Shown here: positions 1 to 50,659 of the stretch, one piece after another
Numbering within the stretch: the first letter of the stretch is position 1
Layout: each line of letters opens with the position of its first letter
DNA from: Lentisphaeria bacterium
GTDB lineage: Bacteria > Verrucomicrobiota > Lentisphaeria > Victivallales > Victivallaceae
NCBI GenBank assembly: GCA_017508015.1
Contig: JAFVZS010000070.1
Coordinates: 1 to 50,659 of the forward strand
Direction of reading: 5' to 3'
Length of the DNA stretch: 50,659 nucleotides
The notes under the pieces: model-generated
The model's database searches: none
The model's input: only the letters and a program-made list of their open reading frames with translations
What the model was told of the DNA's origin: nothing
Position numbers and translations under genes: made by a program

Positions 1-241
1 ATCTCGCGCCTTGCTCCTGCGCCGTAACGGTCGAGTACAGTCGTACACTCCCGTTCCGTGCTCGTCGCAAAAACCGACCTTGCCTCCCACTGCTCCCTCC
101 GGGGTGATCGGCGTAATGTGCCTGATTGTTGCAACTCAACTTTCCGGAGGGGGCATTGCGGTCAATCTCGCGCCTCGCTGAAAAAGTTTGTCAGCGATCA
201 GGTTTCGAATATTTCCTTCGTGTTTTTTTGGCATTGCTTTC

Positions 242-269
242 TTGCAAGTGTAAGATATTGTGATATATT
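242..269 (+). promoter_or_regulatory. sigma70-type promoter of the small zinc-ribbon gene
   Basis: TTGCAA (242-247), 16-nt spacer, TATATT (264-269). It lies ~48 nt upstream of ATG 318, which has an AGGGGGA SD at 304-310. The same TTGAMA-N16/17-TATATT pattern recurs in other intergenic regions of this window. Confidence 0.55.
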
Positions 270-317
270 AAGAACAAATGGATTGCGCAATAATCATAAA
301 ATCAGGGGGAAGCTGAT

Positions 318-533
318 ATGGTGGCAATTTGTCCGGCTTGCAAGTATGAATATGAAGTGGAGCATGGGAAGTATCAATGCGGTATTTGCGGAACAAAATT
401 TTTCATATTCAAAGATGGCAGAATTGAAATAGCAGCTCCGGCACCGGTGCCGGAGGAACGGGCAACTGCTCCGATCCCGGTTGTGGCGGCGATCCCGGTG
501 GTTACTCCGATCCCGGCAAAAAAACAAGGATGA
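318..533 (+). CDS. small zinc-ribbon protein (71 aa) with a Pro/Ala/Val-rich tail
   Basis: Two CxxC pairs (CPAC...CGIC) sit in the first 25 aa. The ORF has its own promoter, SD and a downstream rho-independent terminator. Confidence 0.6.
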   Translation: MVAICPACKYEYEVEHGKYQCGICGTKFFIFKDGRIEIAAPAPVPEERATAPIPVVAAIPVVTPIPAKKQG

Positions 534-557
534 GCGAAGCGGTTGCCGGTTGATATG

Positions 558-598
558 CTCCTGAAGGTCATTTCCGATATTCGGGAGTTTTGTTTTTT
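558..598 (+). terminator. rho-independent terminator of the zinc-ribbon gene
   Basis: Stem CTCCTGAA (558-565) pairs with TTCGGGAG (580-587): 8 bp including one G-U. The loop is 14 nt and is followed by TTTTGTTTTTT. Confidence 0.6.
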
Positions 599-608
599 GC
601 GCATAATC

Positions 609-1003
609 CGTTTTCTTTGCCTGCTTTCTTTATAGAAAAGAACGCAGGGAATTTCGCTTTTCTTTGGTTACTTTCTTTTCTCGTGAAAATGCAGAATAAC
701 ATTTACGTTTTCTTTGCCTGCTTTCTTTATAGAAAAGAAAGTAGGGAATTTCGCTTTTCTTTGGTTACTTTCTTTTCTCGTGAGAATGTAGATGTAGAAT
801 GAAATTTCCGTTTTCTTTGCCTGCTTTCTTTATAGAAAAGAACGCAGGGAATCCCGCTTTTCTTTGGTTACTTTCTTTTCTCGTGAAAATGTAGATGTAG
901 AATGAAATTTCCGTTTTCTTTGCCTACTTTCTTTATAAAAAAGAAAGTAGGGAATCCCGCTTTTCTTTGGTTACTTTCTTTTCTCGTGAAAAGAAAGTAA
1001 CGG
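609..1003. repeat. tandem array of 4 near-identical units (97, 103, 103 and ~92 bp), each carrying hairpin-forming inverted repeats
   Basis: Units start at 609, 706, 809 and 912, each with CGTTTTCTTTGCC. Each unit has hairpin 1 (CCTRCTTTCTTT...AAAGAAMGYAGG), which is perfect with a 12-bp stem in unit 4 (923-951). Each also has the left arm of hairpin 2 (GTTACTTTCTTTTC). Only unit 4 completes hairpin 2: 970-983 pairs with 988-1001, a 14-bp stem with loop TCGT. There are no unique spacers. Confidence 0.9.
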
Positions 1004-3394
1004 CCAGGAGTGTTTGGGATAACGGGAGCGCATTTCGGCGCGGACAAGTTCCCAGGAGCCGGCCCAGAACCCCGGGAGATCGCAAGTTACCTGAACGGGG
1101 CGGCGTGCGGGGGAGAGCAATTCGATGCGCAGGGGGATGCGGTTTTTGCCGACGGTGGGGTGGGTATTGACGGTGTACAATTCCTGAATGATGATTCCGG
1201 CGGTAGGTTGAGGGCCGGAATAATTGATGGGGAATTTATGGCCGGATGGGGCGATGAAAAATTCCGGGCAGAGCCGATCGAGTTCAGAAAGGGTGATGTA
1301 ATCGATGGCGGAACGGAGGATGCTGAACCAGTCGGCTTTTTTTAAGTCGTTGAGATTATTGATGTTATCCGGGAAAAAGTTGGCGATGGATATAAAATAG
1401 GAGTATTCATCGGTCAAATCGGGCAGTTCATCCATGCCGCAGGATTTTGCGAAACGGATCCGTTGTAAAAGGGAAGAGGCGCGTTTGTTGTCGGCCGGTG
1501 GCAGAGGGATGGCGCGGCGGGCGGATTCTTTGAGCAGTGCGGGGATCACGGTTTCGCGCGGCACGGGACACAGGTGACGGGAAAGGGGCAATTCATCAAG
1601 ACATTTTTCGGTATAAGAGATCAATTTTCCGGAGTTGCTGTCAAAGGTGGTGACAGTTCTTGCGGAGATTTGTCCGGAGAAAAAAGTTTCGATAGTTGAC
1701 CGGTCGATGGGCAGTGCCAGACGGATGGCGGCATTGGCGGCAGAAGTGCCGTCGATACGGGCGATGGCGAGGAACTCATTTTTACGCAGGAAGTCATCTT
1801 CTCTGACAGATGCGGCACTGCCGTTGGCCAGTTGAAAGGTGGTTCCGTGGGAGGAACGGTTGCGGGCGATGTATTCCGGGAAGGCGATGGCGATGAGCAG
1901 ACCGGGATCATCGGAAGAGTTTTCCGGAGCTGGAGGGAATATTTTAAGAAGCTGGGAAATGATGGTTTGCCGGATGTGTCCGGAGTTTTTGCCGGAATCC
2001 AACTGCCGGATACGTTCGGTCAGGTCGGCGGTATTGAAGTGGGTGAAATCATCTTTTTCCTCTAAAATGGCGGCCAATTCGGCGGCGGTACGGCGCAGGG
2101 ATGGCGGGGCGAAGATCATCATGGCGGCCAGTCGCGGAGAAACCGGCATGACGGCAGCCTGTTTCCCGGCGGGAGTCGGGAGATTTGCCGGAGAGAGCAG
2201 AGAAAGTTTCTGAAGCAGAGCAGTTGCGGCGGCGACTGCGGCCGCCGGAGGGGGATCGAGCCAGCGCAAAGAGGCAGCATCGGCCCCCCAAACCCTTACG
2301 GAAAGGATCAAGCGGGATAATTCAGAGACGGTTATTTCCGGGGACGGAGCTTGGCAGAATTGTTCGAAAGTTAAACGGCTGTAACATCTTACAGCTTTGC
2401 CCGGGGCAGTTCTGCCTGCTCTGCCGGAGCGTTGAATGGCAGAAGCTTTGGTGATTCGTCCGGTTTCAAGAAAGGTCATTTGTGCACCGGGGTGATATAC
2501 GGCCCGCTTTCCCCAGCCGGAATCAATAACGCATGAGATATTGTCGATGGTCAGGCTGCTTTCGGCGACATTGGTAGCCAGAATAATGTTGTGCACATCC
2601 GGCGGCGGCGGGGCCATGGCGGCATGCTGTTCGGCAAGAGAGAGCGAACCATGAAGGACACGGGTTTGGAAATTTTTTCCAAGAGATTGATCCAGAATCA
2701 GTTTACATTTTCTGATCTCTTCGGCACCGGGCAGGAAAACCAGAATATTTCCATTGGAGATATGGAGATTTTCCAGAACCGCCCGGGCGGTTTGCCGGGG
2801 GATTTCCCGGATATCCGGCGGAGTTTCGCGATAGGAGATGTCGACCGGAAAAGTGCGTCCGGGGACCGTGATAAGCGGTGCGTGGATAAAGTCGGCGGTG
2901 CGCTGGGATTCCAATGTGGCAGACATGATGACCAGAATCAGATCATCGCGCAGGGAATCCCGGATATCCAGAACGAGTGTCAGGGCCAAATCCGATTCGG
3001 CAGAGCGTTCGTGAAATTCATCGAATATGATGGCATTTATTCCTTCAAGAGCCGGATCATGCTGGAGCATTTGCAGTAAAATTCCGGGGGTGACAGCCAG
3101 AATGCCGTCAGAGTGACAGCGGCACTGTTCGCCGCGGACGGCGAATCCGGTTTCTTTACCGACGGTGAGGTTGTGGAGTTTGGCGATTCCGCAGGCGGCG
3201 GCCCGGGCGGCGATCCGGCGCGGTTCAACGAGGATGGTCATGCCGCCGGGAGAAAATTCATTGATCAACGGTGGCACGAGCATGGTTTTCCCGGCACCGG
3301 GTTCAGCGGAAATCACCGCCATACGGCAGGCAGACAACGCATTACGGAGCTCATCAAGCTGATGATAAAGCGGCAGATTCGGAAATTGATTCAT
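971..3394 (-). CDS. hrpB: ATP-dependent RNA helicase HrpB (DEAH-box)
   Basis: 807 aa. Walker A AEPGAGKT, DEFHERS (DEAH box), MSATL motif, and a C-terminal RYPKHSWP as in HrpB. The last 9 codons and the stop lie inside the repeat hairpin at 970-1001. Confidence 0.95.
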   Translation of the reverse strand: MNQFPNLPLYHQLDELRNALSACRMAVISAEPGAGKTMLVPPLINEFSPGGMTILVEPRRIAARAAACGIAKLHNLTVGKETGFAVRGEQCRCHSDGILAVTPGILLQMLQHDPALEGINAIIFDEFHERSAESDLALTLVLDIRDSLRDDLILVIMSATLESQRTADFIHAPLITVPGRTFPVDISYRETPPDIREIPRQTARAVLENLHISNGNILVFLPGAEEIRKCKLILDQSLGKNFQTRVLHGSLSLAEQHAAMAPPPPDVHNIILATNVAESSLTIDNISCVIDSGWGKRAVYHPGAQMTFLETGRITKASAIQRSGRAGRTAPGKAVRCYSRLTFEQFCQAPSPEITVSELSRLILSVRVWGADAASLRWLDPPPAAAVAAATALLQKLSLLSPANLPTPAGKQAAVMPVSPRLAAMMIFAPPSLRRTAAELAAILEEKDDFTHFNTADLTERIRQLDSGKNSGHIRQTIISQLLKIFPPAPENSSDDPGLLIAIAFPEYIARNRSSHGTTFQLANGSAASVREDDFLRKNEFLAIARIDGTSAANAAIRLALPIDRSTIETFFSGQISARTVTTFDSNSGKLISYTEKCLDELPLSRHLCPVPRETVIPALLKESARRAIPLPPADNKRASSLLQRIRFAKSCGMDELPDLTDEYSYFISIANFFPDNINNLNDLKKADWFSILRSAIDYITLSELDRLCPEFFIAPSGHKFPINYSGPQPTAGIIIQELYTVNTHPTVGKNRIPLRIELLSPARRPVQVTCDLPGFWAGSWELVRAEMRSRYPKHSWPLLSFHEKRK

Positions 3395-4386
3395 GATTTA
3401 TTCTTTCCGGAAGCCAGCGGATGGGCATCCAAATAAACTTTTTTAAGCCTTTCTGTGCTCACATGGGTGTATATCTGGGTGGTGGAAAGATTTTCGTGGC
3501 CGAGCATCTCCTGTACACTGCGCAAGCTTGCTCCGGCATCCAGCAGATGGGTGGCAAATGAGTGGCGCAGTTTATGCGGGGTGAGATCCGGCGGCAAACC
3601 GGCGGTCACGAGATAATTTTTCAGATTTCGCTGAAAAGAGCGCGGTGTCAGCCGGGACCCTTGCTGATTGAGAAAGAGCGGGGCTCCGGCCAGCCGGCTG
3701 CCTCCGGCGGCATTGCGGAAACGGAGATATTCCCGGATCGCCTGTTTTGCCGGACCGCCGAGTACGGCGAGGCGTTCTTTTTTGCCTTTGCCGCGGATTT
3801 TGACGATACCGCTGGAAATATCGGCATCAATATAATTCAAATTGAGAGCTTCGCTGATACGCAATCCGCCGGAATAGATGCTTTCGATAATGGCCCGGTC
3901 GCGGGAGGCGGAAAAGAGTGCGCCGCCTTCAGTACGGGCAGTGCCGGAAGACAGAGCATTTTCCCAGAAGATGGTCACCGCATTTATCAGCAGTTCGATC
4001 TGATTGATGCTCATTACTTTTGGCAGAGGTTTTCCGGCTTTGATCTGCGGCAGGTCGCAGAATGGATTGGCTGCCACGATCCCGGCGGTCATCAGATAGC
4101 GGAAAAATGACCGCATGGAAGAGAGTTTCCGTTGAATGGAGCGTTTGGAATTTCCGGATTCATTCAGTGCCATGACAAATGATCGGGCCTGTTCCCGGTC
4201 AACGCTTTGCCAATCATCAAAAGAAGCATCGGAGTTGCGGATTTTTACTGCGAATTCCACTACTCCGGAATAGTAAGCCGCAACAGTATGTTCTGAAGAA
4301 TTTTTTTCATTTTGCAGATGCCGGATGAATCCGGCAAGCAAATTTCCGGTTTTGACAGATTTTTTTTCAATTTCCATTTGCACCAC
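3391..4386 (-). CDS. tyrosine site-specific recombinase, XerC/XerD family
   Basis: 331 aa. Motifs GLRISEAL, HKLRHSFATHLL and LGHENLSTTQIYTHV (catalytic Tyr). A 4-nt ATGA overlap with the hrpB start suggests translational coupling. Confidence 0.93.
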   Translation of the reverse strand: MVQMEIEKKSVKTGNLLAGFIRHLQNEKNSSEHTVAAYYSGVVEFAVKIRNSDASFDDWQSVDREQARSFVMALNESGNSKRSIQRKLSSMRSFFRYLMTAGIVAANPFCDLPQIKAGKPLPKVMSINQIELLINAVTIFWENALSSGTARTEGGALFSASRDRAIIESIYSGGLRISEALNLNYIDADISSGIVKIRGKGKKERLAVLGGPAKQAIREYLRFRNAAGGSRLAGAPLFLNQQGSRLTPRSFQRNLKNYLVTAGLPPDLTPHKLRHSFATHLLDAGASLRSVQEMLGHENLSTTQIYTHVSTERLKKVYLDAHPLASGKNKS

Positions 4387-4392
4387 GCCAGT

Positions 4393-4421
4393 TTGTCAAG
4401 TATATTAAAATACTGTATAAA
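4393..4421 (+). promoter_or_regulatory. candidate sigma70 promoter of the SH3b gene
   Basis: TTGTCA (4393-4398), 17-nt spacer, TATAAA (4416-4421). An AAAGGAG SD lies upstream of ATG 4455. Confidence 0.45.
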
Positions 4422-4454
4422 TGTGAAAATGCAACAGAAAGGAGAAAAATAATT

Positions 4455-5312
4455 ATGAATCGGAGTTCTTTTTGGGTTTTTTTGACCATGTTTTGCGTTG
4501 CGGTTGCCGGAGCGGCGGAACGTCCGTCAGTAAAAGGTGTGGTCAATGCAGATGTTTTAAATTTGCGTCAGGGGCCGGGGTTGCAGCAGCCGGTAGTCGG
4601 CCGGATCACGGAAAAAAGCGAAGTGGAAATTTTACGGGTGACCGGAAATTGGCTGGAAATAAAAGCCCCGTCCACCTTGGCCGTTTATGTTTCCGAGGCC
4701 CGTATCGGCCGGGATGGCGTATTGACCGGCGAGTTGAATATGCGTACGGCGATGAGCAGTAAAGCTCCGTGTCTTGGAACTTTGCCCAAAGGGACCAAAG
4801 TAAATAAAATCGGTGAATCCCGCAATGGTTGGGTACGTATTGAGTTGCCCGCAGAAGCCGGTATTTCGGTATATGCCGCATCATTTCTGGTGACCTTTGA
4901 TTCATCCAAATTTGATGCCGGCGGCAATATCATCGGTACTGTTCCGGCAGAAGCTCCGGCGACTGCTGAAAAACCTGCCGCCGCAGAAGTTCCGGCGACT
5001 GCTGAAAAACCTGCCGCCGCAGAAGTTCCGGCGACTGCTGAAAAACCTGCCGCCGCAGAAGCTCCGGCCGCCGCTGACAAGATCGAGTTGACCGGTTATG
5101 TCTGCAAATGGAAATACAGCACTGCCAAAGAGTGCGATTACACTTTGCTTGATGAACCCAATGGTTTCAATCTGGCTTTCATTTTCAGTGAAACTCCTGC
5201 TGAACTTGCTGCGCTTGAAGGTAAAAAGGTAAAAGTTTCCGGAAGCAATGCCGGCAGATTCGGCAATAACGGAGTGATCATTATCAAAGTGGACAGCATT
5301 GCTGAATTATAA
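4455..5312 (+). CDS. secreted protein with two SH3b-like domains, a repeat linker and a C-terminal domain
   Basis: Signal peptide MNRSSFWVFLTMFCVAVAGAA. Two segments match the pattern 'G.V....LN.R.GP.......G......V.......GNW..I' / 'NGWVRIELP', typical of bacterial SH3 domains. A Pro/Ala/Glu repeat linker follows. Confidence 0.85.
   Translation: MNRSSFWVFLTMFCVAVAGAAERPSVKGVVNADVLNLRQGPGLQQPVVGRITEKSEVEILRVTGNWLEIKAPSTLAVYVSEARIGRDGVLTGELNMRTAMSSKAPCLGTLPKGTKVNKIGESRNGWVRIELPAEAGISVYAASFLVTFDSSKFDAGGNIIGTVPAEAPATAEKPAAAEVPATAEKPAAAEVPATAEKPAAAEAPAAADKIELTGYVCKWKYSTAKECDYTLLDEPNGFNLAFIFSETPAELAALEGKKVKVSGSNAGRFGNNGVIIIKVDSIAEL
4948..5076 (+). repeat. in-frame 36-bp tandem repeat (3 full units plus one partial) encoding AEVPATAEKPAA
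   Basis: The unit GCAGAAGTTCCGGCGACTGCTGAAAAACCTGCCGCC occurs at 4948, 4984 and 5020 and is nearly perfect. A partial fourth copy runs to 5076. Confidence 0.9.
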
Positions 5313-5427
5313 AAACTATTAAACATTATTTTTACCGTCCGGGGGTTGAAAAATATCCCTTGACGGTGTAATAGTATTATTATATGGTGTTTGTTGTCAA
5401 TGTAAAACCTAAAAGAAAGGTCAAAAA

Positions 5428-7359
5428 TTGGAAAACAGAGAAGATTATAAACGGACGGATGACCGGGCCCGTTTGCTGACCAAACTGTCAGCGATCGGCG
5501 GGGCCGGAGCATTGGCGTTGCTGATATCAGTACTGATATTGGCGGCAAAACGCGGTGGTGATGTGTTGTCTCTGGCGGCGATACCCTACGCTCTGGCATT
5601 GCTCTTTGCCGTGATGGCTTTGGTGTATGGCGTGTTGTACGGGGCAGTACAACGGGAGGATGAGGAAAAACGTCTGCTCGCCAAAAGAATGGAAAGCCGT
5701 GCGTTGAATGTGGATGAAGATGTCCGTTTTACCGCCGGTAGAAGTTTTGCCAACTATACCCGGTTCGCGCCTTTTGTGATCGCAATTGCGGCGGTTGCGG
5801 TTATCGGCCTGATGCTGTGGCGCAACGTCGGCATGTGGAACTTGCGTGAAGGTGTCGGTGTGACTATGGAAGGTTCCCCGGTGCACACCGCATTGATTGC
5901 GGCCGTACTGATGATGGTCAGTGCTCTGGCCGGAGCGTTTATGGTCGGACAATCCCGGATGCCCGGTTTCCGCTGGCTGCGTCCGGTAGGTGCATGGCTG
6001 CTGATGGGATTTCTGACGCTTTGTGCCTCAGCGGTTTCCGCACTTTTCTTTGCCAACAATATCATTGAAGTTGATCCGGTGGTCAGCCGGGTGTTTTTCT
6101 GGATCTTTGTGGTGCTGGGAGCTGAATTTATCGTCAATTTCGTTATTGAATTTTACCGTCCCCGCACTTTGGGTGAGAGCCGGCCGGTGTTTGAAAGTCA
6201 GCTGCTCGCGCTCTTTACCGAACCGGGCGGGGTGTTGCGCAACATCGCTTCTGCGCTGGATTACCAATTCGGTTTCAAAGTTTCCGGTACCTGGATCTAC
6301 GGATTTATCGAAAGATCATTTTTTCCGGTGGTGCTGCTCTGGGCCGTGCTGTTGTGGGGATTTTCGGCGATCCATGAGGTCGGCCCCAATAATGTCGGCG
6401 TCCGGGAGCAATTCGGCCGGGCACATACCGGAGAGATATTGCATCCGGGGATCTATTTTACTCTGCCGTATCCATTCGGCACGATCCGTCAATTCAGCTG
6501 TACTGAGATCAAGACTCTGATCATCGGCGAAACTGCTGAAAGTGCTCAGGAGCGGGCCTCATCGCCGGTGGTGTTGTGGACCAATGCCCACGGCGGAGCC
6601 AAAGATCCTTTCCTCGTGGCGGTCAAAGAGAATGCTGAAGATACCGCTTCAGCCGGTGTGGAAAGCCGGGAAAGTGCCAGCGTTTCTTTCATCAATATGG
6701 CGATCCCCATCGAATTCCGGATCCGTGAAGACGGCGTTATTCAATATGCTTACGGCAACACTTCTCCGGAAGAAGTGCTGAGAAATCTCGGCGAACAGGT
6801 GGTCGTGGAGTATCTGGCCGGAGCCACCATGGAGGAATTCATGGGCGAAGGTCGCGGTCAGGCGGAGAAAATCCTGCGGGAAAAACTCCAGATACTGGCC
6901 GATCAGAATGAGTTGGGCGTGGAGATCATCCGGATCGCTGTGATGGATGCCCATCCGCCGGTGGAACAGGTCGCTCCGGCTTATCAGGAGTTTGTGGCCT
7001 CCATCGAGCAGAAAGACACCGAGATCCTCCGGGCCCTGGCCTATTGGAAAACCGTGGTGCTGGCGGCGGAAGCTGATGCGTTCCGTATCCGCACCGAAGC
7101 CAGAAGCCGTCAGGAAAATGCGGCGGTGGTGGCCAAAGCGGAAAGTGAACGTTTTGAACAGCAGTTGGCGGCATTCCGCAGTATGCGTTCCATGTTCATG
7201 CTCAATGCGCGTATGGAAGTTTGGGAAAATGAAGGACGCTCTGCCCGTAAATTCATTGTTCCCGCCGAGTTGAAAGATATCGTCTACCAGATGAATTTCG
7301 AGGAAAATGAAAGATTGGATCTGGGTGGTATCGATGTGTCTGATTTGAGTGATAAGTAA
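5428..7359 (+). CDS. polytopic membrane protein (~7 TM) fused to a C-terminal SPFH/band-7 (HflK/C-like) domain
   Basis: 643 aa with a TTG start and an AGAAAGG SD. The N-terminal ~300 aa has about 7 hydrophobic helices. Then comes an SPFH core (VGVREQFGR...GIYFTLPYPFG) and a coiled-coil tail with the AER/AEA pattern. Confidence 0.85.
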   Translation: MENREDYKRTDDRARLLTKLSAIGGAGALALLISVLILAAKRGGDVLSLAAIPYALALLFAVMALVYGVLYGAVQREDEEKRLLAKRMESRALNVDEDVRFTAGRSFANYTRFAPFVIAIAAVAVIGLMLWRNVGMWNLREGVGVTMEGSPVHTALIAAVLMMVSALAGAFMVGQSRMPGFRWLRPVGAWLLMGFLTLCASAVSALFFANNIIEVDPVVSRVFFWIFVVLGAEFIVNFVIEFYRPRTLGESRPVFESQLLALFTEPGGVLRNIASALDYQFGFKVSGTWIYGFIERSFFPVVLLWAVLLWGFSAIHEVGPNNVGVREQFGRAHTGEILHPGIYFTLPYPFGTIRQFSCTEIKTLIIGETAESAQERASSPVVLWTNAHGGAKDPFLVAVKENAEDTASAGVESRESASVSFINMAIPIEFRIREDGVIQYAYGNTSPEEVLRNLGEQVVVEYLAGATMEEFMGEGRGQAEKILREKLQILADQNELGVEIIRIAVMDAHPPVEQVAPAYQEFVASIEQKDTEILRALAYWKTVVLAAEADAFRIRTEARSRQENAAVVAKAESERFEQQLAAFRSMRSMFMLNARMEVWENEGRSARKFIVPAELKDIVYQMNFEENERLDLGGIDVSDLSDK

Positions 7360-7394
7360 TAACAAAAAACTTTTACTGGAGGCTGAATAAAATT

Positions 7395-8417
7395 ATGGCA
7401 AACGGAAACTTTTTCAAACATTGGCCGACAATGTTGCTCGGTCTGATCGTGGCGTTGATCCTGCTTACGGCGGTATTTTCGTTCCAGCTCAATCAGACGG
7501 AAGTCGCAGTAGTCACTACTTTCGGCAGACCTGCAGTGGTCAGCGAACCGGGACTGCACTTCCGCTGGCCCTATCCCTTTCAAAAAGTTTATCGCTTCGA
7601 CAAGCGTATCCGCTGTTATGAAGGCAGCAGCGGCCGTCTTGAGGAAACTGTAACCAAAGACGGTCACAATATCATCGTCGGCATCTACGTCAACTACCGT
7701 ATCAGCGATGTGGAGGTGTTTTTCAGCAAGCTTCAGGATATTTCCGGAGCCGAAGAAGTGCTCAATACGTTGATGCGCAGTGCGAAAAATGCGGCATTCG
7801 GCAAACGTGATTTCAAGCAGATCATCGTCTATGCCGGTCAGGAAACTGAAGAGGGCATCCGGGATGCCGCCGCACGGCAGGGTGAGAGTGCCGTGCAGAG
7901 TCAGGCACGCAGTGTGACTGACCTCAATGTGATCGCCGATGATATCAAAGCGACTCTGGTCGCTGATACCAGAGATTTCGGAATCGAAATCGTCGATGTC
8001 GGCATCAGCAGTCTCGGCGTGCCGGAAACGGTTACCGAAAAGGTCTTTGAGCGCATGATCGCTGAACGCCGGCGTTTTGTCGAGCAGAATCTGGCCCGCG
8101 GCCGCAGTGAAGCTGAAAAGATCCGCGTTGAAGCCAATTTGAACCGGGATAAACAGATCGCTGAAGCTCAGGCCGAAGCCTTGAGATTGCGGGCCGAGGG
8201 TGATGCGGCGGCCGCTCAATTCTACAAAGAATTTGCCAAAGATCAGGAGTTGGCTGAATTTCTCCGTAAGATCGAAGCTCTGCGGATGATGCTCAGAGAA
8301 CGCACCACACTGATCCTGGATCCCAGTATGCCTCCGTTTGATATCCTCAGCCCCGGAACTGTAATCCCCGGCAGCGGTGAAAAACCGGCCGCTGCGGCTC
8401 CGGCAGCCGTTAAGTGA
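7395..8417 (+). CDS. SPFH/band-7 protein, HflC-like
   Basis: 340 aa with a single N-terminal TM. Motifs TEVAVVTTFGRP..EPGLHFRWPYPFQKV, GIEIVDVGISSLGVPE, ERMIAERRR and AEGDAAAA are as in HflC. Confidence 0.88.
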   Translation: MANGNFFKHWPTMLLGLIVALILLTAVFSFQLNQTEVAVVTTFGRPAVVSEPGLHFRWPYPFQKVYRFDKRIRCYEGSSGRLEETVTKDGHNIIVGIYVNYRISDVEVFFSKLQDISGAEEVLNTLMRSAKNAAFGKRDFKQIIVYAGQETEEGIRDAAARQGESAVQSQARSVTDLNVIADDIKATLVADTRDFGIEIVDVGISSLGVPETVTEKVFERMIAERRRFVEQNLARGRSEAEKIRVEANLNRDKQIAEAQAEALRLRAEGDAAAAQFYKEFAKDQELAEFLRKIEALRMMLRERTTLILDPSMPPFDILSPGTVIPGSGEKPAAAAPAAVK

Positions 8418-8428
8418 AAGGCACGATC

Positions 8429-9586
8429 ATGGAGGAAAACAGAAGCGTAATTACCAATGAATTTGACCGCAGCGGGCGTTACGATGCCGGGTTGAAGTCA
8501 TTGGCCAGAAGTTTGCGGGTGGCGTTTTTGCTGCTGCTGATCGGCATTATTGCCACATTGATCTACTTCGTCAGCGGTGCCGGATATTTCTCGGTTGAAC
8601 CGCAGGAGGCGGTCATCGTTACCCGTTTCGGTCGTATCGTTGGCACTTTTACCACCGGCGGACACTGGTTCCTGCCTTACCCGGTCAATCAATTCATCCG
8701 GGTCAAGACCAGTCAGCAGCTGTTGGAAATCGATTTCGCCGCTGAGGAAAATCCCTCCGGTGAGGGTGGCGCTTTGCAGCCCGGGCGGGATAATTACATT
8801 ATCACCGGCGATGCCAATATCGTTCACAGTTCATGGACGATCGCCTATCGAGTGGAGAATCCGGAAAAATACTATTTGACTTTGCTGACACCGCAATTCC
8901 CGGTGGCAAACGGTCAGGTCGTGCCGGATGAAGAATTTACCGATGCGGATGGCATGGTCGGCACCCGCGGACCGACTACCTTTTTGCGTAATCTTTTCCG
9001 TCAGGCGGTAATCAATGTCACGGCAGAATCACATGTCAATGATATCCTTTATGCCGGTCAGAGTACTTACAGTGAGGAAGTCCGCCGGGAATTTACCCGC
9101 CTGATCACCGGAAGTGATTGCGGTATCGTGATCGAAAATGTCGGTCTCAACCGTATTTATCCGCCGGTCAAAACCAAAGCCGCATTTGAAGAAGTTACCT
9201 CTGCGATCAATGCCAGTTCAGCAATGCGCAACGAAGCTCTGGCTTACCGGGTCGCCCAGGAAAATGAGGCAGTTTCCCGGAGTGCGGCGATCATCGCAGA
9301 TGCTGATGCTTACAAACAGCGCATTACCGCCCAGCTCGGCGCACAGAGTGCTTATTTCAACAAAATTTATGAACAACACATCCTCCATCCGGGAACACTG
9401 ACGATGGCTCTTTACACCGATATGCTTCGGGAAGTGGCGGCGGCGATTCAGGGCGACAAGTTTCTGCTTGACAGTTCCGGCAGAGCGTTGTGGTTGAGAA
9501 TTAATCCGGAACGCCGAAGCTCCGGTGCCGGCAGCGGAACAGCCGGTTCGGCGGATAATGCCGCCGCATCACAGGAGGGCAGATAA
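8429..9586 (+). CDS. SPFH/band-7 protein, HflK-like
   Basis: N-terminal TM followed by FSVEPQEAVIVTRFGRIVG...GGHWFLPYP. The track ORF starts at GTG 8414, a 4-nt overlap with the upstream gene. ATG 8429 has an AAAGG SD, so the start is uncertain by 15 nt. Confidence 0.85.
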   Translation: MEENRSVITNEFDRSGRYDAGLKSLARSLRVAFLLLLIGIIATLIYFVSGAGYFSVEPQEAVIVTRFGRIVGTFTTGGHWFLPYPVNQFIRVKTSQQLLEIDFAAEENPSGEGGALQPGRDNYIITGDANIVHSSWTIAYRVENPEKYYLTLLTPQFPVANGQVVPDEEFTDADGMVGTRGPTTFLRNLFRQAVINVTAESHVNDILYAGQSTYSEEVRREFTRLITGSDCGIVIENVGLNRIYPPVKTKAAFEEVTSAINASSAMRNEALAYRVAQENEAVSRSAAIIADADAYKQRITAQLGAQSAYFNKIYEQHILHPGTLTMALYTDMLREVAAAIQGDKFLLDSSGRALWLRINPERRSSGAGSGTAGSADNAAASQEGR

Positions 9587-9588
9587 TC

Positions 9589-11622
9589 ATGAGCGAACAT
9601 ATTCATAATCATAACGGCGAGTGCTGCTGCGGACATGACCACGGTCATGATCATCATGATCACTGCAGCTGCGGTCACGATCATAAAGAAGACAGCACTT
9701 GCATTTGCGGTCACGATCACAAAGCCGAGGGCGGTGTGGGCCACGACCGTAGTATGGGCAGAGTTTTCTTTGCTCTGATCGGCGGTATTCTTACGGCCAA
9801 CTCTTTCATTCTCAACGCCTGGCTCCCGGAACAGGAGTTCGCCGCCAACATGTCGGCTCTTTTCGGTGCTTTCATTCTGGCTCTGCCGATCATTATCACG
9901 GCAGTCAAGGATCTGGTGCGCGGCAAGGTCTACATGAATGAGCTGGTGGCTCTGGCGATTCTGGCGGCTTTGGTCAAAGCAGATTTCCAGACGGCCGGTA
10001 TCATCGCATTTTTCCTGCTGGTCACGATCATTATTGAAACCCGTACTGCCAGCGGAGCGCAACGCTCCATTGAAGAGCTGATCAAACTGACACCGAATAC
10101 GGCCAATTTGATCGGTGAAGACGGCAGTGAGCAGGAAGTTGCCGCCCAGAATTTGAAAGTCGGTGACCGCATCCGTATCCGTCCGGGTGAGAACTTTCCG
10201 GTTGACGGCCGGATCATTGCCGGTGAAAGTACGGTGAATCAGGCTTCGATCACCGGTGAATCAGTGCCGGTGGAAAAGGTCGCCGGGGAAGATGTTTTTG
10301 CCGGTACGCAGAATTTGACCGGTGCGGTCGATGTCACCGTGACCAAAGTCGGCGGCGAAACTACTCTGGGCAAAGTTAAAGAGATGATCATGCAGGCCGA
10401 AGCCAGCCGTACTCCGGTGGTGCGGATCATTGACCGTTATGCCGGATATTACACTCCGACGGTGCTGATGATCGCCTGGATCACCTGGTGGTTCAGCCGG
10501 GACATGAATTCCGTGATCGCGTTTCTGGTGATCGCCTGTCCCTGTGCCGTGGTGCTGGCCACTCCGACTGCAGTGGTTGCGGCGGTGGCCGCAGCGGCCC
10601 GGTTGGGAATTTTTATCAAAAATATCAGCCATCTGGAATTGGCCAGCCGGATTTCGGCATTTGTTTTTGACAAGACCGGTACGCTGACCGATGGTTTGCT
10701 CTCGGTGGTCAAATTGCAGGGCAGTGAAGGTGTTTCGCCGGCTGAATTGCTCAGTTGTGCCGCTTCAGTGGAACGCTTCAGTAATCACCCGACGGCATTG
10801 GCGATCATCAAACTGGCTGAAGAAGCCGAATTGGAACTCGATGATGTCACCGGTTTTGCGGAGGTGCACGGCCGGGGGGTTTCCGGTACGGCCAACGGTT
10901 CAGTCTGCCGGGTAGGCCGGGCCAACTGGATGCGTGAGAATGGTTTGAGTGTGCCGGAAAGTGATCCGGAAGAGGCCAGCGGTATGAGCGTGGTTTATGT
11001 CAGTAAAGATGATAAATTGCTCGGCTGGATCGGTTTCCGTGACAAGATACGCAAAGAATCCCAGGTGCTGCTTTCTGATTTGCGCCGTTTGGGAGTGCGT
11101 TACTGCGCGATGGTCACCGGTGACCGGCAATCAGTGGCTGAAGAGGTCGCCGGACAGCTCAATATCGATGAATTCAAAAGCGGTTGTCTGCCGGAAACCA
11201 AAGTGGAATTTGTGGAAAATGTCAAGCGTGATCATACCGTGGCAGTGGTTGGTGACGGTGTGAATGACGCTCCGGCACTTGCCGCCGGTGATCTGGGTAT
11301 CGCCATGGGGGCAATCGGCAGTGACATTGCGATCAACAGTGCTTCTGTGGCGTTGATGACCAACGATCTGCGCCGTATCGCCATGCTGATATTCCTGGCT
11401 AAAAAATCTCAGGTGGTCATCAATCAGAACCTGATTTTCGGAATGCTCTTTGTCTTTGGCGGTATGATCCTTTCCATTGTCGGTCTGATGACCCCGATCT
11501 GGGCTGCTGTGATCCATGCCGGCAGTACTCTGGTGATCGTATTCAACAGTGCCCGTCTGGTGCGTACCGGTGAGGAATTGACTCTGGCGGATAAATCTGA
11601 TTCAGACCAACAATTGTCGTAA
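9589..11622 (+). CDS. heavy-metal translocating P1B-type ATPase (Zn/Cd/Co-like) with a His/Cys-rich N-terminus
   Basis: 677 aa. Motifs TGES, CPC in TM6, DKTGTLT and GDGVNDAPAL; about 8 TM helices. The N-terminal 55 aa contain three CxCGHDH motifs. Confidence 0.95.
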   Translation: MSEHIHNHNGECCCGHDHGHDHHDHCSCGHDHKEDSTCICGHDHKAEGGVGHDRSMGRVFFALIGGILTANSFILNAWLPEQEFAANMSALFGAFILALPIIITAVKDLVRGKVYMNELVALAILAALVKADFQTAGIIAFFLLVTIIIETRTASGAQRSIEELIKLTPNTANLIGEDGSEQEVAAQNLKVGDRIRIRPGENFPVDGRIIAGESTVNQASITGESVPVEKVAGEDVFAGTQNLTGAVDVTVTKVGGETTLGKVKEMIMQAEASRTPVVRIIDRYAGYYTPTVLMIAWITWWFSRDMNSVIAFLVIACPCAVVLATPTAVVAAVAAAARLGIFIKNISHLELASRISAFVFDKTGTLTDGLLSVVKLQGSEGVSPAELLSCAASVERFSNHPTALAIIKLAEEAELELDDVTGFAEVHGRGVSGTANGSVCRVGRANWMRENGLSVPESDPEEASGMSVVYVSKDDKLLGWIGFRDKIRKESQVLLSDLRRLGVRYCAMVTGDRQSVAEEVAGQLNIDEFKSGCLPETKVEFVENVKRDHTVAVVGDGVNDAPALAAGDLGIAMGAIGSDIAINSASVALMTNDLRRIAMLIFLAKKSQVVINQNLIFGMLFVFGGMILSIVGLMTPIWAAVIHAGSTLVIVFNSARLVRTGEELTLADKSDSDQQLS

Positions 11623-11634
11623 GAGGTAGCTTTC

Positions 11635-12834
11635 ATGGAACGCAATTATGAACCAGTGGTACAGGCGGTCGGTCTGACCAAAATGTTCCGGGATTTCTGG
11701 AACCGTCCCAAAGCCCGGGCGGTCAATGGCATTGATTTTGAGATCAAGCCCGGTGAAGTGGTCGGTTTGCTCGGTCCCAACGGTTCGGGTAAATCCACCA
11801 CGGTCAAGATGCTTTTGGGGCTGCTTTACCCGACCGGCGGCAAGATTTCGGTTTTCGGTAAATCGCCCCGGGCGGTGGAAACCAAAAAAGAGATCGGTTA
11901 TCTGCCGGAAGAGTCCTATTTGTATAAATTTCTGACCGCAGAGGAAACGCTGAACTTTTTCGGTTCGCTTTTCAACATTTCGGCGGAGGATCGCAAGCGG
12001 CGCATCGATCAGCTTCTGGATATGGTCGGGCTTGCTCATGCCCGTTACCGCCGGGTTGGAGAATTTTCCAAGGGAATGGCCCGCCGTATCGGGCTGGCGC
12101 AGGCGATGATCAATGATCCGGCGTTTCTGATCCTTGATGAACCGACCAGCGGTTTGGACCCGTTGGGGTGCCGGGAGGTCAAAGATTTGATTCTGGCGTT
12201 GAAAAAACGGGGTAAAACCGTTTTGATCACCAGCCATTTGCTCAGCGATGTGGAAGATATCTGTGACCGGGTGATTATTCTCTACGGCGGTAAAGTCCGG
12301 GCGGAAGGTGCTTTGGATAAGCTGCTTACGGTCAGTGATCAAACCCGTATCCTTACACCGCAGCTGCCCCGGGAGGCAATGGATAAGCTTTTGGAACTGC
12401 TCCGGGCCAATCTGGATGGCGAGGAATTCAGGATCGATCATCCCCGCCGCACTTTGGAAGAGTTTTTCCTCGACGTTATTGCTCAGGCCCGGCGTGAGAG
12501 CGTGGAAACTGCCGGTGTCGCCGGCGGCGGCGGTATTGCCGAGTATCTTGCCGGCAGCGAAACGGCCGATGAGAAAAGTGCATTGCTCAATACTTTGATG
12601 CAGGAACCGGTCGCTCCGGAAGTCAAGAAGAGTGAAGCTGTCGAAAATGCTGAACCGGCATCTGAAAAGGTGGAAATTTCCGCAGATGACAAGATCGCTT
12701 CGGTGCTCGGTGATAATTCAGGTGCAGTGAAAAAAGAAAGTGTTCAGGCAGAGGAGAGTGGCAAAAAGGCGGAAAATATGCGCCGTGCCAACAGCAAACT
12801 TGATTCTCTGCTCGGCGATAAATCAGGTGAATGA
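11635..12834 (+). CDS. ABC transporter ATP-binding protein (ABC-2/NosF-like) with a ~110-aa acidic disordered tail
   Basis: Walker A GPNGSGKST, signature FSKGMARR, Walker B FLILDEPTSGLD. The C-terminal tail is rich in E, K, S and A. Confidence 0.93.
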   Translation: MERNYEPVVQAVGLTKMFRDFWNRPKARAVNGIDFEIKPGEVVGLLGPNGSGKSTTVKMLLGLLYPTGGKISVFGKSPRAVETKKEIGYLPEESYLYKFLTAEETLNFFGSLFNISAEDRKRRIDQLLDMVGLAHARYRRVGEFSKGMARRIGLAQAMINDPAFLILDEPTSGLDPLGCREVKDLILALKKRGKTVLITSHLLSDVEDICDRVIILYGGKVRAEGALDKLLTVSDQTRILTPQLPREAMDKLLELLRANLDGEEFRIDHPRRTLEEFFLDVIAQARRESVETAGVAGGGGIAEYLAGSETADEKSALLNTLMQEPVAPEVKKSEAVENAEPASEKVEISADDKIASVLGDNSGAVKKESVQAEESGKKAENMRRANSKLDSLLGDKSGE

Positions 12835-14297
12835 TGAAAGCGTTTCGTGCCATCGTAGCTTTGACTTTCCGCAATGCGGTGCGGTCACACATCTTTCAGC
12901 TGCTGCTGATATTGCTGCTGCTTTGTGTGACATTGATCCCGTTTTCGGTATCGACCGGTAAGATCGATGACCTGATCCGGGTTTCCCTGTTGTACAGTTT
13001 GTGGTCGGTCAGTATAGTATTGACCTTATCTTCACTGTGGCTGGGATGCTATATCATGTCTCATGATATAGACAATTATCAGATACACATGGTGGTTTCC
13101 AAGCCGGTTCCGCGCAGTGTGATCTGGCTGGGCAAGTGGGCAGGTATCAATTTGATCAACATTGTATTGCTGCTGTTCGCCGGTCTGGTGGTTTATGCGG
13201 TGGTGATGCTGCGTTATAATGAAGCCGGTGAAACCGGCCGTTTTGCCGACCGGGAAGTGGCCCGGCAGAATGCTGAAGCGGAAAGAGCGCGCATCCGGTC
13301 GCAGATACTGGTCGGCCGCCGGGTATTCATGCCGGAATTACCGGACCCGGAAAAGGTCGCGGAAGCCGCTGTAAATCAGCGTATTCAGGAGTTGGCTCAG
13401 GAAGGTAAGCAATTTACTGACAGTGAGATCGCCCGGTTGCGTGATGAGGTCAGGCGCGATATCAGTACCCGGCCTATCGAAGTGGTTCCGGCCCGGCTCA
13501 ATGAAGCGGGGATCCCGTTGACAGCAGCCACCGCTCATACCTGGATATTCAAGGATCTGCCGGCTGATTTGAATAAAGGCCGGTTGATTTTGCGTTTCCG
13601 GCCGTATTTGAATAAGGTTGCCAGCGAGGATCAGCGTGACAGCCGGATGTGGTGGGGCGTGCAAAATCCGGCGGCGGTGCAAAGTGCCGGTGAAAGCGGC
13701 TCATATATGGCCGTCACCCCCTATCCTGAAGCTTACTTCACCGGGGAATTTCATGAACATTTTCTGCCGGATGGGGTGATCAGCCCCGAAGGGATCGTGA
13801 AAATCCAGGTGGTCAATGCCGATACGCAGGGCGGAAAACACTACTATCAGATCGCTGACGGACCGCAATTGTTGATCCCGGTCTGCGGCTTTGAGGCAAA
13901 TTATCTGCGGGCAATGCTGGTGATGCTGGTGCAGTTGCTGCTGCTTTCCGGTCTGGCATGTGCCTTCGGCGGTTGTCTGACGATGCCGACGGCGATTTTC
14001 ATGGTGGTAAGTTATCTGCTTTTCGGTTCTTTATCCATGATTCTGACGGATGCATCATTTTTCATCTCGACAGCATGGGACAAGCTTGGTAATATTCTGG
14101 CAAAAACTTTGCTGCTGGTGGTCATACCATTGCAGAATTTTGATGTGACAGATATGTTGTCAAACGGAGAATTGATCGAATTTTCTTTCATCTGGAAACT
14201 CTTTTTTGAATATTTCCTGCTGCGCGGAGTGCCGCTTTTCCTGTTGGGGATCTGGCTCTACCGGCGGCGTGAAATGGGATCGGCGGTGAGAAAATGA
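12831..14297 (+). CDS. ABC-2 family permease with a large (~230-aa) soluble insert
   Basis: 488 aa with a 4-nt overlap on the ATPase gene. The N-terminal TMs carry an ABC-2-type motif (HMVVSKPVPRSVIWLGKW). A long charged insert follows, then C-terminal TMs. Confidence 0.8.
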   Translation: MMKAFRAIVALTFRNAVRSHIFQLLLILLLLCVTLIPFSVSTGKIDDLIRVSLLYSLWSVSIVLTLSSLWLGCYIMSHDIDNYQIHMVVSKPVPRSVIWLGKWAGINLINIVLLLFAGLVVYAVVMLRYNEAGETGRFADREVARQNAEAERARIRSQILVGRRVFMPELPDPEKVAEAAVNQRIQELAQEGKQFTDSEIARLRDEVRRDISTRPIEVVPARLNEAGIPLTAATAHTWIFKDLPADLNKGRLILRFRPYLNKVASEDQRDSRMWWGVQNPAAVQSAGESGSYMAVTPYPEAYFTGEFHEHFLPDGVISPEGIVKIQVVNADTQGGKHYYQIADGPQLLIPVCGFEANYLRAMLVMLVQLLLLSGLACAFGGCLTMPTAIFMVVSYLLFGSLSMILTDASFFISTAWDKLGNILAKTLLLVVIPLQNFDVTDMLSNGELIEFSFIWKLFFEYFLLRGVPLFLLGIWLYRRREMGSAVRK

Positions 14298-15901
14298 ATA
14301 GATTCCGCAATATGACATTGATACTGGTTCTGATACTGGTGACCGTCGGTGCGCTTTTCGGAGTGCGGCAGATCGAATATAAACTTGACCGTACGATCAA
14401 TGAGGAGCATTTGCGTTTTACCGGTGCGGTGACTGATGCCCCGCCGGCGATGGTGTTTACCACCGTGGCTCTGGGCAGTTTCCGGGGATTGTTGGCTGAT
14501 ATCCTCTGGCTGCGTTCCGAGTCGCTCAAAAGTAAAAAGAACTACTTTGAAATGGTGCAGCTGGCCCGCTGGATAACCGATTTGCAGCCCAACTACTCCG
14601 GTGGTACGGTTTATCTGGCGTGGAATCTTGCCTACAATATTTCGGTGACCAGTTCCGATTGGGAAGACCGCTGGTACTGGGTTAATGAAGGGCTCAAACT
14701 GATCCGGGATAAGGCGTTGATCTACAATCCGGATGATCCGATGCTCTACCGGGAACTGTCGTGGATATATCTGCACAAGCTCGGCAATCTGATGGATGAT
14801 GCCCACTTGTACTATAAAAATCAGATGGCAGTCCAAATGGGCAATGTACTGGGGCGTTATCTGACCGATTTGAAACCGCTGGCCGATGCTCCGGTCGGCA
14901 AAGAGGAGTTCATGCGTATCTATCCGGCGGATCATCCGCTTTGGGAAGCGGTGAAAAAGGCCGGTTACAAAGATTACGATCAACTGGCGGCCAAATTCCG
15001 GGAACCGGTTCAGGCGGCATTGCCTGCGGATCTCAAGATCCGCAGTGAGTATTACAATGCACTTGATGCGCATTTCCGGGCGGAATTGCTCCGGGAAAGA
15101 TTCAAACTTGATCCCAAACGGATGGTCGCTCTTGATGAGAAGTATGGACGCATGGATTGGCGCGTGCCGGAATCACAGGCGATCTACTGGGCCGAAACCG
15201 GAGTGGAAAAGAGCATTGCCAACGGCCGTCAGCCGGATGTCAACTGTATGCGTACGGTAACTCACGGTTTGCAGGCGGCATTCCGCAGCGGCCGGGTGTT
15301 GATGGTTGACAATGATGCCAGAGTATTTCAGGCGGTTCCGAATCTGAATCTGGCAGATTCCGCATACGCGGCTTTTGAGGCGGCCGAAGATGAATTTTCG
15401 CAATCGGGTGCCGGGGAAAGTTTCCGCAGTGCCAAGATCAATTACCTCAAAGATTCCATCCCGTTGATCTACATCTACGGCAACCGTTCCAAAGCTCAGG
15501 AATTTTATGAAAAATTGCAGGAGATCGACGGACCGCAAAGACAGCGCAATCTGGATGACTTCGTCCGCAACCACTTCGTGGAAGATGTGCGTGATGCGGA
15601 TGTGGAAAAGGCCACTTCCGTGGTCAGCGGATTGATCCAGCGGGCCTTGTGGGAATTGCTGCTGGGCAACCGGGAGGCGGCAGTGTACAATGAAAGTATG
15701 GCCCGGAGCATCCATCAGATATATACACAGAAAAATAAAGATGTCCGCCGCAATCAATTGCCGGAATACAATCAGATCAAGTACTTTGTGGTCAGCAATA
15801 TGCTGCGCAATCTGCCGGAAGCTGCTCAACGCCGCCTGATTGAGGAAATCCAGGCTGAACAGGCGGAAAGTGCGGCTGGAGAACCGGGAGGAAACAACTG
15901 A
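14294..15901 (+). CDS. hypothetical membrane-anchored protein (535 aa)
   Basis: 4-nt ATGA overlap with the permease gene. One N-terminal TM (MTLILVLILVTVGALFG), then a helix-rich W/Y/L-rich domain. I recognise no family. Confidence 0.8.
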   Translation: MNRFRNMTLILVLILVTVGALFGVRQIEYKLDRTINEEHLRFTGAVTDAPPAMVFTTVALGSFRGLLADILWLRSESLKSKKNYFEMVQLARWITDLQPNYSGGTVYLAWNLAYNISVTSSDWEDRWYWVNEGLKLIRDKALIYNPDDPMLYRELSWIYLHKLGNLMDDAHLYYKNQMAVQMGNVLGRYLTDLKPLADAPVGKEEFMRIYPADHPLWEAVKKAGYKDYDQLAAKFREPVQAALPADLKIRSEYYNALDAHFRAELLRERFKLDPKRMVALDEKYGRMDWRVPESQAIYWAETGVEKSIANGRQPDVNCMRTVTHGLQAAFRSGRVLMVDNDARVFQAVPNLNLADSAYAAFEAAEDEFSQSGAGESFRSAKINYLKDSIPLIYIYGNRSKAQEFYEKLQEIDGPQRQRNLDDFVRNHFVEDVRDADVEKATSVVSGLIQRALWELLLGNREAAVYNESMARSIHQIYTQKNKDVRRNQLPEYNQIKYFVVSNMLRNLPEAAQRRLIEEIQAEQAESAAGEPGGNN

Positions 15902-15939
15902 TATGTGATTTGACTGAAACCGGTTCGTTGTCTTGTCAA

Positions 15940-15988
15940 CTGCCGGAGCAAAAAGCTGAATGATTGCTCCGGCAGGAAATTTCTTTTC
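15940..15988 (+). terminator. rho-independent terminator ending the 5428-15901 operon
   Basis: 11-bp perfect stem: CTGCCGGAGCA (15940-15950) pairs with TGCTCCGGCAG (15965-15975). It is followed by GAAATTTCTTTTC. Confidence 0.7.
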
Positions 15989-16047
15989 AGCAACATAAGG
16001 TGTACGCAAAAAAATCACAGGTGCGTACAGAAATATCGGGGAAAAAA

Positions 16048-17328
16048 GTGGAGGATTTTTTAGTATCGGGCATTTCAGATAGTGCCGCAGGTGAATGGCT
16101 GATTCTATTTGTCAGTCTTTTCTGTGCATTGTTTATTTCGCATATATGTTCATTGATGGAAGCGGCGGTGCTGAGTGTGACCCCGAGTCAGTTGGCCGAG
16201 TTGCGCCAGAAACATCCGGCAACCGGAAATCTGGCTCAGAATCTCAAACGGGATATCGATAAACCGCTGGCGGTGATCCTGATTTTAAATACGGCGGCTC
16301 ATACGATCGGTGCCGCACTGGCCGGTGCCAGTTTTGCCGAGTTGGGATACGGCAGATACATGGGAATATTTTCACTGGTTTTTACGCTGGTGATGGTTCA
16401 ATATACTGAGTTGCTGCCGAAAACTCTCGGAGTCAGATTCAATGTATCCATTTTGCGTGTGGCGGTAAGACCGCTGCATGCGGCAACTGTCGTGCTGGCC
16501 CCGCTGATCAAACTGACTAAAATCATCAACCGTCCGTTTGAGGTACGGGCTCCGGCAAGGCCGACTCCGGCCGAGGAGATTTCGGCTCTGGCCGCTATGG
16601 CCCGCAGTACTCAGGCGATTTCCAGCCGTCAGGAGCGGATAATCCGCATGGTTCCGTCACTGTCGGAAAAGAGTGCTGTGGAAGTGATGATCGCTCTGGA
16701 AGATGTCTCTTTTCTGGATGCCGATATGTCGCTTGACGATGCGATCAATGCCACCGGAAATGATTTTCACACCCGTTATCCGTTGTGTATTGAAGGGGAT
16801 CGCAGCCGGGTGCCCGGTTATGTGAATATCAAAGAGATCATTCTGGCGGTACAGCACGGCAAAGGGGATATGAAAGTATCGGATATCATGCGGCCGATCG
16901 CTTTTGCCGATTCCGATGACAGTGCATCAAAACTGTTGGAAATGTTCGCCGCCCAGCATTGTCACATGACGATCGTGCGGGATGTGGTTTCCGGCAAGAC
17001 TTGCGGTCTGGTCACACTGGAGGATATCGTTGAGGAGTTGATCGGGGATCTGGATGATGAATTTGATCCGCTGCCCCGGACATTTTATGCACCCGGCGAT
17101 AATTTGTGGGTGGTCGGCGGCGGAGTGCCGTTGACCCAGCTGGCCAGAGATACACAGTTGGATTTACCGCGCCGGACTGAATCGGTTTCGGCATGGTTCG
17201 GCCGGGAATTGGGCAAACAGGTTAAGGTCGGAGATACGCTGACCTGGAAAAATGCGGTATTGTTTGTCCGCAAAGTCCGCCGCCGTCAGGCATGGGAATT
17301 TCATGTGAAACGGCGCAAACTGCTGTAA
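16048..17328 (+). CDS. CNNM/CorC-HlyC family transporter (DUF21 + CBS pair + CorC_HlyC domain)
   Basis: TM-rich N-terminus, and TLEDIVEELIGDLDDEFD at the CBS/CorC junction. The track ORF starts at 15964, which is inside the upstream terminator. GTG 16048, preceded by GGGGAAAAAA, is the likely start but remains uncertain. Confidence 0.88.
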   Translation: MEDFLVSGISDSAAGEWLILFVSLFCALFISHICSLMEAAVLSVTPSQLAELRQKHPATGNLAQNLKRDIDKPLAVILILNTAAHTIGAALAGASFAELGYGRYMGIFSLVFTLVMVQYTELLPKTLGVRFNVSILRVAVRPLHAATVVLAPLIKLTKIINRPFEVRAPARPTPAEEISALAAMARSTQAISSRQERIIRMVPSLSEKSAVEVMIALEDVSFLDADMSLDDAINATGNDFHTRYPLCIEGDRSRVPGYVNIKEIILAVQHGKGDMKVSDIMRPIAFADSDDSASKLLEMFAAQHCHMTIVRDVVSGKTCGLVTLEDIVEELIGDLDDEFDPLPRTFYAPGDNLWVVGGGVPLTQLARDTQLDLPRRTESVSAWFGRELGKQVKVGDTLTWKNAVLFVRKVRRRQAWEFHVKRRKLL

Positions 17329-17368
17329 TTTGAGATCAAATCAGTATAGATTGAAAGGAATATAAAAA

Positions 17369-18076
17369 ATGGCACAGGATATAACCGGATTTCCTCAGGA
17401 TAAAATATTGGTTTCACCATCGATTCTCGCCGCCGATTTTTGTGAATTGGGCCGGGAGTGTGACGAGGTGGTAAAGGCCGGAGCTGAGATGCTGCATTTG
17501 GATGTGATGGATGGTAAAATGGTACCGAATATCTCTTTCGGAGTGCCGGTGATCACTTCATTGCGCAAAAAGAACAGTGCGCTTTTTGATGTGCATTTGA
17601 TGATCGACCGGCCGCTGTTTTACACTCCGGCATTTGTGAAGGCCGGAGCGGATCATATTACATTTCATGTGGAAAGTTCCGATGACCCGCTTAAAACGAT
17701 CAAAGCTATTCATGATCACGGATGTTCCGCTGGCATGTCTCTGCGTCCGGGAACTCCGGCGGAGGCACTTTTTCCGTACCTTGACCAGTTGGAAATGGTG
17801 TTGGTCATGACCGTGGAACCGGGGTTCGGCGGTCAGAGTTTCATGGCCGATCAATTGCCGAAAATTGCTGCATTCCGCAGAGAGATTATCAAGCGCGGCC
17901 TTAAATGCCATATCGAGGTCGATGGCGGTATCGGGGCAAAAAATGCGGATCTGGTTGTCGCTCACGGAGCGAATGTGCTGGTCGCCGGGACATCGGTTTT
18001 CCGTCATCCGGAAGGGATGGCCGCCGGGGTCAAAGTGCTGCACGATGCACAGGATAAATTTGACAGTGCGATTTAA
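17369..18076 (+). CDS. rpe: ribulose-phosphate 3-epimerase
   Basis: SPSILAADF, LHLDVMDG and VMTVEPGFGGQSF motifs; 235 aa. Confidence 0.96.
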   Translation: MAQDITGFPQDKILVSPSILAADFCELGRECDEVVKAGAEMLHLDVMDGKMVPNISFGVPVITSLRKKNSALFDVHLMIDRPLFYTPAFVKAGADHITFHVESSDDPLKTIKAIHDHGCSAGMSLRPGTPAEALFPYLDQLEMVLVMTVEPGFGGQSFMADQLPKIAAFRREIIKRGLKCHIEVDGGIGAKNADLVVAHGANVLVAGTSVFRHPEGMAAGVKVLHDAQDKFDSAI

Positions 18077-18100
18077 GAGTCTTACGGAACAGGTGTCGTC

Positions 18101-18484
18101 ATGCTGGAACTGGATTTTCAGAAGAGCGGCGGTTTGATCCCCGCTGTTGCACAGGATTATAAGAGTGGCGAGGTGCTGATGCTGGCATATATTTCTCCGG
18201 AATCATGGGCGGAAACGCTCAAATCCGGGTATGCCACTTACTTTTCACGCAGCCGCAATAAACTTTGGAAAAAGGGCGAATCCAGCGGGCATCTGCAAAA
18301 AATCAAAGCGATATTGGTGGATTGTGATCTGGATACGGTCATTTTTAAAGTCGATCAGGCCGGGCCGGGAGCCTGTCATACCGGTCACCGGAGCTGCTTT
18401 TACCGGGAAGTAGATGGTGATACTTTGCGGGAAGTTGAAGAGGCTGTTTTTGATGCTGAAAAGGTTTATCAGGTGAAAAAATGA
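18101..18484 (+). CDS. hisI: phosphoribosyl-AMP cyclohydrolase
   Basis: GLIPAVAQD, YFSRSRNKLWKKGESSGH, DCD and CHTGHRSCF motifs; 127 aa. Confidence 0.95.
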   Translation: MLELDFQKSGGLIPAVAQDYKSGEVLMLAYISPESWAETLKSGYATYFSRSRNKLWKKGESSGHLQKIKAILVDCDLDTVIFKVDQAGPGACHTGHRSCFYREVDGDTLREVEEAVFDAEKVYQVKK

Positions 18485-20559
18485 ATTCGCTTATCAACAT
18501 TTTGAGCAGTGAGTTGCCGGAATTGAAAATCTCCCGCAAGGTTTCTTTCCGGGATTTGACTTCGCTGGGAGTTGGCAGCGGTCTGCTGCCGGTGCTTGTC
18601 GAGCCGGAAAATGATGAACAACTGGCGGCAGTATTGAAAATACTGCACAAAAAAGAGGTAAAGTACTTCCTTTTCGGTGCCGGAACCAATCTGGTCGGCT
18701 GTGATGATCCTGGAGAACTGGCGGGACTGAGGCTTTCCGGAAAACATTTTTCCCGGGTGGCGATCGATGGATTGAGCGTTCGGGCCGGGGCTTATGCAAA
18801 GCTGCCGCTGCTGGCGGCATTGTGCGGCAAGGCCGGGCTCGGCGGTCTTGCTCCGCTTTCCGGGATCCCCGGTTCGATCGGCGGTGCTTTGCGGATGAAT
18901 GCCGGAGCAAACGGTGTGGAAATCGGTGATTTCGTCAGCGAGATCCACGGATTTTATCCCAATGGCAGAAGATATTCAGCCAAAGGTGAAGATATTCAGT
19001 GGTTCTACCGGGGCAACACTATTCCCAAAGAGGTGATCATTACCGAGGCGGTTTTTGCACTGCGTGAGAGCAATGTGGTTCTGGAGGAAGAGGAGATCTG
19101 TCTGGAAAATGAAAGGCGCAGAAAACGTGAACCGGCCGGCCGTACTGCCGGGTGTGCCTTCCGTAATGTTTCTGACCTTGATCCTGCCGGCAAGCTGATC
19201 GACATGTGCGGTCTGCGCGGCTTGCGGGTCGGGGATCTGCTCGTCAGTGAAAAACACGCCAACTATATTATGAATCAGGGCAATGCTTCAGAGGAAGATT
19301 ATCTGGATCTGGTGCGGATTTTGCGGCGGGCCGTTGCCGGGAAATTCGGGTTTTATCTGGTTCCGGAGATCATCCCGGTGAATGACGGACTTGCCCGGCT
19401 GATAAGTGAAGATACTCCGGCTCCCAAAGTGAATTTGCTTTGCGGAGGAGTCAGCAGTGAAAGGGAGGTCTCTTTGAAAAGCGGCGATGCGGTGGCCAGA
19501 GCGTTGCGCAATGCCGGATTCAAAGTCGAGTACAGTGATATCCGCAGTTGTGAAGTTACTCCGGAAATGGAAACGTGCGATGTCGTATACCCGGTATTGC
19601 ACGGCGGATTCGGTGAGGATGGCACTTTGCAGCGCATGCTGGAAAAAAACAGTATCCGATTCGTCGGTTCCGGTTCGGCGGCCAGCCGTCTGGTGATGGA
19701 TAAGATCGCCACGAAAAAATTGCTTGACCGTATCGCTCTGCCGACGGCAGCATGGGCGGTCGTTACCCGTCAGGATCGGCAGTTCCCGGAAAATTTGCAC
19801 TTTCCTGTCATGGTCAAGGCCCCGCTGGAAGGTTCCACGGTCGGTATCGTTAAAGTTGATGCCATGGAAAAATGGGAAAGCGCATTGGATGATGAATTCA
19901 AATATTCCGACGAATTGCTGGTGGAAGAATTCATCAAAGGTGTGGAAATCACCGTACCGGTACTCAATGGCGAAGTGCTGGAAGCTATCGAAATCGTTAC
20001 GCCCGGCGGATTTTACGACTGGGATGCCAAATATGTCTACAAAAACGGCAAAACCGAGTATATCACCCCGCCGGGATCTCTGCCGCAAAATGTGATCGAT
20101 CTGGCTAAAGAGTATGCACTTAAATTTTATCATGCTTCCGGATGCCGGGATATATTGCGGGTGGATTTTATCGTGGATCCCGATGGGGTGCCGCGGATAC
20201 TTGAAGGGAATAATCTTCCCGGAAATACGGATCACAGTCTGGTCCCGAAAGCTGCCCGTCATGCCGGGATCTCTATGGAAAAAATGGCGGCGCTGATGGT
20301 TTATTGTGCTATGAAACGCTCCGGCGATATGCCGGTTTCCACCGCAGAAATAATTCCGGAAAGCTGCGCAGGAACTTTTGACCGATTCATCAATACTCTG
20401 TGCAATCTTGCCGCATTTGCGGCCGGAGCTGTGCTGATTTATGCCGGTGCGGTGCGTGACGAATGGAGTCGCGGGGCGGCAACGGCGTTGCTGGCCGGAG
20501 GTATTCTGGCCGTGATATTTGCGATTTGCCGTCAATTTGACCGCCGGGAAAAAAGATGA
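18481..20559 (+). CDS. murB/ddl: fusion protein: UDP-N-acetylenolpyruvoylglucosamine reductase (MurB) + D-alanine--D-alanine ligase (Ddl) + C-terminal 2-TM tail
   Basis: aa 1-300 are MurB-like (FGAGTNLV, GIPGSIGGALRMNAG, GCAFRN, SEKHANYI). aa ~316-610 are Ddl-like (LLCGGVSSEREVSL, PVLHGGFGEDGTLQ, MDKIATK, VEEFIKG.E.TV, LEGNNLPG). The last ~70 aa have two hydrophobic helices. Confidence 0.9.
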   Translation: MNSLINILSSELPELKISRKVSFRDLTSLGVGSGLLPVLVEPENDEQLAAVLKILHKKEVKYFLFGAGTNLVGCDDPGELAGLRLSGKHFSRVAIDGLSVRAGAYAKLPLLAALCGKAGLGGLAPLSGIPGSIGGALRMNAGANGVEIGDFVSEIHGFYPNGRRYSAKGEDIQWFYRGNTIPKEVIITEAVFALRESNVVLEEEEICLENERRRKREPAGRTAGCAFRNVSDLDPAGKLIDMCGLRGLRVGDLLVSEKHANYIMNQGNASEEDYLDLVRILRRAVAGKFGFYLVPEIIPVNDGLARLISEDTPAPKVNLLCGGVSSEREVSLKSGDAVARALRNAGFKVEYSDIRSCEVTPEMETCDVVYPVLHGGFGEDGTLQRMLEKNSIRFVGSGSAASRLVMDKIATKKLLDRIALPTAAWAVVTRQDRQFPENLHFPVMVKAPLEGSTVGIVKVDAMEKWESALDDEFKYSDELLVEEFIKGVEITVPVLNGEVLEAIEIVTPGGFYDWDAKYVYKNGKTEYITPPGSLPQNVIDLAKEYALKFYHASGCRDILRVDFIVDPDGVPRILEGNNLPGNTDHSLVPKAARHAGISMEKMAALMVYCAMKRSGDMPVSTAEIIPESCAGTFDRFINTLCNLAAFAAGAVLIYAGAVRDEWSRGAATALLAGGILAVIFAICRQFDRREKR

Positions 20560-20568
20560 GGTGCGGCG

Positions 20569-21633
20569 ATGGCGGAAAACACCTTTTTCGGCGAGATCCA
20601 TAAAGAATTGAATGCCAAAACGATACCGTGCGGCAAGTGGAATATGCCCTTGTTTTATCCAGGCGGCAGTGTCGCTGAACACCGCCATTTTTACAGCGGA
20701 GCAGTGATTTTTGACCGCAGTATGGTACGTTGTTTCCAGATTTCCGGCAAGAGGATCGGGGAGCTGCTGGATGAGATTTTTCTGTCGCCGGTAAGTGATA
20801 TGCCGGTCGGAGGATGCCGGGAAAATGTTTTGCTCAATGGCGATGGCACATTTGCACTGATTTTTACCTTGTGCCGGATGCAGGATGACGATTTTATGCT
20901 GCTCGGTGACAGCGGTATTGCTGATAAAGAGTGGTCGTATTTGCGCAACGTATTGCCGGGAACCGATATCCGTGAGTTGGATTCTGTGATGGCACAATTG
21001 GCGGTTTCCGGCAGTAAAAGTGCGGAAATCCTGCAAGCTGCCGGAGCAGAAACTCTGCCGGATGAAGATCATTGGCAGATGATCACGCTCAAAGATGCTG
21101 ACGGAGATGAATACCGGACTATCGCAGTTCACACAAAACTTTTCGGTAAAGATTCTTTTCACCTTTGTTTCGATGCCCGGTATGCCCTGGAAGTGTACGG
21201 CGCACTCTATGAAGTTCCCGGGATCGCCCCGGCCGGTATCGGCGCATGGGAAAGTTTGCGGATCGAAAACGGTCAACCGGCGGCACCGCAGGAGCTGAAA
21301 AGTACTTTGCATCCGGCGGATTGCGGTTTGGGGCAACGGGTGGATATGACACGGAATTTTGCCGGCAAAACTGCTTTGGCCGGAGTGAAACAATCTTTCA
21401 AGCTCTTTTTGATAAAGCTTGACCGGCATCCGGCGGAGCCCGGAACCATTGTGGAATTATCCGGAAAAGCTGCCGGAACAGTTACCTCCAGTGCCTATTG
21501 TCCGGTTGCCGGTTGTGCGCTGGCGATTTGCCGGATCGATGCTCTTGGCACAGTGAAAAACGGGGATAAAACCGGTTGTGCCGTCAACGGCAAAAATATT
21601 GACGGTGATGTCGTGAGGGAAATATACCGCTGA
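20569..21633 (+). CDS. aminomethyltransferase-family protein (GcvT/YgfZ-like, folate-binding)
   Basis: 354 aa. The N-terminal pattern 'WNMPLFYPGGSVAEHRHFYSGAVIFDRS' parallels GcvT 'WEMPVQY..I..EH.AVR..AG.FDVS'. It is divergent, and no other glycine-cleavage genes are nearby. Confidence 0.78.
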   Translation: MAENTFFGEIHKELNAKTIPCGKWNMPLFYPGGSVAEHRHFYSGAVIFDRSMVRCFQISGKRIGELLDEIFLSPVSDMPVGGCRENVLLNGDGTFALIFTLCRMQDDDFMLLGDSGIADKEWSYLRNVLPGTDIRELDSVMAQLAVSGSKSAEILQAAGAETLPDEDHWQMITLKDADGDEYRTIAVHTKLFGKDSFHLCFDARYALEVYGALYEVPGIAPAGIGAWESLRIENGQPAAPQELKSTLHPADCGLGQRVDMTRNFAGKTALAGVKQSFKLFLIKLDRHPAEPGTIVELSGKAAGTVTSSAYCPVAGCALAICRIDALGTVKNGDKTGCAVNGKNIDGDVVREIYR

Positions 21634-21658
21634 TATGCGGTTTTTTCGCCGGAAAAGT

Positions 21659-21687
21659 TTGACAAACAGCACTTTCGGTGCTATATT
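21659..21687 (+). promoter_or_regulatory. near-consensus sigma70 promoter ~215 nt upstream of prs
   Basis: TTGACA (21659-21664), 17-nt spacer, TATATT (21682-21687). Confidence 0.6.
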
Positions 21688-21905
21688 AAAATGTTTGTTG
21701 ATACAGTTTTGGAATCTTGATCTGTTTGGATACAGATCTCGGCAAGGGGTTTTCCGTTCTGCCGGACCGCGAGTTTCCGGAGCTGCGCTTTTAGATGAGA
21801 ATATCAGACAACTTCTTGTCGGGTAAGGGGTTGCTATTCTTTTGAAAGCCGGTTTCGATGCCTGTCGGTTCAGCAGTATGTAAATAAAAATTGACAGGGT
21901 AGAAA

Positions 21906-22865
21906 ATGAAATTGGCAGAAGCAACACACATTTGTCTGTACTCCGGTTGCGGACATCCGGAACTCTCGCAGAATATCGCTAATTACCTCGGCGTCGGACT
22001 CGGCAAAGTCCATATTACGCACTTTCCTGACAGCGAGATTTTTGTGCAGTTTGAAGAAAACGTGCGCCGGGCGGATGCGTTTTTGATCCAGCCGACCTGT
22101 ACGCCTTCCAATGAGAACCTGATGGAATTGCTCATTATGATCGATGCCGCCAAACGTGCCAGCGCGGCCCGGATCACCGCTGTGCTGCCGTATTTCGGCT
22201 ATGCCCGTCAGGATCGCAAGGATAAGCCGCGGGTCCCCATCACTGCCAAACTGGTGGCTAATCTGCTCACCTGCGCCGGAGCCGACCGGATTTTGACGAT
22301 GGATCTGCACGCACAGCAGATACAGGGATTCTTTGATATTCCGGTGGATCACCTCTATGCCCGTCCGGTATTGGTTCCGCATCTTAAAGAGCTTATCGGT
22401 GACAACGGTGTGGTGGTCGCTCCGGATTCCGGAAGCACCAAGATGGCCATGGCCTACTGCGACATGCTTTCTGCCGGATTCGCCGTGGTTTGCAAACGGC
22501 GGATCAACGCCACTACCGTGGCTTCCAGCCATCTGGTCGGTGATGTAAAAGACCGTATCTGTGTTATCACTGATGATATGACCAGTACTGCCGGTACACT
22601 CTGTGCGGCAGCTAAAATCCTCAAGGCCAATGGCGCCGCCAAGGTCTATGCGGCGGTTTCCCACTGCCTGTTGAGCGGTGTCGGTAAGGAAAAACTGCTC
22701 AACACTCCGGAAATCGAACAGTTGATCACCACTGATGCTGTGCCGAATATCGATACGCTCAACGGCAAGATCAAAGTGGTTAGTGTTGCTCCGCTGATCG
22801 GTGAAGCCATCCGGCGCATCCATGATGGTAAATCAGTATCCCCGCTCTTTTATTTGGGACACTGA
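21906..22865 (+). CDS. prs: ribose-phosphate pyrophosphokinase
   Basis: DLHAQQIQGFFDIPVDHL, VVAPDSGS and ITDDMTSTAGT motifs; 319 aa. Confidence 0.97.
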   Translation: MKLAEATHICLYSGCGHPELSQNIANYLGVGLGKVHITHFPDSEIFVQFEENVRRADAFLIQPTCTPSNENLMELLIMIDAAKRASAARITAVLPYFGYARQDRKDKPRVPITAKLVANLLTCAGADRILTMDLHAQQIQGFFDIPVDHLYARPVLVPHLKELIGDNGVVVAPDSGSTKMAMAYCDMLSAGFAVVCKRRINATTVASSHLVGDVKDRICVITDDMTSTAGTLCAAAKILKANGAAKVYAAVSHCLLSGVGKEKLLNTPEIEQLITTDAVPNIDTLNGKIKVVSVAPLIGEAIRRIHDGKSVSPLFYLGH

Positions 22866-22916
22866 AGTCAATATAGAAAATCAACAATTCTCCAAAAATA
22901 AAGCGAAAGGAAATCC

Positions 22917-23561
22917 ATGAGCAAAACAGAGAATGTGATCGCGGCACAGCCGCGGAGCGAATTCGGAGACAATGCCTCCCGGCGTCTCCGGAAGTCGGGA
23001 TTCATTCCGGCGGTCATTTACAGCCGCGGCAAAGAATCCGTCGCCGTTATGCTGAAAACCGAAGAATGGCAGGTCGCTTACGCCAAGAAGGCCAGTCTTT
23101 ACACCATCTCACTTGAGGGTAAAGAGATTCCCGCCATTGTCAAGGAAGTTCAGTTCAACCATCTGAAAAACTATGTCTACCATGTCGACTTTCAGGCTGT
23201 TGACATGACCGCTGAGGTCCATGCCAATGTCAAGCTGCACGCTTTCGGCGACTGCTACGGTGCTTCCCACGGCGGTGTGCTGGAGCAGGAAGTTCACGAG
23301 CTGCCGGTGGCCTGTACTCCGGATGCTCTGCCGGATATGATCAAGGTCGATGTCACCAATTTGAAAGTCGGTGATGCTCTGACCGTGGCCGATCTGGTTC
23401 TGCCCGAAGGCGTCAAAGTTCGCGGCCTGGATGCTGAAGAGATCGTCTTCCACGTGGTTCTGCCGACTGAAGAGACCGCTTCAGAGGCAGATGCCGCCGA
23501 GCCGGAAGCCATCAACGAGAAGAAAGCCGAAGCCCGCGCTGCGGAAAAGGCTAAAAAGTAA
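22917..23561 (+). CDS. rplY: 50S ribosomal protein L25 / general stress protein Ctc
   Basis: RRLRKSGFIPAVIY at the N-terminus, an acidic/Lys-rich C-terminal extension, and the classic prs-ctc-pth synteny. Confidence 0.93.
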   Translation: MSKTENVIAAQPRSEFGDNASRRLRKSGFIPAVIYSRGKESVAVMLKTEEWQVAYAKKASLYTISLEGKEIPAIVKEVQFNHLKNYVYHVDFQAVDMTAEVHANVKLHAFGDCYGASHGGVLEQEVHELPVACTPDALPDMIKVDVTNLKVGDALTVADLVLPEGVKVRGLDAEEIVFHVVLPTEETASEADAAEPEAINEKKAEARAAEKAKK

Positions 23562-23618
23562 GTTCCGTTCCCGGAGTATCTTCTCCGGAGCAAAGCTGAT
23601 TGATAAAAGGATTTTCTC

Positions 23619-24233
23619 ATGGCAGATATCGCCGGAAGCAGCATAAAATTGATCGTGGGGTTGGGTAATCCCGGGTCGGAATATGCCAACAGCCGGCACA
23701 ATGCGGGATTCATGGTGATCGAAAAATTGCTTTCCGTTTTTCCGGAAGGGCGTTTTACCGAGAGCCATCTGGCTGAAAGCCGGGTCTTTACCGGCAGATA
23801 CCGGGGAAAACCGCTGATACTGCAAATGCCGCTTACTTATATGAATGTGAGCGGTGCCGCAGTGGCTCCGTTGAGCCGCCGGTTGGGGATCGGGGTTCAG
23901 GAAATAATGGTTATTTCCGATGACCTTGATCTGGCACCGGGCAGACTGCGGCTGCGTCAGGGCGGTTCTGACGGCGGACATAACGGATTGAAATCGATCA
24001 TTGCCGAATTGGGCAGTGCCGGTTTCAAACGGGTCCGGATCGGGATCGGCCGTCCTGCCAACGGAAAAACTGCGGACTATGTGTTGAGCGGTTTTGAAGG
24101 CGATGAGGAAAAAGCTTTTGCTTCAGCCGTCGACCGGGCGGCCGAGGCGGTATTGACCGTCTTGAGTGCCGGTATGACAACGGCAATGAATAAATTCAAT
24201 GCCGCGGAGAAGAGTGAAACTGAAAACAAGTAA
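23619..24233 (+). CDS. pth: peptidyl-tRNA hydrolase
   Basis: LIVGLGNPGSEYANSRHNAGF, DDLDL and GGHNGLKS motifs. Confidence 0.96.
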   Translation: MADIAGSSIKLIVGLGNPGSEYANSRHNAGFMVIEKLLSVFPEGRFTESHLAESRVFTGRYRGKPLILQMPLTYMNVSGAAVAPLSRRLGIGVQEIMVISDDLDLAPGRLRLRQGGSDGGHNGLKSIIAELGSAGFKRVRIGIGRPANGKTADYVLSGFEGDEEKAFASAVDRAAEAVLTVLSAGMTTAMNKFNAAEKSETENK

Positions 24234-24262
24234 AAAAAGCCATCAAAGAAAAGAGGTTTATT

Positions 24263-24589
24263 TTGAAAAAATACGAATCTGTATTCATTCTGGACATCCG
24301 CAAGACGGATGACAACGGTGCTGCTTTCTGCAATGGTTTCGCAGAGTTGATCAAGTCTCTCGGCGGCGAAATCGAAAAGACCGTTGAAATGGGCCGTAAA
24401 CAATTCACCTATGAAATCGACAAACGCCGTGCCGGGTTGTATTTCGATTTTATCTTCACTCTGGATCCGGCCAAACTGGTCGCCATCCGGGAGAAGTATC
24501 ATCTCGACCAGCAGGTTCTCCGCAATATGACGCTGATCTATGATCGGCCGGAAGGTGCGGATAATGCCGAGCCGCTCCGGTTCGAGTAA
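24263..24589 (+). CDS. rpsF: 30S ribosomal protein S6
   Basis: MKKYESVFIL N-terminus, TTG start with an AGAGG SD, and rpsF-ssb-rpsR-rplI synteny. Confidence 0.93.
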   Translation: MKKYESVFILDIRKTDDNGAAFCNGFAELIKSLGGEIEKTVEMGRKQFTYEIDKRRAGLYFDFIFTLDPAKLVAIREKYHLDQQVLRNMTLIYDRPEGADNAEPLRFE

Positions 24590-24639
24590 GTTGGCAATCA
24601 GACACAGAACAATCATCTGAAACTTTGGAGATATGAATC

Positions 24640-25185
24640 ATGGCTTCGTTGAATAAGGTTTTTCTTTTGGGCAACCTGACCCGTGATCCGGATTTGCGCG
24701 GATTTCCCAACGGTCAGAGTGTTTGCGATCTGGGATTGGCGATCAGCCGCCGTTTTACCAGCAATGGTCAGGATCAGGAAGAAACCTGTTTCGTCGATGT
24801 GGTGGTTTGGGGCAAAGCTGCCCAGAATTGCCGTCAGTATCTTTCCAAAGGTTCGCAGGTGATGGTCGAGGGCCGTTTGCAGCTGGATACCTGGGAAGAC
24901 CGCAATGGCGGCGGACGCCGTTCCAGATTGCGGGTGGTCGCTGAAAATATCCAATTCATGAGCCGCCGGAAAGATGAAAATGCTGGCGGCAGTCAGGGTG
25001 GATATCCCAATGGCGGCTACGCTCCGAATAATGGTTATCAGCAAAACGGTTATCCGCAAGCCAATAATGCATATGCCGCTCCCGCCGGAGGTCCGGCGCC
25101 GCGTCCGGCGGATTTCCCGCCGATGCCGGAACCGGAATATGGCAGCAATTCTGCCGGAATGCCGGAAGATGACATTCCGTTTTGA
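24640..25185 (+). CDS. ssb: single-stranded DNA-binding protein
   Basis: The OB-fold N-terminus is NKVFLLGNLTRDPDLR. A Gly/Asn/Pro-rich linker follows, and the C-terminal tip is the acidic DDIPF. Confidence 0.96.
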   Translation: MASLNKVFLLGNLTRDPDLRGFPNGQSVCDLGLAISRRFTSNGQDQEETCFVDVVVWGKAAQNCRQYLSKGSQVMVEGRLQLDTWEDRNGGGRRSRLRVVAENIQFMSRRKDENAGGSQGGYPNGGYAPNNGYQQNGYPQANNAYAAPAGGPAPRPADFPPMPEPEYGSNSAGMPEDDIPF

Positions 25186-25248
25186 TCGCTGTTCTGTGTG
25201 AAATTGAAACAAAAACCGAGTATAGTATAAAGAAAAGAGAGGATTCCC

Positions 25249-25485
25249 ATGCAGGGTCAGAAAAGACAGGGCGGCCGTCGTCGCGCGGCTGCAAAACCCA
25301 AGGTTTGCCGTTTTTGTGAGGCAAAAGTCCGCTACATCGATTTCAAAGATGCTGAAACTCTGATGAAGTTTCAGACCGAAAAAGGCAAAATCATGCCGCG
25401 CCGTATTACCGGCAATTGCCTCGATCACCAGAAAATGCTTTCCATCGCCGTTAAACGTGCGCGGATGCTCTCGCTGGTCTACTGA
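25249..25485 (+). CDS. rpsR: 30S ribosomal protein S18
   Basis: CRFC...IDFKD...GKIMPRRITG.C..HQ pattern; 78 aa. Confidence 0.95.
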   Translation: MQGQKRQGGRRRAAAKPKVCRFCEAKVRYIDFKDAETLMKFQTEKGKIMPRRITGNCLDHQKMLSIAVKRARMLSLVY

Positions 25486-25502
25486 TAAACGGAGGTATTT
25501 AC

Positions 25503-25955
25503 ATGGCTAACGTCAGTCTTATTCTTTTGGATGATGTCGAACATCTCGGTCTGGCCGGTGATGAGGTGCGTGTCGCCCCCGGTTATGCCAGAAACTATCT
25601 TATCCCCAACAAACTCGCCGCCAAAGCCACTCCCGGCACGCTGCGTCTGATCGAATCACGCAAGGCCGCCATCGCTGCCCGCCGCGCCGCCGATCTGGCC
25701 AACGCCAAGGCCCTGGCCGAAAAACTTGCGACTGTGGAAATTTCCATTGCGATGCAGGCTACTGAAGACGATCAGCTTTTCGGTTCTGTCACTCCGCGCA
25801 TGGTCGCTGAAGAGCTGAATGCTCAGGGATTTGCCATTGAACACAGCCGCATTCTGATCGATCCCCCGATCAAAATGCTCGGCAGCTTTGAAGCTCAGGT
25901 CAAACTTCACAGCGAAGTTTCCGCAGCAGTCAAAATCTGGGTTGTCCGCGGTTAA
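25503..25955 (+). CDS. rplI: 50S ribosomal protein L9
   Basis: The N-terminus VSLILLDDVEHLGLAGDEVRVAPGYARNYLIP matches the L9 consensus; 150 aa. Confidence 0.95.
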   Translation: MANVSLILLDDVEHLGLAGDEVRVAPGYARNYLIPNKLAAKATPGTLRLIESRKAAIAARRAADLANAKALAEKLATVEISIAMQATEDDQLFGSVTPRMVAEELNAQGFAIEHSRILIDPPIKMLGSFEAQVKLHSEVSAAVKIWVVRG

Positions 25956-25973
25956 TTTCCGCAGGTGATCTTT

Positions 25974-27398
25974 ATGGCTGAAATTGCCGGAAAAACTTCG
26001 GTGTCTGTACGCCCGGCGGGTATTTTGCCCGACCGGGCGCAGCCGCATAATTTAAAAGTGGAACAGGCCGTTCTGGCCGCCATGCTCCGCGAACCGAAAA
26101 GCTGTGTCGATACCGTCGTTGAAAAACTCGGCAGTTCCGGCGATGCTTTTTACAGTGCCGCCAACCGCAGTATCTTTCTGGCGGCTGTTGAATTGAATAA
26201 AGCCGGCAGTGTGCCGGATCTTTTGAGTGTCGCCCAGAAACTCAAAGCTTCAGAAAAACTGGAAGCGGCCGGCGGCGAACTCTATCTGGCGGAGATCTAT
26301 TCCGCAATTGCCACGACGGTAAATATCGAGTCGTGGTGTGAAATATTACGCAATCTGGCAATGCTCCGCAGGATGATCGATGCCTGTTCCGGGGCGTTGA
26401 TGAAGTGTTTCGATAATGATGCCGATCCGGATAAACTGGTCGAGGAGATCGAAACCGATATCTACAATATCCGTACATCCGGGGCGGTTGAAACGATCCG
26501 GGATCTGCGGGTACTGGTGGCACAGGAGTTCCAAACCCTGCTTGACATCAAAAATAAAAAGATCGAAGTCGGTATTCCCACCGGGTATTCTCCGCTGGAT
26601 GATTTTACCGGCGGACTGAAAAAAGGGGAAATGTTTGTTTTGGCCGCCCGTCCTTCCATCGGTAAAACCACGTTGGGGTTGAATATCATTGCCAACGTGG
26701 CGATGAAAGGTGAAAAGCGTCGTCCGGTAGCCTTTTTCAGTTTGGAAATGACCGACAATCAGATCGCCCGCCGTCTGTTGTGTACCGAGGCGGGAATCCC
26801 GGAAAGTGTCTTTTGGAATGGCACATTCAACGACAGTGACATGCATAAACTTACGGCTGCGGCAGCCAATATCCGCGATGCGCAGTTATTCATCGACCCT
26901 ACCGGCGGTTTGACGATTTCTGAATTGCGTGCCAAGGCCAGAAGGTTGAAAAATGAGCATGATATCCAGCTGATTGTGATCGACTATTTGCAGTTGATGC
27001 ATGCTGATTCAAGAGTTGACGGCCGTCAGCAGGAGGTCGCTGAAATTTCCGGAGGCATTAAAAAACTGGCTAAAGACCTTAATGTGCCGGTGCTGGTATT
27101 GGCCCAGCTCAATCGTGAAATCGATAAAAATGCCAGTCCCAACGCCCGGCCGAAACTGGCACACTTGCGTGAATCCGGTGCCATCGAGCAGGATGCTGAT
27201 ATTGTAACATTTCTGCACCGCAACCGTGATGATGCCAAAAATATTGCCGACGGTGCATCCACCGAGGCCGAGTTGATCGTTGAGAAGAACCGTAACGGTA
27301 AGATCGGAACGGTGAAATTGAATTTTTATCCATCAAAAATGCTCTTTGAGGCAGCTCCGCCGATTGGCCGGGAGTATGCGCCGGGGGGCGGGGAATGA
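25974..27398 (+). CDS. dnaB: replicative DNA helicase DnaB
   Basis: PHNLKVEQAVLAAML at the N-terminus, GIPTGYSPLDD, Walker A ARPSIGKT, and LAQLNR...LRESGAIEQDAD. The track ORF begins at GTG 25965; ATG 25974 has an AGGTGA SD. Confidence 0.97.
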   Translation: MAEIAGKTSVSVRPAGILPDRAQPHNLKVEQAVLAAMLREPKSCVDTVVEKLGSSGDAFYSAANRSIFLAAVELNKAGSVPDLLSVAQKLKASEKLEAAGGELYLAEIYSAIATTVNIESWCEILRNLAMLRRMIDACSGALMKCFDNDADPDKLVEEIETDIYNIRTSGAVETIRDLRVLVAQEFQTLLDIKNKKIEVGIPTGYSPLDDFTGGLKKGEMFVLAARPSIGKTTLGLNIIANVAMKGEKRRPVAFFSLEMTDNQIARRLLCTEAGIPESVFWNGTFNDSDMHKLTAAAANIRDAQLFIDPTGGLTISELRAKARRLKNEHDIQLIVIDYLQLMHADSRVDGRQQEVAEISGGIKKLAKDLNVPVLVLAQLNREIDKNASPNARPKLAHLRESGAIEQDADIVTFLHRNRDDAKNIADGASTEAELIVEKNRNGKIGTVKLNFYPSKMLFEAAPPIGREYAPGGGE

Positions 27399-27419
27399 GC
27401 TAATATCCGGGGAGAGGAA

Positions 27420-29747
27420 ATGATGTTGAAAAATAGTATCAAGTATCTGTTGCTGTTATGGTTGTGTTCAACGGTGACTGCTGAGGCCGCGAAAGTCGGT
27501 TCGGTGAAATTTGAACAGGAAGGTTCAGCAAAGATCCCGACTGAATTGCTGGAAGTGGTTCTGCGGTTGCGTCCGGGAATGGAATTCAACGCCTCTTATA
27601 TGGATGCTGATTTGAAAAGTCTTTTTGATACCGGCAAAATTTCCGATGCGGTTGCCGAATTCCGGGAGCTGCCGGATGGAACCGTGGAAGTTATCTACAA
27701 AATAAAACCTTCTCCGGTAATATCCGTATTCAAACTTGAAGGCAACAAAAAGTTTTCCACCCGTGATTTACAGGAGTGTCTGGAGATTGCCGACGGTGAC
27801 CGTTTGAGCAGTAAAGCTTTGAGCAAAACGGTGGAAAATCTGCGTAAATATTATGCCGACCACGGTTATAACGATGCGAAAATCGGTTTGCCGGCCGTGT
27901 TGCCGGATGGCAGCGGCGGGGTGATCGTGACGGTGACGATAGAAGAAAATCTGCGTCTTAAGGTCAATGATGTGACCTTTGAGGGAATTTCAGTCTTTGA
28001 TGAAAGTGACCTGCGTGCGGTGATGTTCAACCGTTACAGTTACTGGAATTGGCTGCCCTTTATCAATGATTATCTCAATTACGGTCTTTTGAACCGCGAA
28101 GAGCTGGAAACTGACAAGGCCCGGCTGCGGGAAATGTATTACGACCGGGGGTATTTGGATTTTAAGGTAAATGATATAAGAATGACCCCGGATACCGATG
28201 ATCCGGAGTTTGTCAATCTGCATCTGGTCGTCGAAGAGGGTGAACCGTATGCCGTTGAACAGGTCTCCGTATCCGGGAACTCCCAATTGGCGACGGAAAT
28301 TTTATTGCCGATGATACGTTTGAAAACGGGAGAAAATTTTTCGCTGGCCCAGGAGAATGCATCAATCCAGGCGATCCGGGCTTTGTATGATGCTGAAGGA
28401 TACAGCGATTTGACGGTGCGTGCGGTGCATAAAACCGATTTTCCCAATCATAAGGTGAGTGTGGATTTCCAAATCACCGAGGGACGCAAATATTTTGTGC
28501 GGGATATTGAGATCATCGGGAACTCATCCACAAAAGAGAAGGTGCTGCGCCGGGAATTGGCGATACAGCCCGGTGATCCGGTAACGCAAAGACGTATTGA
28601 AATCAGCCGTCAGCGGCTGATGGGAATGGGATATTTCACCAGTGTTGAGGCTGAAGCGGTCAATGCAGATGCTCTTAATGAAAAGGATATCCGGATAACG
28701 GTCGAGGAAAATCCGGCGCGTTACAATTTCCGGATCGGAGCCGGTGCATCTGATGTCAGCAGCTTTTTCGGAATGGCGGAAATTTCCACCAATAACTTTG
28801 ATATCACCAATCCGGGCAACTGGTTCTACGGCGGCGGTCAGCGGTTGCGTTTGCAGGGGATTTACGGCATTGATGATGCCGGATTCAATATCGACTTTGT
28901 TGAACCGTGGCTTTTTGATCTGCCGTTGCGTTATGAATTATCCGCTTTTATGAATACATCGGAATATGATGACTGGGATGAAACCCGTATCGGAGTCCGC
29001 ACTTCATTGCAGCGCAAGATTTTTGATGATTTCACCCGGGTCGCCTTGGGATATAAATTTGAAACGGTGCGGGTACACAATATTGCCCGGTCGTTGAAAC
29101 GTTACTTCCGGGAGCAGAATCTGGATGGAACTTCCAGAGTAAGTCAGTTCTCTTTGAATCTCACCCGGGATACCCGGGACAGTATTGTTGATCCGACCGA
29201 GGGTTACTTTGTCAATCTTTTCAGTTCGATCACACCGGAGGTACTCGGGGCCAGTGACAACTACTACCGGCTGGAAGCCCGCGGCGGATATCACTTCAAC
29301 TTTTTTGATAAAGCGATCATCGTTACGCTGGCCGGTAAGATCGGGGTGGTTTCCGGCTTTGATTACCATGATGATGTACCGGTTTTTGAACGTTACTTCC
29401 TGGGCGGCAGCGGTTCGGTTCGCGGTTTTGAGCACCGTTCGATCGGCAAAGTGGTTAATGACCGCAATGTCGGCGGTCAGACAATGATGGTACTGACTGC
29501 GGAAGTTTCCCATCCGATCTGGGGACCGTTGCGCGGCGCGGCATTTATTGATGCCGGTGATGCGTGGAGCAATGCTTACAGCATGGATTGGGATACCATC
29601 AATGTCGGTGCCGGCTACGGTTTGCGTCTGAAACTGCCGATGATCCAGGCTCCTTTGAAGCTGGATCTGGCTTATCCGGTGGTCAGAGGTCAGGATAATT
29701 TGAAACGCAAGTTCCGTATTCACTTCAACGTCGGATTTTCTTTCTGA
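27420..29747 (+). CDS. bamA: outer membrane protein assembly factor BamA (POTRA repeats + Omp85 barrel)
   Basis: 775 aa with a signal peptide and repeated POTRA-like segments. The C-terminal barrel has FLGGSGSVRGF and a terminal aromatic (VGFSF). Confidence 0.93.
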   Translation: MMLKNSIKYLLLLWLCSTVTAEAAKVGSVKFEQEGSAKIPTELLEVVLRLRPGMEFNASYMDADLKSLFDTGKISDAVAEFRELPDGTVEVIYKIKPSPVISVFKLEGNKKFSTRDLQECLEIADGDRLSSKALSKTVENLRKYYADHGYNDAKIGLPAVLPDGSGGVIVTVTIEENLRLKVNDVTFEGISVFDESDLRAVMFNRYSYWNWLPFINDYLNYGLLNREELETDKARLREMYYDRGYLDFKVNDIRMTPDTDDPEFVNLHLVVEEGEPYAVEQVSVSGNSQLATEILLPMIRLKTGENFSLAQENASIQAIRALYDAEGYSDLTVRAVHKTDFPNHKVSVDFQITEGRKYFVRDIEIIGNSSTKEKVLRRELAIQPGDPVTQRRIEISRQRLMGMGYFTSVEAEAVNADALNEKDIRITVEENPARYNFRIGAGASDVSSFFGMAEISTNNFDITNPGNWFYGGGQRLRLQGIYGIDDAGFNIDFVEPWLFDLPLRYELSAFMNTSEYDDWDETRIGVRTSLQRKIFDDFTRVALGYKFETVRVHNIARSLKRYFREQNLDGTSRVSQFSLNLTRDTRDSIVDPTEGYFVNLFSSITPEVLGASDNYYRLEARGGYHFNFFDKAIIVTLAGKIGVVSGFDYHDDVPVFERYFLGGSGSVRGFEHRSIGKVVNDRNVGGQTMMVLTAEVSHPIWGPLRGAAFIDAGDAWSNAYSMDWDTINVGAGYGLRLKLPMIQAPLKLDLAYPVVRGQDNLKRKFRIHFNVGFSF

Positions 29748-30547
29748 TGACAGAATACCCGCCAAATGCTGACTCCCTGATGGCGATTCTCCGGAAGCTC
29801 CGGGCTCCGGATGGCTGCCCGTGGGACCGGGAACAGACCCGGCAGAGTCTGGTGCGTCATCTTGAGGGTGAATGTGCCGAGTTGATCTACGCCATCGACC
29901 GGGAAGATGTACCCAATATCTGTGAAGAATTGGGAGATGTCCTGATGAATCTGTTTTTTCAGGTGGTGGTTGCTGAAGAAAAGGGCGAATTTACTCTTGC
30001 TGACGTGTGGCGGCAGATCATCGATAAAATGATCCGGCGTCACGCCCATGTTTTCGGCGGGGAAAAAGCTGCCAATGCCGCCGAAGTCGCCGAATTATGG
30101 CAAAAGATCAAAGCCGCTGAACATGCTGATTCTGACAGCGGAAAATCTTTGATGGATGAGGTAAAACCCTGTTTGTCGGCTCTTGAGAGAGCTGAAAAAT
30201 TGCAGAAAACTGCTGCCAAAACCGGTTTCGACTGGCCGGGGGCGGAAGAGGTGTTGGATAAGATCGTCGAGGAGACCGCAGAAGTACGCGAAGCTTTGGC
30301 AGAAAAAGATGATGACCACATTGATGAGGAGCTGGGAGATCTGCTTTTTGCGGTGATAAATCTGATCCGGTTCCGCAACCGGACTCATGCCGGAGAATTG
30401 CTGCGCCGGGCCAATTTGAAGTTTGAAAACCGCTTCCGTCAGTTGGAGAAAGAATTTACTGCACTCAATGAAGATATCAGCAGTGCAGATCCCGAAAAGA
30501 TGGATCAGCTTTGGGAAAAGGTAAAAGCAGATTCCCGGAAGCATTGA
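29747..30547 (+). CDS. mazG: nucleoside triphosphate pyrophosphohydrolase MazG
   Basis: LRAPDGCPWDREQT, and two EExxE/D MazG modules (ECAELIYAI, EELGDLLFAVINL). 1-nt overlap with the bamA stop. Confidence 0.93.
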   Translation: MTEYPPNADSLMAILRKLRAPDGCPWDREQTRQSLVRHLEGECAELIYAIDREDVPNICEELGDVLMNLFFQVVVAEEKGEFTLADVWRQIIDKMIRRHAHVFGGEKAANAAEVAELWQKIKAAEHADSDSGKSLMDEVKPCLSALERAEKLQKTAAKTGFDWPGAEEVLDKIVEETAEVREALAEKDDDHIDEELGDLLFAVINLIRFRNRTHAGELLRRANLKFENRFRQLEKEFTALNEDISSADPEKMDQLWEKVKADSRKH

Positions 30548-32295
30548 TGCTGGTGGCAAATATGAATAGAAATACTCCGGTAATTGACTTTACCCCTGAA
30601 TCTGTGCCCATGCGCCGGACGGGCTGGATGATCTACCTGAGTGCCGTGGCGGTTTTGCTGGCTTGGGCCGGTAATACATCGCTGAATGGCGATGAAGGTG
30701 ATATGGCTGAAGGCATCCGGCAGCTGCTTTGCGGTAACGATATATTTTCTCCTCAATGCTGGTGGCAGCCGGCAGAGCGTTCATTTTTATGGTTCTGCCG
30801 TTTCCGGATGCTGCCGGCTCAGCTTTTCGGCAGCAGCGAATTGATCTGCCGGTTGTTTTCGATGATTTCGGCGGTGGTTTTGCTTTGCGGCACGACCATG
30901 CTTGCCGGAGATTTTTTCAATCGCCGTACCGGGGTGTGTGCCGCATGGATGCTGATCGGTTCTTACGGCTTTATCTGCTGGGGAAGGTTTGCCGGCAGTT
31001 TTATGACGTTGGCCGCATGGGTGCTCTGGAGTGTGATCTGGTTGCGCAATGCGCGGGATCACTTCTGGTGGCGCAGCGTATTTTTCTTTCTGCTGTTTGC
31101 CGGATTGTCCTGGTGGGGATTTCATTATCTGCTGCTGATACCGGGGATCATGCTCATCACCATGACCAGTGCCCGGAAGGCGTTATGGTGTTGGAATTCG
31201 CTGGCGGCAGCACTCTTTGCCGGGATGGTGGCGGCAGCTGTCCTCTTCTGGCAGGCCGGATTTCCCGGTGTACCGCCGCAGGAATATCCCTTCCGGGTGT
31301 GGCAGCAGCTTAAAGCGGTCTGGGCGGAATCATTTTACATCGCTGTCCGGCCGGAAAACGGCGCATGGAATTTGAAATCTCCGGTGAATTTACTGCGTCT
31401 GACTCTGCCATGGAGTTTGCCGGTTGTCGTGGCGGTTTCCGGTATGATCTGCCGGTGGCGGGAGCTCTCTGGCGATCACCGCCGACTGCTTGGCGGAGTA
31501 TTGCTGATGATCATTGCCGCCGGTATATTTCCCGGCCGCCGGTGGCAGTATCAATTGAGTTTGCTGCCGTTTATGCTTATGCTCTGTGCCGGAACTGTGA
31601 CCGGCTGTGCCGGCATTGAATCATGGAGCCGTAACGCCGGAAGGGTCATGTGGTGGTGTTTTTGCATCCTCGGTTCACTGGCTGTTGCAGTGATCGTGAC
31701 CTGGCCGCTCTGGAAGATCATTTTCCATTTTTCGCCGCCGCTGCTGTTGATGTTTGGTATACCTTTACTGGGATTGTCGGCATTGCTGTTTCTGGTTTTT
31801 GATACCGGCGGCGGCAGTGCTGTGGAGCGGGTGAGCGGCATGAATGGACCGTGGAGCGGATATATTCTGGCCGGAGTCTGCTTGATGGCGGCAGTTTTTG
31901 TGGTGGGAGTTTCGGGATTTGACGACTACCGTTCCGGGAGGCCGTTCTGGGAAAAATGCGGTAAGCTTTCGCGTCATCTGCCGCCGCATGAGATTCTCTA
32001 TTACGGGGCATTTCCCAATGCCAAACACCTTTATTATATGGCACTGACTTCCCGTTGCACCGTGGTGAAAGAGCCGGGGGAATTTGCCGGAGTTCTGGGA
32101 AAAATTTCTTCAGGAGAGGCTCTGCTTATGCTTAAAAGAGCGGATTTTACTGCGGTCAGAGAAGCTTTGAGTACGGCTGAATGGGCGTGGAAAGATGCCA
32201 AACCGCTGGCAGTGGAAGCCGGAGCGGTGAATTTTTACGGTGATGAATTTACTGACGGTGATAAATATATTATCTGCCGGATCCGCCGGTTGTGA
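30547..32295 (+). CDS. polytopic membrane glycosyltransferase, GT39/GT83 (ArnT/PMT)-like
   Basis: More than 10 TM helices, with a DE motif in the first loop (LNGDEGDMAEGIRQLL) as in ArnT-type enzymes. The likely start is ATG 30547 (TGATG overlap with mazG) rather than the track start 30511. Confidence 0.78.
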   Translation: MLVANMNRNTPVIDFTPESVPMRRTGWMIYLSAVAVLLAWAGNTSLNGDEGDMAEGIRQLLCGNDIFSPQCWWQPAERSFLWFCRFRMLPAQLFGSSELICRLFSMISAVVLLCGTTMLAGDFFNRRTGVCAAWMLIGSYGFICWGRFAGSFMTLAAWVLWSVIWLRNARDHFWWRSVFFFLLFAGLSWWGFHYLLLIPGIMLITMTSARKALWCWNSLAAALFAGMVAAAVLFWQAGFPGVPPQEYPFRVWQQLKAVWAESFYIAVRPENGAWNLKSPVNLLRLTLPWSLPVVVAVSGMICRWRELSGDHRRLLGGVLLMIIAAGIFPGRRWQYQLSLLPFMLMLCAGTVTGCAGIESWSRNAGRVMWWCFCILGSLAVAVIVTWPLWKIIFHFSPPLLLMFGIPLLGLSALLFLVFDTGGGSAVERVSGMNGPWSGYILAGVCLMAAVFVVGVSGFDDYRSGRPFWEKCGKLSRHLPPHEILYYGAFPNAKHLYYMALTSRCTVVKEPGEFAGVLGKISSGEALLMLKRADFTAVREALSTAEWAWKDAKPLAVEAGAVNFYGDEFTDGDKYIICRIRRL

Positions 32296-32358
32296 TCAGG
32301 AATGGCTCGGCTTTTCAGAAAAAAACGGCAAAATTGACAATATTTTACCGTGCCGGTG

Positions 32359-32386
32359 TTGAAAACCGGTATTGAAGGTGTATATT
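32359..32386 (+). promoter_or_regulatory. sigma70-type promoter of the oxidoreductase gene
   Basis: TTGAAA (32359-32364), 16-nt spacer, TATATT (32381-32386). Confidence 0.5.
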
Positions 32387-32396
32387 ATCAGTACAA

Positions 32397-32410
32397 TGGT
32401 TTGTAAACCA
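32397..32410. promoter_or_regulatory. operator-like inverted repeat TGGTTT-GT-AAACCA
   Basis: Perfect 6-bp arms lie between the -10 element and the CAGGAG SD of the 32440 gene. Confidence 0.3.
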
Positions 32411-32439
32411 ATTTAACTATTAACTTTCAGGAGTCGAAT

Positions 32440-33729
32440 ATGGAAAAGAAACGTTATGCTGTTTGCGGAGTATCCACTCGTGCTATCGGTATGTATATCG
32501 GGCCGATGATGAGAAATTTTGCTCATTGCGCCGAATTGGTCGGTATGCTGGATATTGATCCGCTCCGTTTCAAAGCTTGTACAGATATTGTACCGGAAGC
32601 AAAAAATGTTCCGACCTATCTGGCTGCTGATTTTGAAAAAATGCTGGCAGAGACCAAACCGGATGCTTTGCTGGTGGTCAGCATGGATTGCACCCATGTT
32701 GATTATATCGTAGCCGGTTTGGAGCACGGTCTGGATATTATCTGCGAAAAACCGATGACGACCAATACGGCAGATTCTCTCCGGGTGCTGGCTGCGGAAG
32801 AAAAATCCAAAGGCAAAGTGATTTGCACATTCAACTACCGTTACAATCCGGTTCACCGCAAATTGCGTGAATTGATCCTTGAAGGCAAGATCGGCCGGGT
32901 CACTCATGTCGATCTCAACTGGTATATCGATATCAAACACGGTTCAAGTTACTTCCATCGCTGGAACCGCATGCGGGAAAACTCCGGAAGTCTTTCCATT
33001 CACAAATCCAGTCACCACTTTGACCTGGTCAACTGGTGGATCGACGGCATTCCGGAACAGGTTCATGCTTTCGGAGCCCTCAACCATTACGGTCCGGATG
33101 GCGAATTCAACCCCTCCAAAAAAGACGGCCGCAACTGTGACAGTTGCGATGAATTTTTGAATTGTGCTTATAAACGCCGCTGGGCCACCCGCAATTCAAC
33201 GCTGTTCGTGCCGGATGATCATATCAACTCTTTTGAGAGCAAGGTTACGCAGTATACCAATTACAGCCCGAAAATGTGTATGTTTGATTCTCAAATCAAC
33301 ATTTACGACACCTTTGTGGCCAATGTGAAATACCGCAATGGAGTGCTGCTCAACTATTCCGCCAACTTTTCCACCCCGTATGAAGGTTACCGGCTTGCCA
33401 TCAACGGAACCCGCGGCCGTCTTGAATCAATGGAATTTATCGGTGCCGGAGCTTCACAGCTGCCCAAATTCCATGAAGGCAGTCAGTTTATCGACTACTT
33501 CCCCATCTTTGAGAGCCGTGAACGTATCGATGTTGCCGCCGGTGCCGGCGGTCACGGCGGCGGTGATCCGCTGATTCTGGAAGATATTTTCCTCGGTGAA
33601 GATCCCGGCCGCAAGTATGATATTCTGGCTAAATCGGTTGACGGCTTGCGGGCGATCGCCATCGGTGATGCAGTTTACAACTCCATCAAAGACGGCGGTA
33701 TCCAGGATTTGACTTCATTTATCAAATAA
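32440..33729 (+). CDS. Gfo/Idh/MocA family oxidoreductase
   Basis: N-terminal Rossmann segment (RYAVCGVSTRA), a conserved EKP motif (IICEKPMT), and a long C-terminal alpha/beta domain; 429 aa. Confidence 0.9.
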   Translation: MEKKRYAVCGVSTRAIGMYIGPMMRNFAHCAELVGMLDIDPLRFKACTDIVPEAKNVPTYLAADFEKMLAETKPDALLVVSMDCTHVDYIVAGLEHGLDIICEKPMTTNTADSLRVLAAEEKSKGKVICTFNYRYNPVHRKLRELILEGKIGRVTHVDLNWYIDIKHGSSYFHRWNRMRENSGSLSIHKSSHHFDLVNWWIDGIPEQVHAFGALNHYGPDGEFNPSKKDGRNCDSCDEFLNCAYKRRWATRNSTLFVPDDHINSFESKVTQYTNYSPKMCMFDSQINIYDTFVANVKYRNGVLLNYSANFSTPYEGYRLAINGTRGRLESMEFIGAGASQLPKFHEGSQFIDYFPIFESRERIDVAAGAGGHGGGDPLILEDIFLGEDPGRKYDILAKSVDGLRAIAIGDAVYNSIKDGGIQDLTSFIK

Positions 33730-33751
33730 AATAACTGTTTGCAATACGGAA

Positions 33752-33797
33752 GGGCTGTCGCTGAACTTTGAAAAGTGAGTGACAGCTCCTTTTTATT
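33752..33797 (+). terminator. rho-independent terminator after the oxidoreductase gene
   Basis: Stem 33752-33762 pairs with 33778-33788 (11 bp including 2 G-U; core GCTGTC/GACAGC). It is followed by CTTTTTATT. Confidence 0.55.
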
Positions 33798-33824
33798 GTG
33801 ATCGGTTTGGTCATCATCAGCATT

Positions 33825-34724
33825 ATGAAAAAGTTGATCCGTCCGGCAATGCTGATATTGCCGTTATGTACCGGAATGTTTTTTCCGCAAGCGGCCTTTC
33901 TTGCCGGTGCGCCGTATAATTTCATCCGTTGGGCACTGGGAGTGATGATCTTTTGCAATGTTTTGCAGATCAATTTTGCCGATCTGAAAGTGCGTAAAGA
34001 ACACTTTGCCGTGCTTGGCGTGAATATCCTTATGGGAGTGATCCCGTTTTATATCTTGAAGTTTCTGTTGCCTTCCGGAGAAATTTATTCACATGCCGCT
34101 TTTTTTGCCGGTATTGCACCAACTGCGACGTCGGCGGCAGTGATCGTTTCTCTGCTTAACGGCGATGTCGGTTTTGCAGTTACCGGGTTTCTGGTCACCA
34201 ATATCGGCATATCGCTGGTGCTGCTGTTGCTTATTCCGCTGATTTCCGGTGATTTTTCCGCATCTTTCATGCTCAATGTATTGTGGTCGATCATCAGTAC
34301 GATCATTATTCCCATGGGCTGTGCCCGGATCATCCGCCATGTTTATCCGGAGATACTCAAACATCGGGATGAATTGAAAAATTTCACGCTTGTTTTATGG
34401 TCAGCATCTTTATTTGTCATCGCGGCAGTTGCCCGGAAATATTTTGATCAGAATGCCGGAGCTTCACTTTGGTCTCTGGCGGTTACGGGAGTGATTGCCG
34501 CAGTTGTTTGTGCTTTGAATTTCACCATCGGTTACTTTTTGAGCCGCGGAAAATTCCGGAAGGAAGCATCGCAGATACTGGGGCAGAAAAACACCACATT
34601 TGCCATCAGTCTGGCAATCGAATATTCCAGCGGGATTGCCGCTTTATCCGCCATATTTTACGTATTGTTTCACAATCTCTGGAATTCACTTCAACTGTTG
34701 AGGCATCACGGGAAAGGCAACTGA
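33825..34724 (+). CDS. membrane transporter, bile acid:Na+ symporter (BASS/SBF)-like
   Basis: About 9-10 TM helices. FFAGIAPTATSAAVIVSLLNGD resembles the BASS signature segment. The start is uncertain: the track's GTG 33798 lies in the upstream terminator T-tract, and the next start is ATG 33825. Confidence 0.7.
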   Translation: MKKLIRPAMLILPLCTGMFFPQAAFLAGAPYNFIRWALGVMIFCNVLQINFADLKVRKEHFAVLGVNILMGVIPFYILKFLLPSGEIYSHAAFFAGIAPTATSAAVIVSLLNGDVGFAVTGFLVTNIGISLVLLLLIPLISGDFSASFMLNVLWSIISTIIIPMGCARIIRHVYPEILKHRDELKNFTLVLWSASLFVIAAVARKYFDQNAGASLWSLAVTGVIAAVVCALNFTIGYFLSRGKFRKEASQILGQKNTTFAISLAIEYSSGIAALSAIFYVLFHNLWNSLQLLRHHGKGN

Positions 34725-34769
34725 ATTGTGAAACATGACGATGCTGACGGAGCTTGAGAGAAAAAAGTA

Positions 34770-34798
34770 TTGACAAAAGCTCAAGGCGGTGGTATATT
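34770..34798 (+). promoter_or_regulatory. near-consensus sigma70 promoter of the ceramidase-like gene
   Basis: TTGACA (34770-34775), 17-nt spacer, TATATT (34793-34798). An AAGGAGA SD at 34824-34830 precedes ATG 34839. Confidence 0.65.
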
Positions 34799-34838
34799 AT
34801 CAAGGTGTTCGCAAGTCGCATATAAGGAGAGATTTTGT

Positions 34839-36173
34839 ATGAATAATTTAGAATTCGGTTACGCTCAGTGTGATATTACCCCGGCGATCGGGATGCCGCT
34901 GTGCGGTTATTTCAACCCGCGCCCCAACAAAGGGGCGTTTGACCGGTTGTCGGTCAAGGCGGCGGTATTCCGTACCGGCAGTGAAGTCGCGGCGGTGGTT
35001 TCGTATGATCTTTGTATCCTGGATGCCGCTTTTCTGCGCGGATTGGATGCCAAATTGGCTGAAATGTCTTCGCCTCTGGCCAACAAGGTGCTTTATTGCG
35101 CCACTCACACTCACACCGGTCCTTATTCCGGTAAGATTTTTGATGACGGTGCCGATCCGGCTTACATGGAATTTCTGGCACAGCAGAGTCTGACCGCCAT
35201 CACTCAGGCCTTCGCCTCTCTGGCTCCGGCGGAGTTGTATACCGCTGAAACGGAGTGCACCACGCTGGCTTTCAACCGCCGTTATATTATGAAAAACGGT
35301 AAAACGCTCACCAATCCGGGAAAATTCAATCCGGATATTGTCCGTCCGGAAGGCGGCATTGATCCGAAAATCATTCTGCTGGAACTCCGTCAGTTTGACC
35401 GTCCGGCACTGTTGATCGCCAACATTTCCAATCACACGGATACCATCGGCGGTGATATCGTTTCAGCCGACTGGCCGGGGCGGATGGAGAAAGCCATCCA
35501 GCAGGAACTCGGTTTCGATCTTCCGGTGATGACCATTATTGCTCCGCAGGGCAACATCAATCACTTCAATGTCAATACTCCGGGATCCCAGACCGGTTAT
35601 GAGGAAGCCTGCCGGATCGGTAAAGCTTACGCCGGGGTGATCCTTTCCTCACTTTATCAGTTGAAAAAGCAGGAAAATACCGCTATCGTCACCGGAAGCT
35701 GTGAATTTAAGGCTCCTTATCTGCAGCTGACCGATGCCGAGTACGCTGAAGCCAAACGCATCTATGAAGAAAATAAAGATGCGGTAATGGAAGACGGCCG
35801 GGATTTCACCAGCGAAGATATCGCCAAAGGGGTTCCGGCGGTGAAAAAACTTTTTGCGGAAATGGCGATCGGCTGCCGGGAAAATCCCATTGCCGATGAA
35901 CGTATCGAGCGTCAGTTGATGATCGCTTTCGGTGAGGAAGTGGCGTTGGTGTCACTGCCTTGCGAACCATTTATCGAATTGGGTGAAGCCATCCGTAAAG
36001 GTTCCAAATATCCGCTGACGGTTTTGGCGGCTCTGGGAATGGGCGAGATCGGTTACGTCGGTATGCCGCAGCATTACGGCAACGGCGGTTATGAAACCAG
36101 TCCTTCCCGGACTCTGGCAGACCGTACGGTCGGAGAAGAGATCGTCAGGTGTGCTTTGAAACTTTTGAAATAA
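34839..36173 (+). CDS. neutral/alkaline ceramidase-like N-terminal-domain hydrolase (function uncertain)
   Basis: The N-terminus FGYAQCDITPAIGMPLCGY......G..DRLSVKAAVF and the HTHTGP motif resemble the neutral ceramidase family. There is no signal peptide. Confidence 0.8.
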   Translation: MNNLEFGYAQCDITPAIGMPLCGYFNPRPNKGAFDRLSVKAAVFRTGSEVAAVVSYDLCILDAAFLRGLDAKLAEMSSPLANKVLYCATHTHTGPYSGKIFDDGADPAYMEFLAQQSLTAITQAFASLAPAELYTAETECTTLAFNRRYIMKNGKTLTNPGKFNPDIVRPEGGIDPKIILLELRQFDRPALLIANISNHTDTIGGDIVSADWPGRMEKAIQQELGFDLPVMTIIAPQGNINHFNVNTPGSQTGYEEACRIGKAYAGVILSSLYQLKKQENTAIVTGSCEFKAPYLQLTDAEYAEAKRIYEENKDAVMEDGRDFTSEDIAKGVPAVKKLFAEMAIGCRENPIADERIERQLMIAFGEEVALVSLPCEPFIELGEAIRKGSKYPLTVLAALGMGEIGYVGMPQHYGNGGYETSPSRTLADRTVGEEIVRCALKLLK

Positions 36174-36220
36174 CAACGGTATTTCATTGGCAATATAATT
36201 AATTATAAGGATGATAAAAA

Positions 36221-37036
36221 ATGTCTGATTCTTGCAGCGGTTCCTGCAGCGGTTCCTGCGGAAGTTGCTCATCGTGTTCTTCTTGCGGCGAGGATAAGCT
36301 TGCCCGGAAAATGTCGGCAGTCTCCCGTAAGATTTTTGTACTTTCCGGCAAGGGCGGGGTGGGAAAAAGTTCCGTCGCCGCCACTGTCGCATTGCAGCTG
36401 GCTGCCAGCGGCCGTAAAGTCGGTCTGCTTGACTGCGATTTCCACGGCCCGAGTCTGCCGACGATCCTCGGTGTGACCCATAAAAAACTGGACTATTCTG
36501 AAAGCGATGGTATCATTCCTCTGCCGATGGGAAACTTGAAGTTTCTTTCAGTGGGCCTTTTGATCGATGATCCCGATCAGGCGATCGTCTGGCGCGGACC
36601 GGCAAAGATGGGCGTGATCAAACAGCTTTTGGCAGATACCTGCTGGGGAGAACTGGATGATCTGGTGCTGGATTTTCCGCCGGGAACCGGTGATGAGATC
36701 CTTTCGGCCTGTCAGTTGATCCCGGGCGAAAAGAATGCCATTGTGGTCACTACTCCGCAGGAAGTTTCGCTTGCCGACTGCCGCAAATGTCTGGATTTCT
36801 GCAACAAACTGGAACTCAAAGTGGTCGGTATCGTGGAAAATATGAGCTACTTTGTCTGCCCGGATTGCGGCAAGGCTCATCAGCTCTTTTCCGCTGACGG
36901 CGGCAAATCACTGGCCAAAAGTTACAATCTGCCGTTGATTGCCCAGCTGCCGTTGAATCCGGAATTTATGGCGGCCTGTGACTCCGGCACTCTGGCGGAA
37001 AAACTTGATCAATTCCCCTCATTACTCAAGTTCTGA
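36221..37036 (+). CDS. mrp: Mrp/NBP35 (ApbC) family iron-sulfur cluster carrier ATPase
   Basis: Deviant Walker A SGKGGVGKSS, a C-terminal CPDCG (CxxC) motif, and a Cys-rich N-terminus CSGSCSGSCGSCSSCSSC. Confidence 0.93.
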   Translation: MSDSCSGSCSGSCGSCSSCSSCGEDKLARKMSAVSRKIFVLSGKGGVGKSSVAATVALQLAASGRKVGLLDCDFHGPSLPTILGVTHKKLDYSESDGIIPLPMGNLKFLSVGLLIDDPDQAIVWRGPAKMGVIKQLLADTCWGELDDLVLDFPPGTGDEILSACQLIPGEKNAIVVTTPQEVSLADCRKCLDFCNKLELKVVGIVENMSYFVCPDCGKAHQLFSADGGKSLAKSYNLPLIAQLPLNPEFMAACDSGTLAEKLDQFPSLLKF

Positions 37037-37056
37037 CGCAAATTCCGTGATATTTT

Positions 37057-37101
37057 CCGGGAGTATTTCTGTATCATGCAGCAATGCTCCCGGATTTTTT
37101 T
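37057..37101 (+). terminator. candidate terminator after mrp
   Basis: CCGGGAG (37057-37063) pairs with CTCCCGG (37087-37093), followed by ATTTTTTTAT. The 23-nt loop is long, so this is only moderate. Confidence 0.4.
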
Positions 37102-37122
37102 ATAAAATTAAGACACAGGTAC

Positions 37123-37151
37123 TTGCATTTGGATAAAAGAGAGTATATATT
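37123..37151 (+). promoter_or_regulatory. sigma70-type promoter of the LacI-family gene
   Basis: TTGCAT (37123-37128), 17-nt spacer, TATATT (37146-37151). Confidence 0.6.
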
Positions 37152-37155
37152 ATTA

Positions 37156-37171
37156 GCGCAAACGTTTGCGC
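37156..37171. promoter_or_regulatory. LacI-family operator O1, a perfect 16-bp palindrome
   Basis: GCGCAAACGTTTGCGC lies immediately downstream of the -10 element. It has the AAACGTTT core typical of LacI/GalR-family operators. Confidence 0.75.
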
Positions 37172-37196
37172 AAAGTAGATTTTCAGGGTGGTATAT

Positions 37197-38180
37197 ATGG
37201 CGACACTTGCAGATGTAGCAGCATTGGCCGGTTGTTCGGTATCGGTTGTTTCGCGGGTTTTGAGACCCAAAGACAGCGGCAGTGACCGTATTGCTCCGGC
37301 GACCAGAGACCGGGTCCGTGAAGCCGCCGCCAAACTCGGTTACCGCCCGAATCGCACGGCGGAGTTTCTGAAATACGGCAGAGTTCCGGAAATAGGGGTG
37401 TTTTTGCCCCGGTTCGACAACTCGCTGATTCTGGATATCGTGAGGGGTTGTTCCGAAGCCGCCAGAGAAGCCGGATTTCCTCTTTCCTTTTTCTTTGATC
37501 AGGAAGTTGACAATTTCAGCCGGTTCATGCATGATACTATCGGCCGCAAAAATTGCGGTATCATCACCTGCGCTCCGGAATTGGAGCTGGCCGGTGAATC
37601 TTTCAAACTGATTAGCAATTATTGTGATGCCGGTGGTTTTCTGGTGTTGATCGATAACTGTGAGCGCGAATTTGTTTGTAATGAACGTGCGGCCAAAGTG
37701 ATCGTGGATGATGAATATGGCGGTTTTCTGGCGGCACAGCGTCTGTTGGAAAGCAACTGTGAAAAATTCTTCATTCAGGCTCCCAGGCGGCCGAGGGCAT
37801 ACGGCTTTATCAAAGGCATCGAAGGTGCTGGCAAAGAGGTGATCTGGCTGCCTAAAGGTGATCAGGCTACTGAAGAACTTTTTACGATGCTGATGAATTG
37901 TTCCACCACGGCCGGAGTTTTCTGCAGCAGTGACCGTCTGGCGATAAAACTTCATTCCAAATTGGCCGGAGTCGGTGAAATGCCCGGCAACCGGATCAAA
38001 CTGATCGGTTACGATGATACTTACAACTCCGATGTGTTGTCTCCGGCATTGACTTCCATCCGGCAACCGTTTTTTGAAAGCGGTTTTCTGGCGGTGAAAT
38101 ATCTTTTGAATATGATCTATGATCAGCCGGTTGAGCCGGAGATCCTCAAACCGGTTTTAATCGGAAGGCAAACCGCATGA
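37197..38180 (+). CDS. LacI family transcriptional regulator
   Basis: N-terminal HTH ATLADVAALAGCSVSVVSRVL, followed by a periplasmic-binding-protein-like sugar-binding core. ATG 37197 is preferred over the track start 37188. Confidence 0.93.
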   Translation: MATLADVAALAGCSVSVVSRVLRPKDSGSDRIAPATRDRVREAAAKLGYRPNRTAEFLKYGRVPEIGVFLPRFDNSLILDIVRGCSEAAREAGFPLSFFFDQEVDNFSRFMHDTIGRKNCGIITCAPELELAGESFKLISNYCDAGGFLVLIDNCEREFVCNERAAKVIVDDEYGGFLAAQRLLESNCEKFFIQAPRRPRAYGFIKGIEGAGKEVIWLPKGDQATEELFTMLMNCSTTAGVFCSSDRLAIKLHSKLAGVGEMPGNRIKLIGYDDTYNSDVLSPALTSIRQPFFESGFLAVKYLLNMIYDQPVEPEILKPVLIGRQTA

Positions 38181-38208
38181 TTTTGCGGCAAAGTTTTTTT
38201 GAATAATT

Positions 38209-38226
38209 TGCTCAAACGTTTGCGCA
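38209..38226. promoter_or_regulatory. LacI-family operator O2
   Basis: TGCTCAAACGTTTGCGCA shares CAAACGTTTGCGCA with O1 and has one arm mismatch. It ends 3 nt before the AAAGGAG SD of the 38241 gene. Confidence 0.7.
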
Positions 38227-38240
38227 AAGAAAGGAGCATT

Positions 38241-39395
38241 ATGAAAACGAAGTGTAAACAAGCTGTGGATAAAAATTTGCAATGGTTTTGCTCCTCCGGG
38301 GTGATGGTTCCGGAAAATGGTTTATGGGGGGTGGCCGAGCGTCTGGCTGTGAAAAGTGGCAATGCGGCATTGGATGAGATACTGGAGTCATTTCCGGCCT
38401 GGACGGAAAAGTCTGATTGTTATGTTATCGAACAGCGGCGGGCAGATTGCAACTTCCAGGCGGCATGGCTTTTTCTGCTGGCTGACCGGATTTTTCCGGG
38501 GTGCGGTTACGGGGAGACCGGAAAGAATATTCTGGATTTTCTCTATTGCCGCAGCGGTTTGCTGGAGCGCAAAAAAAGTGCCGATATCCCCGGCAACTGG
38601 AATTGGTCACACATCAAGCGGGATTCCGTAGTATATTTTGATGATGAAGCGTGGTGCATATTCATCCAGTTGCGTATTGCCGATGAATTTCCGGAATTGG
38701 ATAAGCGGTACAATATGCGTTTCTGGGCGGAAACTCTGGCTGAAAGTTTATATGCCGGTGCAACTGACCCGGATAAGACTCCACTGTGGCGGGGGGAATT
38801 GGCCAAGCCGCACTGGGGGGCTCTGGCCGCCATGGCTCTGGCCCAAAGCGGTGGAAAAAATATGGATAAGTACCGGAAGTTTTGTCTGGAATATTTCCGC
38901 AATGTCGATATTCCCAACGTGAGCGAATATGCGTATGCTCTTTTGGGAGCGGTAAATTGTATGTTGAAATTCGGCAGGGAAGATTTTTTACCTTTGGTGG
39001 AAAAATATGTTGATGCCATTATTTCCGTTTGTGATCCGGCAAGCGGCTTGCCTCCTTCGGAACACAGCCGGGAAACTCCGGCGGGTAAAAATCTGGCGGA
39101 TTTGATCTACACGGTCAACTGGGCCGTTGCCGGTCTGCGGGAAGCCGGATTGCTTCTCGGAGGCAAATGTACTGAAATCGCCGGAAAAATTCTGGATTTT
39201 CTGCATAGTATACAGGATGATTCAGCCAATAAAACATTCAACGGCTGCTGGCGGGGAATGTATGATACTGCCACCGGCAAATGGGGCGGCGGTGATCGTT
39301 TTGAAGGTGGCGGGAACAGTATTTATACCGGCTGGACCAATGCGCCGATCGCATTGACCATGCTGTTTGAATATATGGGAAAAAGTATGTTTTAA
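38241..39395 (+). CDS. hypothetical cytoplasmic protein, possibly an (alpha/alpha)-toroid enzyme
   Basis: 384 aa from ATG 38241 (SD AAAGGAG; the track start at TTG 38199 overlaps operator O2). The protein is helix-rich and W-rich with no signal peptide. I did not confidently recognise a family. Confidence 0.8.
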
Positions 39396-39418
39396 TGGTC
39401 ATGAAAGGAGATTGGGAA

Positions 39419-40336
39419 ATGTTGAAAAAAAGAAAAGTTTTTACGTTGATCGGGTTGCTGGTAAGCACAGTTATCTCACCATTGCATTTTTTGACACCAA
39501 AATCTTACCGCACGGCATCATCAAAAAGTATCCCGCTTTTCTTTGAAAGCGAAAGGGGGCGCGGGGGAAAGGGAAAACTCTCTTTTCCCGTGAAAAGAAA
39601 GTTTTCCTTGTCCACCGCACACTCATTTACTTTAATAGAATTGCTGGTGGTCATTGCCATTATTGCCATTTTAGCGGCGATCCTGCTTCCGGCACTTAAT
39701 TCTGCCCGTGAGCGGGGGCGGGCAGCAAGTTGCATAGCCAACATGAAGCAGATGATTTCCGGTTATCATCTGTATTGGGATGATGCAGATATGCCGTTGC
39801 CGCCGCGTATGACCAGAGAGGGCAGTGGCAAGCCGTGGTTGAGCTGGTATTGGTATCTGGCTCCTTATATTGGTCTGCCCCGGTATGAGTCGCACAGCAA
39901 ATTGCTGGCAGATATGCGCTCCAGACAGGGCAGTTCGGTTTATGATTGTCCGTCGGTGGTCAAGCATGAGAATAACGAATTGGGCGGGGCTCCGACCTAT
40001 AAATTCACGGCGCACTACTTTACCCGAACCATGCATGGCAGAACGCAGGATGCCGATCCGAATTGTCCCAACACCTCTGATACTCTGGTTTTTGTCGATG
40101 GAGATGATGGCAATACGGCGCAAAGTTTCGGTACGGCGGCATGGTATCGGCTGACCAGACACACCGGAGAGAAAGAGTATGGTCAGGGGGCCGGTGCGCA
40201 TAATGGTTCGGTGACGGTCGGTTTTTATGATGCTCATGTCGGCATGGTGAAAACCGCCAGTTACACGGATGCTCAAGGAAAGTTGCGTATGGGTATTCCC
40301 GGCACGGTCGCTGAATATGAAAAATATTGGTATTGA
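39419..40336 (+). CDS. prepilin-type N-terminal cleavage/methylation domain protein, H-X9-DG (DUF1559-like) family, with a duplicated leader
   Basis: Canonical [29 protein letters not shown] starts at codon F=39626. The C-terminus has [12 protein letters not shown] (H-X9-D). ATG 39419 has a strong AAGGAG SD (39405-39410) and encodes a first, degenerate leader, [15 protein letters not shown]. An alternative in-frame GTG lies at 39590. Confidence 0.88.
39530..39607 (+). repeat. copy of the hairpin repeat family seen at 609-1003, embedded in the prepilin-like gene 5' region
   Basis: ATCCCGCTTTTCTTTG (39530-39545) is identical to 851-866 and 954-969. The hairpin 39572-39587 / 39592-39607 pairs 15 of 16 bp with loop CCGT. 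Its core CTTTTCCCGTGAAAAGAAAGT matches 20 of 21 nt of CTTTTCTCGTGAAAAGAAAGT at 978-998. Confidence 0.85.
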
Positions 40337-40338
40337 TC

Positions 40339-43257
40339 ATGAAAAATATAATCGTATTTTTATGTTCAGCAGTCATGTTTTTCTCTGCGGTTGCGGGGTA
40401 TGATTTCAACAAGGCATTCTGGAGTTGCTGGCCGCGCAATGCCGGTAAAGTGGAAAGTTTGCGTGACCGGGGGAAACGGACGGTATCGTTTGAGTTTCAA
40501 AATTCAACTGTTCCGGTATCTTTTTACACCAGAGGCACTGGCAATGCCGGTGAACTTTGCCGGTTGGATATGGAATTTGAATGCAGTGATTTGCAGATGA
40601 CGGAAAGCAGTTCGGCGAAAGTCATTATCGCATTTCAAAATGAGAGCAAACGCCCCGGCAGTGCCGGGGAAATTTCGCATGATTTACCGCTGGCCGCCGG
40701 CAGAAATAATTTCCGTTGTTCTTTTGTTATGCCCGATGGTGCGGCAGATTATCAGATTTCCCTGTGTTTGACCGGCATTTCCGGCAAGATAAGTGTGACC
40801 GGATGCCGGGTGGAAGTTTTGCCGTTAAGTGCGGTAATTGCTCCGTATGCCGGAGGATCGGCGGCATCCCGTTATGTGACCGCCACCGGGATCAACGGTT
40901 TTTTCCGTTACGGCAGTGCTTATCCGGCGGTTGCGGATTCGACGGTTTTTCTGACTTATGACCGGGAAAATCTTTATGTGAAAGTTATTTGCCGGGAAAG
41001 TGACATCTCATGTTTGCGTACTGCTGTAAGTGATTGTGACGGGCCGGTTTATCTGGATGATTCGGTGGAGTTGTTTTTTGCTCACGGCGACCGGGTCTGG
41101 CAGTTGGTGACGAATAGTGCCGCAGTCCGCTGTGACGGGGAATTGAAAATTTCCATTCCCGGTGATCCCCGCCGCTTTGATGCGTCGTGGAACGGGTCAT
41201 GGCGGGTCGAATGTGAAAAGGGCGAAGGATTATGGAGTGCGGAATTTATCATTCCTTTTGCCGATCTTGAGTTTGCTCCGGCTGCCGGAGCAGTGTTGCG
41301 GGTGAATGTGTTGCGCAACCGCCGGGGCGCAGCGCAGGAGCAGACCCAGCTTGACCGGCGTTTCGGAATGCCGGGCAAGGAGGCTCACTTCAGCCGGATC
41401 ACATTCAGAAACAGTGATGCACTTTTCGTCCGCAGTGTGATGGATATGGATGGCGATACGCTGGCGGTAGTCCGGCAGAAACGGGAATTTGCCCAGGTGC
41501 CCCGGCGAGACGGGAATTATCTGGTCATCGGCCCCGGATGCGACATCTATCTGGAGCGTTACAGCGCACCATTCCAGGAGCAGAACCGGGAAAGTTGGCC
41601 GCAAAGAACGATGGAGATCATTGCCGCAATGCAGAATAACGGTATGCTGGTTCCGGCGTTTTATCCGTGGGTGATCCAGCATTTGGGCGGCCGGGAAAAC
41701 TATTCCCGGATCATGGCCGCATATCCGGATCTGAAGTTTGCACTTGCCATTCACAATACTTCCCACGACCGCACTGTTATTGGCAATGGAGCCGTTTATT
41801 TTCACGGGAGATCAAGCAATATCGGGGATAAAAAACTGGGAATATGCACGGCGGAATTTCTGGAAAAATTTCTTACGGAAAATGCCGATGCGGTCAGTCG
41901 CTCTGTTTTTGCCAGAGGTTTTGATGAACCGACAAATTCATTGATCTCCTGTTTCAGTTATTCGCTGAATCCGGAAAATCTCACCGCATTGCAGAGTTTG
42001 AATGAATTTATCCGGAAAAATTACGGTTACGGGAAATATGGTATGCCGGATCTGAACCGGGGGATGACCGATCCGGATGACGGTTTGCGCCATATTGCAT
42101 TCTGCCGCTGGTGGAATGATCAGGCGGCGGCAACTTTCAACCGGTTGCGGGATATTTTGAAAAATCATGCTCCGCAAATGCCGTTTATGCCGCTGGTTTG
42201 CAATACTGTGGCGGCTTACAGCGGCTTTGAAGAGTTGCCGTTGCTGGCCCGTTACGGTGATTGGATCGGGGTCGATCCTTATCCGACTGCCACACGCACT
42301 ATTTTTTCAGCGGCAAGAGCGGTTTATCACACCGGATTTTGCACCAGATTGGCTCATGATCTGGCGTCACCGGCCAAAATTTTTGTTTATGTGCAGGCAT
42401 TCCGTTATCACGGGCAATCGCCCAGTGCGGAAAACCTCACTGAATGGGTGTCACAGGCATTGAAAAACGGTGCGGATATCCTCTCATTCTATGCGTTGAA
42501 AAATTTGGAAGAGTGTCCGGATATTTACCCGCAAATATTGAATTTGAGCCGGAGCGTTACCACGATGAGACCTTTGGCTCTGCCGGAGAAAAGTCCGGTG
42601 GCGATATTGTATAATTATGTCGGCAACTGGGGGCGTTTTGACCGGGGACAGATGGATTATTATTCGCTGTATTCCATTTTTGCCGAAAAGATCAGAGGGG
42701 ATTTTGTCTTTATCAGTGACCGTCAGTTGATGGAAGATAAAAAAGTGCCGGCTCATGTGAAAATATGCTTTGCCCCGGCATTGGAATATGTGGATAAGTC
42801 AGTGGCCAACGCGTTGGAAAATTTTGTGCGTAACGGCGGTACATTGATTATCCTTGATCCGGAAGCATTCCGGATCGCACCGGATGGTGAGCCGGTGGCA
42901 CAGCGGGAAAGTTTACTGGGTGATCCAGTGACAACAGCGATACCGGCGGCCGGATTTATCTATTTCGGAGCCGGCCGCAAACCGTTGCGGATTTTTGCGG
43001 ATAACGGCGCAACGTGCCGGGCGGTCGTGCCGCCGGATGATGCTGAAGTGGAAGCGGTCTGGACCAATGGCCGGTGTGCCGCTTACCGCCGTCAGGTCGG
43101 CAAGGGTAAAGTTATATATTTTGCGGTCAATCCTTTTGCCAACGGGGAAGCGGCACTTCAGGCGGGAAACTGGGTGGAGTATTTCTATAACTTTTTCCGG
43201 GAAAACGGCGTGCGCCGGGGGATGAAGATCTGGGATTTCGTTTTGCCGGGGAATTGA
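40339..43257 (+). CDS. large secreted protein with a CBM9/DOMON-like carbohydrate-binding module and a possible glycoside-hydrolase-like C-terminal region
   Basis: Signal peptide MKNIIVFLCSAVMFFSAVAG. The segment YLDDSVELFFA...WSAEFIIPFADL...LRVNVLRNR resembles CBM family 9. The C-terminal part (GVDPYP, FVRNGGTLIILDPEAF) is reminiscent of a GH42-type barrel plus a GATase1-like domain. The functional call is tentative. Confidence 0.82.
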   Translation: MKNIIVFLCSAVMFFSAVAGYDFNKAFWSCWPRNAGKVESLRDRGKRTVSFEFQNSTVPVSFYTRGTGNAGELCRLDMEFECSDLQMTESSSAKVIIAFQNESKRPGSAGEISHDLPLAAGRNNFRCSFVMPDGAADYQISLCLTGISGKISVTGCRVEVLPLSAVIAPYAGGSAASRYVTATGINGFFRYGSAYPAVADSTVFLTYDRENLYVKVICRESDISCLRTAVSDCDGPVYLDDSVELFFAHGDRVWQLVTNSAAVRCDGELKISIPGDPRRFDASWNGSWRVECEKGEGLWSAEFIIPFADLEFAPAAGAVLRVNVLRNRRGAAQEQTQLDRRFGMPGKEAHFSRITFRNSDALFVRSVMDMDGDTLAVVRQKREFAQVPRRDGNYLVIGPGCDIYLERYSAPFQEQNRESWPQRTMEIIAAMQNNGMLVPAFYPWVIQHLGGRENYSRIMAAYPDLKFALAIHNTSHDRTVIGNGAVYFHGRSSNIGDKKLGICTAEFLEKFLTENADAVSRSVFARGFDEPTNSLISCFSYSLNPENLTALQSLNEFIRKNYGYGKYGMPDLNRGMTDPDDGLRHIAFCRWWNDQAAATFNRLRDILKNHAPQMPFMPLVCNTVAAYSGFEELPLLARYGDWIGVDPYPTATRTIFSAARAVYHTGFCTRLAHDLASPAKIFVYVQAFRYHGQSPSAENLTEWVSQALKNGADILSFYALKNLEECPDIYPQILNLSRSVTTMRPLALPEKSPVAILYNYVGNWGRFDRGQMDYYSLYSIFAEKIRGDFVFISDRQLMEDKKVPAHVKICFAPALEYVDKSVANALENFVRNGGTLIILDPEAFRIAPDGEPVAQRESLLGDPVTTAIPAAGFIYFGAGRKPLRIFADNGATCRAVVPPDDAEVEAVWTNGRCAAYRRQVGKGKVIYFAVNPFANGEAALQAGNWVEYFYNFFRENGVRRGMKIWDFVLPGN

Positions 43258-43260
43258 AAT

Positions 43261-44334
43261 TCACTTATCCAGCGGCAAACGCAGTTGGATAACGGATAAT
43301 TCTCCGGCGGGGGCCAACTGGGTTATCCCAGCTCCGGCCAGCCGGATCGCCCGGTCGCCGATGGCGGCTTTTTCGAACAATGCTACGGCATGCTTGCCGA
43401 TGACTGTACTGTTGTTGGTCGGAGTTTCCAGAGTGATCGAACGGGTGATCGTCTGGAAATCGGCAAATTTCAGTTTGATCGTCACGGCATGCCCGACCAA
43501 ACCTTTACGGATCGCCCGGCGGGAAACTTTACTGGCCAGATGGCGCAGCAATATGCGCAACTCGCGCATATCCCGGCAATCATAAGGCAGGGTGATCTCT
43601 TTGCTGATGGATTTCGGATCGCCTTCCAATTCCACAGCTCTTTCATCGACTCCCCGGACGATGCCGTAATAAAATGCTCCGGCTTTGCCGAACATGTTTT
43701 TCAATATGGATGGGGAAAGTTTTTTCAGGTCCCGGCCGCAACGCACATTGATCGTATGCAGTTTTTTTACGCCGATCCGGCCGATGCCGTGGAATTTTTC
43801 GATAGGCAGATCGTCGAGAAACGCCGGAGCATCCGCCGGGGTGATCAATGTCAGACCGGCCGGTTTCCGGTAATCTGAAGCAGTTTTAGCCAGAAATTTG
43901 TTGAAAGATACTCCGGCCGATGCCGTCAGACCGGTACGTTCCAGGATCGCCTTTTGCAGATTTTCTGCCAGAATTTGGGCCGCTTCGAGAGAATCACAGC
44001 ACCGGGAAACATCCAGATACGCTTCGTCGATGGAGATCGGTTCGATCAACGGCGTAAGTTTGAGAAACTCCTGCCGGATGATCCGGGATACCCGCTGGTA
44101 ACGGCGGTGGTCGGGATTGATGAATACCGCCTGCGGACAGAGGCGCAAAGCTGTGGCACTGGGCATGGCGGAGCGGACTCCGAATTTACGCGCTTCATAG
44201 GAACAGGTCGAAACCACTCCCCGCCGTTGCGGTGCGCCGCCGACGATCACCGGTTTGCCCCGCAATTCCGGGCGGTCACGCTGTTCAACTGAAGCAAAAA
44301 ATGCATCCATGTCGATGTGAATTATTTTTCGCAT
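43261..44334 (-). CDS. dinB: DNA polymerase IV (Y-family)
   Basis: MRKIIHIDMDAFFASVEQRD, SIDEAYLDV and GIG.....L motifs; 357 aa. Confidence 0.97.
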   Translation of the reverse strand: MRKIIHIDMDAFFASVEQRDRPELRGKPVIVGGAPQRRGVVSTCSYEARKFGVRSAMPSATALRLCPQAVFINPDHRRYQRVSRIIRQEFLKLTPLIEPISIDEAYLDVSRCCDSLEAAQILAENLQKAILERTGLTASAGVSFNKFLAKTASDYRKPAGLTLITPADAPAFLDDLPIEKFHGIGRIGVKKLHTINVRCGRDLKKLSPSILKNMFGKAGAFYYGIVRGVDERAVELEGDPKSISKEITLPYDCRDMRELRILLRHLASKVSRRAIRKGLVGHAVTIKLKFADFQTITRSITLETPTNNSTVIGKHAVALFEKAAIGDRAIRLAGAGITQLAPAGELSVIQLRLPLDK

Positions 44335-45680
44335 AATATATTATCCAGATAATGCAATGCACCGGTTAAATCGTCAAATTTGCCGGATAACTGTGCTTCA
44401 AAACAGGCATCCAGCAGCGGTTTGAAGTTTTTGCCCGGTCTCAGGCCTCTTTCGATCAGATGGCGGCCGTAAATCAACGGTCGCGGAGCGGAATCGGCGA
44501 TGGCCAGTTCGCAGCAGCGTTGACGGAAAAGTTCGATATTTTTCAATTGCCGTTCACAATTTTCCTGACTGCTGTCAATGCCGCGCACATCGGCTTCGGC
44601 GACTTTGGCCAGCAGTTGCGGATTGCCGGTTTGCAGTGCCAGTTTGCGGAAAGCTTTATCAGAGGCGTGGTTTTCGATCAGCTGCCACGGGTGCATGTGG
44701 TGCGATATCAGCGGCAGAACTTTTTCCGGCAGATCTTTGCGCTGCCAGATGGAGGTGATGAATTTTTCTGCCGGTTCCAGAAAGGTGTCGTGACCGCAAC
44801 TGGTTATCCGGCCGTCACTCTGTATGACCGTACAGGCCGGTTTGCCGAAATCATGGCAGAGTGCGGCCAGCATCAGCACCAGATCATCCGGTGAATCATC
44901 CCGCATTCCGGCGGCGGCATCCGTGACTTTTAGCGTATGATTCCAGACGCTGCCCTCCGGATGCCAGCGTGGGTCTTGCGGACAATCGGTCAATGCCGCC
45001 AGAGCCGGATAGAATTTCACCCACCGGCAAGCTTTTAAAAAATTCAAACCGTCTGAAATACGGACACCTTTGAGCAGCAGTTTTTCCCATTCTGAAGCCA
45101 ACCTTTCAGCAGGTAATTCATCTTGGGAAAGCGTCGAACAAAGTTCAACTGTTCCGGGATCGGCAGTAAGTTTGAAACGGGCGATAAACTGCATGCCGCG
45201 CAGCACCCGCAGGGGATCTTCAGTAAAGGCCGGGGAAACATGACGCAAAATCCGTTTTTTCAGATCATCCATCCCATGCCACGGGTCGATGATCTCCCCG
45301 GTCAGGGCATCTTGCATGATCGCATTGATGGTAAAATCCCGGCGTCCGGCGGCGGCGGCAAAGTCCAGTTCCGGGGTCACTTCCACAATGAATCCCCGAT
45401 GGCCGGAGCCGCTTTTGTTTTCTTTGCGCGGCAGGGCGATGTCAATATCGAAGTGTTTGACTTTCAAAACTCCGAAACTCATGCCCACGGCATCGGTTTC
45501 GCAGATGTTCTGCAGAATTTTCTGCAGTTTATCCGCATGCAAACCGTAGATTTCCAGATCGAAATCCTTGACCGGGATACCGAGAAGTGTATCCCGGACA
45601 CAGCCGCCGACCAGCATTGCCCTGCCGCCGGCTTGTTTAACGGCCCGGGCGATCTCATGAACTTTATCGATTGCAGTCAT
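44322..45680 (-). CDS. cca: CCA-adding tRNA nucleotidyltransferase with an HD domain
   Basis: GGCVRDTLLG..VKDFDLE, RRDFTINA, and an HD motif (AALCHDFGK). 13-nt overlap with the dinB start. Confidence 0.92.
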   Translation of the reverse strand: MTAIDKVHEIARAVKQAGGRAMLVGGCVRDTLLGIPVKDFDLEIYGLHADKLQKILQNICETDAVGMSFGVLKVKHFDIDIALPRKENKSGSGHRGFIVEVTPELDFAAAAGRRDFTINAIMQDALTGEIIDPWHGMDDLKKRILRHVSPAFTEDPLRVLRGMQFIARFKLTADPGTVELCSTLSQDELPAERLASEWEKLLLKGVRISDGLNFLKACRWVKFYPALAALTDCPQDPRWHPEGSVWNHTLKVTDAAAGMRDDSPDDLVLMLAALCHDFGKPACTVIQSDGRITSCGHDTFLEPAEKFITSIWQRKDLPEKVLPLISHHMHPWQLIENHASDKAFRKLALQTGNPQLLAKVAEADVRGIDSSQENCERQLKNIELFRQRCCELAIADSAPRPLIYGRHLIERGLRPGKNFKPLLDACFEAQLSGKFDDLTGALHYLDNILCEK

Positions 45681-45835
45681 TATTCATCCTTGATTACCTG
45701 CGGTTAATATAGCGGTGCGCAATAAAATATTCAAGAGATGATAAAATAATATTTTTCAATGGAATGTATTTGAAATATACAAAATAAAGTAGTATTGTAT
45801 AACGTAATATTTACCGGAAAGGAAATTTTTCTCAA

Positions 45836-46540
45836 ATGAAACGATTTTTATATTCAATTGTGCTGTCGGCGGTCGTTTTTCTGACCGGTTCCGCCGCTGA
45901 ATCGGGACATGCCGCCGCAGAAAAAGCTGCCGCCGAAAAACTGGCCGCCGAAAAAGCCGCCGCCGAAAAACTGGCCGCCGAAAAAGCCGCCGCAGAAAAA
46001 CTGGCCGCCGAAAAAGCCGCCGCAGAAAAGGCGGTCATCGCAGCTGTGACCGGGCACCGGAGTGCATTGTTGAGTACAGATTTCAAGGCATTGCTTGCTC
46101 ACTGCTCTTCTGATTACCGGGAAACTGACGGCAATAGCCGCAGCCGCAGTTATGAGGAACTGGAAAAACTGGCCGGATATTTTCAATTGATGCAAAGTTC
46201 TGACGATCTGGAAGTGGTCATGGAAAATGCTCTGCTGCTTCAGGGCAGTTCCATGAGTGATTTCCAGCGGCAGCAGATCATTTCCGAAAAAAACAGTGCG
46301 CGCGGCAAGGAGCTTCTGACCATGCTTCGCACCAATTTCGCCAAACTGGCGGCTCAGGGACGGGAATTGGCCGCCCATATCCGGGTTTCTGCGGTGCGGA
46401 TAAATGGCGACCGGGCCACCGCAGTGTTGTATCTGACCGATCCGCTTTCCCGTAATACTTACCGCTGCGATTATCAACTGGTGAAACATGATGGCAAATG
46501 GCTGGTCAGCAGTACTGAAGTTAAAGGAACAGGCAAATGA
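45836..46540 (+). CDS. secreted NTF2-like (SnoaL/DUF4440-like) protein, paralog 1, with an AAEKAAAEKL repeat linker
   Basis: Signal peptide followed by the repeat linker. It shares a motif set with the next three genes (DF.ALL..C..DY...DG, SDDLEVV, QRQQI, DGKWLV). Confidence 0.82.
   Translation: MKRFLYSIVLSAVVFLTGSAAESGHAAAEKAAAEKLAAEKAAAEKLAAEKAAAEKLAAEKAAAEKAVIAAVTGHRSALLSTDFKALLAHCSSDYRETDGNSRSRSYEELEKLAGYFQLMQSSDDLEVVMENALLLQGSSMSDFQRQQIISEKNSARGKELLTMLRTNFAKLAAQGRELAAHIRVSAVRINGDRATAVLYLTDPLSRNTYRCDYQLVKHDGKWLVSSTEVKGTGK
45911..46033 (+). repeat. in-frame 30-bp tandem repeat (~4 units) encoding (AAEKAAAEKL)n
   Basis: GCCGCCGAAAAACTGGCCGCCGAAAAAGCC is repeated with single-base variants. 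Confidence 0.9.
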
Positions 46541-47127
46541 TGAAAAAATGTTTTATTCTGCTGGCGGCGATCGTTACCGCATTTGCCGTGTCAGCTTCTG
46601 AATCTTCTCAAATCATCAATACACTCATCGAATACCGTTTGACGATATTTGCATTTGATTTCGAAAAGGCATTGAAATATTGCACTGATGATTATGTGGA
46701 GTATGCTCCGGATGGTTCCCGGAAAACCGCTGAAAACCTCCGGCAGATGATGCTGACCTACCGGATGATGGAAAACAGCGATGATCTGGAGGTAGTGCTG
46801 GCATGTGCCATGAGATTGCAGGGTGCTGTTATGAGTGAGGCCCAGCGGCAGCAGATCCGGGCAATCAAGGGAACTCCGAAAGGAGCGCAAGCGTTGGCGG
46901 CGGTCAAACAGCAGTTGAATGCAATAAAAAATCAGATGTCATCCATGCGGGAGGCATTGATCAAAATGATGACGATCCGGGATGTGAAAATTTCCGGAAA
47001 TCAGGCCACCGCCATTCAGGAGGTCACTGAACCGGGAAGCGGCAAAAAATACATTACGCACTATAAGCTGCGGAAAGTCAACCGGCAATGGCTGATCTGT
47101 GAATTGCGTCAGGAGGATCCGGCATGA
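46537..47127 (+). CDS. secreted NTF2-like protein, paralog 2
   Basis: ATGA overlap with paralog 1 and a signal peptide. It carries the motifs FDFEKALKYCTDDY, SDDLEVV, QRQQI and NRQWLI. Confidence 0.82.
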   Translation: MMKKCFILLAAIVTAFAVSASESSQIINTLIEYRLTIFAFDFEKALKYCTDDYVEYAPDGSRKTAENLRQMMLTYRMMENSDDLEVVLACAMRLQGAVMSEAQRQQIRAIKGTPKGAQALAAVKQQLNAIKNQMSSMREALIKMMTIRDVKISGNQATAIQEVTEPGSGKKYITHYKLRKVNRQWLICELRQEDPA

Positions 47128-47708
47128 AAAAGTTTCTGATTTGTTTACTGATTTTTTGCGGAGTGCTGATGCTGGCCGCCAACGATGAAACGGCCGTTGC
47201 AGAGGCGGTGAAAGATTTCAGAGTGGCGCAGTTGACCTTTGACTTCAATAAACTTCTGCAGTTGTGTTCTCCGGAATATGTGCAGGTTAATGTCGATGGT
47301 TCCCAAAGAAGTTACGCCGATTTACAGCGCATGGCACAGGCGATGGCCAATATTGAGGGAAGTGACGATCTGGAAGTGATCGTTGAAAATTACTGGGCGA
47401 TCAGCGGCCGCACTCTGAATGATGAACAGCGGGAACTTATCCGGCAGGCAAAAGATACTGAATTCGGCAGAAATCTGGCCGCTGAATATAAAGGCGCGAT
47501 CATTGCGGTCAAAGCCTCTTATGCCCGGGTCGCCGACGGTCGGGATAACTGGAGCGTGACGGTGACACTCAACGGCGATGAAGCCGAAGCCGTTTTGAGT
47601 GTGCCGGCGACTTCCGGCGGTTCAGTTTACCGGACAAAATACAAGATGAAAAAAGTTGACGGCAAATGGCTGGTCGTCAGAAATGAACATTTGGGAGCGG
47701 GGCGATGA
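47124..47708 (+). CDS. secreted NTF2-like protein, paralog 3
   Basis: ATGA overlap and a signal peptide. It carries the motifs FDFNKLLQLCSPEY, SDDLEVI, EQRELI and DGKWLV. Confidence 0.82.
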   Translation: MKKFLICLLIFCGVLMLAANDETAVAEAVKDFRVAQLTFDFNKLLQLCSPEYVQVNVDGSQRSYADLQRMAQAMANIEGSDDLEVIVENYWAISGRTLNDEQRELIRQAKDTEFGRNLAAEYKGAIIAVKASYARVADGRDNWSVTVTLNGDEAEAVLSVPATSGGSVYRTKYKMKKVDGKWLVVRNEHLGAGR

Positions 47709-48352
47709 TAAAAAAATTGTGGATGTCACTTGCGGTGTGCTGTGCCGCATTGTTCCTTTGTGCCGGAGAAAACACTCCGGCGGAGTCTGCTGATGAAACG
47801 GCGGTAAAAGAGGTGGTGTTGCAATTTCATCGCTGTCTGCGGGAATTTGATATCGCCGGAGCAATGGCATTCATTCAGATTCCGGATTATGAGTATACAG
47901 ATGCCGACGGCAGCAAAACCGGAGCAGAAGAGTTGCAGGAGGATATGGCGCAACTGGCGGATATGGGCAGGGTTTTGAGCATCACTGCCAGAAGCGAAGC
48001 GACACTTCTGGAACTGGTCGCCGCCGTATTTGCCATGAATTCCGATGAGTTGGATAGCGAAACCAGAGCGTTGATTTCGGAAGTAGCGGATACCGATGGC
48101 GGCAGAAAACTGGCCGATGAATCCCGCCGCACCTTGAGCGATATGCTTACCGAATATCAGAATCAAATGGATGAAAAAATCCGCAGTTACCGGGGCGTTT
48201 CGGTGGCGGTAGATGGCAATAAGGCACAGTTGGTCTACACGATCCGACAGAGCGATGAGACGATCGAGCGGATCACTGCCGAATTGGTCAAAGGCAGTGA
48301 CGGCAGGTGGAAGATCGTGAAACAGCGTGCCGCCGGTGTGGATGCCGAATAA
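47705..48352 (+). CDS. secreted NTF2-like protein, paralog 4 (most divergent)
   Basis: ATGA overlap and a signal peptide. It keeps the same N-terminal helix (ETAVKEVVLQFHRCLREFD) and a C-terminal DGRWKIV. Confidence 0.78.
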   Translation: MIKKLWMSLAVCCAALFLCAGENTPAESADETAVKEVVLQFHRCLREFDIAGAMAFIQIPDYEYTDADGSKTGAEELQEDMAQLADMGRVLSITARSEATLLELVAAVFAMNSDELDSETRALISEVADTDGGRKLADESRRTLSDMLTEYQNQMDEKIRSYRGVSVAVDGNKAQLVYTIRQSDETIERITAELVKGSDGRWKIVKQRAAGVDAE

Positions 48353-48366
48353 GTTGGGTGACAGCT

Positions 48367-49152
48367 TTACCTTAAGGCACTGCGGCGGCATTCGCCGGGA
48401 GTGATCGCGGTGTTTTTCCGGAAGAATCTGGAAAAGTCTGAGGCGTTATCAAATCCGCATTGCGAAGCGATTTCTTTGATGGAAAGATTGGTGGAACAGA
48501 GCAGATTTCTGGCCTTTTTTATCCGGCAGAAATTGACGAAGCGGTGAGGGGGCATGCCGGTTGCCGCAGTAAAGATCCGGTTCCAGTGCCGCAAGGTGAA
48601 TCCGGCGGCTTTGGCGCAAGCGGCGAAATCCCGTTTTTTTTCCGGTTCTTTATTGATGGCGAAAAGCAGTTCGTCCAGATGACAGGAGCGGGCGGCGGGA
48701 TTTTTTTCGGCTTGCAGATTTTCTTCGAGCAAGGCGGCGAATTCCTCTATGCAAAGAATGATGCGGGGGCGGTGCAGAATTTCCCCGGCGGCAAAAAGTT
48801 GCTGCAACTCGTTGAGTTTATCCAGAAAAGGGGCATGGTCGCGGACGAATATCAGACGGCTTCGGGCGGTGGCATCAAAGGCGGCAAAGAGTCGGTCGGC
48901 CCGTTTGCCGGTACATTCAAGGTAAAAGTTGTCCCGGTATTTTCCGGCGGGGGATCGCCAGCCGGAATAGGTGTGGATGTGTTTGGGCGTGAGGTAGATC
49001 AGCGGCCGGGATTCTGGCTGATCATTGAGCAGCAGAGTGCCGCGGATAAGTCCGATATAGTGACAGCGGGTGAATATGGTGGCAGGTTCCGCATTGCCGT
49101 ACATCCGGACATTGATGACATTGAGCAACTGAAAATCGTCGAAGTAACCCAT
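48367..49152 (-). CDS. AraC family transcriptional regulator
   Basis: The C-terminal double HTH is RHWNRIFTAATGMPPHRFVNFCRIKKARNLL.STNLSIKEIASQCGFDNASDFSRFFRK. ATG 49152 has an AAGGAG SD, so it is preferred over the track start 49185. Confidence 0.92.
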   Translation of the reverse strand: MGYFDDFQLLNVINVRMYGNAEPATIFTRCHYIGLIRGTLLLNDQPESRPLIYLTPKHIHTYSGWRSPAGKYRDNFYLECTGKRADRLFAAFDATARSRLIFVRDHAPFLDKLNELQQLFAAGEILHRPRIILCIEEFAALLEENLQAEKNPAARSCHLDELLFAINKEPEKKRDFAACAKAAGFTLRHWNRIFTAATGMPPHRFVNFCRIKKARNLLCSTNLSIKEIASQCGFDNASDFSRFFRKNTAITPGECRRSALR

Positions 49153-49223
49153 AAATTTTCTCCTTGATGTCCAAAAGTGCCGCAAGATGTCCTTTTTTGC
49201 ATATTTATTTTTGAATCAAGCGG

Positions 49224-49232
49224 TGATATAAT
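49224..49232 (+). promoter_or_regulatory. extended -10 promoter element (TGaTATAAT) for the 49276 gene
   Basis: TG at 49224-49225 and TATAAT at 49227-49232. The -35 is weak. The element lies in the divergent region shared with the AraC gene. Confidence 0.45.
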
Positions 49233-49275
49233 ATAGCATATACGGTAAAAAATCCAATAACAAAGGAGAAAAATC

Positions 49276-50391
49276 ATGTTGGAAATTACCAATTTACGTG
49301 ACGGCGCGGTGTTGAACCGTCATCATGGCGTGGAAAGTGAAGATGGTTTGGAGATCACTGTTGAGGGTTTGGCCTCATCGCAGGCGGAGGTTACAGTCAA
49401 TGGCGTGAAAGCTGTAAAAGCTGACCGTAATTTTTCTGCCAAGGTGAAGCTGACGGAAAAGATCAATAAAATCACCGTGGAAGCCAGTGATTATTTCGGT
49501 GTGAGAAGTCAGGTGCTCACAGTCGGATGGGATAAAAAATCCACGCGCAGATACAGCTTTTTTATCGACGATTGTGTGTTTTTTCTGCGCTGGATCGCCA
49601 GAGAGCGGCCGCAGTCGATCTTTGATGAGAGAAATTTTCTCGGCCGCTTGAAAGATATTCACGATAAATATGGAACCAAATTTCTGTTGAATCTCTTTTG
49701 CCGGGATGATCACCACAAAGATTTCACACTGCATGATATGCCGGAGGATTACAAATCTGAATTTCAGGCGAACAGCGACTGGCTGAAAATGTCGTTTCAT
49801 GCCGACGGTGAATTTCCCGACCGCCCTTATCAGCACGATAACGGCACGAAAATGGCGGCGGATTATGATGAAATTTATCATGAAGTCTGCCGTTTCGCCG
49901 GAGCGGAAAGTTTCATGCCGCCGATGGTTTTCCACTGGGCGATAACCAATCCTGAAAACTTTCATGTGCTTCAGGAGCGCGGCACGAAGTGTCTTGCCGG
50001 CGGATATATCGGCAGCATTGCCCGTATCGGCGAGAAACATGCTCACGAAGTGACGGATATAGGTTATCACTATGAGAAAGATGTGGCGTATTATATCCGC
50101 AGCAAGCACATTTTCTATGACCGGTTCTTTGATATTTTTCTGCTGAATAATGTTTGCTGCTGCAATTATGATGATATTGAGGTATTGCAGAAAAAGTTTG
50201 CGGAGATCGAAGAAGATCGGGATACGCTCTCGCTGATGACGCATGAGCAGTACAGCTTTCCGGAGTATTTCAACTACATTCCGAACCATCTTGAGCGGAT
50301 CGAAGAGGCGTGCCGTTTGGCCACGGAGAAGGGTTTTGAACCGTGCTGGTTCTCACGCGGTTTGCTGGGTAACGAGAGTTGGGATAAGTGA
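49276..50391 (+). CDS. hypothetical protein (Ig-like N-terminal domain + uncharacterised catalytic-looking domain)
   Basis: 371 aa with an AAAGGAG SD and protein-like composition. It is divergent from the AraC regulator. The antisense ORF 49375-50289 is rejected. Confidence 0.85.
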   Translation: MLEITNLRDGAVLNRHHGVESEDGLEITVEGLASSQAEVTVNGVKAVKADRNFSAKVKLTEKINKITVEASDYFGVRSQVLTVGWDKKSTRRYSFFIDDCVFFLRWIARERPQSIFDERNFLGRLKDIHDKYGTKFLLNLFCRDDHHKDFTLHDMPEDYKSEFQANSDWLKMSFHADGEFPDRPYQHDNGTKMAADYDEIYHEVCRFAGAESFMPPMVFHWAITNPENFHVLQERGTKCLAGGYIGSIARIGEKHAHEVTDIGYHYEKDVAYYIRSKHIFYDRFFDIFLLNNVCCCNYDDIEVLQKKFAEIEEDRDTLSLMTHEQYSFPEYFNYIPNHLERIEEACRLATEKGFEPCWFSRGLLGNESWDK

Positions 50392-50417
50392 AAAAGGCAC
50401 ATACCGGTTTTCTCATA

Positions 50418-50460
50418 GTAAACGCACACACTTCTCAAAAAGAGTGTGCGTTTACTTTTA
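50418..50460 (+). terminator. rho-independent terminator
   Basis: Perfect 12-bp stem: GTAAACGCACAC (50418-50429) pairs with GTGTGCGTTTAC (50444-50455). It is followed by TTTTA. Confidence 0.75.
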
Positions 50461-50505
50461 CAATCGACAATCGATAAAAAAAGTCAAAAAAAATGTTTTC
50501 CCGGC

Positions 50506-50533
50506 TTGAAAAATTTCAAAACGGGGCTATATT
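50506..50533 (+). promoter_or_regulatory. sigma70-type promoter of tRNA-Leu
   Basis: TTGAAA (50506-50511), 16-nt spacer, TATATT (50528-50533), ~40 nt upstream of the tRNA 5' end. Confidence 0.6.
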
Positions 50534-50573
50534 AAATGACACGATCAGATAAAACTGATCCGGGTTGATTGTT

Positions 50574-50658
50574 GCCGACGTGGCGGAATTGGCAGACGCG
50601 CACGGTTCAGGTCCGTGTGCCGCAAGGCTTAAGGGTTCGACTCCCTTCGTCGGTACCA
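50574..50658 (+). tRNA. tRNA-Leu, anticodon CAG, with encoded CCA
   Basis: Cloverleaf by eye. The acceptor GCCGACG pairs with CGTCGGT. The D-arm GTGGCGGAATTGGCAGACGCGC is as in E. coli tRNA-Leu. The anticodon stem-loop is CACGG-TTCAGGT-CCGTG. It has a long variable arm, T-arm AAGGG-TTCGACT-CCCTT, discriminator A and CCA. Confidence 0.96.
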
Positions 50659-50659
50659 T

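Follow-up and report, generated by a model that had tools for sequence, protein, structure and literature searches.

A tandem array of hairpin modules with a predicted triple-helix fold at the 3' end of hrpB in a Lentisphaeria bacterium

Intrastrand triplex repeats are a known kind of bacterial element, exemplified by BoxC/PIT of Escherichia coli; the PIT/BoxC type was reportedly described in E. coli by Hoyne and Maher in 2000. BoxC/PIT/TM_ECO elements occur in E. coli and other bacteria and are linked to genomic instability, and the triplex of the isolated TM_ECO strand has been demonstrated physically (Holder et al. 2015, PMC4666352). The ITxF survey deemed A/T-rich motifs nearer to chance expectation (PMC4666352). 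Such repeats have remained an orphan curiosity, the BoxC triplex forming in vitro without an in vivo signal or known function. REP hairpins stabilise upstream mRNA. Among RNA triple helices, the ENE sits at 3' ends and guards the RNA (reviewed in PMC13541005).

The locus described here lies in a window of 50,659 nt (the whole stretch of DNA analysed), in which positions 607-1004, between a zinc-ribbon gene and hrpB, consist of four head-to-tail units. Alignment sets the unit bounds at 607-703 (97 bp), 704-806 (103 bp), 807-909 (103 bp), and 910-1003 (94 bp). A repeat search of the array returns four copies with spacings of 97/103/103, and Tandem Repeats Finder reports 607-992 with a period of 103, 3.8 copies, 92% matches, and a score of 625, in agreement with the four-unit tandem array proposed by the first-pass annotation. 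Tandem Repeats Finder also gives periods of 47-56 bp for the array, and a covariance model resolves each ~100-bp unit into a dimer of two ~48-nt modules (A and B) of one family, a subdivision that the annotation had overlooked. Over the 50 kb, the model places eight modules at 607-1004, on the + strand throughout, and a single other copy elsewhere; TACTTTCTT is counted 8 times against 0.15 expected by chance. The units directly abut one another, with 89-100% similarity from end to end. Unique spacers are absent, and a CRISPR assignment was rejected for repeats without spacers, as were the array ORFs as genes, being translations of the repeat only. These outcomes, and the lack of a transposase nearby in the ORF and BLASTP check, bear out the earlier description. 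We lean towards reading the array as four tandem A+B dimers of an interspersed repeat that could fold into a hairpin and a triple helix.

A complete module, from 5' to 3', comprises CG, an upstream pyrimidine strand H (CTTTTCTTT), a linker G, a clamp of 4-6 bp, a pyrimidine arm Y, an NCGN loop, a purine arm R, and the clamp complement, with Y and R forming the hairpin. Module B4 (957-1004) is the sole complete B module, with the tail CG at 958-959, the Hoogsteen-type pyrimidine strand at 960-968, the linker G at 969, clamp GTTA at 970-973, the pyrimidine arm at 974-983, loop TCGT at 984-987, purine arm GAAAAGAAAG at 988-997, and clamp TAAC at 998-1001. It matches the covariance model at 74.3 bits and folds at -18.2 kcal/mol (z -4.6). 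Its hairpin, termed hairpin 2, pairs 970-983 with 988-1001 over 14 perfect pairs and, as had been noticed, is completed only in the last unit. Units 1-3 hold the left arm of hairpin 2 only, which alone has no stable fold (-4.6 kcal/mol, z +0.75). B1 (654-703; 42.3 bits) runs through CG, CTTTTCTTT, G, GTTA, the pyrimidine arm, the TCGT loop, and GAAAA, with junction sequence in place of the remaining purine arm. B2 with junction TGTAGATGTAGAATGAAATT (751-806), placed by the covariance model and alignment, and B3 with its junction (854-909; z +0.75, no stable fold alone) are truncated past the loop as well.

The A modules, also on the + strand, carry hairpin 1. A1 (607-651; 32.1 bits, -13.7 kcal/mol) consists of CG, the pyrimidine strand TTTTCTTT, G, and the hairpin CCTGCTTTCTTT/ATAGA/AAAGAACGCAGG with one T-C mismatch. 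The full hairpin of A2 (705-748; -15.9 kcal/mol) has a single G-T wobble, that of A3 (807-851; covariance model and pairing) has one T-C mismatch, and A4 (910-954; 42.9 bits) forms a perfect 12-bp hairpin, CCTACTTTCTTT/ATAAA/AAAGAAAGTAGG, with 12/12 Watson-Crick pairs. The arms are exactly as first described; the covariation claimed for them amounts to a single compensatory pair among the four units and is strong only at the level of the family.

The array had been taken to end before hrpB. Instead, the hrpB ORF (971-3394, minus strand) overlaps the array end, and hairpin 2 lies within it: the reverse complement of the B4 hairpin (971-1000) encodes the last nine codons of hrpB, LLSFHEKRK, and its stop codon (971-973), a role that had gone unnoticed. 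The HrpB_C domain match stops at residue 798/807, leaving the hairpin-encoded codons outside the match, and an element-encoded tail, LLSFHGKRK*, also terminates another gene in a related locus (L081). A search for orthologous hrpB-end loci in JGI metagenomes gave zero matches. On the + strand, the intrinsic terminator of the zinc-ribbon gene occupies 570-600 (stem 570-588 followed by a T-run), upstream of the array; the terminator scan found this stem as the sole canonical terminator and none at module hairpins, and a promoter scan of the array found none. The RNA most likely to be made at the locus is the hrpB 3' region, i.e., the strand opposite H-Y-R. Locally, the element may be passive cargo that provides the hrpB stop codon. 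It would put strong hairpins into the 3' region between two convergent genes, where they are probably a REP-like barrier against read-through and against 3' exonucleases.

H is the mirror image of Y and is thus a parallel Hoogsteen partner for R through T.A-T and C+.G-C triples. From this arrangement, we infer that a single strand, either RNA or unwound DNA, can fold into the hairpin with a major-groove triple helix on its purine arm. The 5' CG of the module is able to pair with the loop CG, which fits a predicted triple helix capped by 2-bp tail-loop pairing, and in topology the predicted fold corresponds to an H-type pseudoknot whose loop 1 occupies the deep groove. In B4, the H, Y, and R segments form three successive blocks in a class I-IV order of intrastrand triplexes, with the third block matching R in the triplex (parallel) register; judged by its sequence, the module belongs among intrastrand triplex repeats, as class IV (H-Y-R) on the + strand and class II on the - strand. 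The H-to-Y "loop" of B4 is 1 nt plus the clamp, itself paired. Counting against a triplex, the C+.G-C triples (2/9) require protonation, the purine arm is present in 1/4 B modules of the array, and the A modules reach 7 triples at most and lack the CG loop. The first-pass annotation had overlooked both the pyrimidine strand mirroring the 5' arm and the three-way covariation.

H tracks the purine arm over more than 30 sequence variants from Lentisphaerota, Nitrospirota, Hydrogenedentota, and Clostridia. Across 36 distinct non-canonical purine arms, the longest upstream mirror match averages 9.31 nt, compared with 7.08 ± 0.22 for permuted upstream flanks (0/2000 permutations attain 9.31 nt), and the mirror match beats the direct match for 21 arms, loses for 5, and ties for 10. 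Mirror pairs include GAAAGAAAAG with CTTTCTTTT, AAAGGAAAGAGAA with TTTCCTTTCTCTT, and GAAAAGAAAAG with CTTTTCTTTT. G/C-rich pyrimidine/purine hairpins of other families at the same loci have no mirror strand. The clamps covary: 99.5% of cells are paired, and double-change cells number 69, compared with 16.2 ± 3 after shuffling. Instead of selection, perfect clamps could stem from template switching inside the palindrome. The 5' dinucleotide tracks the loop, CG accompanying NCGN and GG accompanying CC-containing loops (GG prefix with CC loop in 7/7 distinct cases from three phyla). For this pairing, 2 bp only and read from sequence alone, 30/49 tail-loop combinations fit against 19.6 expected, and 0/5000 shuffles attain 30. 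The sample behind these values is biased, the relatives being MAG or metagenome contigs only and the canonical core being the search pattern. The survey placed A/T-rich motifs closer to chance, yet the covariation here argues otherwise. Natural variation thereby fills the gap left by BoxC, with three strands and a loop-tail contact covarying in four phyla, the comparative signature normally taken as evidence of a fold under selection.

The geometry is similarly constrained among 84 distinct elements: H starts opposite the apex-closing G in 76/84, the linker is one G in 56/84, the stem past the last triple measures 4-6 bp in 65/84, and the triplex length ranges from 8 to 17. A 1-nt linker over 4-6 bp suits A-form deep-groove geometry, like loop 1 of an H-type pseudoknot. 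Mismatch counts as a guide to the folding strand, 9 G-U versus 12 C-A, favour neither strand. Taken together, H and Y are also a mirror repeat of pyrimidines spaced by 5-6 nt, the sequence that H-DNA needs. However, H-DNA requires no same-strand inverted repeat, and it was set aside as the main fold since a covarying purine arm, clamp, and loop would be superfluous for it in duplex; the covarying R arm and clamp, together with loop-tail pairing, favour a single-strand fold.

BoxC/PIT/TM_ECO and the module share three consecutive homopyrimidine/homopurine blocks on a single strand, which would be able to double back twice and form a triplex. Like BoxC, the module is multi-copy and intergenic, shows local instability, and has no linked promoter, terminator, or transposase; its minus strand has the block order of BoxC (Y, loop, R, loop, R; class II). 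The sequences are unrelated, BoxC being CCCTCNCCC...GGGNGAGGG...GGGNGAGGG and the module A/T-rich, and an assignment to BoxC/TM_ECO proper (CCCTCNCCC N3-6 GGGNGAGGG N3 GGGNGAGGG) was rejected: the module is of the same kind, not the same family. It further differs from BoxC in its phyla, in its favoured triplex, a pyrimidine motif (class IV, T.A-T) possible in RNA too, in the added covarying 4-6-bp clamp, single-G linker, and tail-loop pairing, and in a derived form from which one gene family draws its leader and start codon. Like REP/BIME elements, it is a short extragenic palindrome, present in many copies at the 3' ends of genes and clustered at times. BIMEs alternate in orientation, whereas all eight modules point the same way, and the module has no GTAG-type 5' motif and no RAYT among nearby proteins; the third, mirror-image strand is absent from REPs. 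A REP/BIME assignment in the strict sense (RAYT, 5' tetranucleotide, alternating orientation) was rejected on these grounds. RNA triple helices of the ENE type (PAN, MALAT1, transposon RNAs) likewise place a purine-rich strand between Watson-Crick and Hoogsteen U-rich strands, but where they clamp a 3' tail in an internal loop, the module would combine a hairpin with a simple 5' strand. As in the triple-helix pseudoknots of telomerase RNA, SAM-II, and preQ1-II, the third strand is loop 1 in the deep groove; compared with the riboswitch pseudoknots, the run of triples is far longer (8-17), the RNA form here being predicted.

The core 19-mer matches at least 118 loci, several per genome, and among the matches listed the hosts are Lentisphaeria/Victivallaceae, Nitrospirota, Hydrogenedentota, and Clostridia MAGs. 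The CGCTTTTCTTTG flank, which lies outside the search pattern, is present in most listed hairpin-carrying matches, and the core sequence is conserved across phyla. The covariance model yields 249 matches (E<=0.01) in 100 loci, tandem clusters included, on both strands, many of them reverse-strand echoes of one hairpin. All matches to a degenerate metagenome pattern (27/27) have canonical H/Y/R with variable clamps and loops. The family is multi-copy and, as its sequences read, keeps the three-strand design across lineages. At the gathering score, Rfam returned tRNAs only for the whole window and 18 related loci, and in E-value mode nothing relevant for both window copies; the CGCTTTTCTTTG string occurs in none of the 15 top-ranked papers listed, the other listed matches being unrelated primers and oligonucleotides. 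An A/T-rich family with this fixed geometry and covariation support has no match in Rfam or the literature searched.

By crude ORF calls, the element is a multi-copy extragenic imperfect palindrome, as REPs are. In 40/59 cases, a convergent gene has its 3' end towards the hairpin side, and in co-directional gene pairs 10 elements are antisense and 5 sense (crude gene calls), so the short form shows 3'-end proximity with mixed orientation and no clean sense bias. Lineage-specific small hairpins occur just upstream of the modules. The suggestion of further copies proved right, with one more exact copy of the annotation's 21-mer at 39582-39602 and many copies of the element in related Victivallaceae/Lentisphaeria MAGs. 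Of the REP/MITE-like character first proposed, the REP-like part holds broadly, for a multi-copy, structured, interspersed element (39533-39605, MAGs, three other phyla); the MITE part fails, with no target-site duplication, no insertion-sequence TIRs, and no linked or recurrent transposase.

The second window copy (39533-39620, + strand) is a long-form ("class B") module comprising CCG, CTTTTCTTT, a purine-rich linker, and a ~27-bp hairpin with the same apex. Its span 39533-39605 supplies a DUF1559/N_methyl pilin-like gene with its 5' leader and start codon, which had not been recognised. The likely GTG start (39590-39592) lies at the loop of the hairpin, which folds at -40 kcal/mol, and a stretch of 12 residues is encoded in the 3' arm. 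The GTG start codon of DUF1559 pilin-like genes is likely contained in such long forms. Should the fold be confirmed, the element would explain spurious N-terminal extensions (...FP) in ORFs read from the first upstream start, and it may control the very large families of DUF1559 pilin-like genes in Lentisphaerota.

The module could also be a functional RNA motif, a bacterial triple-helix pseudoknot that shields transcript ends from exonucleases, with the long form gating DUF1559 translation by locking the GUG into the loop and triplex; we hold this reading to be rather doubtful, and equally so its corollary, an array that is either a by-product or a 3' UTR with several hairpins. Without exception, the long form is oriented in the sense direction, its GTG sits at the loop, and its purine arm codes for MKRK; its stem shows 5 compensatory pairs, with U-A to U-G changes at the pairing partner of H. 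The linker geometry given above is compatible with an A-form deep groove, and the tail-loop covariation, the upstream small hairpins, and the core kept across phyla point the same way, as does the stability of U.A-U triples in RNA: pyrimidine-motif intrastrand triplexes form in RNA, and purine-motif ones are not expected there (PMC4666352). Set against this, the short form has mixed orientation relative to genes, the H-Y-R strand of the array follows the canonical terminator with no promoter found, which counts against RNA folding here, and truncated copies, tandem clusters, and presence/absence differences resemble repeat DNA. The absence from Rfam is neutral in this respect, not negative. 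In its boldest form, the module would be an undescribed, widespread bacterial RNA tertiary motif, a hairpin that its 5' strand locks into a U.A-U/C+.G-C helix of 8-17 triples, with a loop-tail pseudoknot as the cap, acting as an ENE-like transcript-end roadblock and, in Lentisphaerota, as a GUG-loop gate of the many DUF1559 pilin-like genes that pH, temperature, or a helicase could open; this appears unlikely. On that view, the conserved location of the element beside the end of hrpB, which encodes a DEAH helicase, might be more than chance; in Xanthomonas, HrpB is linked to the stability of type IV pilin mRNA (PMC4804567).

It is highly improbable that the module is a plain hairpin repeat, serving hrpB and other genes only as a terminator or 3' stabiliser and having an accidental pyrimidine strand (T-rich low complexity or a phase-shifted direct repeat). 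Several loci have a convergent gene or tRNA whose 3' end adjoins the hairpin, and, owing to the near-periodicity of CTTTTCTTTC, the canonical sequence gives mirror and direct matches of similar length (9 and 7 nt). However, the non-canonical variants separate the two (17 nt, in L093, versus 9; 14 versus 7; 13 versus 9), in keeping with the permutation result, and the constant G linker, clamp length, and tail-loop covariation go unexplained. Nor does either strand have a T-run after the hairpin; the pyrimidine tract precedes it, on the wrong side for an intrinsic terminator, and this assignment was rejected. Equally remote is a non-autonomous, MITE/REP-like mobile element moved in trans by, e.g., a Y1/HUH enzyme reading folded ssDNA, with arrays built by repeated insertion into a resident hairpin. 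Copies are multiple, a given locus can be occupied in one genome and empty in a related one, differing sequences join near one point of the purine arm at independent loci, and the A+B dimer array is common to two unrelated gene ends. Against mobility, all-against-all BLASTP of 1363 module-flanking ORFs found translated repeats and housekeeping orthologues only, with no transposase or recurrent protein family within 2.5 kb of modules. The array ends show no target-site duplication, nor does a comparison of the occupied L081 locus with its decayed counterpart in the window, and a MITE was rejected for this and for the lack of insertion-sequence TIRs and a nearby transposase. A single match in 2.9 million viral contigs likewise speaks against mobility, and a phage origin was rejected on it.

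The preferred reading, a repeat that folds into a hairpin and triple helix, is compatible with the variation in unit number. Near-identical strains differ in array length: a locus with flanks 99.5% identical (L001) has five units, compared with four in the window, so the strain comparison suggested earlier was fruitful. Breakpoints cluster after GTGAAAA at several loci, where truncated copies break right past the loop; the junctions just past the loop of hairpin 2 uphold the earlier proposal of tandem duplication with breakpoints in that hairpin. A very stable fold would block replication or be cut at the hairpin tip, and slippage or repair would then gain or lose 97-103-bp units, an outcome in which only the gene-proximal B hairpin would stay complete. 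If confirmed, the fold would be a long natural bacterial triple helix of simple, portable design and a testable cause of hypervariable ~100-bp arrays at gene ends. The last copy alone is complete at further loci (L044, L023, L072, L090, L097, and L081), and L002 carries different unit variants.

The array at 607-1004 comprises four head-to-tail units on the + strand, placed by alignment at 607-703, 704-806, 807-909 and 910-1003. Tandem Repeats Finder reports 607-992 as 3.8 copies of a 103-bp period (92% matches, score 625), a repeat search returns four copies spaced by 97, 103 and 103 bp, and TACTTTCTT occurs eight times against 0.15 expected, bearing out the layout proposed in the first-pass annotation. 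Its hairpins are also as described there: the hairpin 1 arms pair perfectly in unit 4 (12/12), with one G-T wobble in unit 2 and one T-C mismatch each in units 1 and 3, and hairpin 2 (arms 970-983/988-1001, 14 perfect pairs) is completed by the last unit alone. The arm covariation claimed within the array comes down to a single compensatory pair among the four units.

Each ~100-bp unit consists of two copies of a ~48-nt module. A covariance model built from 58 modules gathered outside the window (A1, R1) matches the array eight times, always on the + strand; the A modules span 607-651, 705-748, 807-851 and 910-954, and the B modules 654-703, 751-795, 854-898 and 957-1004. Elsewhere in the 50 kb, an unfiltered search gives a single match, at 39533-39605. 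The complete B module, CG-CTTTTCTTT-G-GTTA-CTTTCTTTTC-TCGT-GAAAAGAAAG-TAAC, has a predicted RNA fold of -18.2 kcal/mol (z -4.6), and predictions for the A hairpins lie between -13.7 and -15.9 kcal/mol; taken singly, truncated B modules yield no stable predicted fold. Folding prediction gives the whole array strong structure on both strands (z -5.9 and -5.3).

The array lies downstream of a canonical zinc-ribbon gene terminator (570-588 on the + strand, followed by a T-run). It was first read as filling the space up to hrpB; it does begin behind the terminator, but it runs into the end of the hrpB ORF (971-3394, minus strand). The last hairpin therefore encodes the nine C-terminal residues of hrpB, LLSFHEKRK, plus the stop codon. 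These residues fall outside the HrpB_C domain match, which stops at residue 798 of 807.

The module architecture, of more interest than the array as such, goes beyond the first-pass reading, which was right as far as it went. In the module hairpin, the 5' arm (Y) is pyrimidine throughout and the 3' arm (R) purine throughout. A pyrimidine strand upstream, H (CTTTTCTTT), mirrors Y, being neither a direct nor an inverted repeat of it, and would therefore be a parallel Hoogsteen partner of R, with H/R triples in the order C+.G-C, four T.A-T, C+.G-C and three T.A-T. Since we know of no DNA rearrangement that yields the complement of a sequence without reversing it, the persistence of the mirror relation suggests that a parallel third-strand interaction is under selection. 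Sequence variants retain the relation, with R and H reading GAAAGAAAAG and CTTTCTTTT in Nitrospirota, AAAGGAAAGAGAA and TTTCCTTTCTCTT in Clostridia, GAAAAGAAAGAGAAAAA and CTTTTCTTTCTCTTTTT at locus L093 (mirror 17/17, direct repeat only 9), and, in two further pairs, GAAAAGAAAAG and CTTTTCTTTT, and GAAGAAAAAG and CTTCTTTTT. With one random representative per non-canonical purine arm (36 distinct arms), the longest upstream mirror match averages 9.31 nt, a mean reached in 0 of 2000 permutations of the upstream flanks among elements, for which the average is 7.08 ± 0.22; the mirror match is longer than the direct match in 21 arms, shorter in 5 and tied in 10. G/C-rich pyrimidine/purine hairpins of other families at the same loci carry no mirror strand.

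The clamp and the tail-loop contact covary as well. The clamp, formed by the outer 4 bp of the stem, does so strongly: it is paired in 99.5% of cells, with 69 double-change cells against 16 in shuffles. The geometry is constant: among 84 distinct elements, H starts opposite the apex-closing G in 76, the linker from H to the stem is a single G in 56, the stem extends 4-6 bp beyond the last triple in 65, and the triplex spans 8-17 positions. The dinucleotide 5' of H tracks the loop: CG accompanies NCGN loops, and a GG prefix accompanies CC-containing loops in 7/7 distinct cases (Nitrospirota, Clostridia and Lentisphaerota). Overall, 30 of 49 tail-loop combinations fit, against 19.6 expected, and none of 5000 shuffles reaches 30. 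The segment order (tail, H as loop 1, stem, loop, stem) matches an H-type pseudoknot topology with loop 1 in the deep groove. In H-type pseudoknots one nucleotide can cross the deep groove over ~6 bp of A-form helix, so a single-G linker with a 4-6-bp clamp would be sterically sensible for RNA. H-DNA in duplex needs only the H/Y mirror repeat, leaving the covarying R arm, clamp and loop unexplained, which argues that the fold is that of one single strand. The best account, which we regard as somewhat probable, is a structured interspersed repeat whose single strand would fold as a hairpin plus triple helix.

An exact scan for TTTTCNCGTGAAAAGAAAG in one genome per species finds at least 118 loci. 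Among the matches listed, many are in Lentisphaeria/Victivallaceae gut MAGs, often on several contigs per MAG, and others are in Nitrospirota, Hydrogenedentota and Clostridia/Eubacteriales MAGs; the element is thus multi-copy and interspersed, as first supposed, and occurs in other phyla as well as in related genomes. Most hairpin-bearing hits listed have CGCTTTTCTTTG in the upstream flank, a string absent from the search pattern. At E<=0.01 the model gives 249 matches, both strands counted, in 100 of the at least 118 loci, many as tandem clusters. A degenerate metagenome pattern, leaving four H, five Y and five R positions as any pyrimidine or purine, returns 27 hits, all 27 with canonical H/Y/R and with differing clamps, loops and upstream flanks, which argues that the core is conserved in sequence as well as in structure. 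Viral contigs give one hit only, Rfam has no entry at module sites in the window and related loci, and the 2.5 kb around modules holds no recurrent protein family. At L007 3826-3881 (Hydrogenedentota), the reverse complement of H also follows the hairpin, making a perfect palindrome (2 x 24 nt) that looks like the product of fold-back copying through H. Small, lineage-specific G+C hairpins lie 5-10 nt before the CG tail at nine loci (L006, L034, L069, L071, L125, L143, L145, L147 and L020), and many such upstream hairpins carry GGA in the loop (e.g., CCGGCGGAAGGATTCCGCCGG and GCGCGGAGCGC), resembling CsrA-type sites.

Intrastrand triplex repeats are a known kind, represented by PIT elements (BoxC; Hoyne and Maher) and TM_ECO (Holder et al.), and a survey defines classes I-IV (PMC4666352). 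One strand of the module falls into class IV (H-Y-R) and the other into class II, the block order of BoxC. Unlike BoxC, it is A/T-rich and unrelated in sequence, occurs in four other phyla, is supported by covariation, and adds a paired clamp, a one-nucleotide linker and a loop-tail contact. Its predicted base triples and third-strand placement resemble those of ENE and pseudoknot RNA triple helices. The first-pass label of a REP/MITE-like element holds for its REP-like location; orientation does not alternate and no RAYT lies nearby, as REP/BIME would have it, and neither array nor module classifies as a MITE. The array is not a CRISPR array, in agreement with the earlier reading, and the modules are not intrinsic terminators.

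Orientation counts, which rest on crude ORF calls, place the hairpin side facing a convergent gene's 3' end in 40/59 cases; the H side has no preference (17:17), and between co-directional genes 10 copies are antisense and 5 sense. The short form is therefore found at gene ends and shows no clear preference for sense orientation, an argument against an exclusively RNA-level role in the H-Y-R sense. A dedicated RNA function of the module would be notable if true; we consider it doubtful. The transcript covering the array here is most likely the hrpB 3' region, on the strand opposite to H-Y-R. In that RNA hairpins can form, and a purine-motif triplex is not expected (PMC4666352). The local effect of the array is probably passive, supplying the hrpB stop codon and a barrier at 3' ends.

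Unit number varies between strains, a check the first-pass annotation had proposed: contig L001, with flanks 99.5% identical to the window, has five units against four. Contig L002 carries further unit variants and ends within the array. The window shares 79-84% identity with a Victivallaceae MAG (L097) and 82-88% with MAG SIG92 (L081), and its source appears to be a Victivallaceae-like member of the Lentisphaerota. In L097 the orthologous end of hrpB carries a single A+B dimer, a G+C-rich insert of unrelated sequence, and one full B module. In L081, 3.5 A+B units adjoin another gene in the same relative orientation as at hrpB in the window; the gene-proximal copy is the complete B hairpin and supplies the tail LLSFHGKRK and the stop codon, a tail counted as the same as that of hrpB (there LLSFHEKRK). 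The window orthologue of this L081 site (2204-2470) has a decayed module relic at 34689-34724, the C-terminus of ORF 33798-34724.

In clusters at L044 (adjoining a tRNA), L023 (103-bp period), L072, L090, L112 and L019, every copy but the last is incomplete. At L044 (7230-7508), L039 and L045, all from Lentisphaeria MAGs, the 3' end of an opposite-strand tRNA gene meets a complete module with zero spacer, and an upstream tandem copy is truncated in the loop. Junctions fall in the first few nucleotides past the loop, after GTGAAAA in the window and L097, GTGAAAAA in L081, GTGAAAAG in L072 and TTTTCCC in L044, placing the window breakpoints inside hairpin 2 as originally suggested. Stalling with template switching, or else cleavage and repair at the hairpin tip, may be concentrated at the hairpin apex, and unequal exchange would then alter unit number; such apex instability could have amplified the array here. 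The reported link of intrastrand triplex repeats to genomic instability agrees with this proposal (PMC4666352).

A long form at 39533-39620 consists of CCG-CTTTTCTTT, a purine-rich linker and a ~27-bp hairpin with the module apex (predicted fold -40 kcal/mol). A GTG at 39590 sits at its loop, and the 3' arm encodes the 12 residues directly before FTLIELLVV of an N_methyl/DUF1559 protein. At least 14 further distinct copies, all sense, precede DUF1559 paralogues. Five pairs in the long stem are compensatory, and H has an alternative partner in the following GAAAGNGAAAGGGG, with U-A to U-G changes present. The real DUF1559 start is probably GTG 39590; if so, the long form is certainly in mRNA, where it could sequester the start codon. 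The mechanical ORF (39395-40336) begins far upstream and includes, at 39421, a degenerate second pilin N-terminus of 15 residues before the repeat element. At related loci the frame is open through the translated element, so ORFs called from the first start codon upstream are given a spurious extension at the N-terminus. A 5.9-kb block (37127-43039) containing a LacI-type regulator, a 398-aa protein, the DUF1559 gene and a 976-aa protein with weak glycoside-hydrolase-like Pfam hits is missing from L081, which is otherwise collinear at 82-88% identity on both sides. The repeat stands at the hrpB end in two species and, as the long form, in the leader of pilin-like genes; Xanthomonas HrpB is linked to mRNA stability of the type IV pilin gene fimA (PMC4804567), and the pairing here may be coincidence.

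Other tandem repeats occur in the window. The window begins (1-180) inside a 164-bp repeat upstream of the zinc-ribbon gene, unrelated to the 607-1004 array and present in L001 (2559-2933) as 2.3 copies, 97% alike. In-frame coding repeats lie at 4947-5068 (36 bp x 3.4, PATAEKPAAAE(V/A)-type, in ORF 4455-5312) and 45914-46029 (30 bp x 3.9), and L001 has ~150 bp extra adjoining the 36-bp coding repeat, near 7836-7937.

Follow-up and report, generated by a model that had tools for sequence, protein, structure and literature searches.

A conserved composite gene cluster encoding three SPFH proteins, a P1B-type metal ATPase and an ABC-2 type transporter in Lentisphaerota and distant bacteria

A contig of a Lentisphaeria bacterium (GCA_017508015.1, JAFVZS010000070.1), analysed over 50,659 nt (the window), carries seven adjacent genes, g1 to g7, and raises the question why three SPFH proteins, a metal pump and an ABC-2 system should be encoded together. 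The explanation we favour, and hold to be somewhat better than evenly probable, is a conserved composite operon of two separable modules: a dedicated partnership of the SPFH trio with the P1B ATPase (module A, g1-g4) and an ABC-2 type transporter (module B, g5-g7). Most likely, the SPFH trio serves the metal ATPase as a dedicated partner and, in PVC bacteria, is co-expressed with the ABC-2 system. The cluster joins a widespread four-gene unit (three scaffolds and a metal ATPase, of the kind induced by zinc starvation in Pseudomonas) to an ABC transporter set, and so points to a concrete partner, open to testing, for SPFH scaffolds of otherwise obscure purpose.

Layout of the cluster and its flanking signals

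All seven genes that an earlier note on this DNA had described as co-directional were found as open reading frames on the forward strand, and the junctions between them were reproduced (+35, -4 or, from the alternative ATG of g3 at 8429, +11, then +2, +12, -4 and -4 nt). The upstream region, described as AT-rich, is a gap (5313-5427) with 30.4% GC compared with 53% for the cluster. It holds a candidate promoter-like region (5343..5388, forward strand) composed of GGGTTGAAAAA, 17-18 nt and GGTGTAATAGT, in which a promoter consensus scan located sigma-70-like matches at 5346-5375 (with TG) and 5360-5388. The motif GGGTTGAAAAA...GGTGTAATA/GGTGTATTAATA recurs 5' of g1 in many of the 55 Lentisphaerota loci described below.

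Downstream of g7, the terminator proposed at 15940-15988 (forward strand) is present as a putative hairpin, predicted from sequence and folding. A perfect inverted repeat (15940-15951 / 15964-15975; 12-bp stem, 12-nt loop) is followed by the T-rich tail GAAATTTCTTTTC, and 15940-15975 is the minimum free energy structure (z = -3.0 against shuffles). The consensus terminator scan gave no call at the 15940-15975 hairpin because its loop limit is 8 nt, whereas the loop of this hairpin has 12 nt.

The SPFH trio and its relation to HflK/HflC

Domain searches with Pfam and NCBIfam (E <= 0.01; NCBIfam equivalog cut-offs applied) detected Band_7 in g1, g2 and g3, as expected for the three SPFH/band-7 proteins claimed at this locus. 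The first gene of module A, g1 (5428-7359, forward strand, TTG start), encodes a protein of 643 aa in which hydropathy gives seven TM segments ahead of a Band_7 domain at residues 317-536, in agreement with the proposed 7-TM-SPFH fusion. This domain is HflK-like: the best PDB sequence match of g1 is E. coli HflK, and its score against the HflK model is 74.2 bits, below the cut-off of 159.4. The protein is predicted to be N-in with seven TM segments, and therefore its SPFH domain should lie on the periplasmic side, like that of HflK/C. The most strongly conserved stretch of g1 is the loop between TM6 and TM7 (E..E.YRPR...DYQFGFKVS.TW). A relationship of the N-terminal domain to ABC-2 permeases was rejected (hhalign probability 1-2%).

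The second gene, g2 (7395-8417, forward strand; 340 aa, single N-terminal TM), is of the HflC type. It scored 157.6 bits against TIGR01932 (HflC), above the equivalog cut-off of 134.4, and aligned over nearly its full length with the E. coli HflC chains of 7VHP/9CZ1 (E 4e-28). The third gene, g3 (8414-9586, forward strand, GTG start; 390 aa, single N-terminal TM), is HflK-like, with 108.6 bits against TIGR01933 (HflK), under the cut-off of 159.4, and E. coli HflK as the best PDB match (E 1e-14). Its identity to g1 or g2 is at most 25%.

These matches allow a simpler reading, namely that g2 and g3, perhaps also g1, are the ordinary HflK/HflC of the organism and modulate an FtsH encoded elsewhere, with the transporters as neighbours or at most as FtsH substrates. 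The HflC assignment of g2, the HflK matches of g1 and g3, and the PDB sequences matched best, which are HflK and HflC chains from the FtsH-HflKC complex, are all in line with it, as are the 104-136 bits reached by E. coli HflK and HflC against the PVC profiles of g1, g2 and g3. The earlier note had reasoned that the system is not canonical HflKC since no ftsH is present. No FtsH-like ORF indeed occurs within the window, but the argument fails: in E. coli K-12 no ftsH lies within 6 kb either side of the hflK-hflC pair of the hfq-hflX-hflK-hflC region, so that a missing ftsH at the locus is uninformative. What makes this reading unlikely is that three SPFH genes are present instead of the two of canonical systems, that one product has a conserved 7-TM domain and loop, and that g1 and g3 stay below the HflK cut-off. 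Moreover, proteobacterial plasmids carry the trio together with a P1B ATPase, in the neighbourhood of transposases and IS elements, and P. aeruginosa possesses a separate canonical hfq-hflX-hflK-hflC locus besides its three-SPFH operon.

Like the E. coli HflK/HflC of the FtsH complex (PDB 7VHP, 7WI3, 9CZ1), the trio comprises HflC-type (g2) and HflK-type (g1, g3) proteins by sequence, for each of which an N-in membrane anchor and an SPFH domain in the periplasm are predicted. Unlike them, it consists of three paralogues rather than two, one with six additional TM segments and a conserved cytoplasmic loop, and it is genetically linked to a P1B ATPase instead of hfq-hflX. The solved structure of the HflK/C cage suggests, by analogy, that the three proteins would most likely form a hetero-oligomeric ring or cage together, at the periplasmic side of the inner membrane. 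The extra six TM helices of g1, together with the cytoplasmic loop, would be the likeliest tether to the ATPase.

The metal ATPase and its recurrence with SPFH genes

The last gene of module A, g4 (9589-11622, forward strand; 677 aa), had been called a His-rich P1B metal ATPase, and this was borne out by its score against TIGR01525 (heavy-metal P1B ATPase; 534.8 bits, above 346) and by an N-terminus with 14 His and 7 Cys within 56 aa. The protein contains DKTGT, TGES and a nearly invariant CPC in TM4, as well as a conserved His in TM6 (HAGST here, LHN[AV]GS or LHN[MVF][SG]T in orthologues). Neither the Cu-type (YN, MxxSS) nor the Zn-type (K, DxG) signatures were found in g4. The C-terminal NSARLVRxGEEL is kept in most PVC orthologues, and g4 shows the highest conservation among the seven genes (64-97% within Lentisphaerota). 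A small NJ tree separates the module-linked ATPases, as one group, from E. coli ZntA and CopA.

The link between SPFH proteins and the metal ATPase proved stronger than first proposed, as the four-gene order g1-g4, located by a g1 anchor, recurs on five proteobacterial plasmids (Klebsiella, two Rhizobium, Paraburkholderia and Burkholderia). There, genes for a long multi-TM HflK-like protein, an HflC-like protein, an SPFH protein and a P-type ATPase follow each other with short or overlapping junctions, and each best matches its corresponding PVC profile (E 1e-35 to 1e-44 for the g1 counterparts). The third proteobacterial SPFH gene matches the g3 profile more weakly than E. coli HflK does, and g4 is 35-37% identical overall to the ATPases of the plasmid modules, which does not exceed its identity to unrelated P1B ATPases from plasmids. 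The ATPases of the five modules carry ACPC in TM4 and LLHN[MVF][SG]T in TM6, and the N-terminus is His-rich in four of the five. Two of the five modules adjoin transposases or IS elements, and one adjoins a znuABC-like zinc importer and a PCu(A)C copper chaperone gene. Module A would pair three deeply diverged HflK/HflC-type SPFH proteins with one type of P1B ATPase, marked by CPC in TM4, a conserved His in TM6 and a His-rich N-terminus.

Comparable in architecture is the hmtA locus of P. aeruginosa (PA2439-PA2435), where three SPFH genes, the HflK-family gene first, precede a P1B ATPase, as they do in g1-g4 and in the five plasmid modules. Unlike the PVC cluster, it has no ABC-2/g7 module and has the extra hypothetical genes PA2434 and PA2436. 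To judge by locus numbering, its SPFH genes are PaFlo5-7 (PA14_33070, PA14_33080 and PA14_33110). In a znuA mutant, PA2439 (HflK family), PA2438 (HflC), PA2437 (HflC family) and PA2435 (HmtA) were up 5.6- to 14.4-fold (PMC4542158), and zinc depletion raises proteins of the locus (PMC11761036). The promoter of PA2439, which is reported to open the hmtA locus, is shifted by Zur (PMC8531726). Cellular Zn and Cu increase on HmtA overexpression (PMC10393844); HmtA-mediated import has been described as needing confirmation, and zinc excess did not repress hmtA (PMC10393844, PMC8531726). A P. aeruginosa mutant without the three-SPFH operon had only subtle phenotypes under the conditions tested. Control by Zur and zinc depletion is documented for the hmtA locus. 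A Zur-box-like site was sought 5' of g1 in this genome and on the five proteobacterial plasmids, and none was found. The metal handling proposed for the cluster stands by analogy only, and the matched locus has been linked to zinc limitation and to uptake, as reported, not to detoxifying export. Within zinc/copper-type metal homeostasis, the SPFH assembly would confine the pump, stabilise it or gate it, and it may do so when metal is scarce rather than abundant. The literature searched treats SPFH genes and hmtA separately, and the words hmtA, ATPase and P-type are absent from a 2026 SPFH survey.

The closest documented example of such a working principle is given by the PacL1-CtpC metal efflux platforms (effluxosomes) of M. 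tuberculosis, in which a small membrane scaffold from the same operon stabilises a P1B ATPase in membrane foci (PMC9374683; PMC13043812) that form independently of the flotillin homologue (PMC9374683). Unlike the SPFH trio, PacL proteins are cytoplasm-facing DUF1490 proteins, and no PacL-like domain was found in any of the seven proteins with Pfam. Stomatin/flotillin-NfeD operons likewise encode an SPFH protein with a dedicated membrane partner (PMC2636767), but the partner here is an ATP-driven pump, and the seven proteins contain no NfeD domain detectable with Pfam or NCBIfam. Neither the word ABC nor ATPase occurs in a 2009 survey of prokaryotic SPFH operons.

The ABC-2 part and the modular composition of the cluster

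The first gene of module B, g5 (11635-12834, forward strand; 399 aa), encodes an ABC ATPase of the DrrA/GldA/CcmA type (ABC_tran, E 3e-34), whose top NCBIfam matches, DrrA and GldA, are both under their cut-offs. The long acidic tail ascribed to it exists as a low-complexity C-terminal stretch of 109 aa (residues 291-399), but its acidity is just moderate (22 acidic versus 13 basic residues). Distant phyla have orthologues of about 400 aa, and a Nitrospirota homologue (328 bits) has no such tail. The product of g6 (12831-14297, forward strand; 488 aa) is a divergent ABC-2 family permease with 6 TM. The insert of about 230 aa noted before corresponds to a 227-aa stretch between TM3 and TM4 by hydropathy; the insert (about 215-227 aa) is predicted to be periplasmic and to consist of a helical stalk and a beta-sandwich (AF2 model: pLDDT 84.6, pTM 0.81). 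Neither g6 nor g7 has a Pfam or NCBIfam match at E <= 0.01. Orthologues of g6 match PF12679 at E 1e-4 to 1e-5, in line with precomputed PF12679 annotations, and profile-profile comparison aligned g6 over its whole length with perm2, an insert-less paralogue (98.4% probability, E 5e-15). The third protein, g7 (14294-15901, forward strand; 535 aa), is membrane-anchored by one N-terminal TM and belongs to an unannotated family, as had been claimed; it has no PDB sequence match either. Its AF2 model (pLDDT 81) is an all-alpha helical repeat, TPR-like, with weak TPR-type matches only in Foldseek (TM-scores 0.1-0.2). Module B would be an ABC-2 type transporter with a periplasmic beta-sandwich in one permease and a membrane-tethered helical-repeat protein as accessory.

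The combination of a DrrA/GldA-like ATPase, ABC-2 family permeases and a membrane-anchored accessory is shared with NosDFY and GldAFG. However, NosD, NosL and GldG domains are missing here, the periplasmic domain is an insert inside the permease, and the g7 family is unannotated. A NosDFYL-like periplasmic metal delivery, in which the P1B ATPase supplies metal and the ABC-2 system with g7 loads exported client proteins through ATP-driven movements, would fit the weak Pfam matches of the g6 and perm2 families to ABC-2 membrane families, since PF12679 also contains NosY-type permeases. It would also fit the PCu(A)C gene beside one proteobacterial module A, and, to our knowledge, every structurally characterised P1B ATPase is an exporter. 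We nevertheless consider it very unlikely: no NosD, NosL or other chaperone domain was found in the seven proteins with Pfam and NCBIfam, the parts of g6 and g7 that lie in the periplasm show no evident conserved cluster of Cys or His, and in Proteobacteria module A functions without module B.

Loci were located by a g7 anchor, so that PVC genomes with module A but without module B fall outside the following counts. The adjacency of the genes is not confined to this genome, and the g1-g7 order recurs across three bacterial phyla. It is kept in all 55 Lentisphaerota species genomes whose sequence reaches far enough upstream to judge, while the flanks change (SH3 gene kept in 13/55, rpe in 13/61), and in 26 of the 35 distant loci having at least 8.8 kb upstream of g7, including one Phycisphaerae and two Verrucomicrobiota MAGs. 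The distant loci also cover lineages at most 39% identical to any named reference, and their junctions are short or overlapping as well. A second ABC-2 permease gene, perm2, adjoins g1 in 25 non-Victivallales loci (almost all such loci) and is missing from the window's version of the cluster. With perm2 beside g1 and g5-g7 on the other side, module A is bracketed by ABC components.

The idea of one seven-gene unit holds insofar as the genes are conserved together, but the cluster is composite, since g5-g7 occur without g1-g4 and g1-g4 without g5-g7. As each module occurs alone, a physical complex between them is not required. The occurrence of g5-g6-g7 alone in Verrucomicrobiota-like loci, and of a set of g5, g6-like, short g7-like and perm2-like genes on a Nitrospirota plasmid, could indicate that the ABC-2 system is the functional core. 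It would then act in the envelope, as an exporter or as a mechanotransducer, on a cargo of glycan, lipid or protein that the g6 beta-sandwich and the g7 repeats handle in the periplasm, with module A inserted and kept only for co-regulation. The bracketing of module A agrees with this, and the g6 insert weakly resembles jelly-roll carbohydrate-binding modules and P-domains, but these Foldseek matches are weak (E >= 5e-3, query TM-score < 0.2) and no conserved cargo-related enzymes lie nearby. Moreover, co-regulation alone poorly explains why three phyla have retained module A within this operon, tightly joined, and the most conserved gene of the set is g4. We thus judge this reading improbable, and the envelope export role suggested earlier for the ABC part is a conjecture. 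Under the favoured composite operon, module A lies inside an ABC operon in PVC bacteria, and the two modules would therefore be co-transcribed and probably serve the same membrane process.

Among 1.84 billion clustered proteins, the g7 family has 2,614 representatives at E <= 1e-3. Its conserved core comprises residues ~50-175, and the same core is found in a Nitrospirota protein of 276 aa.

The seven genes and their predicted products

Seven co-directional open reading frames of the plus strand (g1-g7, 5428-15901) were found exactly at the positions claimed in the earlier note, and the junctions that it listed (+35, -4 (+11 if counted to an internal ATG), +2, +12, -4 and -4 nt) were reproduced. 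The GC content of the gap upstream of the cluster was 30.4%, compared with 53% in the cluster. A promoter-like motif (GGGTTGAAAAA, about 17 nt, GGTGTAATAGT/GGTGTATTAATA), common to many Victivallales loci, lies at 5343-5388. A shared palindromic operator upstream of g1 was not found in 5343-5388 and the upstream regions of loci L004-L083 of the comparison set. The terminator claimed downstream of the cluster was recovered as a hairpin at 15940-15975 with a perfect 12-bp stem and a T-rich tail, which a consensus terminator scan had missed because of its 12-nt loop.

The SPFH/Band_7 domain (PF01145) was detected in g1 (E 2e-10), g2 (E 3e-28) and g3 (E 4e-17), three proteins with pairwise identities of at most 25%. 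The g2 protein exceeded the cut-off of the HflC equivalog TIGR01932 (157.6 against 134.4 bits), and both g1 (74.2 bits) and g3 (108.6 bits) stayed below that of the HflK equivalog TIGR01933 (159.4 bits). Among solved structures, g1 and g3 came closest to HflK of E. coli, and g2 to its HflC. Hydropathy analysis predicted seven transmembrane (TM) helices in g1 before the SPFH domain and one N-terminal TM helix each in g2, g3 and g7. With its basic N-terminus taken as inside, the SPFH domain of g1 would be placed outside, on hydropathy only. Conservation of g1 peaks in the predicted cytoplasmic TM6-TM7 loop (E..E.YRPR...DYQFGFKVS.TW) and not in a TM helix. The idea that g1 is a rhomboid-like protease fusion was rejected because GxSG and His catalytic motifs are missing and TM conservation is low.

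The earlier note had taken the absence of ftsH from the locus as a sign that this is not a canonical HflKC-FtsH system. Indeed, no ftsH was found in the 50-kb window nor in seven annotated related loci. However, this is not an argument, since hflKC of E. coli is likewise unlinked from ftsH. No NfeD (PF01957) or PacL (DUF1490) domain was detected in the seven proteins at E <= 0.01. The likeness of the cluster to stomatin-NfeD and PacL-P-ATPase scaffold operons is functional only.

The g4 protein is a P1B heavy-metal ATPase. It possesses the phosphorylation site FDKTGT, the actuator motif ITGES and ACPC in TM4, and scored 534.8 bits against TIGR01525 (heavy-metal P1B ATPase; cut-off 346.25). Among its orthologues the CPC of TM4 is almost invariant and the His of TM6 is conserved, and most PVC orthologues share a C-terminal motif NSARLVRxGEEL; the long His/Cys-rich N-terminus is an elaboration of the Victivallales. 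P1B subgroups are distinguished by YN and MxxSS (P1B-1, Cu+), K and DxG (P1B-2, Zn2+) or SPC and HEGxT (P1B-4, Co2+/Zn2+). None of these signatures was found in g4: TM5 has neither YN nor K, TM6 reads HAGST instead of MxxSS or DxG, and TM4 has CPC instead of SPC. Only the TM6 His aligned with HEGST of the P1B-4 structure 7QBZ. Matches in the PDB to CopA, ZntA and sCoaT were equally good, and because Cu-type and Zn-type signatures are both absent, no subgroup or metal could be assigned to g4.

The g5 protein matched the ABC ATPase family PF00005 (E 3e-34) and contains Walker A, signature and Walker B motifs (GPNGSGKST, FSKGMARR and LILDEP). No Pfam or NCBIfam match was obtained for g6 and g7. 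The g6 protein of the window scored below threshold against PF12679 (E 0.67); several orthologues gave sub-threshold matches (E 1e-4 to 1e-5) or carried a precomputed PF12679 annotation. Hydropathy revealed a stretch of 227 aa between TM3 and TM4 of g6. Its confident AF2 model (pLDDT 84.6, pTM 0.81) comprises six long helices preceded by an N-terminal interfacial helix, and folds the TM3-TM4 region into a helical stalk and a beta-sandwich that weakly matches jelly-roll carbohydrate-binding modules and P-domains. The beta-sandwich dominated the best 50 Foldseek matches of the model, among which no ABC-2 permease appeared.

A second, insert-less ABC-2 permease of about 320 aa (perm2) adjoins the cluster in 25 loci outside the Victivallales. 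In most of these perm2 is co-directional and immediately upstream of g1; it is divergent in a Phycisphaerae-like group and downstream of g7 in one locus. One perm2 reached the cut-off of PF13346 (25.5 against 25 bits). Profile-profile comparison with hhalign aligned g6 and perm2 over their full length (98.4% probability, E 5e-15), which shows, at the level of sequence profiles, that the two are paralogues along their whole length, g6 having an insert in addition. Because perm2 adjoins the cluster and has its paralogue in g6, the SPFH and ATPase genes outside the Victivallales appear to be bracketed by parts of one ABC-2 transporter. No perm2 was found in the 50-kb window nor in any of the 57 Lentisphaerota loci with at least 1 kb upstream of g1. 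The idea that the six extra TM helices of g1 are a degenerate ABC-2 permease standing in for the missing perm2 was rejected, given an hhalign probability of 1-2% and a length of g1 that is the same in lineages that keep perm2.

A profile search placed g7 in a large family (2,614 clusters at 50% identity) that lacks Pfam or NCBIfam annotation. The AF2 model of g7 (pLDDT 81) comprises a TM helix and an all-alpha solenoid as well as a poorly predicted linker, and conservation is concentrated in residues ~50-175 and 284-303. The many invariant W, N, D and Y residues had prompted the idea of an enzyme or glycan-active fold, which was dropped because the model is a plain helical-repeat solenoid. The fold weakly resembles TPR superhelices (best E 8.6e-4, TM-scores 0.1-0.2); TPR sequence repeats were not found, as judged by the absence of a Pfam TPR match.

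Conservation of the gene order and occurrence of its parts

In order to assess conservation, g7 was used as the anchor, being the least annotated gene, and 80 loci were fetched from one-genome-per-species collections, all of them from Lentisphaerota. According to tblastn and profile searches, the order g1-g7 was the same in all 55 loci long enough to judge, at identities down to ~40%. The flanks turn over in the same loci: the upstream SH3 gene was kept in 13/55 and the downstream rpe gene in 13/61. More distant loci were collected by a metagenome scan seeded with g7 representatives that were 27-38% identical. Of the distant loci, 35 had 8.8 kb or more of sequence upstream of g7; the metagenome scan, whose loci include near-duplicates, contributed 32 of them and protein look-ups three. 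The full order was present in 26 of the 35, only g5-g6-g7 in six and g7 alone in three, counts that are biased by the choice of g7 as anchor (g1 in the plasmid search). The neighbours of the g5-g7-only and g7-only loci were unrelated housekeeping or regulatory genes.

Among named metagenome-assembled genomes (MAGs), the full cluster was present in one of Phycisphaerae and two of Verrucomicrobiota. The metagenome loci were sorted by identity to proteins of named reference MAGs, on whose names the taxonomic labels rest, into Verrucomicrobiota-like, Phycisphaerae-like and unaffiliated groups, and each group contained full clusters. Since full clusters recur in these groups as well as in Lentisphaerota, an adjacency peculiar to this one genome, which the earlier note had named as the outcome that would speak against its reading, is contradicted. 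By comparison of the sequences, the adjacency of g1-g7 is ancient and has been maintained.

One distant full cluster (L166) carries two small unannotated ORFs of 188 aa between g1 and g2 (L166 2218-2784) and of 100 aa between g4 and g5 (L166 7020-7322). The gene order thus tolerates insertions.

Both parts of the cluster were also observed separately. The genes g5-g7 occurred without g1-g4 in one Verrucomicrobiota MAG. A similar set was found on a plasmid of a Candidatus Manganitrophus (Nitrospirota) MAG (CP114559.1, locus 5726-15038), comprising an ATPase that resembles g5 (328 bits), two permeases, one g6-like with the insert and one perm2-like, and a 276-aa protein that corresponds to the conserved N-terminal core of g7; these genes sit among pilM, PilZ and prepilin-type genes.

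Conversely, a plasmid search with g1 recovered the four-gene order g1-g4, with overlapping or short junctions, on five proteobacterial plasmids of Klebsiella aerogenes, Rhizobium tumorigenes, Rhizobium lusitanum, Paraburkholderia sprentiae and Burkholderia ubonensis; g5-g7 were absent from all five modules. Each plasmid gene gave its best match to the corresponding PVC profile, with reciprocal best profile matches, and the third SPFH gene was the least clearly orthologous of the four. The plasmid g1-like proteins have multiple TM helices and the same loop motif as g1 of PVC bacteria. The plasmid ATPases share ACPC in TM4 and LLHN[MVF][SG]T in TM6, and the N-terminus is His-rich in four of them. 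A small NJ tree with few outgroups grouped the module-linked ATPases apart from E. coli ZntA and CopA; overall identity failed to separate them from other plasmid P1B ATPases. Transposases or IS elements flank two of the five modules, and one module adjoins genes for a znuABC-like importer and for PCu(A)C. A Zur box was not found upstream of g1 in the window and the five plasmid modules, where no site near the modules came closer to a Zur-box consensus than 4 mismatches in 15, nor did these upstream regions share an operator.

Relation between the SPFH proteins and the ATPase

A comparable locus is known from P. aeruginosa, in which PA2439 (HflK family), PA2438 (HflC), PA2437 (HflC family) and PA2435 (the P1B ATPase HmtA) were up-regulated 5.6- to 14.4-fold in a znuA mutant (PMC4542158). 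Proteins of this locus also increased upon zinc depletion (PMC11761036), and overexpression of HmtA raised cellular Zn and Cu (PMC10393844). The hmtA-type locus has the order long HflK-like, HflC-like, SPFH and P1B ATPase gene in one tight unit, as in the window, the PVC loci and the five plasmids; its gene order was taken from PMC4542158 and PMC8531726, and the likeness to g1-g4 is one of architecture. A 2026 survey of P. aeruginosa SPFH proteins described three SPFH genes in one operon (PaFlo5-7), whose scattered distribution hints at horizontal transfer and whose mutant phenotypes were only subtle (PMC13086221); the words hmtA, ATPase and P-type do not occur in it. The locus numbering suggests that PaFlo5-7 correspond to PA2439-PA2437.

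The earlier note had proposed a scaffolded membrane module for metal handling or envelope export, a reading that is supported in part. The seven genes indeed form a conserved unit in PVC bacteria, but the unit is composite, as g1-g4 and g5-g7 each occur alone. As far as gene content and order can tell, an hmtA-type module is embedded in an ABC-2 transporter operon, and PVC phyla have retained this arrangement. In functional terms, the evidence best supports the SPFH trio as a putative dedicated partner of the g4-type ATPase, because the genes have been transferred and retained together across very distant bacteria. The trio may confine, stabilise or gate the pump, by analogy with HflK/C cages and with the mycobacterial PacL1-CtpC platforms, in which a P1B ATPase is stabilised in membrane foci by a scaffold from its own operon, and this does not depend on flotillin (PMC9374683). 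Judging by the Pseudomonas data, the module may serve zinc/copper homeostasis, possibly when metal is limiting.

A more far-reaching reading, which we regard as improbable, is that the three SPFH paralogues assemble, on the periplasmic side, into a closed cage of the HflK/C kind that encloses the P1B ATPase and, in PVC bacteria, also the ABC-2 transporter with its periplasmic beta-sandwich and helical-repeat parts. Such a cage would seal a periplasmic micro-compartment over a membrane patch, where a transition metal might be concentrated, captured or passed on to clients. If so, bacteria would possess a "metal-handling chamber", and an SPFH cage would have its first defined client other than a protease.

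SPFH proteins (stomatin, prohibitin, flotillin, HflK/C) are found across every domain of life, and their client specificity is a long-standing question. To our knowledge, the target of bacterial SPFH scaffolding is known essentially only for FtsH. Here, a set of three SPFH genes is hard-wired to that of one specific metal-pumping ATPase in Proteobacteria, including mobile plasmid copies, and in three PVC phyla, where the set lies inside an ABC transporter operon. This gives an SPFH assembly a putative client that is defined genetically. The linkage may also explain why SPFH genes, so far without an explanation, are present in the zinc-responsive hmtA locus of P. aeruginosa, and cultured, genetically tractable hosts exist. 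None of the enzymatic parts falls outside known superfamilies, and earlier work had already listed the Pseudomonas locus. In the literature searched, no description was found of the cross-phylum SPFH-trio/P1B module, of its position inside an ABC-2 operon throughout PVC bacteria, or of the large g7 family.

Other features of the window

The window is an ordinary chromosomal region of Lentisphaerota (Victivallales), with other genes for HrpB, a Xer-type recombinase, a MurB-Ddl fusion, DnaB and BamA. Downstream of g7 and the hairpin lies a gene for a CNNM/CBS/CorC-type divalent-cation transporter (15964-17328), which was present in this position in 54/67 Lentisphaerota loci and in only 1/50 distant loci. 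Its mechanically called TTG start at 15964 falls within the terminator-like hairpin, and GTG at 16048, preceded by GGGGA, is the likelier start. Upstream of the cluster, the gene of an SH3_3-domain protein (4455-5312) contains a 36-nt (12-aa) tandem repeat at 4947-5068 (3.4 copies, 97% identity), which also produced three spurious terminator-like matches on the minus strand.

A 103-nt tandem repeat (607-992; 3.8 copies, 92% identity) lies in a low-GC stretch beside the 3' end of the gene for the HrpB-like helicase (971-3394 on the minus strand), and a 30-nt tandem repeat (45914-46029; 3.9 copies, 96% identity) lies inside an ORF at 45836-46540. The MurB fusion is a single ORF of 692 aa (18481-20559) that joins MurB (FAD_binding_4, MurB_C) to D-Ala-D-Ala ligase, and it was also called in a related genome (L003). 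Finally, a polytopic membrane protein of 594 aa (30511-32295), which has no Pfam match at E <= 1e-5, is encoded where the window has its strongest AT skew (-0.32 at 31001-32000).

Follow-up and report, generated by a model that had tools for sequence, protein, structure and literature searches.

An in-frame modular palindromic repeat in the leader-coding region of pilin-like genes of gut Lentisphaeria

Repeat DNA lying in frame within coding sequence is known mainly from Rickettsia, while the modular organisation of repeats is familiar from BOX elements, with their A, B and C modules. Rickettsia palindromic elements (RPEs; Ogata et al., 2000, reviewed in PMC10969869) are short, multi-copy palindromes situated in frame in protein genes. 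They are the closest known analogue of the Lentisphaeria repeat family described here: both are about 100-190 nt long, palindromic, present in many copies, in frame and translated within the host protein (as predicted for Lentisphaeria), both are variably present or absent among orthologues, and both comprise several families. The likeness is one of mode of existence only; a different phylum is involved and no sequence relationship is expected. RPEs enter many unrelated genes, whereas the Lentisphaeria repeat is concentrated (88 of 124 hairpin cores) at the class III signal of one paralogous family. Furthermore, unlike RPEs, it is bracketed by duplicated FTLIELLV-coding sequence with its own FTLIE codons, and it is modular, self-nesting and clearly mosaic in the manner of gene conversion.

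Other bacterial repeats offer narrower parallels. REP/BIME, ERIC, BOX and Correia-type repeats share with the Lentisphaeria family hairpin formation, multiple copies, modularity, intergenic positions and tandem arrays; unlike these, most Lentisphaeria copies are intragenic and constrained in frame. The terminal inverted repeats and short target duplications of classical MITEs were not seen, inverted repeats being judged by eye. The conserved hairpin loop and the sharp left junction after CTGGT are compatible with REP/RAYT and IS200/IS605 PATE elements.

On the protein level, class III signal peptides are described as having short, hydrophilic leaders of 6-26 residues with a conserved Gly at -1 (PMC4471445). 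The gene studied here, which encodes a pilin-like DUF1559 protein of a gut Lentisphaeria bacterium, resembles type IV pilins and pseudopilins in that its second module has Glu5 and a roughly 21-residue hydrophobic tract and is preceded by a basic leader that is predicted to be cytoplasmic. However, a start at 39419 would make this leader 69 residues long, and its counterparts in relatives would reach about 170; it ends in Ser at -1, a position rarely occupied by Gly in the family, and the motif occurs in it a second time in degenerate form. A further likeness is with Neisseria pilE/pilS, in which paralogous pilin segments are likewise exchanged by gene conversion and G-rich tracts adjoin the exchanged region; unlike that system, the exchanged part here is a leader insert instead of an exposed variable domain, silent cassettes are absent, and no link to mature-protein variation was seen. 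Full-text literature searches found no description of this in-frame leader repeat.

The window, that is, the whole stretch of 50,659 nucleotides that was analysed, holds the following features, all on the + strand:

39404-39410, +, AAAGGAG, resembling a Shine-Dalgarno sequence, 8 nt ahead of ATG 39419
39419-40336, +, full ORF including the long N-terminal extension; 305 aa, pilin-like DUF1559 protein (ORF call, profile HMM matches)
39419-39439, +, presumed ancestral short leader MLKKRKV; the empty-site orthologue P0027/L120 has MSEKRKV at the same place
39440-39463, +, first FTLI module, FTLIGLLV, with Glu5 changed to Gly; host-like synonymous variation
39464-39625, +, repeat element of 162 nt (54 codons), homologous to copies in more than 100 genes
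39498-39527, +, mosaic patch, different from orthologues L105 and L121 and matching paralogue P0031
39534-39551, +, small hairpin P1, CGCTTTTCTTTGAAAGCG, within the conserved CGCTTTTCTT motif
39562-39617, +, main hairpin P2, with a 24-bp consensus stem and the loop CCGT at 39588-39591 (fold and family alignment)
39590-39592, +, in-frame GTG at the loop/stem junction, a candidate internal start judged unlikely as the main one
39626-39700, +, second, canonical module, a hydrophobic helix with Glu5, to which the HMM matches map
607-992, +, intergenic array of related repeats, 3.8 tandem copies of a 103-nt unit

The 39419-40336 product matches PF07596 (28.7 bits against a cut-off of 23.3) and carries the C-terminal motif H-X9-DA, not H-X9-DG; the NCBIfam H-X9-DG model was not among its matches (E up to 0.01). 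All coordinates of the first-pass annotation were reproduced: the FTLI blocks at 39440 and 39626 lie 186 nt apart in the same frame without an intervening stop, and the Shine-Dalgarno sequence it had placed before ATG 39419 is present. Its estimate of about 5% for a 62-codon frame staying open by chance compares with 3.2% for shuffled inserts; the two other frames contain 4 and 1 stops between the blocks. Identity between the 23-nt FTLI..LLV blocks is 78%, with a longest common exact run of 8 nt.

The second module is canonical, as had been proposed, with PF07963 (N_methyl; 31.8 bits, cut-off 21.2) and TIGR02532 (21.6, cut-off 16.3) both matching residues 68-90 and no other module. In the profile HMM search neither model matched the first module, which has Gly at +5 where the second has Glu followed by its hydrophobic tract. 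Hydropathy is 2.97 for the second and 1.74 for the first module of this gene, and 2.94 and 1.36, respectively, across the family; at its value of 1.74 the first module of this copy is still fairly hydrophobic and could enter the membrane, which counts against the explanation preferred below. Relatives have often lost the first module or keep it in degenerate form, and FTLIGLLV at 39440-39463 is probably a relic of the original N-terminus of the host gene. The peptide between the modules is strongly basic, with a net charge of +8 in this gene and +7.7 in the family (range +3 to +15). The residue at -1 is Val in the first module and Ser in the second, and among 104 family members the second module is preceded by A (47), P (17), S (13), H (10), R (7) or G (2); with Ser here and Gly in only 2 of 104, canonical cleavage by prepilin peptidase is uncertain. 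Counted from ATG 39419, the leader has 7 residues before the first module and 69, including a hydrophobic stretch, before the second, well outside 6-26 residues, and a start at GTG 39590 would give 12.

The insert belongs to a modular family of palindromic DNA repeats, present in 22 or more Lentisphaeria/Victivallaceae MAGs; a search with the hairpin core gave more than 115 stretches in about 22 such MAGs. Cores associated with pilin-like genes lie immediately 5' of the pilin-like N-terminus, and the other 36 stand alone, mostly in intergenic DNA. Each unit of the array at 607-992 consists of CGCTTTTCTTTG followed by a hairpin with a TCTTTTC-YCGT-GAAAAGA core, as in the insert. Homology searches yielded 26 N-termini and, at 50% identity, 107 protein clusters, and homologous inserts occur in more than 100 pilin-like genes; the architecture is thus no singleton, and the double-leader N-termini mentioned earlier for Lentisphaerota-like proteins were confirmed by the homologue searches. 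The repeat also nests within itself. It creates double or triple class III motifs and predicted leaders of 40-170 residues, and several copies have their loop or left arm split by other modules. Many pilin-like genes carry no hairpin. Contigs often break at the element. An assembly chimera was rejected: the same architecture recurs in more than 100 contigs with at least two naming styles (NODE_, k141_), and the sequence of the insert is distinct. The Ile codon of the distal FTLIE is ATA in 58 of 91 copies, compared with 1 of 13 hairpin-less pilins and 7 of 59 upstream copies, an enrichment beside the hairpin by which the FTLIE codons carry an element-linked signature. Derivation of the left module from a decayed, frame-shifted pilin helix was dismissed on a non-significant local alignment (p = 0.13), although the comparison of left modules does suggest kinship among the various types, including a VIA-QHCRHFF type whose beginning is like that helix.

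The 16-bp hairpin originally reported proved to be the core of a longer one, which spans 39555-39624 in the single-sequence fold, and GTG 39590 does straddle its loop/stem junction. The MFE for 39530-39625 is -42.6 kcal/mol (z = -4.9), and none of 200 shuffles folds as well. The family alignment supports the 24-bp core stem: 96% of its cells are paired and 16 of 24 pairs show compensatory changes, values that none of 500 shuffles matched. CGCTTTT, most of the CGCTTTTCTT motif, is invariant in 47 of 47 aligned copies. The loop and loop-proximal stem are also invariant across divergent variants while the distal stems vary, an invariance that is partly built in by construction, all copies having been retrieved by searching with that core. 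G-U cells outnumber A-C cells by 55 to 11 in the stem alignment, which hints at selection on the sense-strand RNA, although the copies are not independent. In 65 of 67 genes the hairpin and the FTLIELLVV codons are separated by the same spacing. At the three codon positions diversity is 0.14/0.17/0.15 in the insert and 0.18/0.02/0.54 and 0.16/0.06/0.56 in the flanks; unlike the flanks, the insert has no codon periodicity, which argues for a DNA-level element. Its left boundary is sharp, conservation jumping at GT|AAGCAC (CTGGT|A), and its right boundary is fuzzy and falls inside the FTLIE codons.

Several further readings of the insert were set aside. Rfam 15 gave no match at the gathering score in the whole window and only chance-level matches (E >= 0.38) within 39000-40000; a mobile promoter was dropped with no promoter-like site in the insert, and the hairpin shows neither a terminator on the + strand nor a terminator tail. 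A 56-nt inverted repeat, in which the PLFFE region would pair with the second FTLI block, is unsupported by the consensus fold of 47 copies. The four-run G-quadruplex motif occurs in 57 of 100 modules and is not conserved, the window copy having only three G-runs. Judged by eye, the two ends of the 162-nt unit (AAGCAC... / ...CACACTCA) do not look like terminal inverted repeats.

In 59 of 59 cases an upstream FTLIELLV shares its frame with the distal copy, at 25 distinct spacings (84-594 nt), and all but one of these intervals (58/59) are stop-free; the ORF is open through the hairpin in 67 of 67 genes, with an upstream ATG in 64. A Shine-Dalgarno match of at least 4/6 precedes 62 of these 64 ATGs, whereas in 66 of 67 copies the match ahead of the loop GTG is 2/6. 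Across the hairpin the ORFs use two open frames, and the one with a TGA in the loop (the TGA noted by sequence reading) is used by 0 of 67. Programmed translational bypassing, as in T4 gene 60 and byp-like elements, involves matching take-off and landing codons around an untranslated gap, with a stop and a hairpin at take-off. Such bypassing was rejected because the gap, a multiple of three in every case and almost always stop-free, is kept as an ORF, which bypassing would not need; nor is there a stop after the first module.

The history of the insertion can be followed through orthologues. Four of them (P0027-P0030), 68-84% identical, have an empty site together with the same leader and Shine-Dalgarno sequence, relative to which the insertion measures 186 nt, made up of the 162-nt element and one FTLI repeat. 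The Shine-Dalgarno sequence and ATG 39419 are kept in the insert-bearing orthologues (L105, L121) and in the insert-less L120. The three close orthologues (the window gene, L105 and L121) all retain the insert, and the genes with an empty site are less closely related, which makes the empty site the simpler ancestral state. The FTLI codons of the empty-site L120 agree with the second copy of the window at 22 of 24 positions and with the first at 17 of 24; the other empty orthologues, L122 and L123, are too diverged to tell which copy is that of the host. The earlier suggestion of an inserted element carrying a replacement leader is largely supported by the four empty sites, the more than 100 genes and the ATA-marked FTLIE codons.

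Orthologues carry mosaic variants of the insert, and the patch at 39498-39527 is identical to that of a paralogue (P0031), which is indicative of gene conversion among copies of the insert. Between orthologues the hairpin region has a single mismatch over 125 nt, where the background is about 15%; such conservation of the module beyond neutral sites, among orthologues and paralogues, could reflect a function at the nucleotide level instead of recent conversion. The 23-nt flanking repeats have a mean identity of 0.79 within and 0.78 between genes, on which average a target-site duplication was rejected; in 5 of 25 genes, however, the two repeats are at least 96% identical, rare codons included, such identity being reached in 1.2% of cases between genes, and resemble such a duplication. 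The sharp left junction fits a site-specific or transposase event better than conversion with variable end points.

We favour, with moderate confidence and on sequence grounds, a tolerated repeat insert in an ordinary short-leader pilin-like gene that would be read through from ATG 39419. The gene would have begun as a short-leader pilin-like DUF1559 gene and gained, after codon 8 of its mature N-terminus, a 186-nt segment of the repeat family. This segment consists of a STVISS-type left module, a small hairpin, a 24-30-bp palindromic hairpin of the kind also found alone in intergenic DNA, and a short K/R-coding tail followed by the element's own FTLIE codons. Because it brings these codons along, the unit is bracketed by two FTLIELLV-coding copies, and it may have been copied between many paralogues by homologous recombination, that is, gene conversion. 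Translation would run from the ancestral Shine-Dalgarno sequence and ATG through the insert, and only in-frame, stop-free copies would persist. The proximal pseudo-signal appears to be decaying (E5G here), and the distal module would act as the working signal and anchor while the basic (+8) insert peptide stays in the cytoplasm, its extension being either removed by prepilin peptidase or kept as a cytoplasmic tail. The insert is thus most likely repeat DNA tolerated where extra residues harm little, and not a dedicated switch.

Among the alternatives, it seems unlikely that the hairpin is a functional cis-acting RNA family-wide, acting as a translation brake, an RNase III/stability site or a protein-binding site with the peptide as a by-product. 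The strong conserved stem with compensatory changes, the near-identity of the hairpin region between orthologues, the loop invariance (partly a product of the search), the excess of G-U over A-C cells and the fixed distance to FTLIELLVV would all fit such a role; however, the same covariation is expected of palindromic DNA repeats such as REP and MITE, intergenic copies stand alone in varied contexts and form tandem arrays, and both many pilin-like genes and the empty-site orthologues of the window gene do without the hairpin. Moreover, no Rfam match, terminator tail or promoter was found, and chimeric A/B arms (L121) as well as interruptions of the loop or left arm are tolerated. There is likewise a limited chance that a non-autonomous transposon (MITE, REP/RAYT or IS200/IS605-PATE) is at work, its transposase, and not homologous recombination, targeting the FTLIELLV-coding sequence. 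The missing terminal inverted repeats (judged by eye only), flanking repeats that are on average as alike between as within genes, the fuzzy right boundary and mosaic patches indicative of active recombination argue against it, although a sharp left junction (CTGGT|A), stand-alone intergenic copies, near-identical flanking repeats in 5 of 25 genes and frequent contig breaks accord with transposition, and a conserved loop, loop-proximal stem and 5' CGCTTTT beside variable distal stems are what a protein-recognised hairpin would be expected to show.

Initiation at GTG 39590, with a translated upstream leader ORF that opens the hairpin and couples or gates the start, is quite improbable. The resulting leader would be short, basic and normal-like, the start codon would lie in the hairpin loop, the GTG is in frame in 52 of 67 copies, and in the metagenome contig L121 a 1-nt deletion breaks the upstream ORF, which also counts against the preferred explanation, and a separate gene is called from 451, near the loop GTG; yet a Shine-Dalgarno sequence is lacking in 66 of 67 copies, and in the 15 of 67 relatives where the GTG is out of frame, sequences read by eye show no other in-frame start between the hairpin and FTLIELLVV. 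Nor would such a start need the frame conservation between modules, and the ancestral Shine-Dalgarno sequence and ATG are retained. The hairpin-gated start proposed at first is thus unsupported as a general mechanism. The accompanying proposal of a reversible switch (on/off or long/short) by precise deletion and re-insertion at the FTLI..LLV repeats, a form of phase variation, is extremely improbable. Direct repeats bracket the insert, empty-site orthologues exist, and the FTLI codons of L120, closer to the second window copy, would fit recombinational loss; against this, the repeats share only 78% identity and an 8-nt run, and family-wide the two repeats of a gene mostly differ as much as repeats taken from separate genes, with most exact runs of 11 nt or less. 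The insert persists in all three close orthologues, the distant empty sites are more simply ancestral, and a variant of the window gene without the segment was recovered neither by exact-protein look-up nor in a metagenome scan with the leader DNA (0 matches). More speculatively, and rather unlikely on present indications, the conserved FTLIELLV-coding sequence of a vastly expanded pilin-like family could be a dedicated landing pad for self-propagating leader cassettes, each with its own FTLIE start, basic leader and hairpin; hairpin and G-rich tract would then form an RNA control element of dozens to hundreds of carbohydrate-cluster genes, or a recombination initiator like the pilE G-quadruplex.

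Gut Lentisphaeria provide a new example of repeat DNA inside coding sequence, comparable to the in-frame repeats of Rickettsia. Not described before are its concentration where a single large gene family encodes its signal sequence, the double and triple class III motifs with predicted leaders far longer than those on record, and the clean conservation of frame at so many spacings. The repeat affects the annotation of these Lentisphaeria MAGs in their start codons, their 'partial' proteins and their contig breaks; for signal-peptide biology, the issue becomes how tolerant an N-terminal class III leader is; and for evolution, it would indicate that repeats can spread through paralogous families with conserved coding sequence as homology arms.

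The double-module gene stands as the first-pass annotation described it: the open reading frame runs from ATG 39419 to 40336 behind a Shine-Dalgarno sequence (AAAGGAG, 39404-39410), and the Phe codons of its two FTLI blocks, at 39440 and 39626, lie 186 nt apart in one frame with zero stops in between. The chance of so long an open frame, estimated in that annotation at about 5%, came to 3.2% in shuffles of the 186 nt. The two 23-nt FTLI..LLV blocks are 78% identical; the first has Gly at +5 and no HMM match, and in profile searches N_methyl and TIGR02532 recognised the second module only, the protein body matching DUF1559. The gene is the only pilin-like one in the window; its cluster comprises LacI / unknown / pilin-like / large glycosidase genes. 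The repeat features located in the window are the following.

39464-39625: insert, a 162-nt repeat element
39534-39551: small hairpin, from the fold of 39530-39625
39555-39624: long hairpin, from the same fold
607-992: intergenic tandem array related to the insert, 3.8 units of 103 nt, 92% matches
4947-5074: tandem repeat array, period 36 nt, 97% matches
45914-46029: tandem repeat array, period 30 nt, 96% matches

Relative to orthologues, the 186-nt segment is an insertion. A search with the mature domain alone returned four orthologues, 68-84% identical and all with a plain short leader, and in the DNA alignment of the window with the empty-site contig (L120) the match runs through the Shine-Dalgarno sequence, the ATG and the leader up to a gap of exactly 186 nt; the insert is present in three closer orthologues (the window gene, L105 and L121), and ATG 39419 with its Shine-Dalgarno sequence is therefore the ancestral start. 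Across 25 single-unit copies the insert lacks codon periodicity and its diversity lies far below the synonymous-site diversity of its flanks, which show the substitution pattern of old protein-coding paralogues; the insert itself is a multi-copy repeat at the DNA level.

Nucleotide diversity at codon positions 1, 2 and 3, computed on 25 single-unit copies
First FTLI block: 0.18, 0.02, 0.54
162-nt insert: 0.14, 0.17, 0.15
Second FTLI block: 0.11, 0.00, 0.46
Helix: 0.16, 0.06, 0.56

The left boundary is sharp (GT/AAGCAC) and the right one falls within the second FTLI block. Of 91 hairpin-adjoining blocks, 58 use ATA for Ile, against 1 of 13 hairpin-less pilins and 7 of 59 upstream blocks, and the element therefore carries its own FTLIE codons in most copies. 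Given the empty-site orthologues, the multi-copy repeat and these codons, the earlier proposal of an inserted element bearing a replacement leader proves largely right.

The hairpin reported earlier is real, but its stem is longer than the 16 bp then assigned to it. The minimum free energy of the segment 39530-39625 is -42.6 kcal/mol (z = -4.9; equalled by 0 of 200 shuffles), and GTG 39590 lies at the loop/stem junction of the long hairpin, as first placed. In an alignment of 47 diverse copies, both pilin-associated and stand-alone, the stem covaries: the consensus has 24 bp, 96% of stem cells are paired and both sides have changed in 16 of the 24 pairs, a level of pairing and covariation reached by none of 500 shuffles and far above that of slid controls. 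Little or no variation is seen in the loop YCGT, in the loop-proximal TCTTTTC/GAAAAGA or in a 5' CGCTTTTCTT motif, the invariance of the core being partly by construction since the copies were gathered through a search for it; the distal stem is variable. This is the pattern of a REP- or MITE-like palindrome, and an RNA element would fit it just as well. The excess of G-U over A-C cells (55 vs 11, in copies that are not independent) leans towards the sense strand; Rfam gave zero family matches for the insert region or the whole window, and neither a promoter nor a + strand terminator was found in the insert. In 57 of the 100 distinct modules from the loci, the G-rich left flank and arm of the hairpin (39554-39572 in the window) makes up a canonical G-quadruplex motif with four runs, its loops variable and its G-runs retained; the window copy has three G-runs only.

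The architecture, which the first-pass annotation allowed might be a singleton, recurs widely. Homologous inserts were found in 26 proteins with the N-terminal 78 residues of the window protein as query (most are short; each of the four with a named source bears a Lentisphaeria or Lentisphaerae MAG label and is annotated partial), and in 107 clusters at 50% identity, most full-length at ~300 residues, when 1.84 billion representatives were searched exhaustively without a profile. With one genome per species scanned, the 20-nt hairpin core occupied more than 115 stretches among the matches listed, from about 22 Lentisphaeria/Victivallaceae MAGs; outside Lentisphaeria these included one Chitinophaga, likely a chance match, and one contig binned as Clostridia. 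In the fetched loci a pilin-like N-terminus lies directly downstream of 88 of 124 cores and 36 cores stand alone (intergenic in all three inspected, L019, L081 and L101), counts which, the loci having been picked by exact core, do not give the per-genome share of insert-bearing pilin-like genes. MAGs and short metagenome contigs are the source of all comparative data, and because the copies share descent, cell and gene counts overstate how many events were independent.

The contig binned as Clostridia (L115; RGIG3141, goat rectum) contributes one of the 124 cores; its two hairpin modules, at 1222-1337 and 1712-1827, have the same 5' motif and loop, and mis-binning, or else a phylum-crossing repeat type, may account for them. 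Several contigs end in or beside the element (L012, L014, L021, L046, L048, L054, L060, L067 and others); short-read assembly of these genomes apparently breaks at the repeat, and core matches at contig ends are expected for that reason. Each unit of the 607-992 array contains two hairpins, one of which has the CGCTTTTCTTTG motif and TCTTTTC-YCGT-GAAAAGA core also present in the pilin insert. The final unit reaches into the 3' end of an 807-aa helicase-like ORF on the minus strand (971..3394). Two tandem units at L001 9307-9621 (= L063) fill an intergenic gap between BNR_4 and 2-Hacid_dh genes, the pilin body being absent, and are probably a remnant left by deletion.

The reading frame is conserved, and the frame through the insert is under selection. 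When FTLIELLV-like DNA motifs were collected in any frame from the 600 nt preceding a pilin N-terminus, 59 of 59 were in frame with the distal motif, at 25 different spacings from 84 to 594 nt, and 58 had a stop-free stretch to it; nested modules, tandem modules and in-frame deletions likewise maintain the frame. Among 67 complete hairpin-bearing genes the ORF is open across the hairpin in all, and 64 have an ATG 5' of it, preceded in 62 by an AGGAGG match of at least 4/6. It had been suggested that the hairpin gates an internal start at the loop GTG. The GTG is in frame in 52 genes, where the hairpin reads ...GERGKTSFPVKRSFSPLPKSA before FTL, and out of frame in 15, where it reads ...GEGKNLFSREKKFFPSPIKP before FTL and no other in-frame start was seen by eye in the stretch from the hairpin to the FTL codons; the third frame, with TGA in the loop, is used by 0 of 67 copies. 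With an AGGAGG match of 2/6 before the GTG in 66 of 67 copies, hence no Shine-Dalgarno sequence, with the GTG out of frame in those 15 genes, and with the frame kept in every upstream motif, internal initiation finds no support as a general mechanism. Translational bypassing is not needed either, the gap being kept as an ORF. On the simplest reading, ribosomes would start at the ancestral ATG 39419 and read through the insert. A 1-nt deletion in the small hairpin of one metagenome contig (L121 380-495, CTTTTCTTTG to CTTTTTTTG) breaks the upstream ORF, and the protein P0040 has a frame shift 3' of the hairpin; these may be either pseudogenes or homopolymer-run sequencing errors.

The first block is decayed or deleted in a sizeable minority of relatives, and L108, among other such genes, has a hairpin-encoded leader without it (MNKKNTPLFLKKGEGLGEGKNLFSREKKFFPSPIKP before FTL). 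The full hydrophobic helix comes right after the second block: over the first 19 residues hydropathy averages 2.94 there, against 1.36 in the first block (window copy 1.74), and the inter-block peptide carries a mean net charge of +7.7 (+8 in the window). By the positive-inside rule (PMC4471445), these values favour an extension that stays wholly cytoplasmic and a second helix inserted N-in/C-out; the extension would be held in the cytoplasm or removed. Prepilin leaders are described as having 6-26 residues and an invariant Gly at -1 (PMC4471445). Among 104 family members the residue before FTLIELLVV is Ala in 47, Pro in 17, Ser in 13, His in 10, Arg in 7 and Gly in only 2 (Ser in the window), and this near-absence of Gly makes cleavage by a canonical prepilin peptidase doubtful.

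Sequence mosaicism within the orthologue trio points to exchange between insert copies. The window and L105 differ by 1 mismatch in ~125 nt of the hairpin region against a surrounding divergence of ~15%, L121 differs in both the hairpin right arm and the second FTLI block, and a ~30-nt patch of the window (39498-39527), unlike L105 and L121, is found again in the paralogue P0031, whose mature domain is unrelated. Gene conversion would explain this pattern, and the flanking FTLIELLV sequences are obvious candidates for its homology arms; the suggested reversible switch between the two repeats is unsupported. Block identity (0.79 within genes vs 0.78 between genes) lends no support, on average, to a classical target-site duplication. 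A near-identical repeat pair nevertheless flanks the insert in 5 of 25 genes, against 1.2% of between-gene pairs, and a transposase-mediated or site-specific step may have contributed to the spread.

Further modules and insert families were also noted. An extra module, ARSAGCEKTRPSVFVSLRRDESLRWGSD..., lies within the hairpin loop between duplicated PLFLKKGVGFGERGKTSFP, in frame every time, upstream of pilin starts at L010 7509, L027 7227, L037, L045, L084, L089 and L103, and a 19-nt insertion, CCCGGTGCCGACGTTCGGC, splits the hairpin left arm in L043 and L119, with near-identical variants in L020 and L110. Hairpin-less insert families (KSSHLCCDREKPAHGQGKVD, VTAKQHCQNF... and TSQLCRDFFKRFICTDQYGCVRKH...) are likewise bracketed by FTLIELLV, at L057 6905, L076 841, L027 4106 and L082 897 and in P0052, and some genes have three FTLIELLV blocks; left-end sequences appear to be related across the families.

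REP, BOX and Correia elements, which are chiefly intergenic, have the hairpin and the modularity in common with the Lentisphaeria inserts. No published description of the family turned up in full-text searches covering Lentisphaerae, Victivallales, DUF1559 and the motif itself. The family most closely resembles the Rickettsia palindromic elements, short palindromic repeats lying in frame within ORFs and translated (PMC10969869); unlike these, the Lentisphaeria family is concentrated at one site of one paralogous family, is bracketed by duplicated FTLIELLV, carries a replacement N-terminus, and shows modular nesting and conversion mosaics. The window feature is in-frame palindromic repeat DNA lodged in the class III signal-sequence region, which would have spread by gene conversion and would be translated by read-through from 39419.

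Follow-up and report, generated by a model that had tools for sequence, protein, structure and literature searches.

A dispersed bacterial repeat with a co-varying mirror block, predicted to fold into an intrastrand triple helix, shared by an intergenic array and the leader of a prepilin-like gene

In the 50,659-nt Lentisphaeria contig JAFVZS010000070.1 (the window, meaning the whole stretch of DNA that was analysed), a tandem array at the 3′ end of hrpB and a segment in the leader of a prepilin-like gene belong to one repeat family. Upstream of a hairpin with a pyrimidine arm and a purine arm, the repeat carries a pyrimidine block that matches the purine arm in parallel (Hoogsteen) fashion, and block and arm co-vary over 36 distinct versions of the arm. 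The three blocks thus vary together, and the hairpin shows covariation of its own. To judge from its sequence, a single strand can form an intrastrand triple helix comprising 9-17 triples, with a 2-bp pairing of prefix and loop as its cap, and such triplexes may form in cells. The module is best regarded, with a probability of about 0.5, as a non-autonomous DNA-level repeat, an A/T-rich counterpart of BoxC/PIT without a dedicated host function. The features of the two loci are the following.

607-1003 (+): tandem array of four ~103-nt units (TRF period 103, 3.8 copies, 92% matches; TRF span 607-992), each an A-type module (CCGTTTTCTTTG plus hairpin, ATAG/ATAA loop) followed by a B-type module (CGCTTTTCTTTG plus hairpin, TCGT loop)
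617-651 (+): A-type hairpin of unit 1, with equivalents at 714-748, 817-851 and 920-954
655-689 (+): truncated B-type module of unit 1 (block, pyrimidine arm, loop and GAAAA), with equivalents beginning at 752 and 855
958-969 (+): block A of the complete module, with prefix CG (958-959), the Hoogsteen-type pyrimidine strand CTTTTCTTT (960-968) and linker G (969)
970-1001 (+): complete hairpin (inverted repeat I5, 100% complementary) with a 14-bp stem (970-983/988-1001) and the loop TCGT (984-987)
971-3394 (−): hrpB, an ORF of HrpB type
39419-40336 (+): DUF1559 prepilin-like gene, likely start ATG 39419 with AAAGGAG upstream; Pfam N_methyl and SBP_bac_10/DUF1559
39440-39625 (+): in-frame cassette of 186 nt (62 codons) between the native leader MLKKRKV and FTLIELLVV
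39440-39463 (+): upstream degenerate N_methyl start, FTLIGLLV, with the Glu5 codon changed to Gly
39464-39493 (+): conserved left segment of the cassette, AGCACAGTTATCTCACCATTGCATTTTTTG, encoding 10 residues
39534-39545 (+): block A of the pilin copy (prefix CG, CTTTTCTTT and G), for which local pairing is also possible (helix 39532-39559)
39561-39618 (+): long imperfect hairpin of 22 pairs, with pyrimidine arm 39578-39587, loop CCGT 39588-39591 and purine arm 39592-39601
39626-39697 (+): functional N_methyl start (Pfam N_methyl), 24 residues

The two blocks that a sequence-only reading had assigned to both loci are real and occur far above chance expectation. The 16-mer ATCCCGCTTTTCTTTG is exact at 851-866, 954-969 and 39530-39545 and carries 2 mismatches at 651-666 and 748-763, just as that reading had placed it; at up to 3 mismatches it gives 8 matches against 0.94 expected, and no more than 4 in any of 100 shuffles. 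The 21-mer hairpin core matches exactly at 39582-39602 and at 20/21 positions at 978-998, as had been claimed, and yields 6 matches at up to 3 mismatches where 0.01 are expected. Composition does not explain the likeness, since shuffled sequences stay far below the observed counts and the same composite module occurs in at least 118 stretches of other genomes. The geometry agrees as well, both loci having a pyrimidine-arm/purine-arm stem closed by a 4-nt YCGT loop (TCGT in the array, CCGT in the pilin gene). The spacing had been misjudged: the pilin blocks lie 36 nt apart (39546-39581) rather than 26, and the supposed G-rich spacer is a small hairpin followed by the left arm of the long hairpin 39561-39618. 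In the array the 16-mer does abut the hairpin base, but the 21-mer core starts 8 nt later. The mirror (triplex-forming) relation of block 1 to the purine arm, the defining property of the module, had been overlooked.

The array comes after a terminator-like hairpin and T run at 570-598. Its A-type hairpins (inverted repeats I7, I6, I8 and I4) have 15-nt arms, 87-93% complementary, with 5 nt between them. The purine arm of the B-type module is present only in the last unit; in the truncated modules the right arm breaks off 2-5 nt past the loop. Block A at 958-969 is a mirror match to the purine arm GAAAAGAAA with a prefix complementary to the CG of the loop, and the stem at 970-1001 joins a 5-bp extension (GTTAC/GTAAC) to the pyrimidine/purine core. 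The hrpB stop codon (971-973, −) falls within this extension and the hairpin encodes the last codons of hrpB. Array content differs between related genomes at orthologous sites (L085 and L070 versus the window). Exact-protein look-up returned no record for the hrpB product and, for the ORF at 4455-5312, a contig that ends short of the array; the hrpB/array junction had 0 matches in a JGI metagenome scan.

The basic unit reads, 5′ to 3′, CG, a pyrimidine block (CTTTTCTTT in both window loci), G, a stem extension of 4-5 bp, the pyrimidine arm, an NCGN loop, the purine arm and the extension. The mirror block runs from the first purine past the loop to the G that precedes the stem extension, as in the block/arm pairs GAAAGAAAAG/CTTTCTTTT, AAAGGAAAGAGAA/TTTCCTTTCTCTT and GAAAAGAAAGAGAAAAA/CTTTTCTTTCTCTTTTT. 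The mirror match is 8-17 nt long over the 36 arms, and the mirror runs sum to 382, against 288.6 ± 7.6 when partners are re-paired at random (0/2000). Under a symmetric criterion mirror repeats outnumber direct repeats by 28:5 upstream of the hairpin (p = 7e-5), compared with 1:1 downstream. Prefix and loop are complementary in 62/81 modules (47 ± 2.3 in shuffled pairings), including GG prefixes with CC loops. Because template-directed copying yields direct or inverted repeats and not mirror repeats, selection on parallel pairing would be the simplest cause. Antiparallel Watson-Crick pairing of block A with the purine arm and a direct-repeat origin of block A were both rejected, as either gives runs shorter than the mirror runs.

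The order of the blocks follows the three-block polarity of the intrastrand triplex motif (PIT/ITxF class IV). The module strand is a class IV pyrimidine motif and the complementary strand a class II purine motif. Set against the ITxF geometry (stems of 6-15 nt, loops of 1-6 nt), the basic module has a triplex of 9 nt, reaching 17 in Clostridia, and a loop of 4 nt; its second connector, the G plus the 4-5-nt extension, measures 5-6 nt and fits only if the extension is counted as loop. The pilin copy lies outside this geometry, with 33 nt (39545-39577) between the third strand and the pyrimidine arm.

When one genome per species was scanned, the unit turned up in Lentisphaerota, Verrucomicrobiota, Nitrospirota, Hydrogenedentota, Clostridia and Proteobacteria, with many copies per genome and with arrays in direct orientation. 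The purine arm is missing in 16/82 left halves, the break falling between the loop and position +7 of the right arm. Of 63 basic modules, 25 have their purine-arm side no more than 30 nt from the stop codon of an opposite-strand gene, and four basic modules abut tRNA 3′ ends. Orientation relative to the upstream gene is mixed (21 same, 16 opposite); in one related group of Nitrospirota genomes all modules with a called upstream gene are co-oriented with it (six rows, of which L015 and L073 are one orthologous site). G:T and A:C mismatches stand at 22:25 and give no strand signal. ORF clustering within 2.5 kb of the copies in 118 loci finds no recurrent transposase-like ORF; the only recurrent family is that of the pilin. 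Viral contigs hold 0 matches to the hairpin core, and neither plasmids, searched by BLAST with the cassette, nor phages, searched with the array, gave a match. Rfam 15 at gathering thresholds has 0 matches in the window and only tRNAs in 15 loci. The best sub-threshold score is 25.6 bits for wcaG RNA (threshold 42), and the region 500-1100 returns only chance-level matches at permissive E-values. A sigma-70 promoter scan of cassette and array found none, leaving an outward promoter unsupported. Among the sites compared, the basic module offers no clean empty/filled pair.

In the second locus, the host gene carries PF07963 at residues 76-98 of a 313-aa ORF together with PF07596, and its orthologs have the same domains. 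The DUF1559 prepilin-like family comprises very many paralogs in these genomes. The region 39530-39607 is the core of the 62-codon cassette and most likely an enlarged derivative of the dispersed non-coding repeat whose basic form builds the array at 607-1003. Two FTLIELLV-coding 24-mers flank the cassette, and its exact ends can be rotated by 24 nt. The left segment AGCACAGTTATCTCACCATTGCATTTTTTG is common to the cassettes in L001, L053, L058, L109, L110 and L121. The long hairpin at 39561-39618 has a minimum free energy of −55.6 kcal/mol (z = −5.5); across copies 99.4% of its cells are paired, with compensatory changes in 5 pairs against 0-2 in slid controls. The helix at 39532-39559 is 97.8% paired and shows one-sided changes only. 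A G-quadruplex reading of the pilin G runs was rejected, as these runs pair with C runs and compensatory changes are present. An in-frame GTG lies within the long hairpin at 39590-39592.

The functional N_methyl start at 39626-39697 contains an ATA Ile codon, which a codon-usage comparison finds typical of element-adjacent copies. With the cassette, FTLIELLVV is preceded by 69 residues counted from ATG 39419, or 77 from the start of the 313-aa ORF, ending in AHS, where a canonical type IV prepilin leader is short and basic with Gly at −1. In cassette-bearing genes the residue before FTLIELLV is S, A, P or T, so removal of the long leader by prepilin peptidase is uncertain; the extended leader would be either tolerated or removed. 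Exact-protein look-up of the pilin gene product returned no record.

One orthologous site exists in three states, empty, 1-unit and 2-unit (three-way DNA alignment; ortholog proteins P0054-P0059). The empty allele belongs to an 86%-identical ortholog (L120), which has MSEKRKV before the F, and the 2-unit allele to a 99%-identical strain (L121). Empty and filled alleles are distinguished by no short duplication, only by the two diverged FTLIELLV-coding 24-mers. The sequence-only reading had offered two origins, an array made of leader-element fragments or a leader that captured a dispersed element. The former is not supported, and capture is favoured by the occurrence of the basic module in non-pilin contexts and in other phyla, as well as by the absence of the pilin copy from the 86%-identical ortholog and its doubling in the 99%-identical strain.

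Copies near other prepilin-like genes are present in 24 further loci. In the resulting 25 pilin copies the hairpin core begins 44 or 47 nt before the FTLIELLV codons, and one in-frame copy resides in a Verrucomicrobia prepilin-type gene. An exhaustive phmmer search finds the cassette-like peptide in 52 protein clusters; it replaced a word-indexed protein search with the 54-aa insert peptide, which returned 1 match and was too insensitive. The proposed tie between the structured module and prepilin 5′ ends holds for the structured variant, which recurs there (25 copies, 52 protein clusters), but basic copies are mostly at the 3′ ends of convergent genes or tRNAs. The element stands beside 21/26 N_methyl starts in the fetched loci, a figure that does not measure enrichment as the loci were chosen in a biased way. 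All 25 pilin copies are in mRNA-sense orientation and all keep an open reading frame, with upstream ATG starts in frame and Shine-Dalgarno-like purine runs before these ATGs. The encoded peptide is not under selection: codon variants are 34 nonsynonymous and 9 synonymous, and third-position bias is absent. Some copies are read as SFPVKRKF and others, in a different frame, as LFFSREKK. Read on the mRNA-sense strand, some pairs of the pilin variant alternate between GC, GU and AU or between UA and UG.

As a DNA-level repeat, the module would persist where it does little harm, that is between convergent genes, behind tRNAs and, if the frame stays open, in the leader-coding part of prepilin genes. 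Its folded structure could stall replication, and a polymerase that then switched template would produce arrays whose inner units break at the hairpin tip. In the pilin gene, recombination or gene conversion between the FTLIELLV-coding repeats that flank the cassette would give the 0-, 1- and 2-unit alleles. Expansion, contraction and dispersal would all follow from such events. Several observations sit uneasily with a DNA-level repeat. Unless it spread horizontally or depends on a conserved trans-acting partner, and neither was found, the near-identity of the core in distant phyla has no easy explanation; the GC/GU/AU and UA/UG variation and the all-sense pilin copies fit an RNA structure equally well; and in one Nitrospirota group the modules are co-oriented with the upstream gene.

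Such RNA-like traits raise the alternative that the element acts in cis as an RNA, in the form of an H-type pseudoknot whose major-groove triple helix is long and built of U.A-U / C+.G-C triples. Before signal-anchor codons it would modulate translation or mRNA stability, and its intergenic copies would be nuclease-resistant. The pyrimidine-motif triplex is the kind able to form in RNA, the fold is very stable (z = −5.5) and the prefix-loop covariation gives a pseudoknot topology like that of SAM-II, preQ1-II and telomerase pseudoknots; to these are added the sense orientation and pair variation of the pilin copies and the Nitrospirota group, co-oriented wherever a gene is called. This explanation is nevertheless rather unlikely. 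In 25/63 basic modules the nearest gene end is on the opposite strand and the module is antisense to the gene, whose transcript would hold only the purine-type third strand, reported to be unable to form in RNA (PMC4666352). The window array comes after a terminator-like site on its own strand, overall orientation is mixed, G:T and A:C mismatches are balanced, no Rfam family matches, and gain and loss between near-identical strains gives no sign of need. A role as intrinsic transcription terminators behind genes and tRNAs would fit the position of modules near stop codons and tRNA 3′ ends but is very improbable. An intrinsic terminator is a G+C-rich hairpin followed by a U tract, whereas the module has an A/T-rich stem with a T-rich tract 5′ of the hairpin and, on the other strand, an A-rich tract 3′ of it, the reverse of a terminator. 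A terminator scan calls no module while a canonical hairpin and T run stands beside the array at 570-598, PIT elements are without terminator activity (PMC4666352), and termination inside an ORF leader would be self-defeating.

Mobilisation by a transposase would account for the identical core in several phyla, which suggests a common enzyme. The module would then be the recognition end of an ssDNA element, like IS200/IS605-derived PATEs or RAYT-mobilised REPs, in which the enzyme binds the triplex hairpin and inserts site-specifically at hairpin tips, behind stops and tRNAs and at FTLIELLV-coding sequence. The composite units are bordered by directly oriented hairpins of a single strand, the arrangement seen at IS200/IS605 ends; the sequence 5′ of the hairpin foot is conserved; and the junctions at tRNA 3′ ends, at stop-carrying stem extensions and after the CTGGT of N_methyl codons are very precise. 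Both the element and this insertion behaviour are distinctly unlikely even so. No transposase-like ORF recurs within 2.5 kb in 118 loci, viral contigs and phage and plasmid records yield no copy, and the 24-nt homologous repeats flanking the pilin cassette suffice for gain and loss by recombination. Known HUH systems use short guide pairings, compared with 9-17 triples here. Least probable is that there is no structural element at all and the likeness reflects Lys/Arg codons of a KRKF leader or low complexity rich in A/G and T/C. The purine arm does encode KRK, native leaders are purine-rich too (here ...AAAAAAAGAAAAGTT) and the frame is open in all pilin copies. Yet shuffled, codon and covariation controls refute this account: 6-8 matches stand against 0.01-0.94 in shuffled sequence, non-coding DNA and other phyla contain the same module, different frames are read, nonsynonymous variants prevail, and compensatory stem changes accompany the three-way covariation. 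Conservation is not due to the coding of KRKF, and covariation of the stem exists, two of the matters that the sequence-only reading had left for checking.

Intrastrand triplex repeats have been catalogued in bacteria since 2000. Earlier evidence for selection on the triplex was thin: it comprised statistics of abundance, the folding of a single G/C-rich motif in vitro and in vivo footprints with a negative outcome. In the present family the third strand changes in length and sequence in step with the purine arm (36 variants, at least six phyla), the comparative evidence that is usually accepted for RNA helices. If the triplex has a biological role, the three-way covariation would prove by comparison, for the first time, that a long intrastrand triplex is of consequence to living bacteria. 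It is possible, though somewhat unlikely, that selection maintains the triple helix for such a job. One such job would be the control of stability or translation by an RNA triple-helix pseudoknot of a class new in bacteria, with PVC prepilin-like mRNAs among its targets. Another would be to serve as the recognition structure of a mobile system as yet undescribed, which would home to the conserved N_methyl-coding DNA and generate differences between strains in the starts of pilin-like genes. The module provides a compact, sequence-defined object of 45 nt with which the formation and action of triple helices in cells can be tested. The long, odd, nested N-termini of prepilin-like proteins, familiar from the annotation of PVC genomes, are explained as in-frame hairpin cassettes whose number varies between near-identical strains, with consequences for gene-start calling, leader-peptide prediction and paralog clustering.

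Among known systems, REP/BIME elements are likewise short extragenic palindromes, clustered, often between convergent genes just past stops and present many times per genome. They alternate in orientation and include REP-flanked RAYT genes, whereas the module forms head-to-tail arrays of direct repeats with no RAYT near any copy; REPs are moreover lineage-specific and lack a triplex-forming third block, while the module core is common to several phyla. Like the module, IS200/IS605 ends and PATEs have directly oriented sub-terminal hairpins on a single strand, a functional sequence on the 5′ side of the hairpin foot and no target-site duplication. The upstream block of the module pairs with the stem over 9-17 positions instead of with a 4-nt cleavage site, its ends are undefined, and no TnpA/TnpB lies within 2.5 kb of copies in 118 loci. 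MITEs are defined by terminal inverted repeats and target-site duplication, whereas the units described here are bounded by direct-oriented modules.

At the RNA level, SAM-II, SAM-V, preQ1-II, telomerase RNA and ENE/MALAT1 also have a 5′ strand that pairs with the loop and then runs in the major groove parallel to the purine strand, through U.A-U and C+.G-C triples. The module differs in having no ligand pocket or conserved unpaired nucleotides, in its much longer and more regular triplex, and in being dispersed, multi-copy and often antisense to the nearest gene, with no match to these Rfam families. A 2026 review lists only riboswitch and intron examples of bacterial triple helices (PMC13541005). 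The Neisseria pilE G-quadruplex offers a parallel of another kind, a sequence able to form non-B DNA 5′ of a pilin-type gene with strain-level variation. In contrast, the G runs here pair with C runs in a covarying hairpin, silent cassettes are absent, and it is the number of leader cassettes rather than the mature protein that varies.

The closest relatives are the intrastrand triplex repeats BoxC/PIT and TM_ECO, which are abundant in bacteria, act neither as promoters nor as terminators and have been associated with local instability of the genome (Holder et al. 2015, PMC4666352). Footprinting of BoxC in vivo gave no support for a stable triplex (PMC4666352). The PIT work is attributed to Hoyne, Maher and colleagues through its citation in Holder et al. 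2015 (PMC4666352), where the motif of the present module is not mentioned. PIT, BoxC and TM_ECO resemble the module in carrying the third strand, the pyrimidine block and the purine block one after another on a single strand with triple-helix polarity, in being class IV on one strand and class II on the other, and in being multi-copy, mostly intergenic and without an associated gene. Palindromic configurations with partial deletions and local rearrangement between close relatives are also shared. The sequences are unrelated: the module is A/T-rich (CTTTTCTTT/GAAAAGAAAG) and BoxC is G/C-rich (CCCTCNCCC...GGGNGAGGG), and the BoxC/TM_ECO consensus CCCTCNCCC N3-6 GGGNGAGGG N3 GGGNGAGGG does not describe the module. 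The third strand is joined by a 1-nt linker and a Watson-Crick stem extension rather than a 3-nt loop, and the 2-bp prefix-loop pairing, the occurrence in at least six phyla with a third-strand length that tracks the purine arm, and the in-frame derivative inside prepilin-like genes further set the module apart from PIT/BoxC. The module can be placed alongside the known BoxC/PIT intrastrand triplex repeats as an A/T-rich relative.

The tandem array at the 3′ end of the HrpB-type helicase gene and the leader of the pilin-like gene carry one repeat family, as the sequence-only reading had proposed from a shared 16-mer and hairpin core. Exact copies of the 16-mer ATCCCGCTTTTCTTTG lie at 851, 954 and 39530, and copies with two mismatches at 651 and 748; at up to 3 mismatches the window contains 8 matches versus 0.94 expected. 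For the 21-nt hairpin core, the copy at 39582 is a perfect match and the one at 978 agrees at 20/21 (6 matches in the window versus 0.01 expected). Controls exclude chance, including low-complexity similarity. The described geometry needs correction: in the pilin gene the two blocks lie 36 nt apart rather than 26, and the supposed G-rich spacer forms a hairpin's left arm; in the array the 16-mer block meets the hairpin base, not the 21-mer.

Features of the two loci
570-598, plus strand, terminator-like hairpin with a T run, on one side of the array
607-1003, tandem array, 3.8 units of 103 nt, two sub-modules per unit
971-3394, minus strand, HrpB-type helicase gene, its 3′ end bordering the array on the other side
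39440-39625, cassette of 62 codons, in the window and in L119
39561-39618, 22-pair hairpin, standard pyrimidine/purine core at the top, G-rich stretch as left arm

In every array sub-module a T-rich block precedes a hairpin with a pyrimidine arm and a purine arm. The final hairpin carries the hrpB stop codon in its stem extension and accordingly encodes the C-terminal residues of HrpB. The last unit (919-1011) resembles the wcaG RNA motif (RF01761) at 25.6 bits, below the gathering score of 42; the likeness, a pair of similarly spaced hairpins, was judged to be chance. A tyrosine recombinase gene (3391-4386, minus strand; Phage_integrase and SAM-like N-terminal domains, XerC/D-like) is the immediate upstream neighbour of hrpB, at 2.4 kb from the array. 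The window also holds coding tandem repeats at 4947-5074 (36-nt period, 3.4 copies, 97% matches, in the SH3_3-domain ORF 4455-5312) and 45914-46029 (30-nt period, 3.9 copies, 96% matches, in ORF 45836-46540).

A scan with the pattern CTTTTCNCGTGAAAAGAAAG, one genome per species, gave at least 118 stretches (L-numbered here). Almost all of the matches listed carry a composite module of CGCTTTTCTTTG, a short variable stem extension, an invariant pyrimidine/purine core and an NCGN loop. The hosts are MAGs of Lentisphaerota, Verrucomicrobiota, Nitrospirota, Hydrogenedentota, Clostridia/Oscillospirales and Proteobacteria, with contigs as long as 1.5 Mb. The stem extension covaries freely (GTTAC/GTAAC, CTGAC/GTCAG, CCTAC/GTAGG, GTAC/GTAC and others). 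No Rfam family matches the module, searches of viral contigs and of phage and plasmid records gave no copy, and no ORF family except pilins recurs near the listed copies. In Lentisphaeria a basic module usually forms the 3′ terminus of a larger composite repeat, which also contains a conserved G+C-rich hairpin (..GATCAAGGCACGACAACGGAGTGCCGCGAC..; L036 7330-7390, L094, L035, L085 200-280, L106); SIG97 has five ~190-nt copies of about 95% identity (L014, L018, L038, L099, L111).

The T-rich block is the mirror image of the hairpin arms and neither a direct nor an inverted repeat of them. Read 5′ to 3′, it sets T opposite each A and C opposite each G of the purine arm read in the same direction, which is the rule for a third strand of the pyrimidine motif (Hoogsteen, parallel). 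The first base of the block invariably faces the first post-loop purine and its last is a G immediately before the 4-5-bp Watson-Crick extension, and the mirror relation is kept when the purine arm changes.

Purine arms and their upstream blocks
purine arm GAAAGAAAAG, upstream block CTTTCTTTT
purine arm AAAGGAAAGAGAA, upstream block TTTCCTTTCTCTT
purine arm GAAAAAAGAAA, upstream block CTTTTTTCTTT
purine arm GAAAAGAAAGAGAAAAA, upstream block CTTTTCTTTCTCTTTTT
purine arm GAAGAAAAAG, upstream block CTTCTTTTT

Over 36 distinct purine arms the mirror run sums to 382, against 288.6 ± 7.6 for randomly re-paired partners (0/2000 reach the observed value). By a criterion symmetric to both hypotheses, mirror outnumbers direct repeat 28:5 upstream (p = 7e-5) and stands at 1:1 downstream. 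Of 81 distinct modules, 62 have a two-base prefix that complements two bases of the loop, versus 47 ± 2.3 when shuffled, CG going with NCGN loops and GG with CC-containing loops. The implied fold would resemble an H-type pseudoknot in which the 5′ strand contacts the loop and then follows the major groove of the stem. Because polymerases are presumably unable to create mirror repeats, selection on parallel pairing is the simplest cause of the pattern. The comparative evidence for a triple helix is unusually strong.

Arrays occur at many Lentisphaeria loci, their inner units keeping block, pyrimidine arm and loop and lacking the purine arm. Truncated left halves account for 16/82, and in every one the break falls in the interval from the loop to position +7 of the right arm. 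Among the matches listed, the purine-arm side lies within 30 nt of an opposite-strand gene's stop codon in 25 of 63 basic modules, and the stem extension often supplies that stop (TAA, TAG or TGA). Four modules adjoin tRNA 3′ ends; those in L032 165-, L036 7431-7508, L037 655- and L094 lie 0-4 nt from an opposite-strand tRNA 3′ (CCA) end. Relative to the upstream gene 21 copies have the same orientation and 16 the opposite, and G:T and A:C mismatches are balanced (22 vs 25). The content of orthologous sites varies between related genomes. At the hrpB 3′ end L085 carries a different insert between the module halves. SIG92 (L070 2215-2470) has a ~260-nt array after its ortholog of ORF 33798-34724, which ends ...IQLLSFHGKRK* encoded by an intact hairpin; the window lacks this array, and a decayed hairpin relic (34690-34724) encodes the C-terminus ...LQLLRHHGKGN*.

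The second locus is a DUF1559/N_methyl prepilin-like gene in a LacI / unknown / pilin-like / glycosidase-like operon, the only prepilin-type gene of the window. Its ORF has two N_methyl-type starts with 54 residues between them. Across 21 distinct aligned copies the 22-pair hairpin has 99.4% of its cells paired and five compensatory pairs (GC/UA, CG/UA, AU/GC, AU/GC, GC/AU/CG) against 0-2 in slid controls. The local fold (-55.6 kcal/mol, z = -5.5) is far more stable than shuffles. The proposed tie of a structured module to prepilin gene 5′ ends is borne out by at least nine Lentisphaeria MAGs, whose 25 copies all place the start of the hairpin core at exactly 44 or 47 nt 5′ of the FTLIELLV codons. 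The pilin frame is open across the element in 25/25, and across two tandem units where present; the other frames have stops in all copies but one contig-edge fragment, and the upstream in-frame ATG starts follow a Shine-Dalgarno-like purine run. A Verrucomicrobia MAG likewise has a pilin-type variant in frame in a prepilin-type gene leader.

The element peptide is not conserved as a peptide. Its codon variants are 34 nonsynonymous versus 9 synonymous, its variable columns have no third-position excess, and some copies are translated in another frame as LFFSREKK, not SFPVKRKF, so that coding selection on a KRKF leader is excluded as the source of the shared blocks. An exhaustive phmmer search with the 34-residue peptide gave 52 clusters at 50% identity, of which 42 have an FTLIE-type N_methyl start within the next 16 residues and a further five are interrupted by a contig end; in 27 a truncated N_methyl start also lies upstream.

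The cassette is inserted DNA whose presence and number differ from strain to strain. Orthologs at 86%, 74%, 74%, 69% and 55% identity have 243-250 residues and short leaders (MSEKRKV in P0055, for example), while the 99%-identical P0054 has 365 residues and two cassettes. Three alleles align cleanly at the DNA level: L120 is empty, the window has one cassette, as has the 99.8%-identical L119, and L121, with the ParA-LacI-x-pilin-GH synteny of the window, has two. The extra cassette of L121 is a second variant whose block and purine arm are each one position shorter (CTTTTCTTG / GAAAAGAAG). Two FTLIELLV-coding 24-mers flank each cassette; the Ile codon is almost always ATA in the hairpin-adjacent copy and ATC or ATT in others. 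At the syntenic SIG92 site (L070 4878/4879) a 5.9-kb block corresponding to window 37127-43039 is missing (LacI, a 398-aa protein, the DUF1559 pilin-like gene and most of the 976-aa glycosidase-like gene); of this last gene just the final ~200 nt remain in SIG92, which indicates a deletion in its lineage.

The isolate RGIG5513 MAG (L002 ~1700-1800, L043, L069, L029, L100) has four GTACGGA motifs at 10-nt spacing before the pilin-type element (GTACGGAnnnGTACGGAnnn..., read as TDKYGRVR), and its tandem units break after GGGGGCGCGGGG, not at the hairpin tip. A ~26-nt element (..ATATACCGGAGCCGACGTTCGG..) splits one arm, left or right, in each of two pilin-type hairpins (L026 ~4095-4125, L040 7762-7790). 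Unrelated short in-frame inserts just before FTLIELLV (L053 ~4040-4105 in minus-strand coordinates, L110; proteins P0011, P0053, P0028) include a perfect palindrome CACCTG...CAGGTG read as SPACRQVKL and one read as ..TSLRPSGRTSR..SHLHIFTQSA, so the PVC prepilin-like leader-coding region collects several hairpin-element families.

The module is most simply explained as a non-autonomous, intrastrand-triplex type of DNA repeat. It would survive at tolerant sites, namely convergent 3′ ends, positions behind tRNAs and the prepilin-like leader-coding region where frame is kept. Replication may stall at the folded structure and template switching then truncate copies at hairpin tips, and the flanking FTLIELLV-coding repeats could give rise to the 0/1/2-unit alleles by recombining or through gene conversion. 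Of the two origins first offered, the analysis favours capture of a dispersed element by the leader over an array built of leader fragments. A serious rival is that the module functions as RNA: a pyrimidine-type triplex is possible in RNA, the pilin copies are all in sense orientation, and some pairs vary as GC/GU/AU. Many basic copies, however, are antisense to the nearest gene, whose transcript would have a purine-type third strand only. Mobilization by a transposase is possible but lacks a candidate enzyme.

Bacterial repeats with intrastrand triplex motifs have been described before as a class, under the names PIT elements, BoxC, TM_ECO and ITxF classes I-IV (Holder et al. 2015, PMC4666352). 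In vitro BoxC folds into a triplex; it is without promoter or terminator activity and is linked to local genomic instability, and in vivo footprinting did not show stable triplexes (PMC4666352). That paper makes no mention of the A/T-rich motif of the window, and a 2026 review of RNA triple helices names only riboswitches and group II introns as bacterial cases (PMC13541005). The niche inside prepilin-like gene starts is previously undescribed. The module is class IV on its own strand and class II, the class of BoxC, on the complement; the element is a new A/T-rich, cross-phylum variant of the known intrastrand-triplex class.
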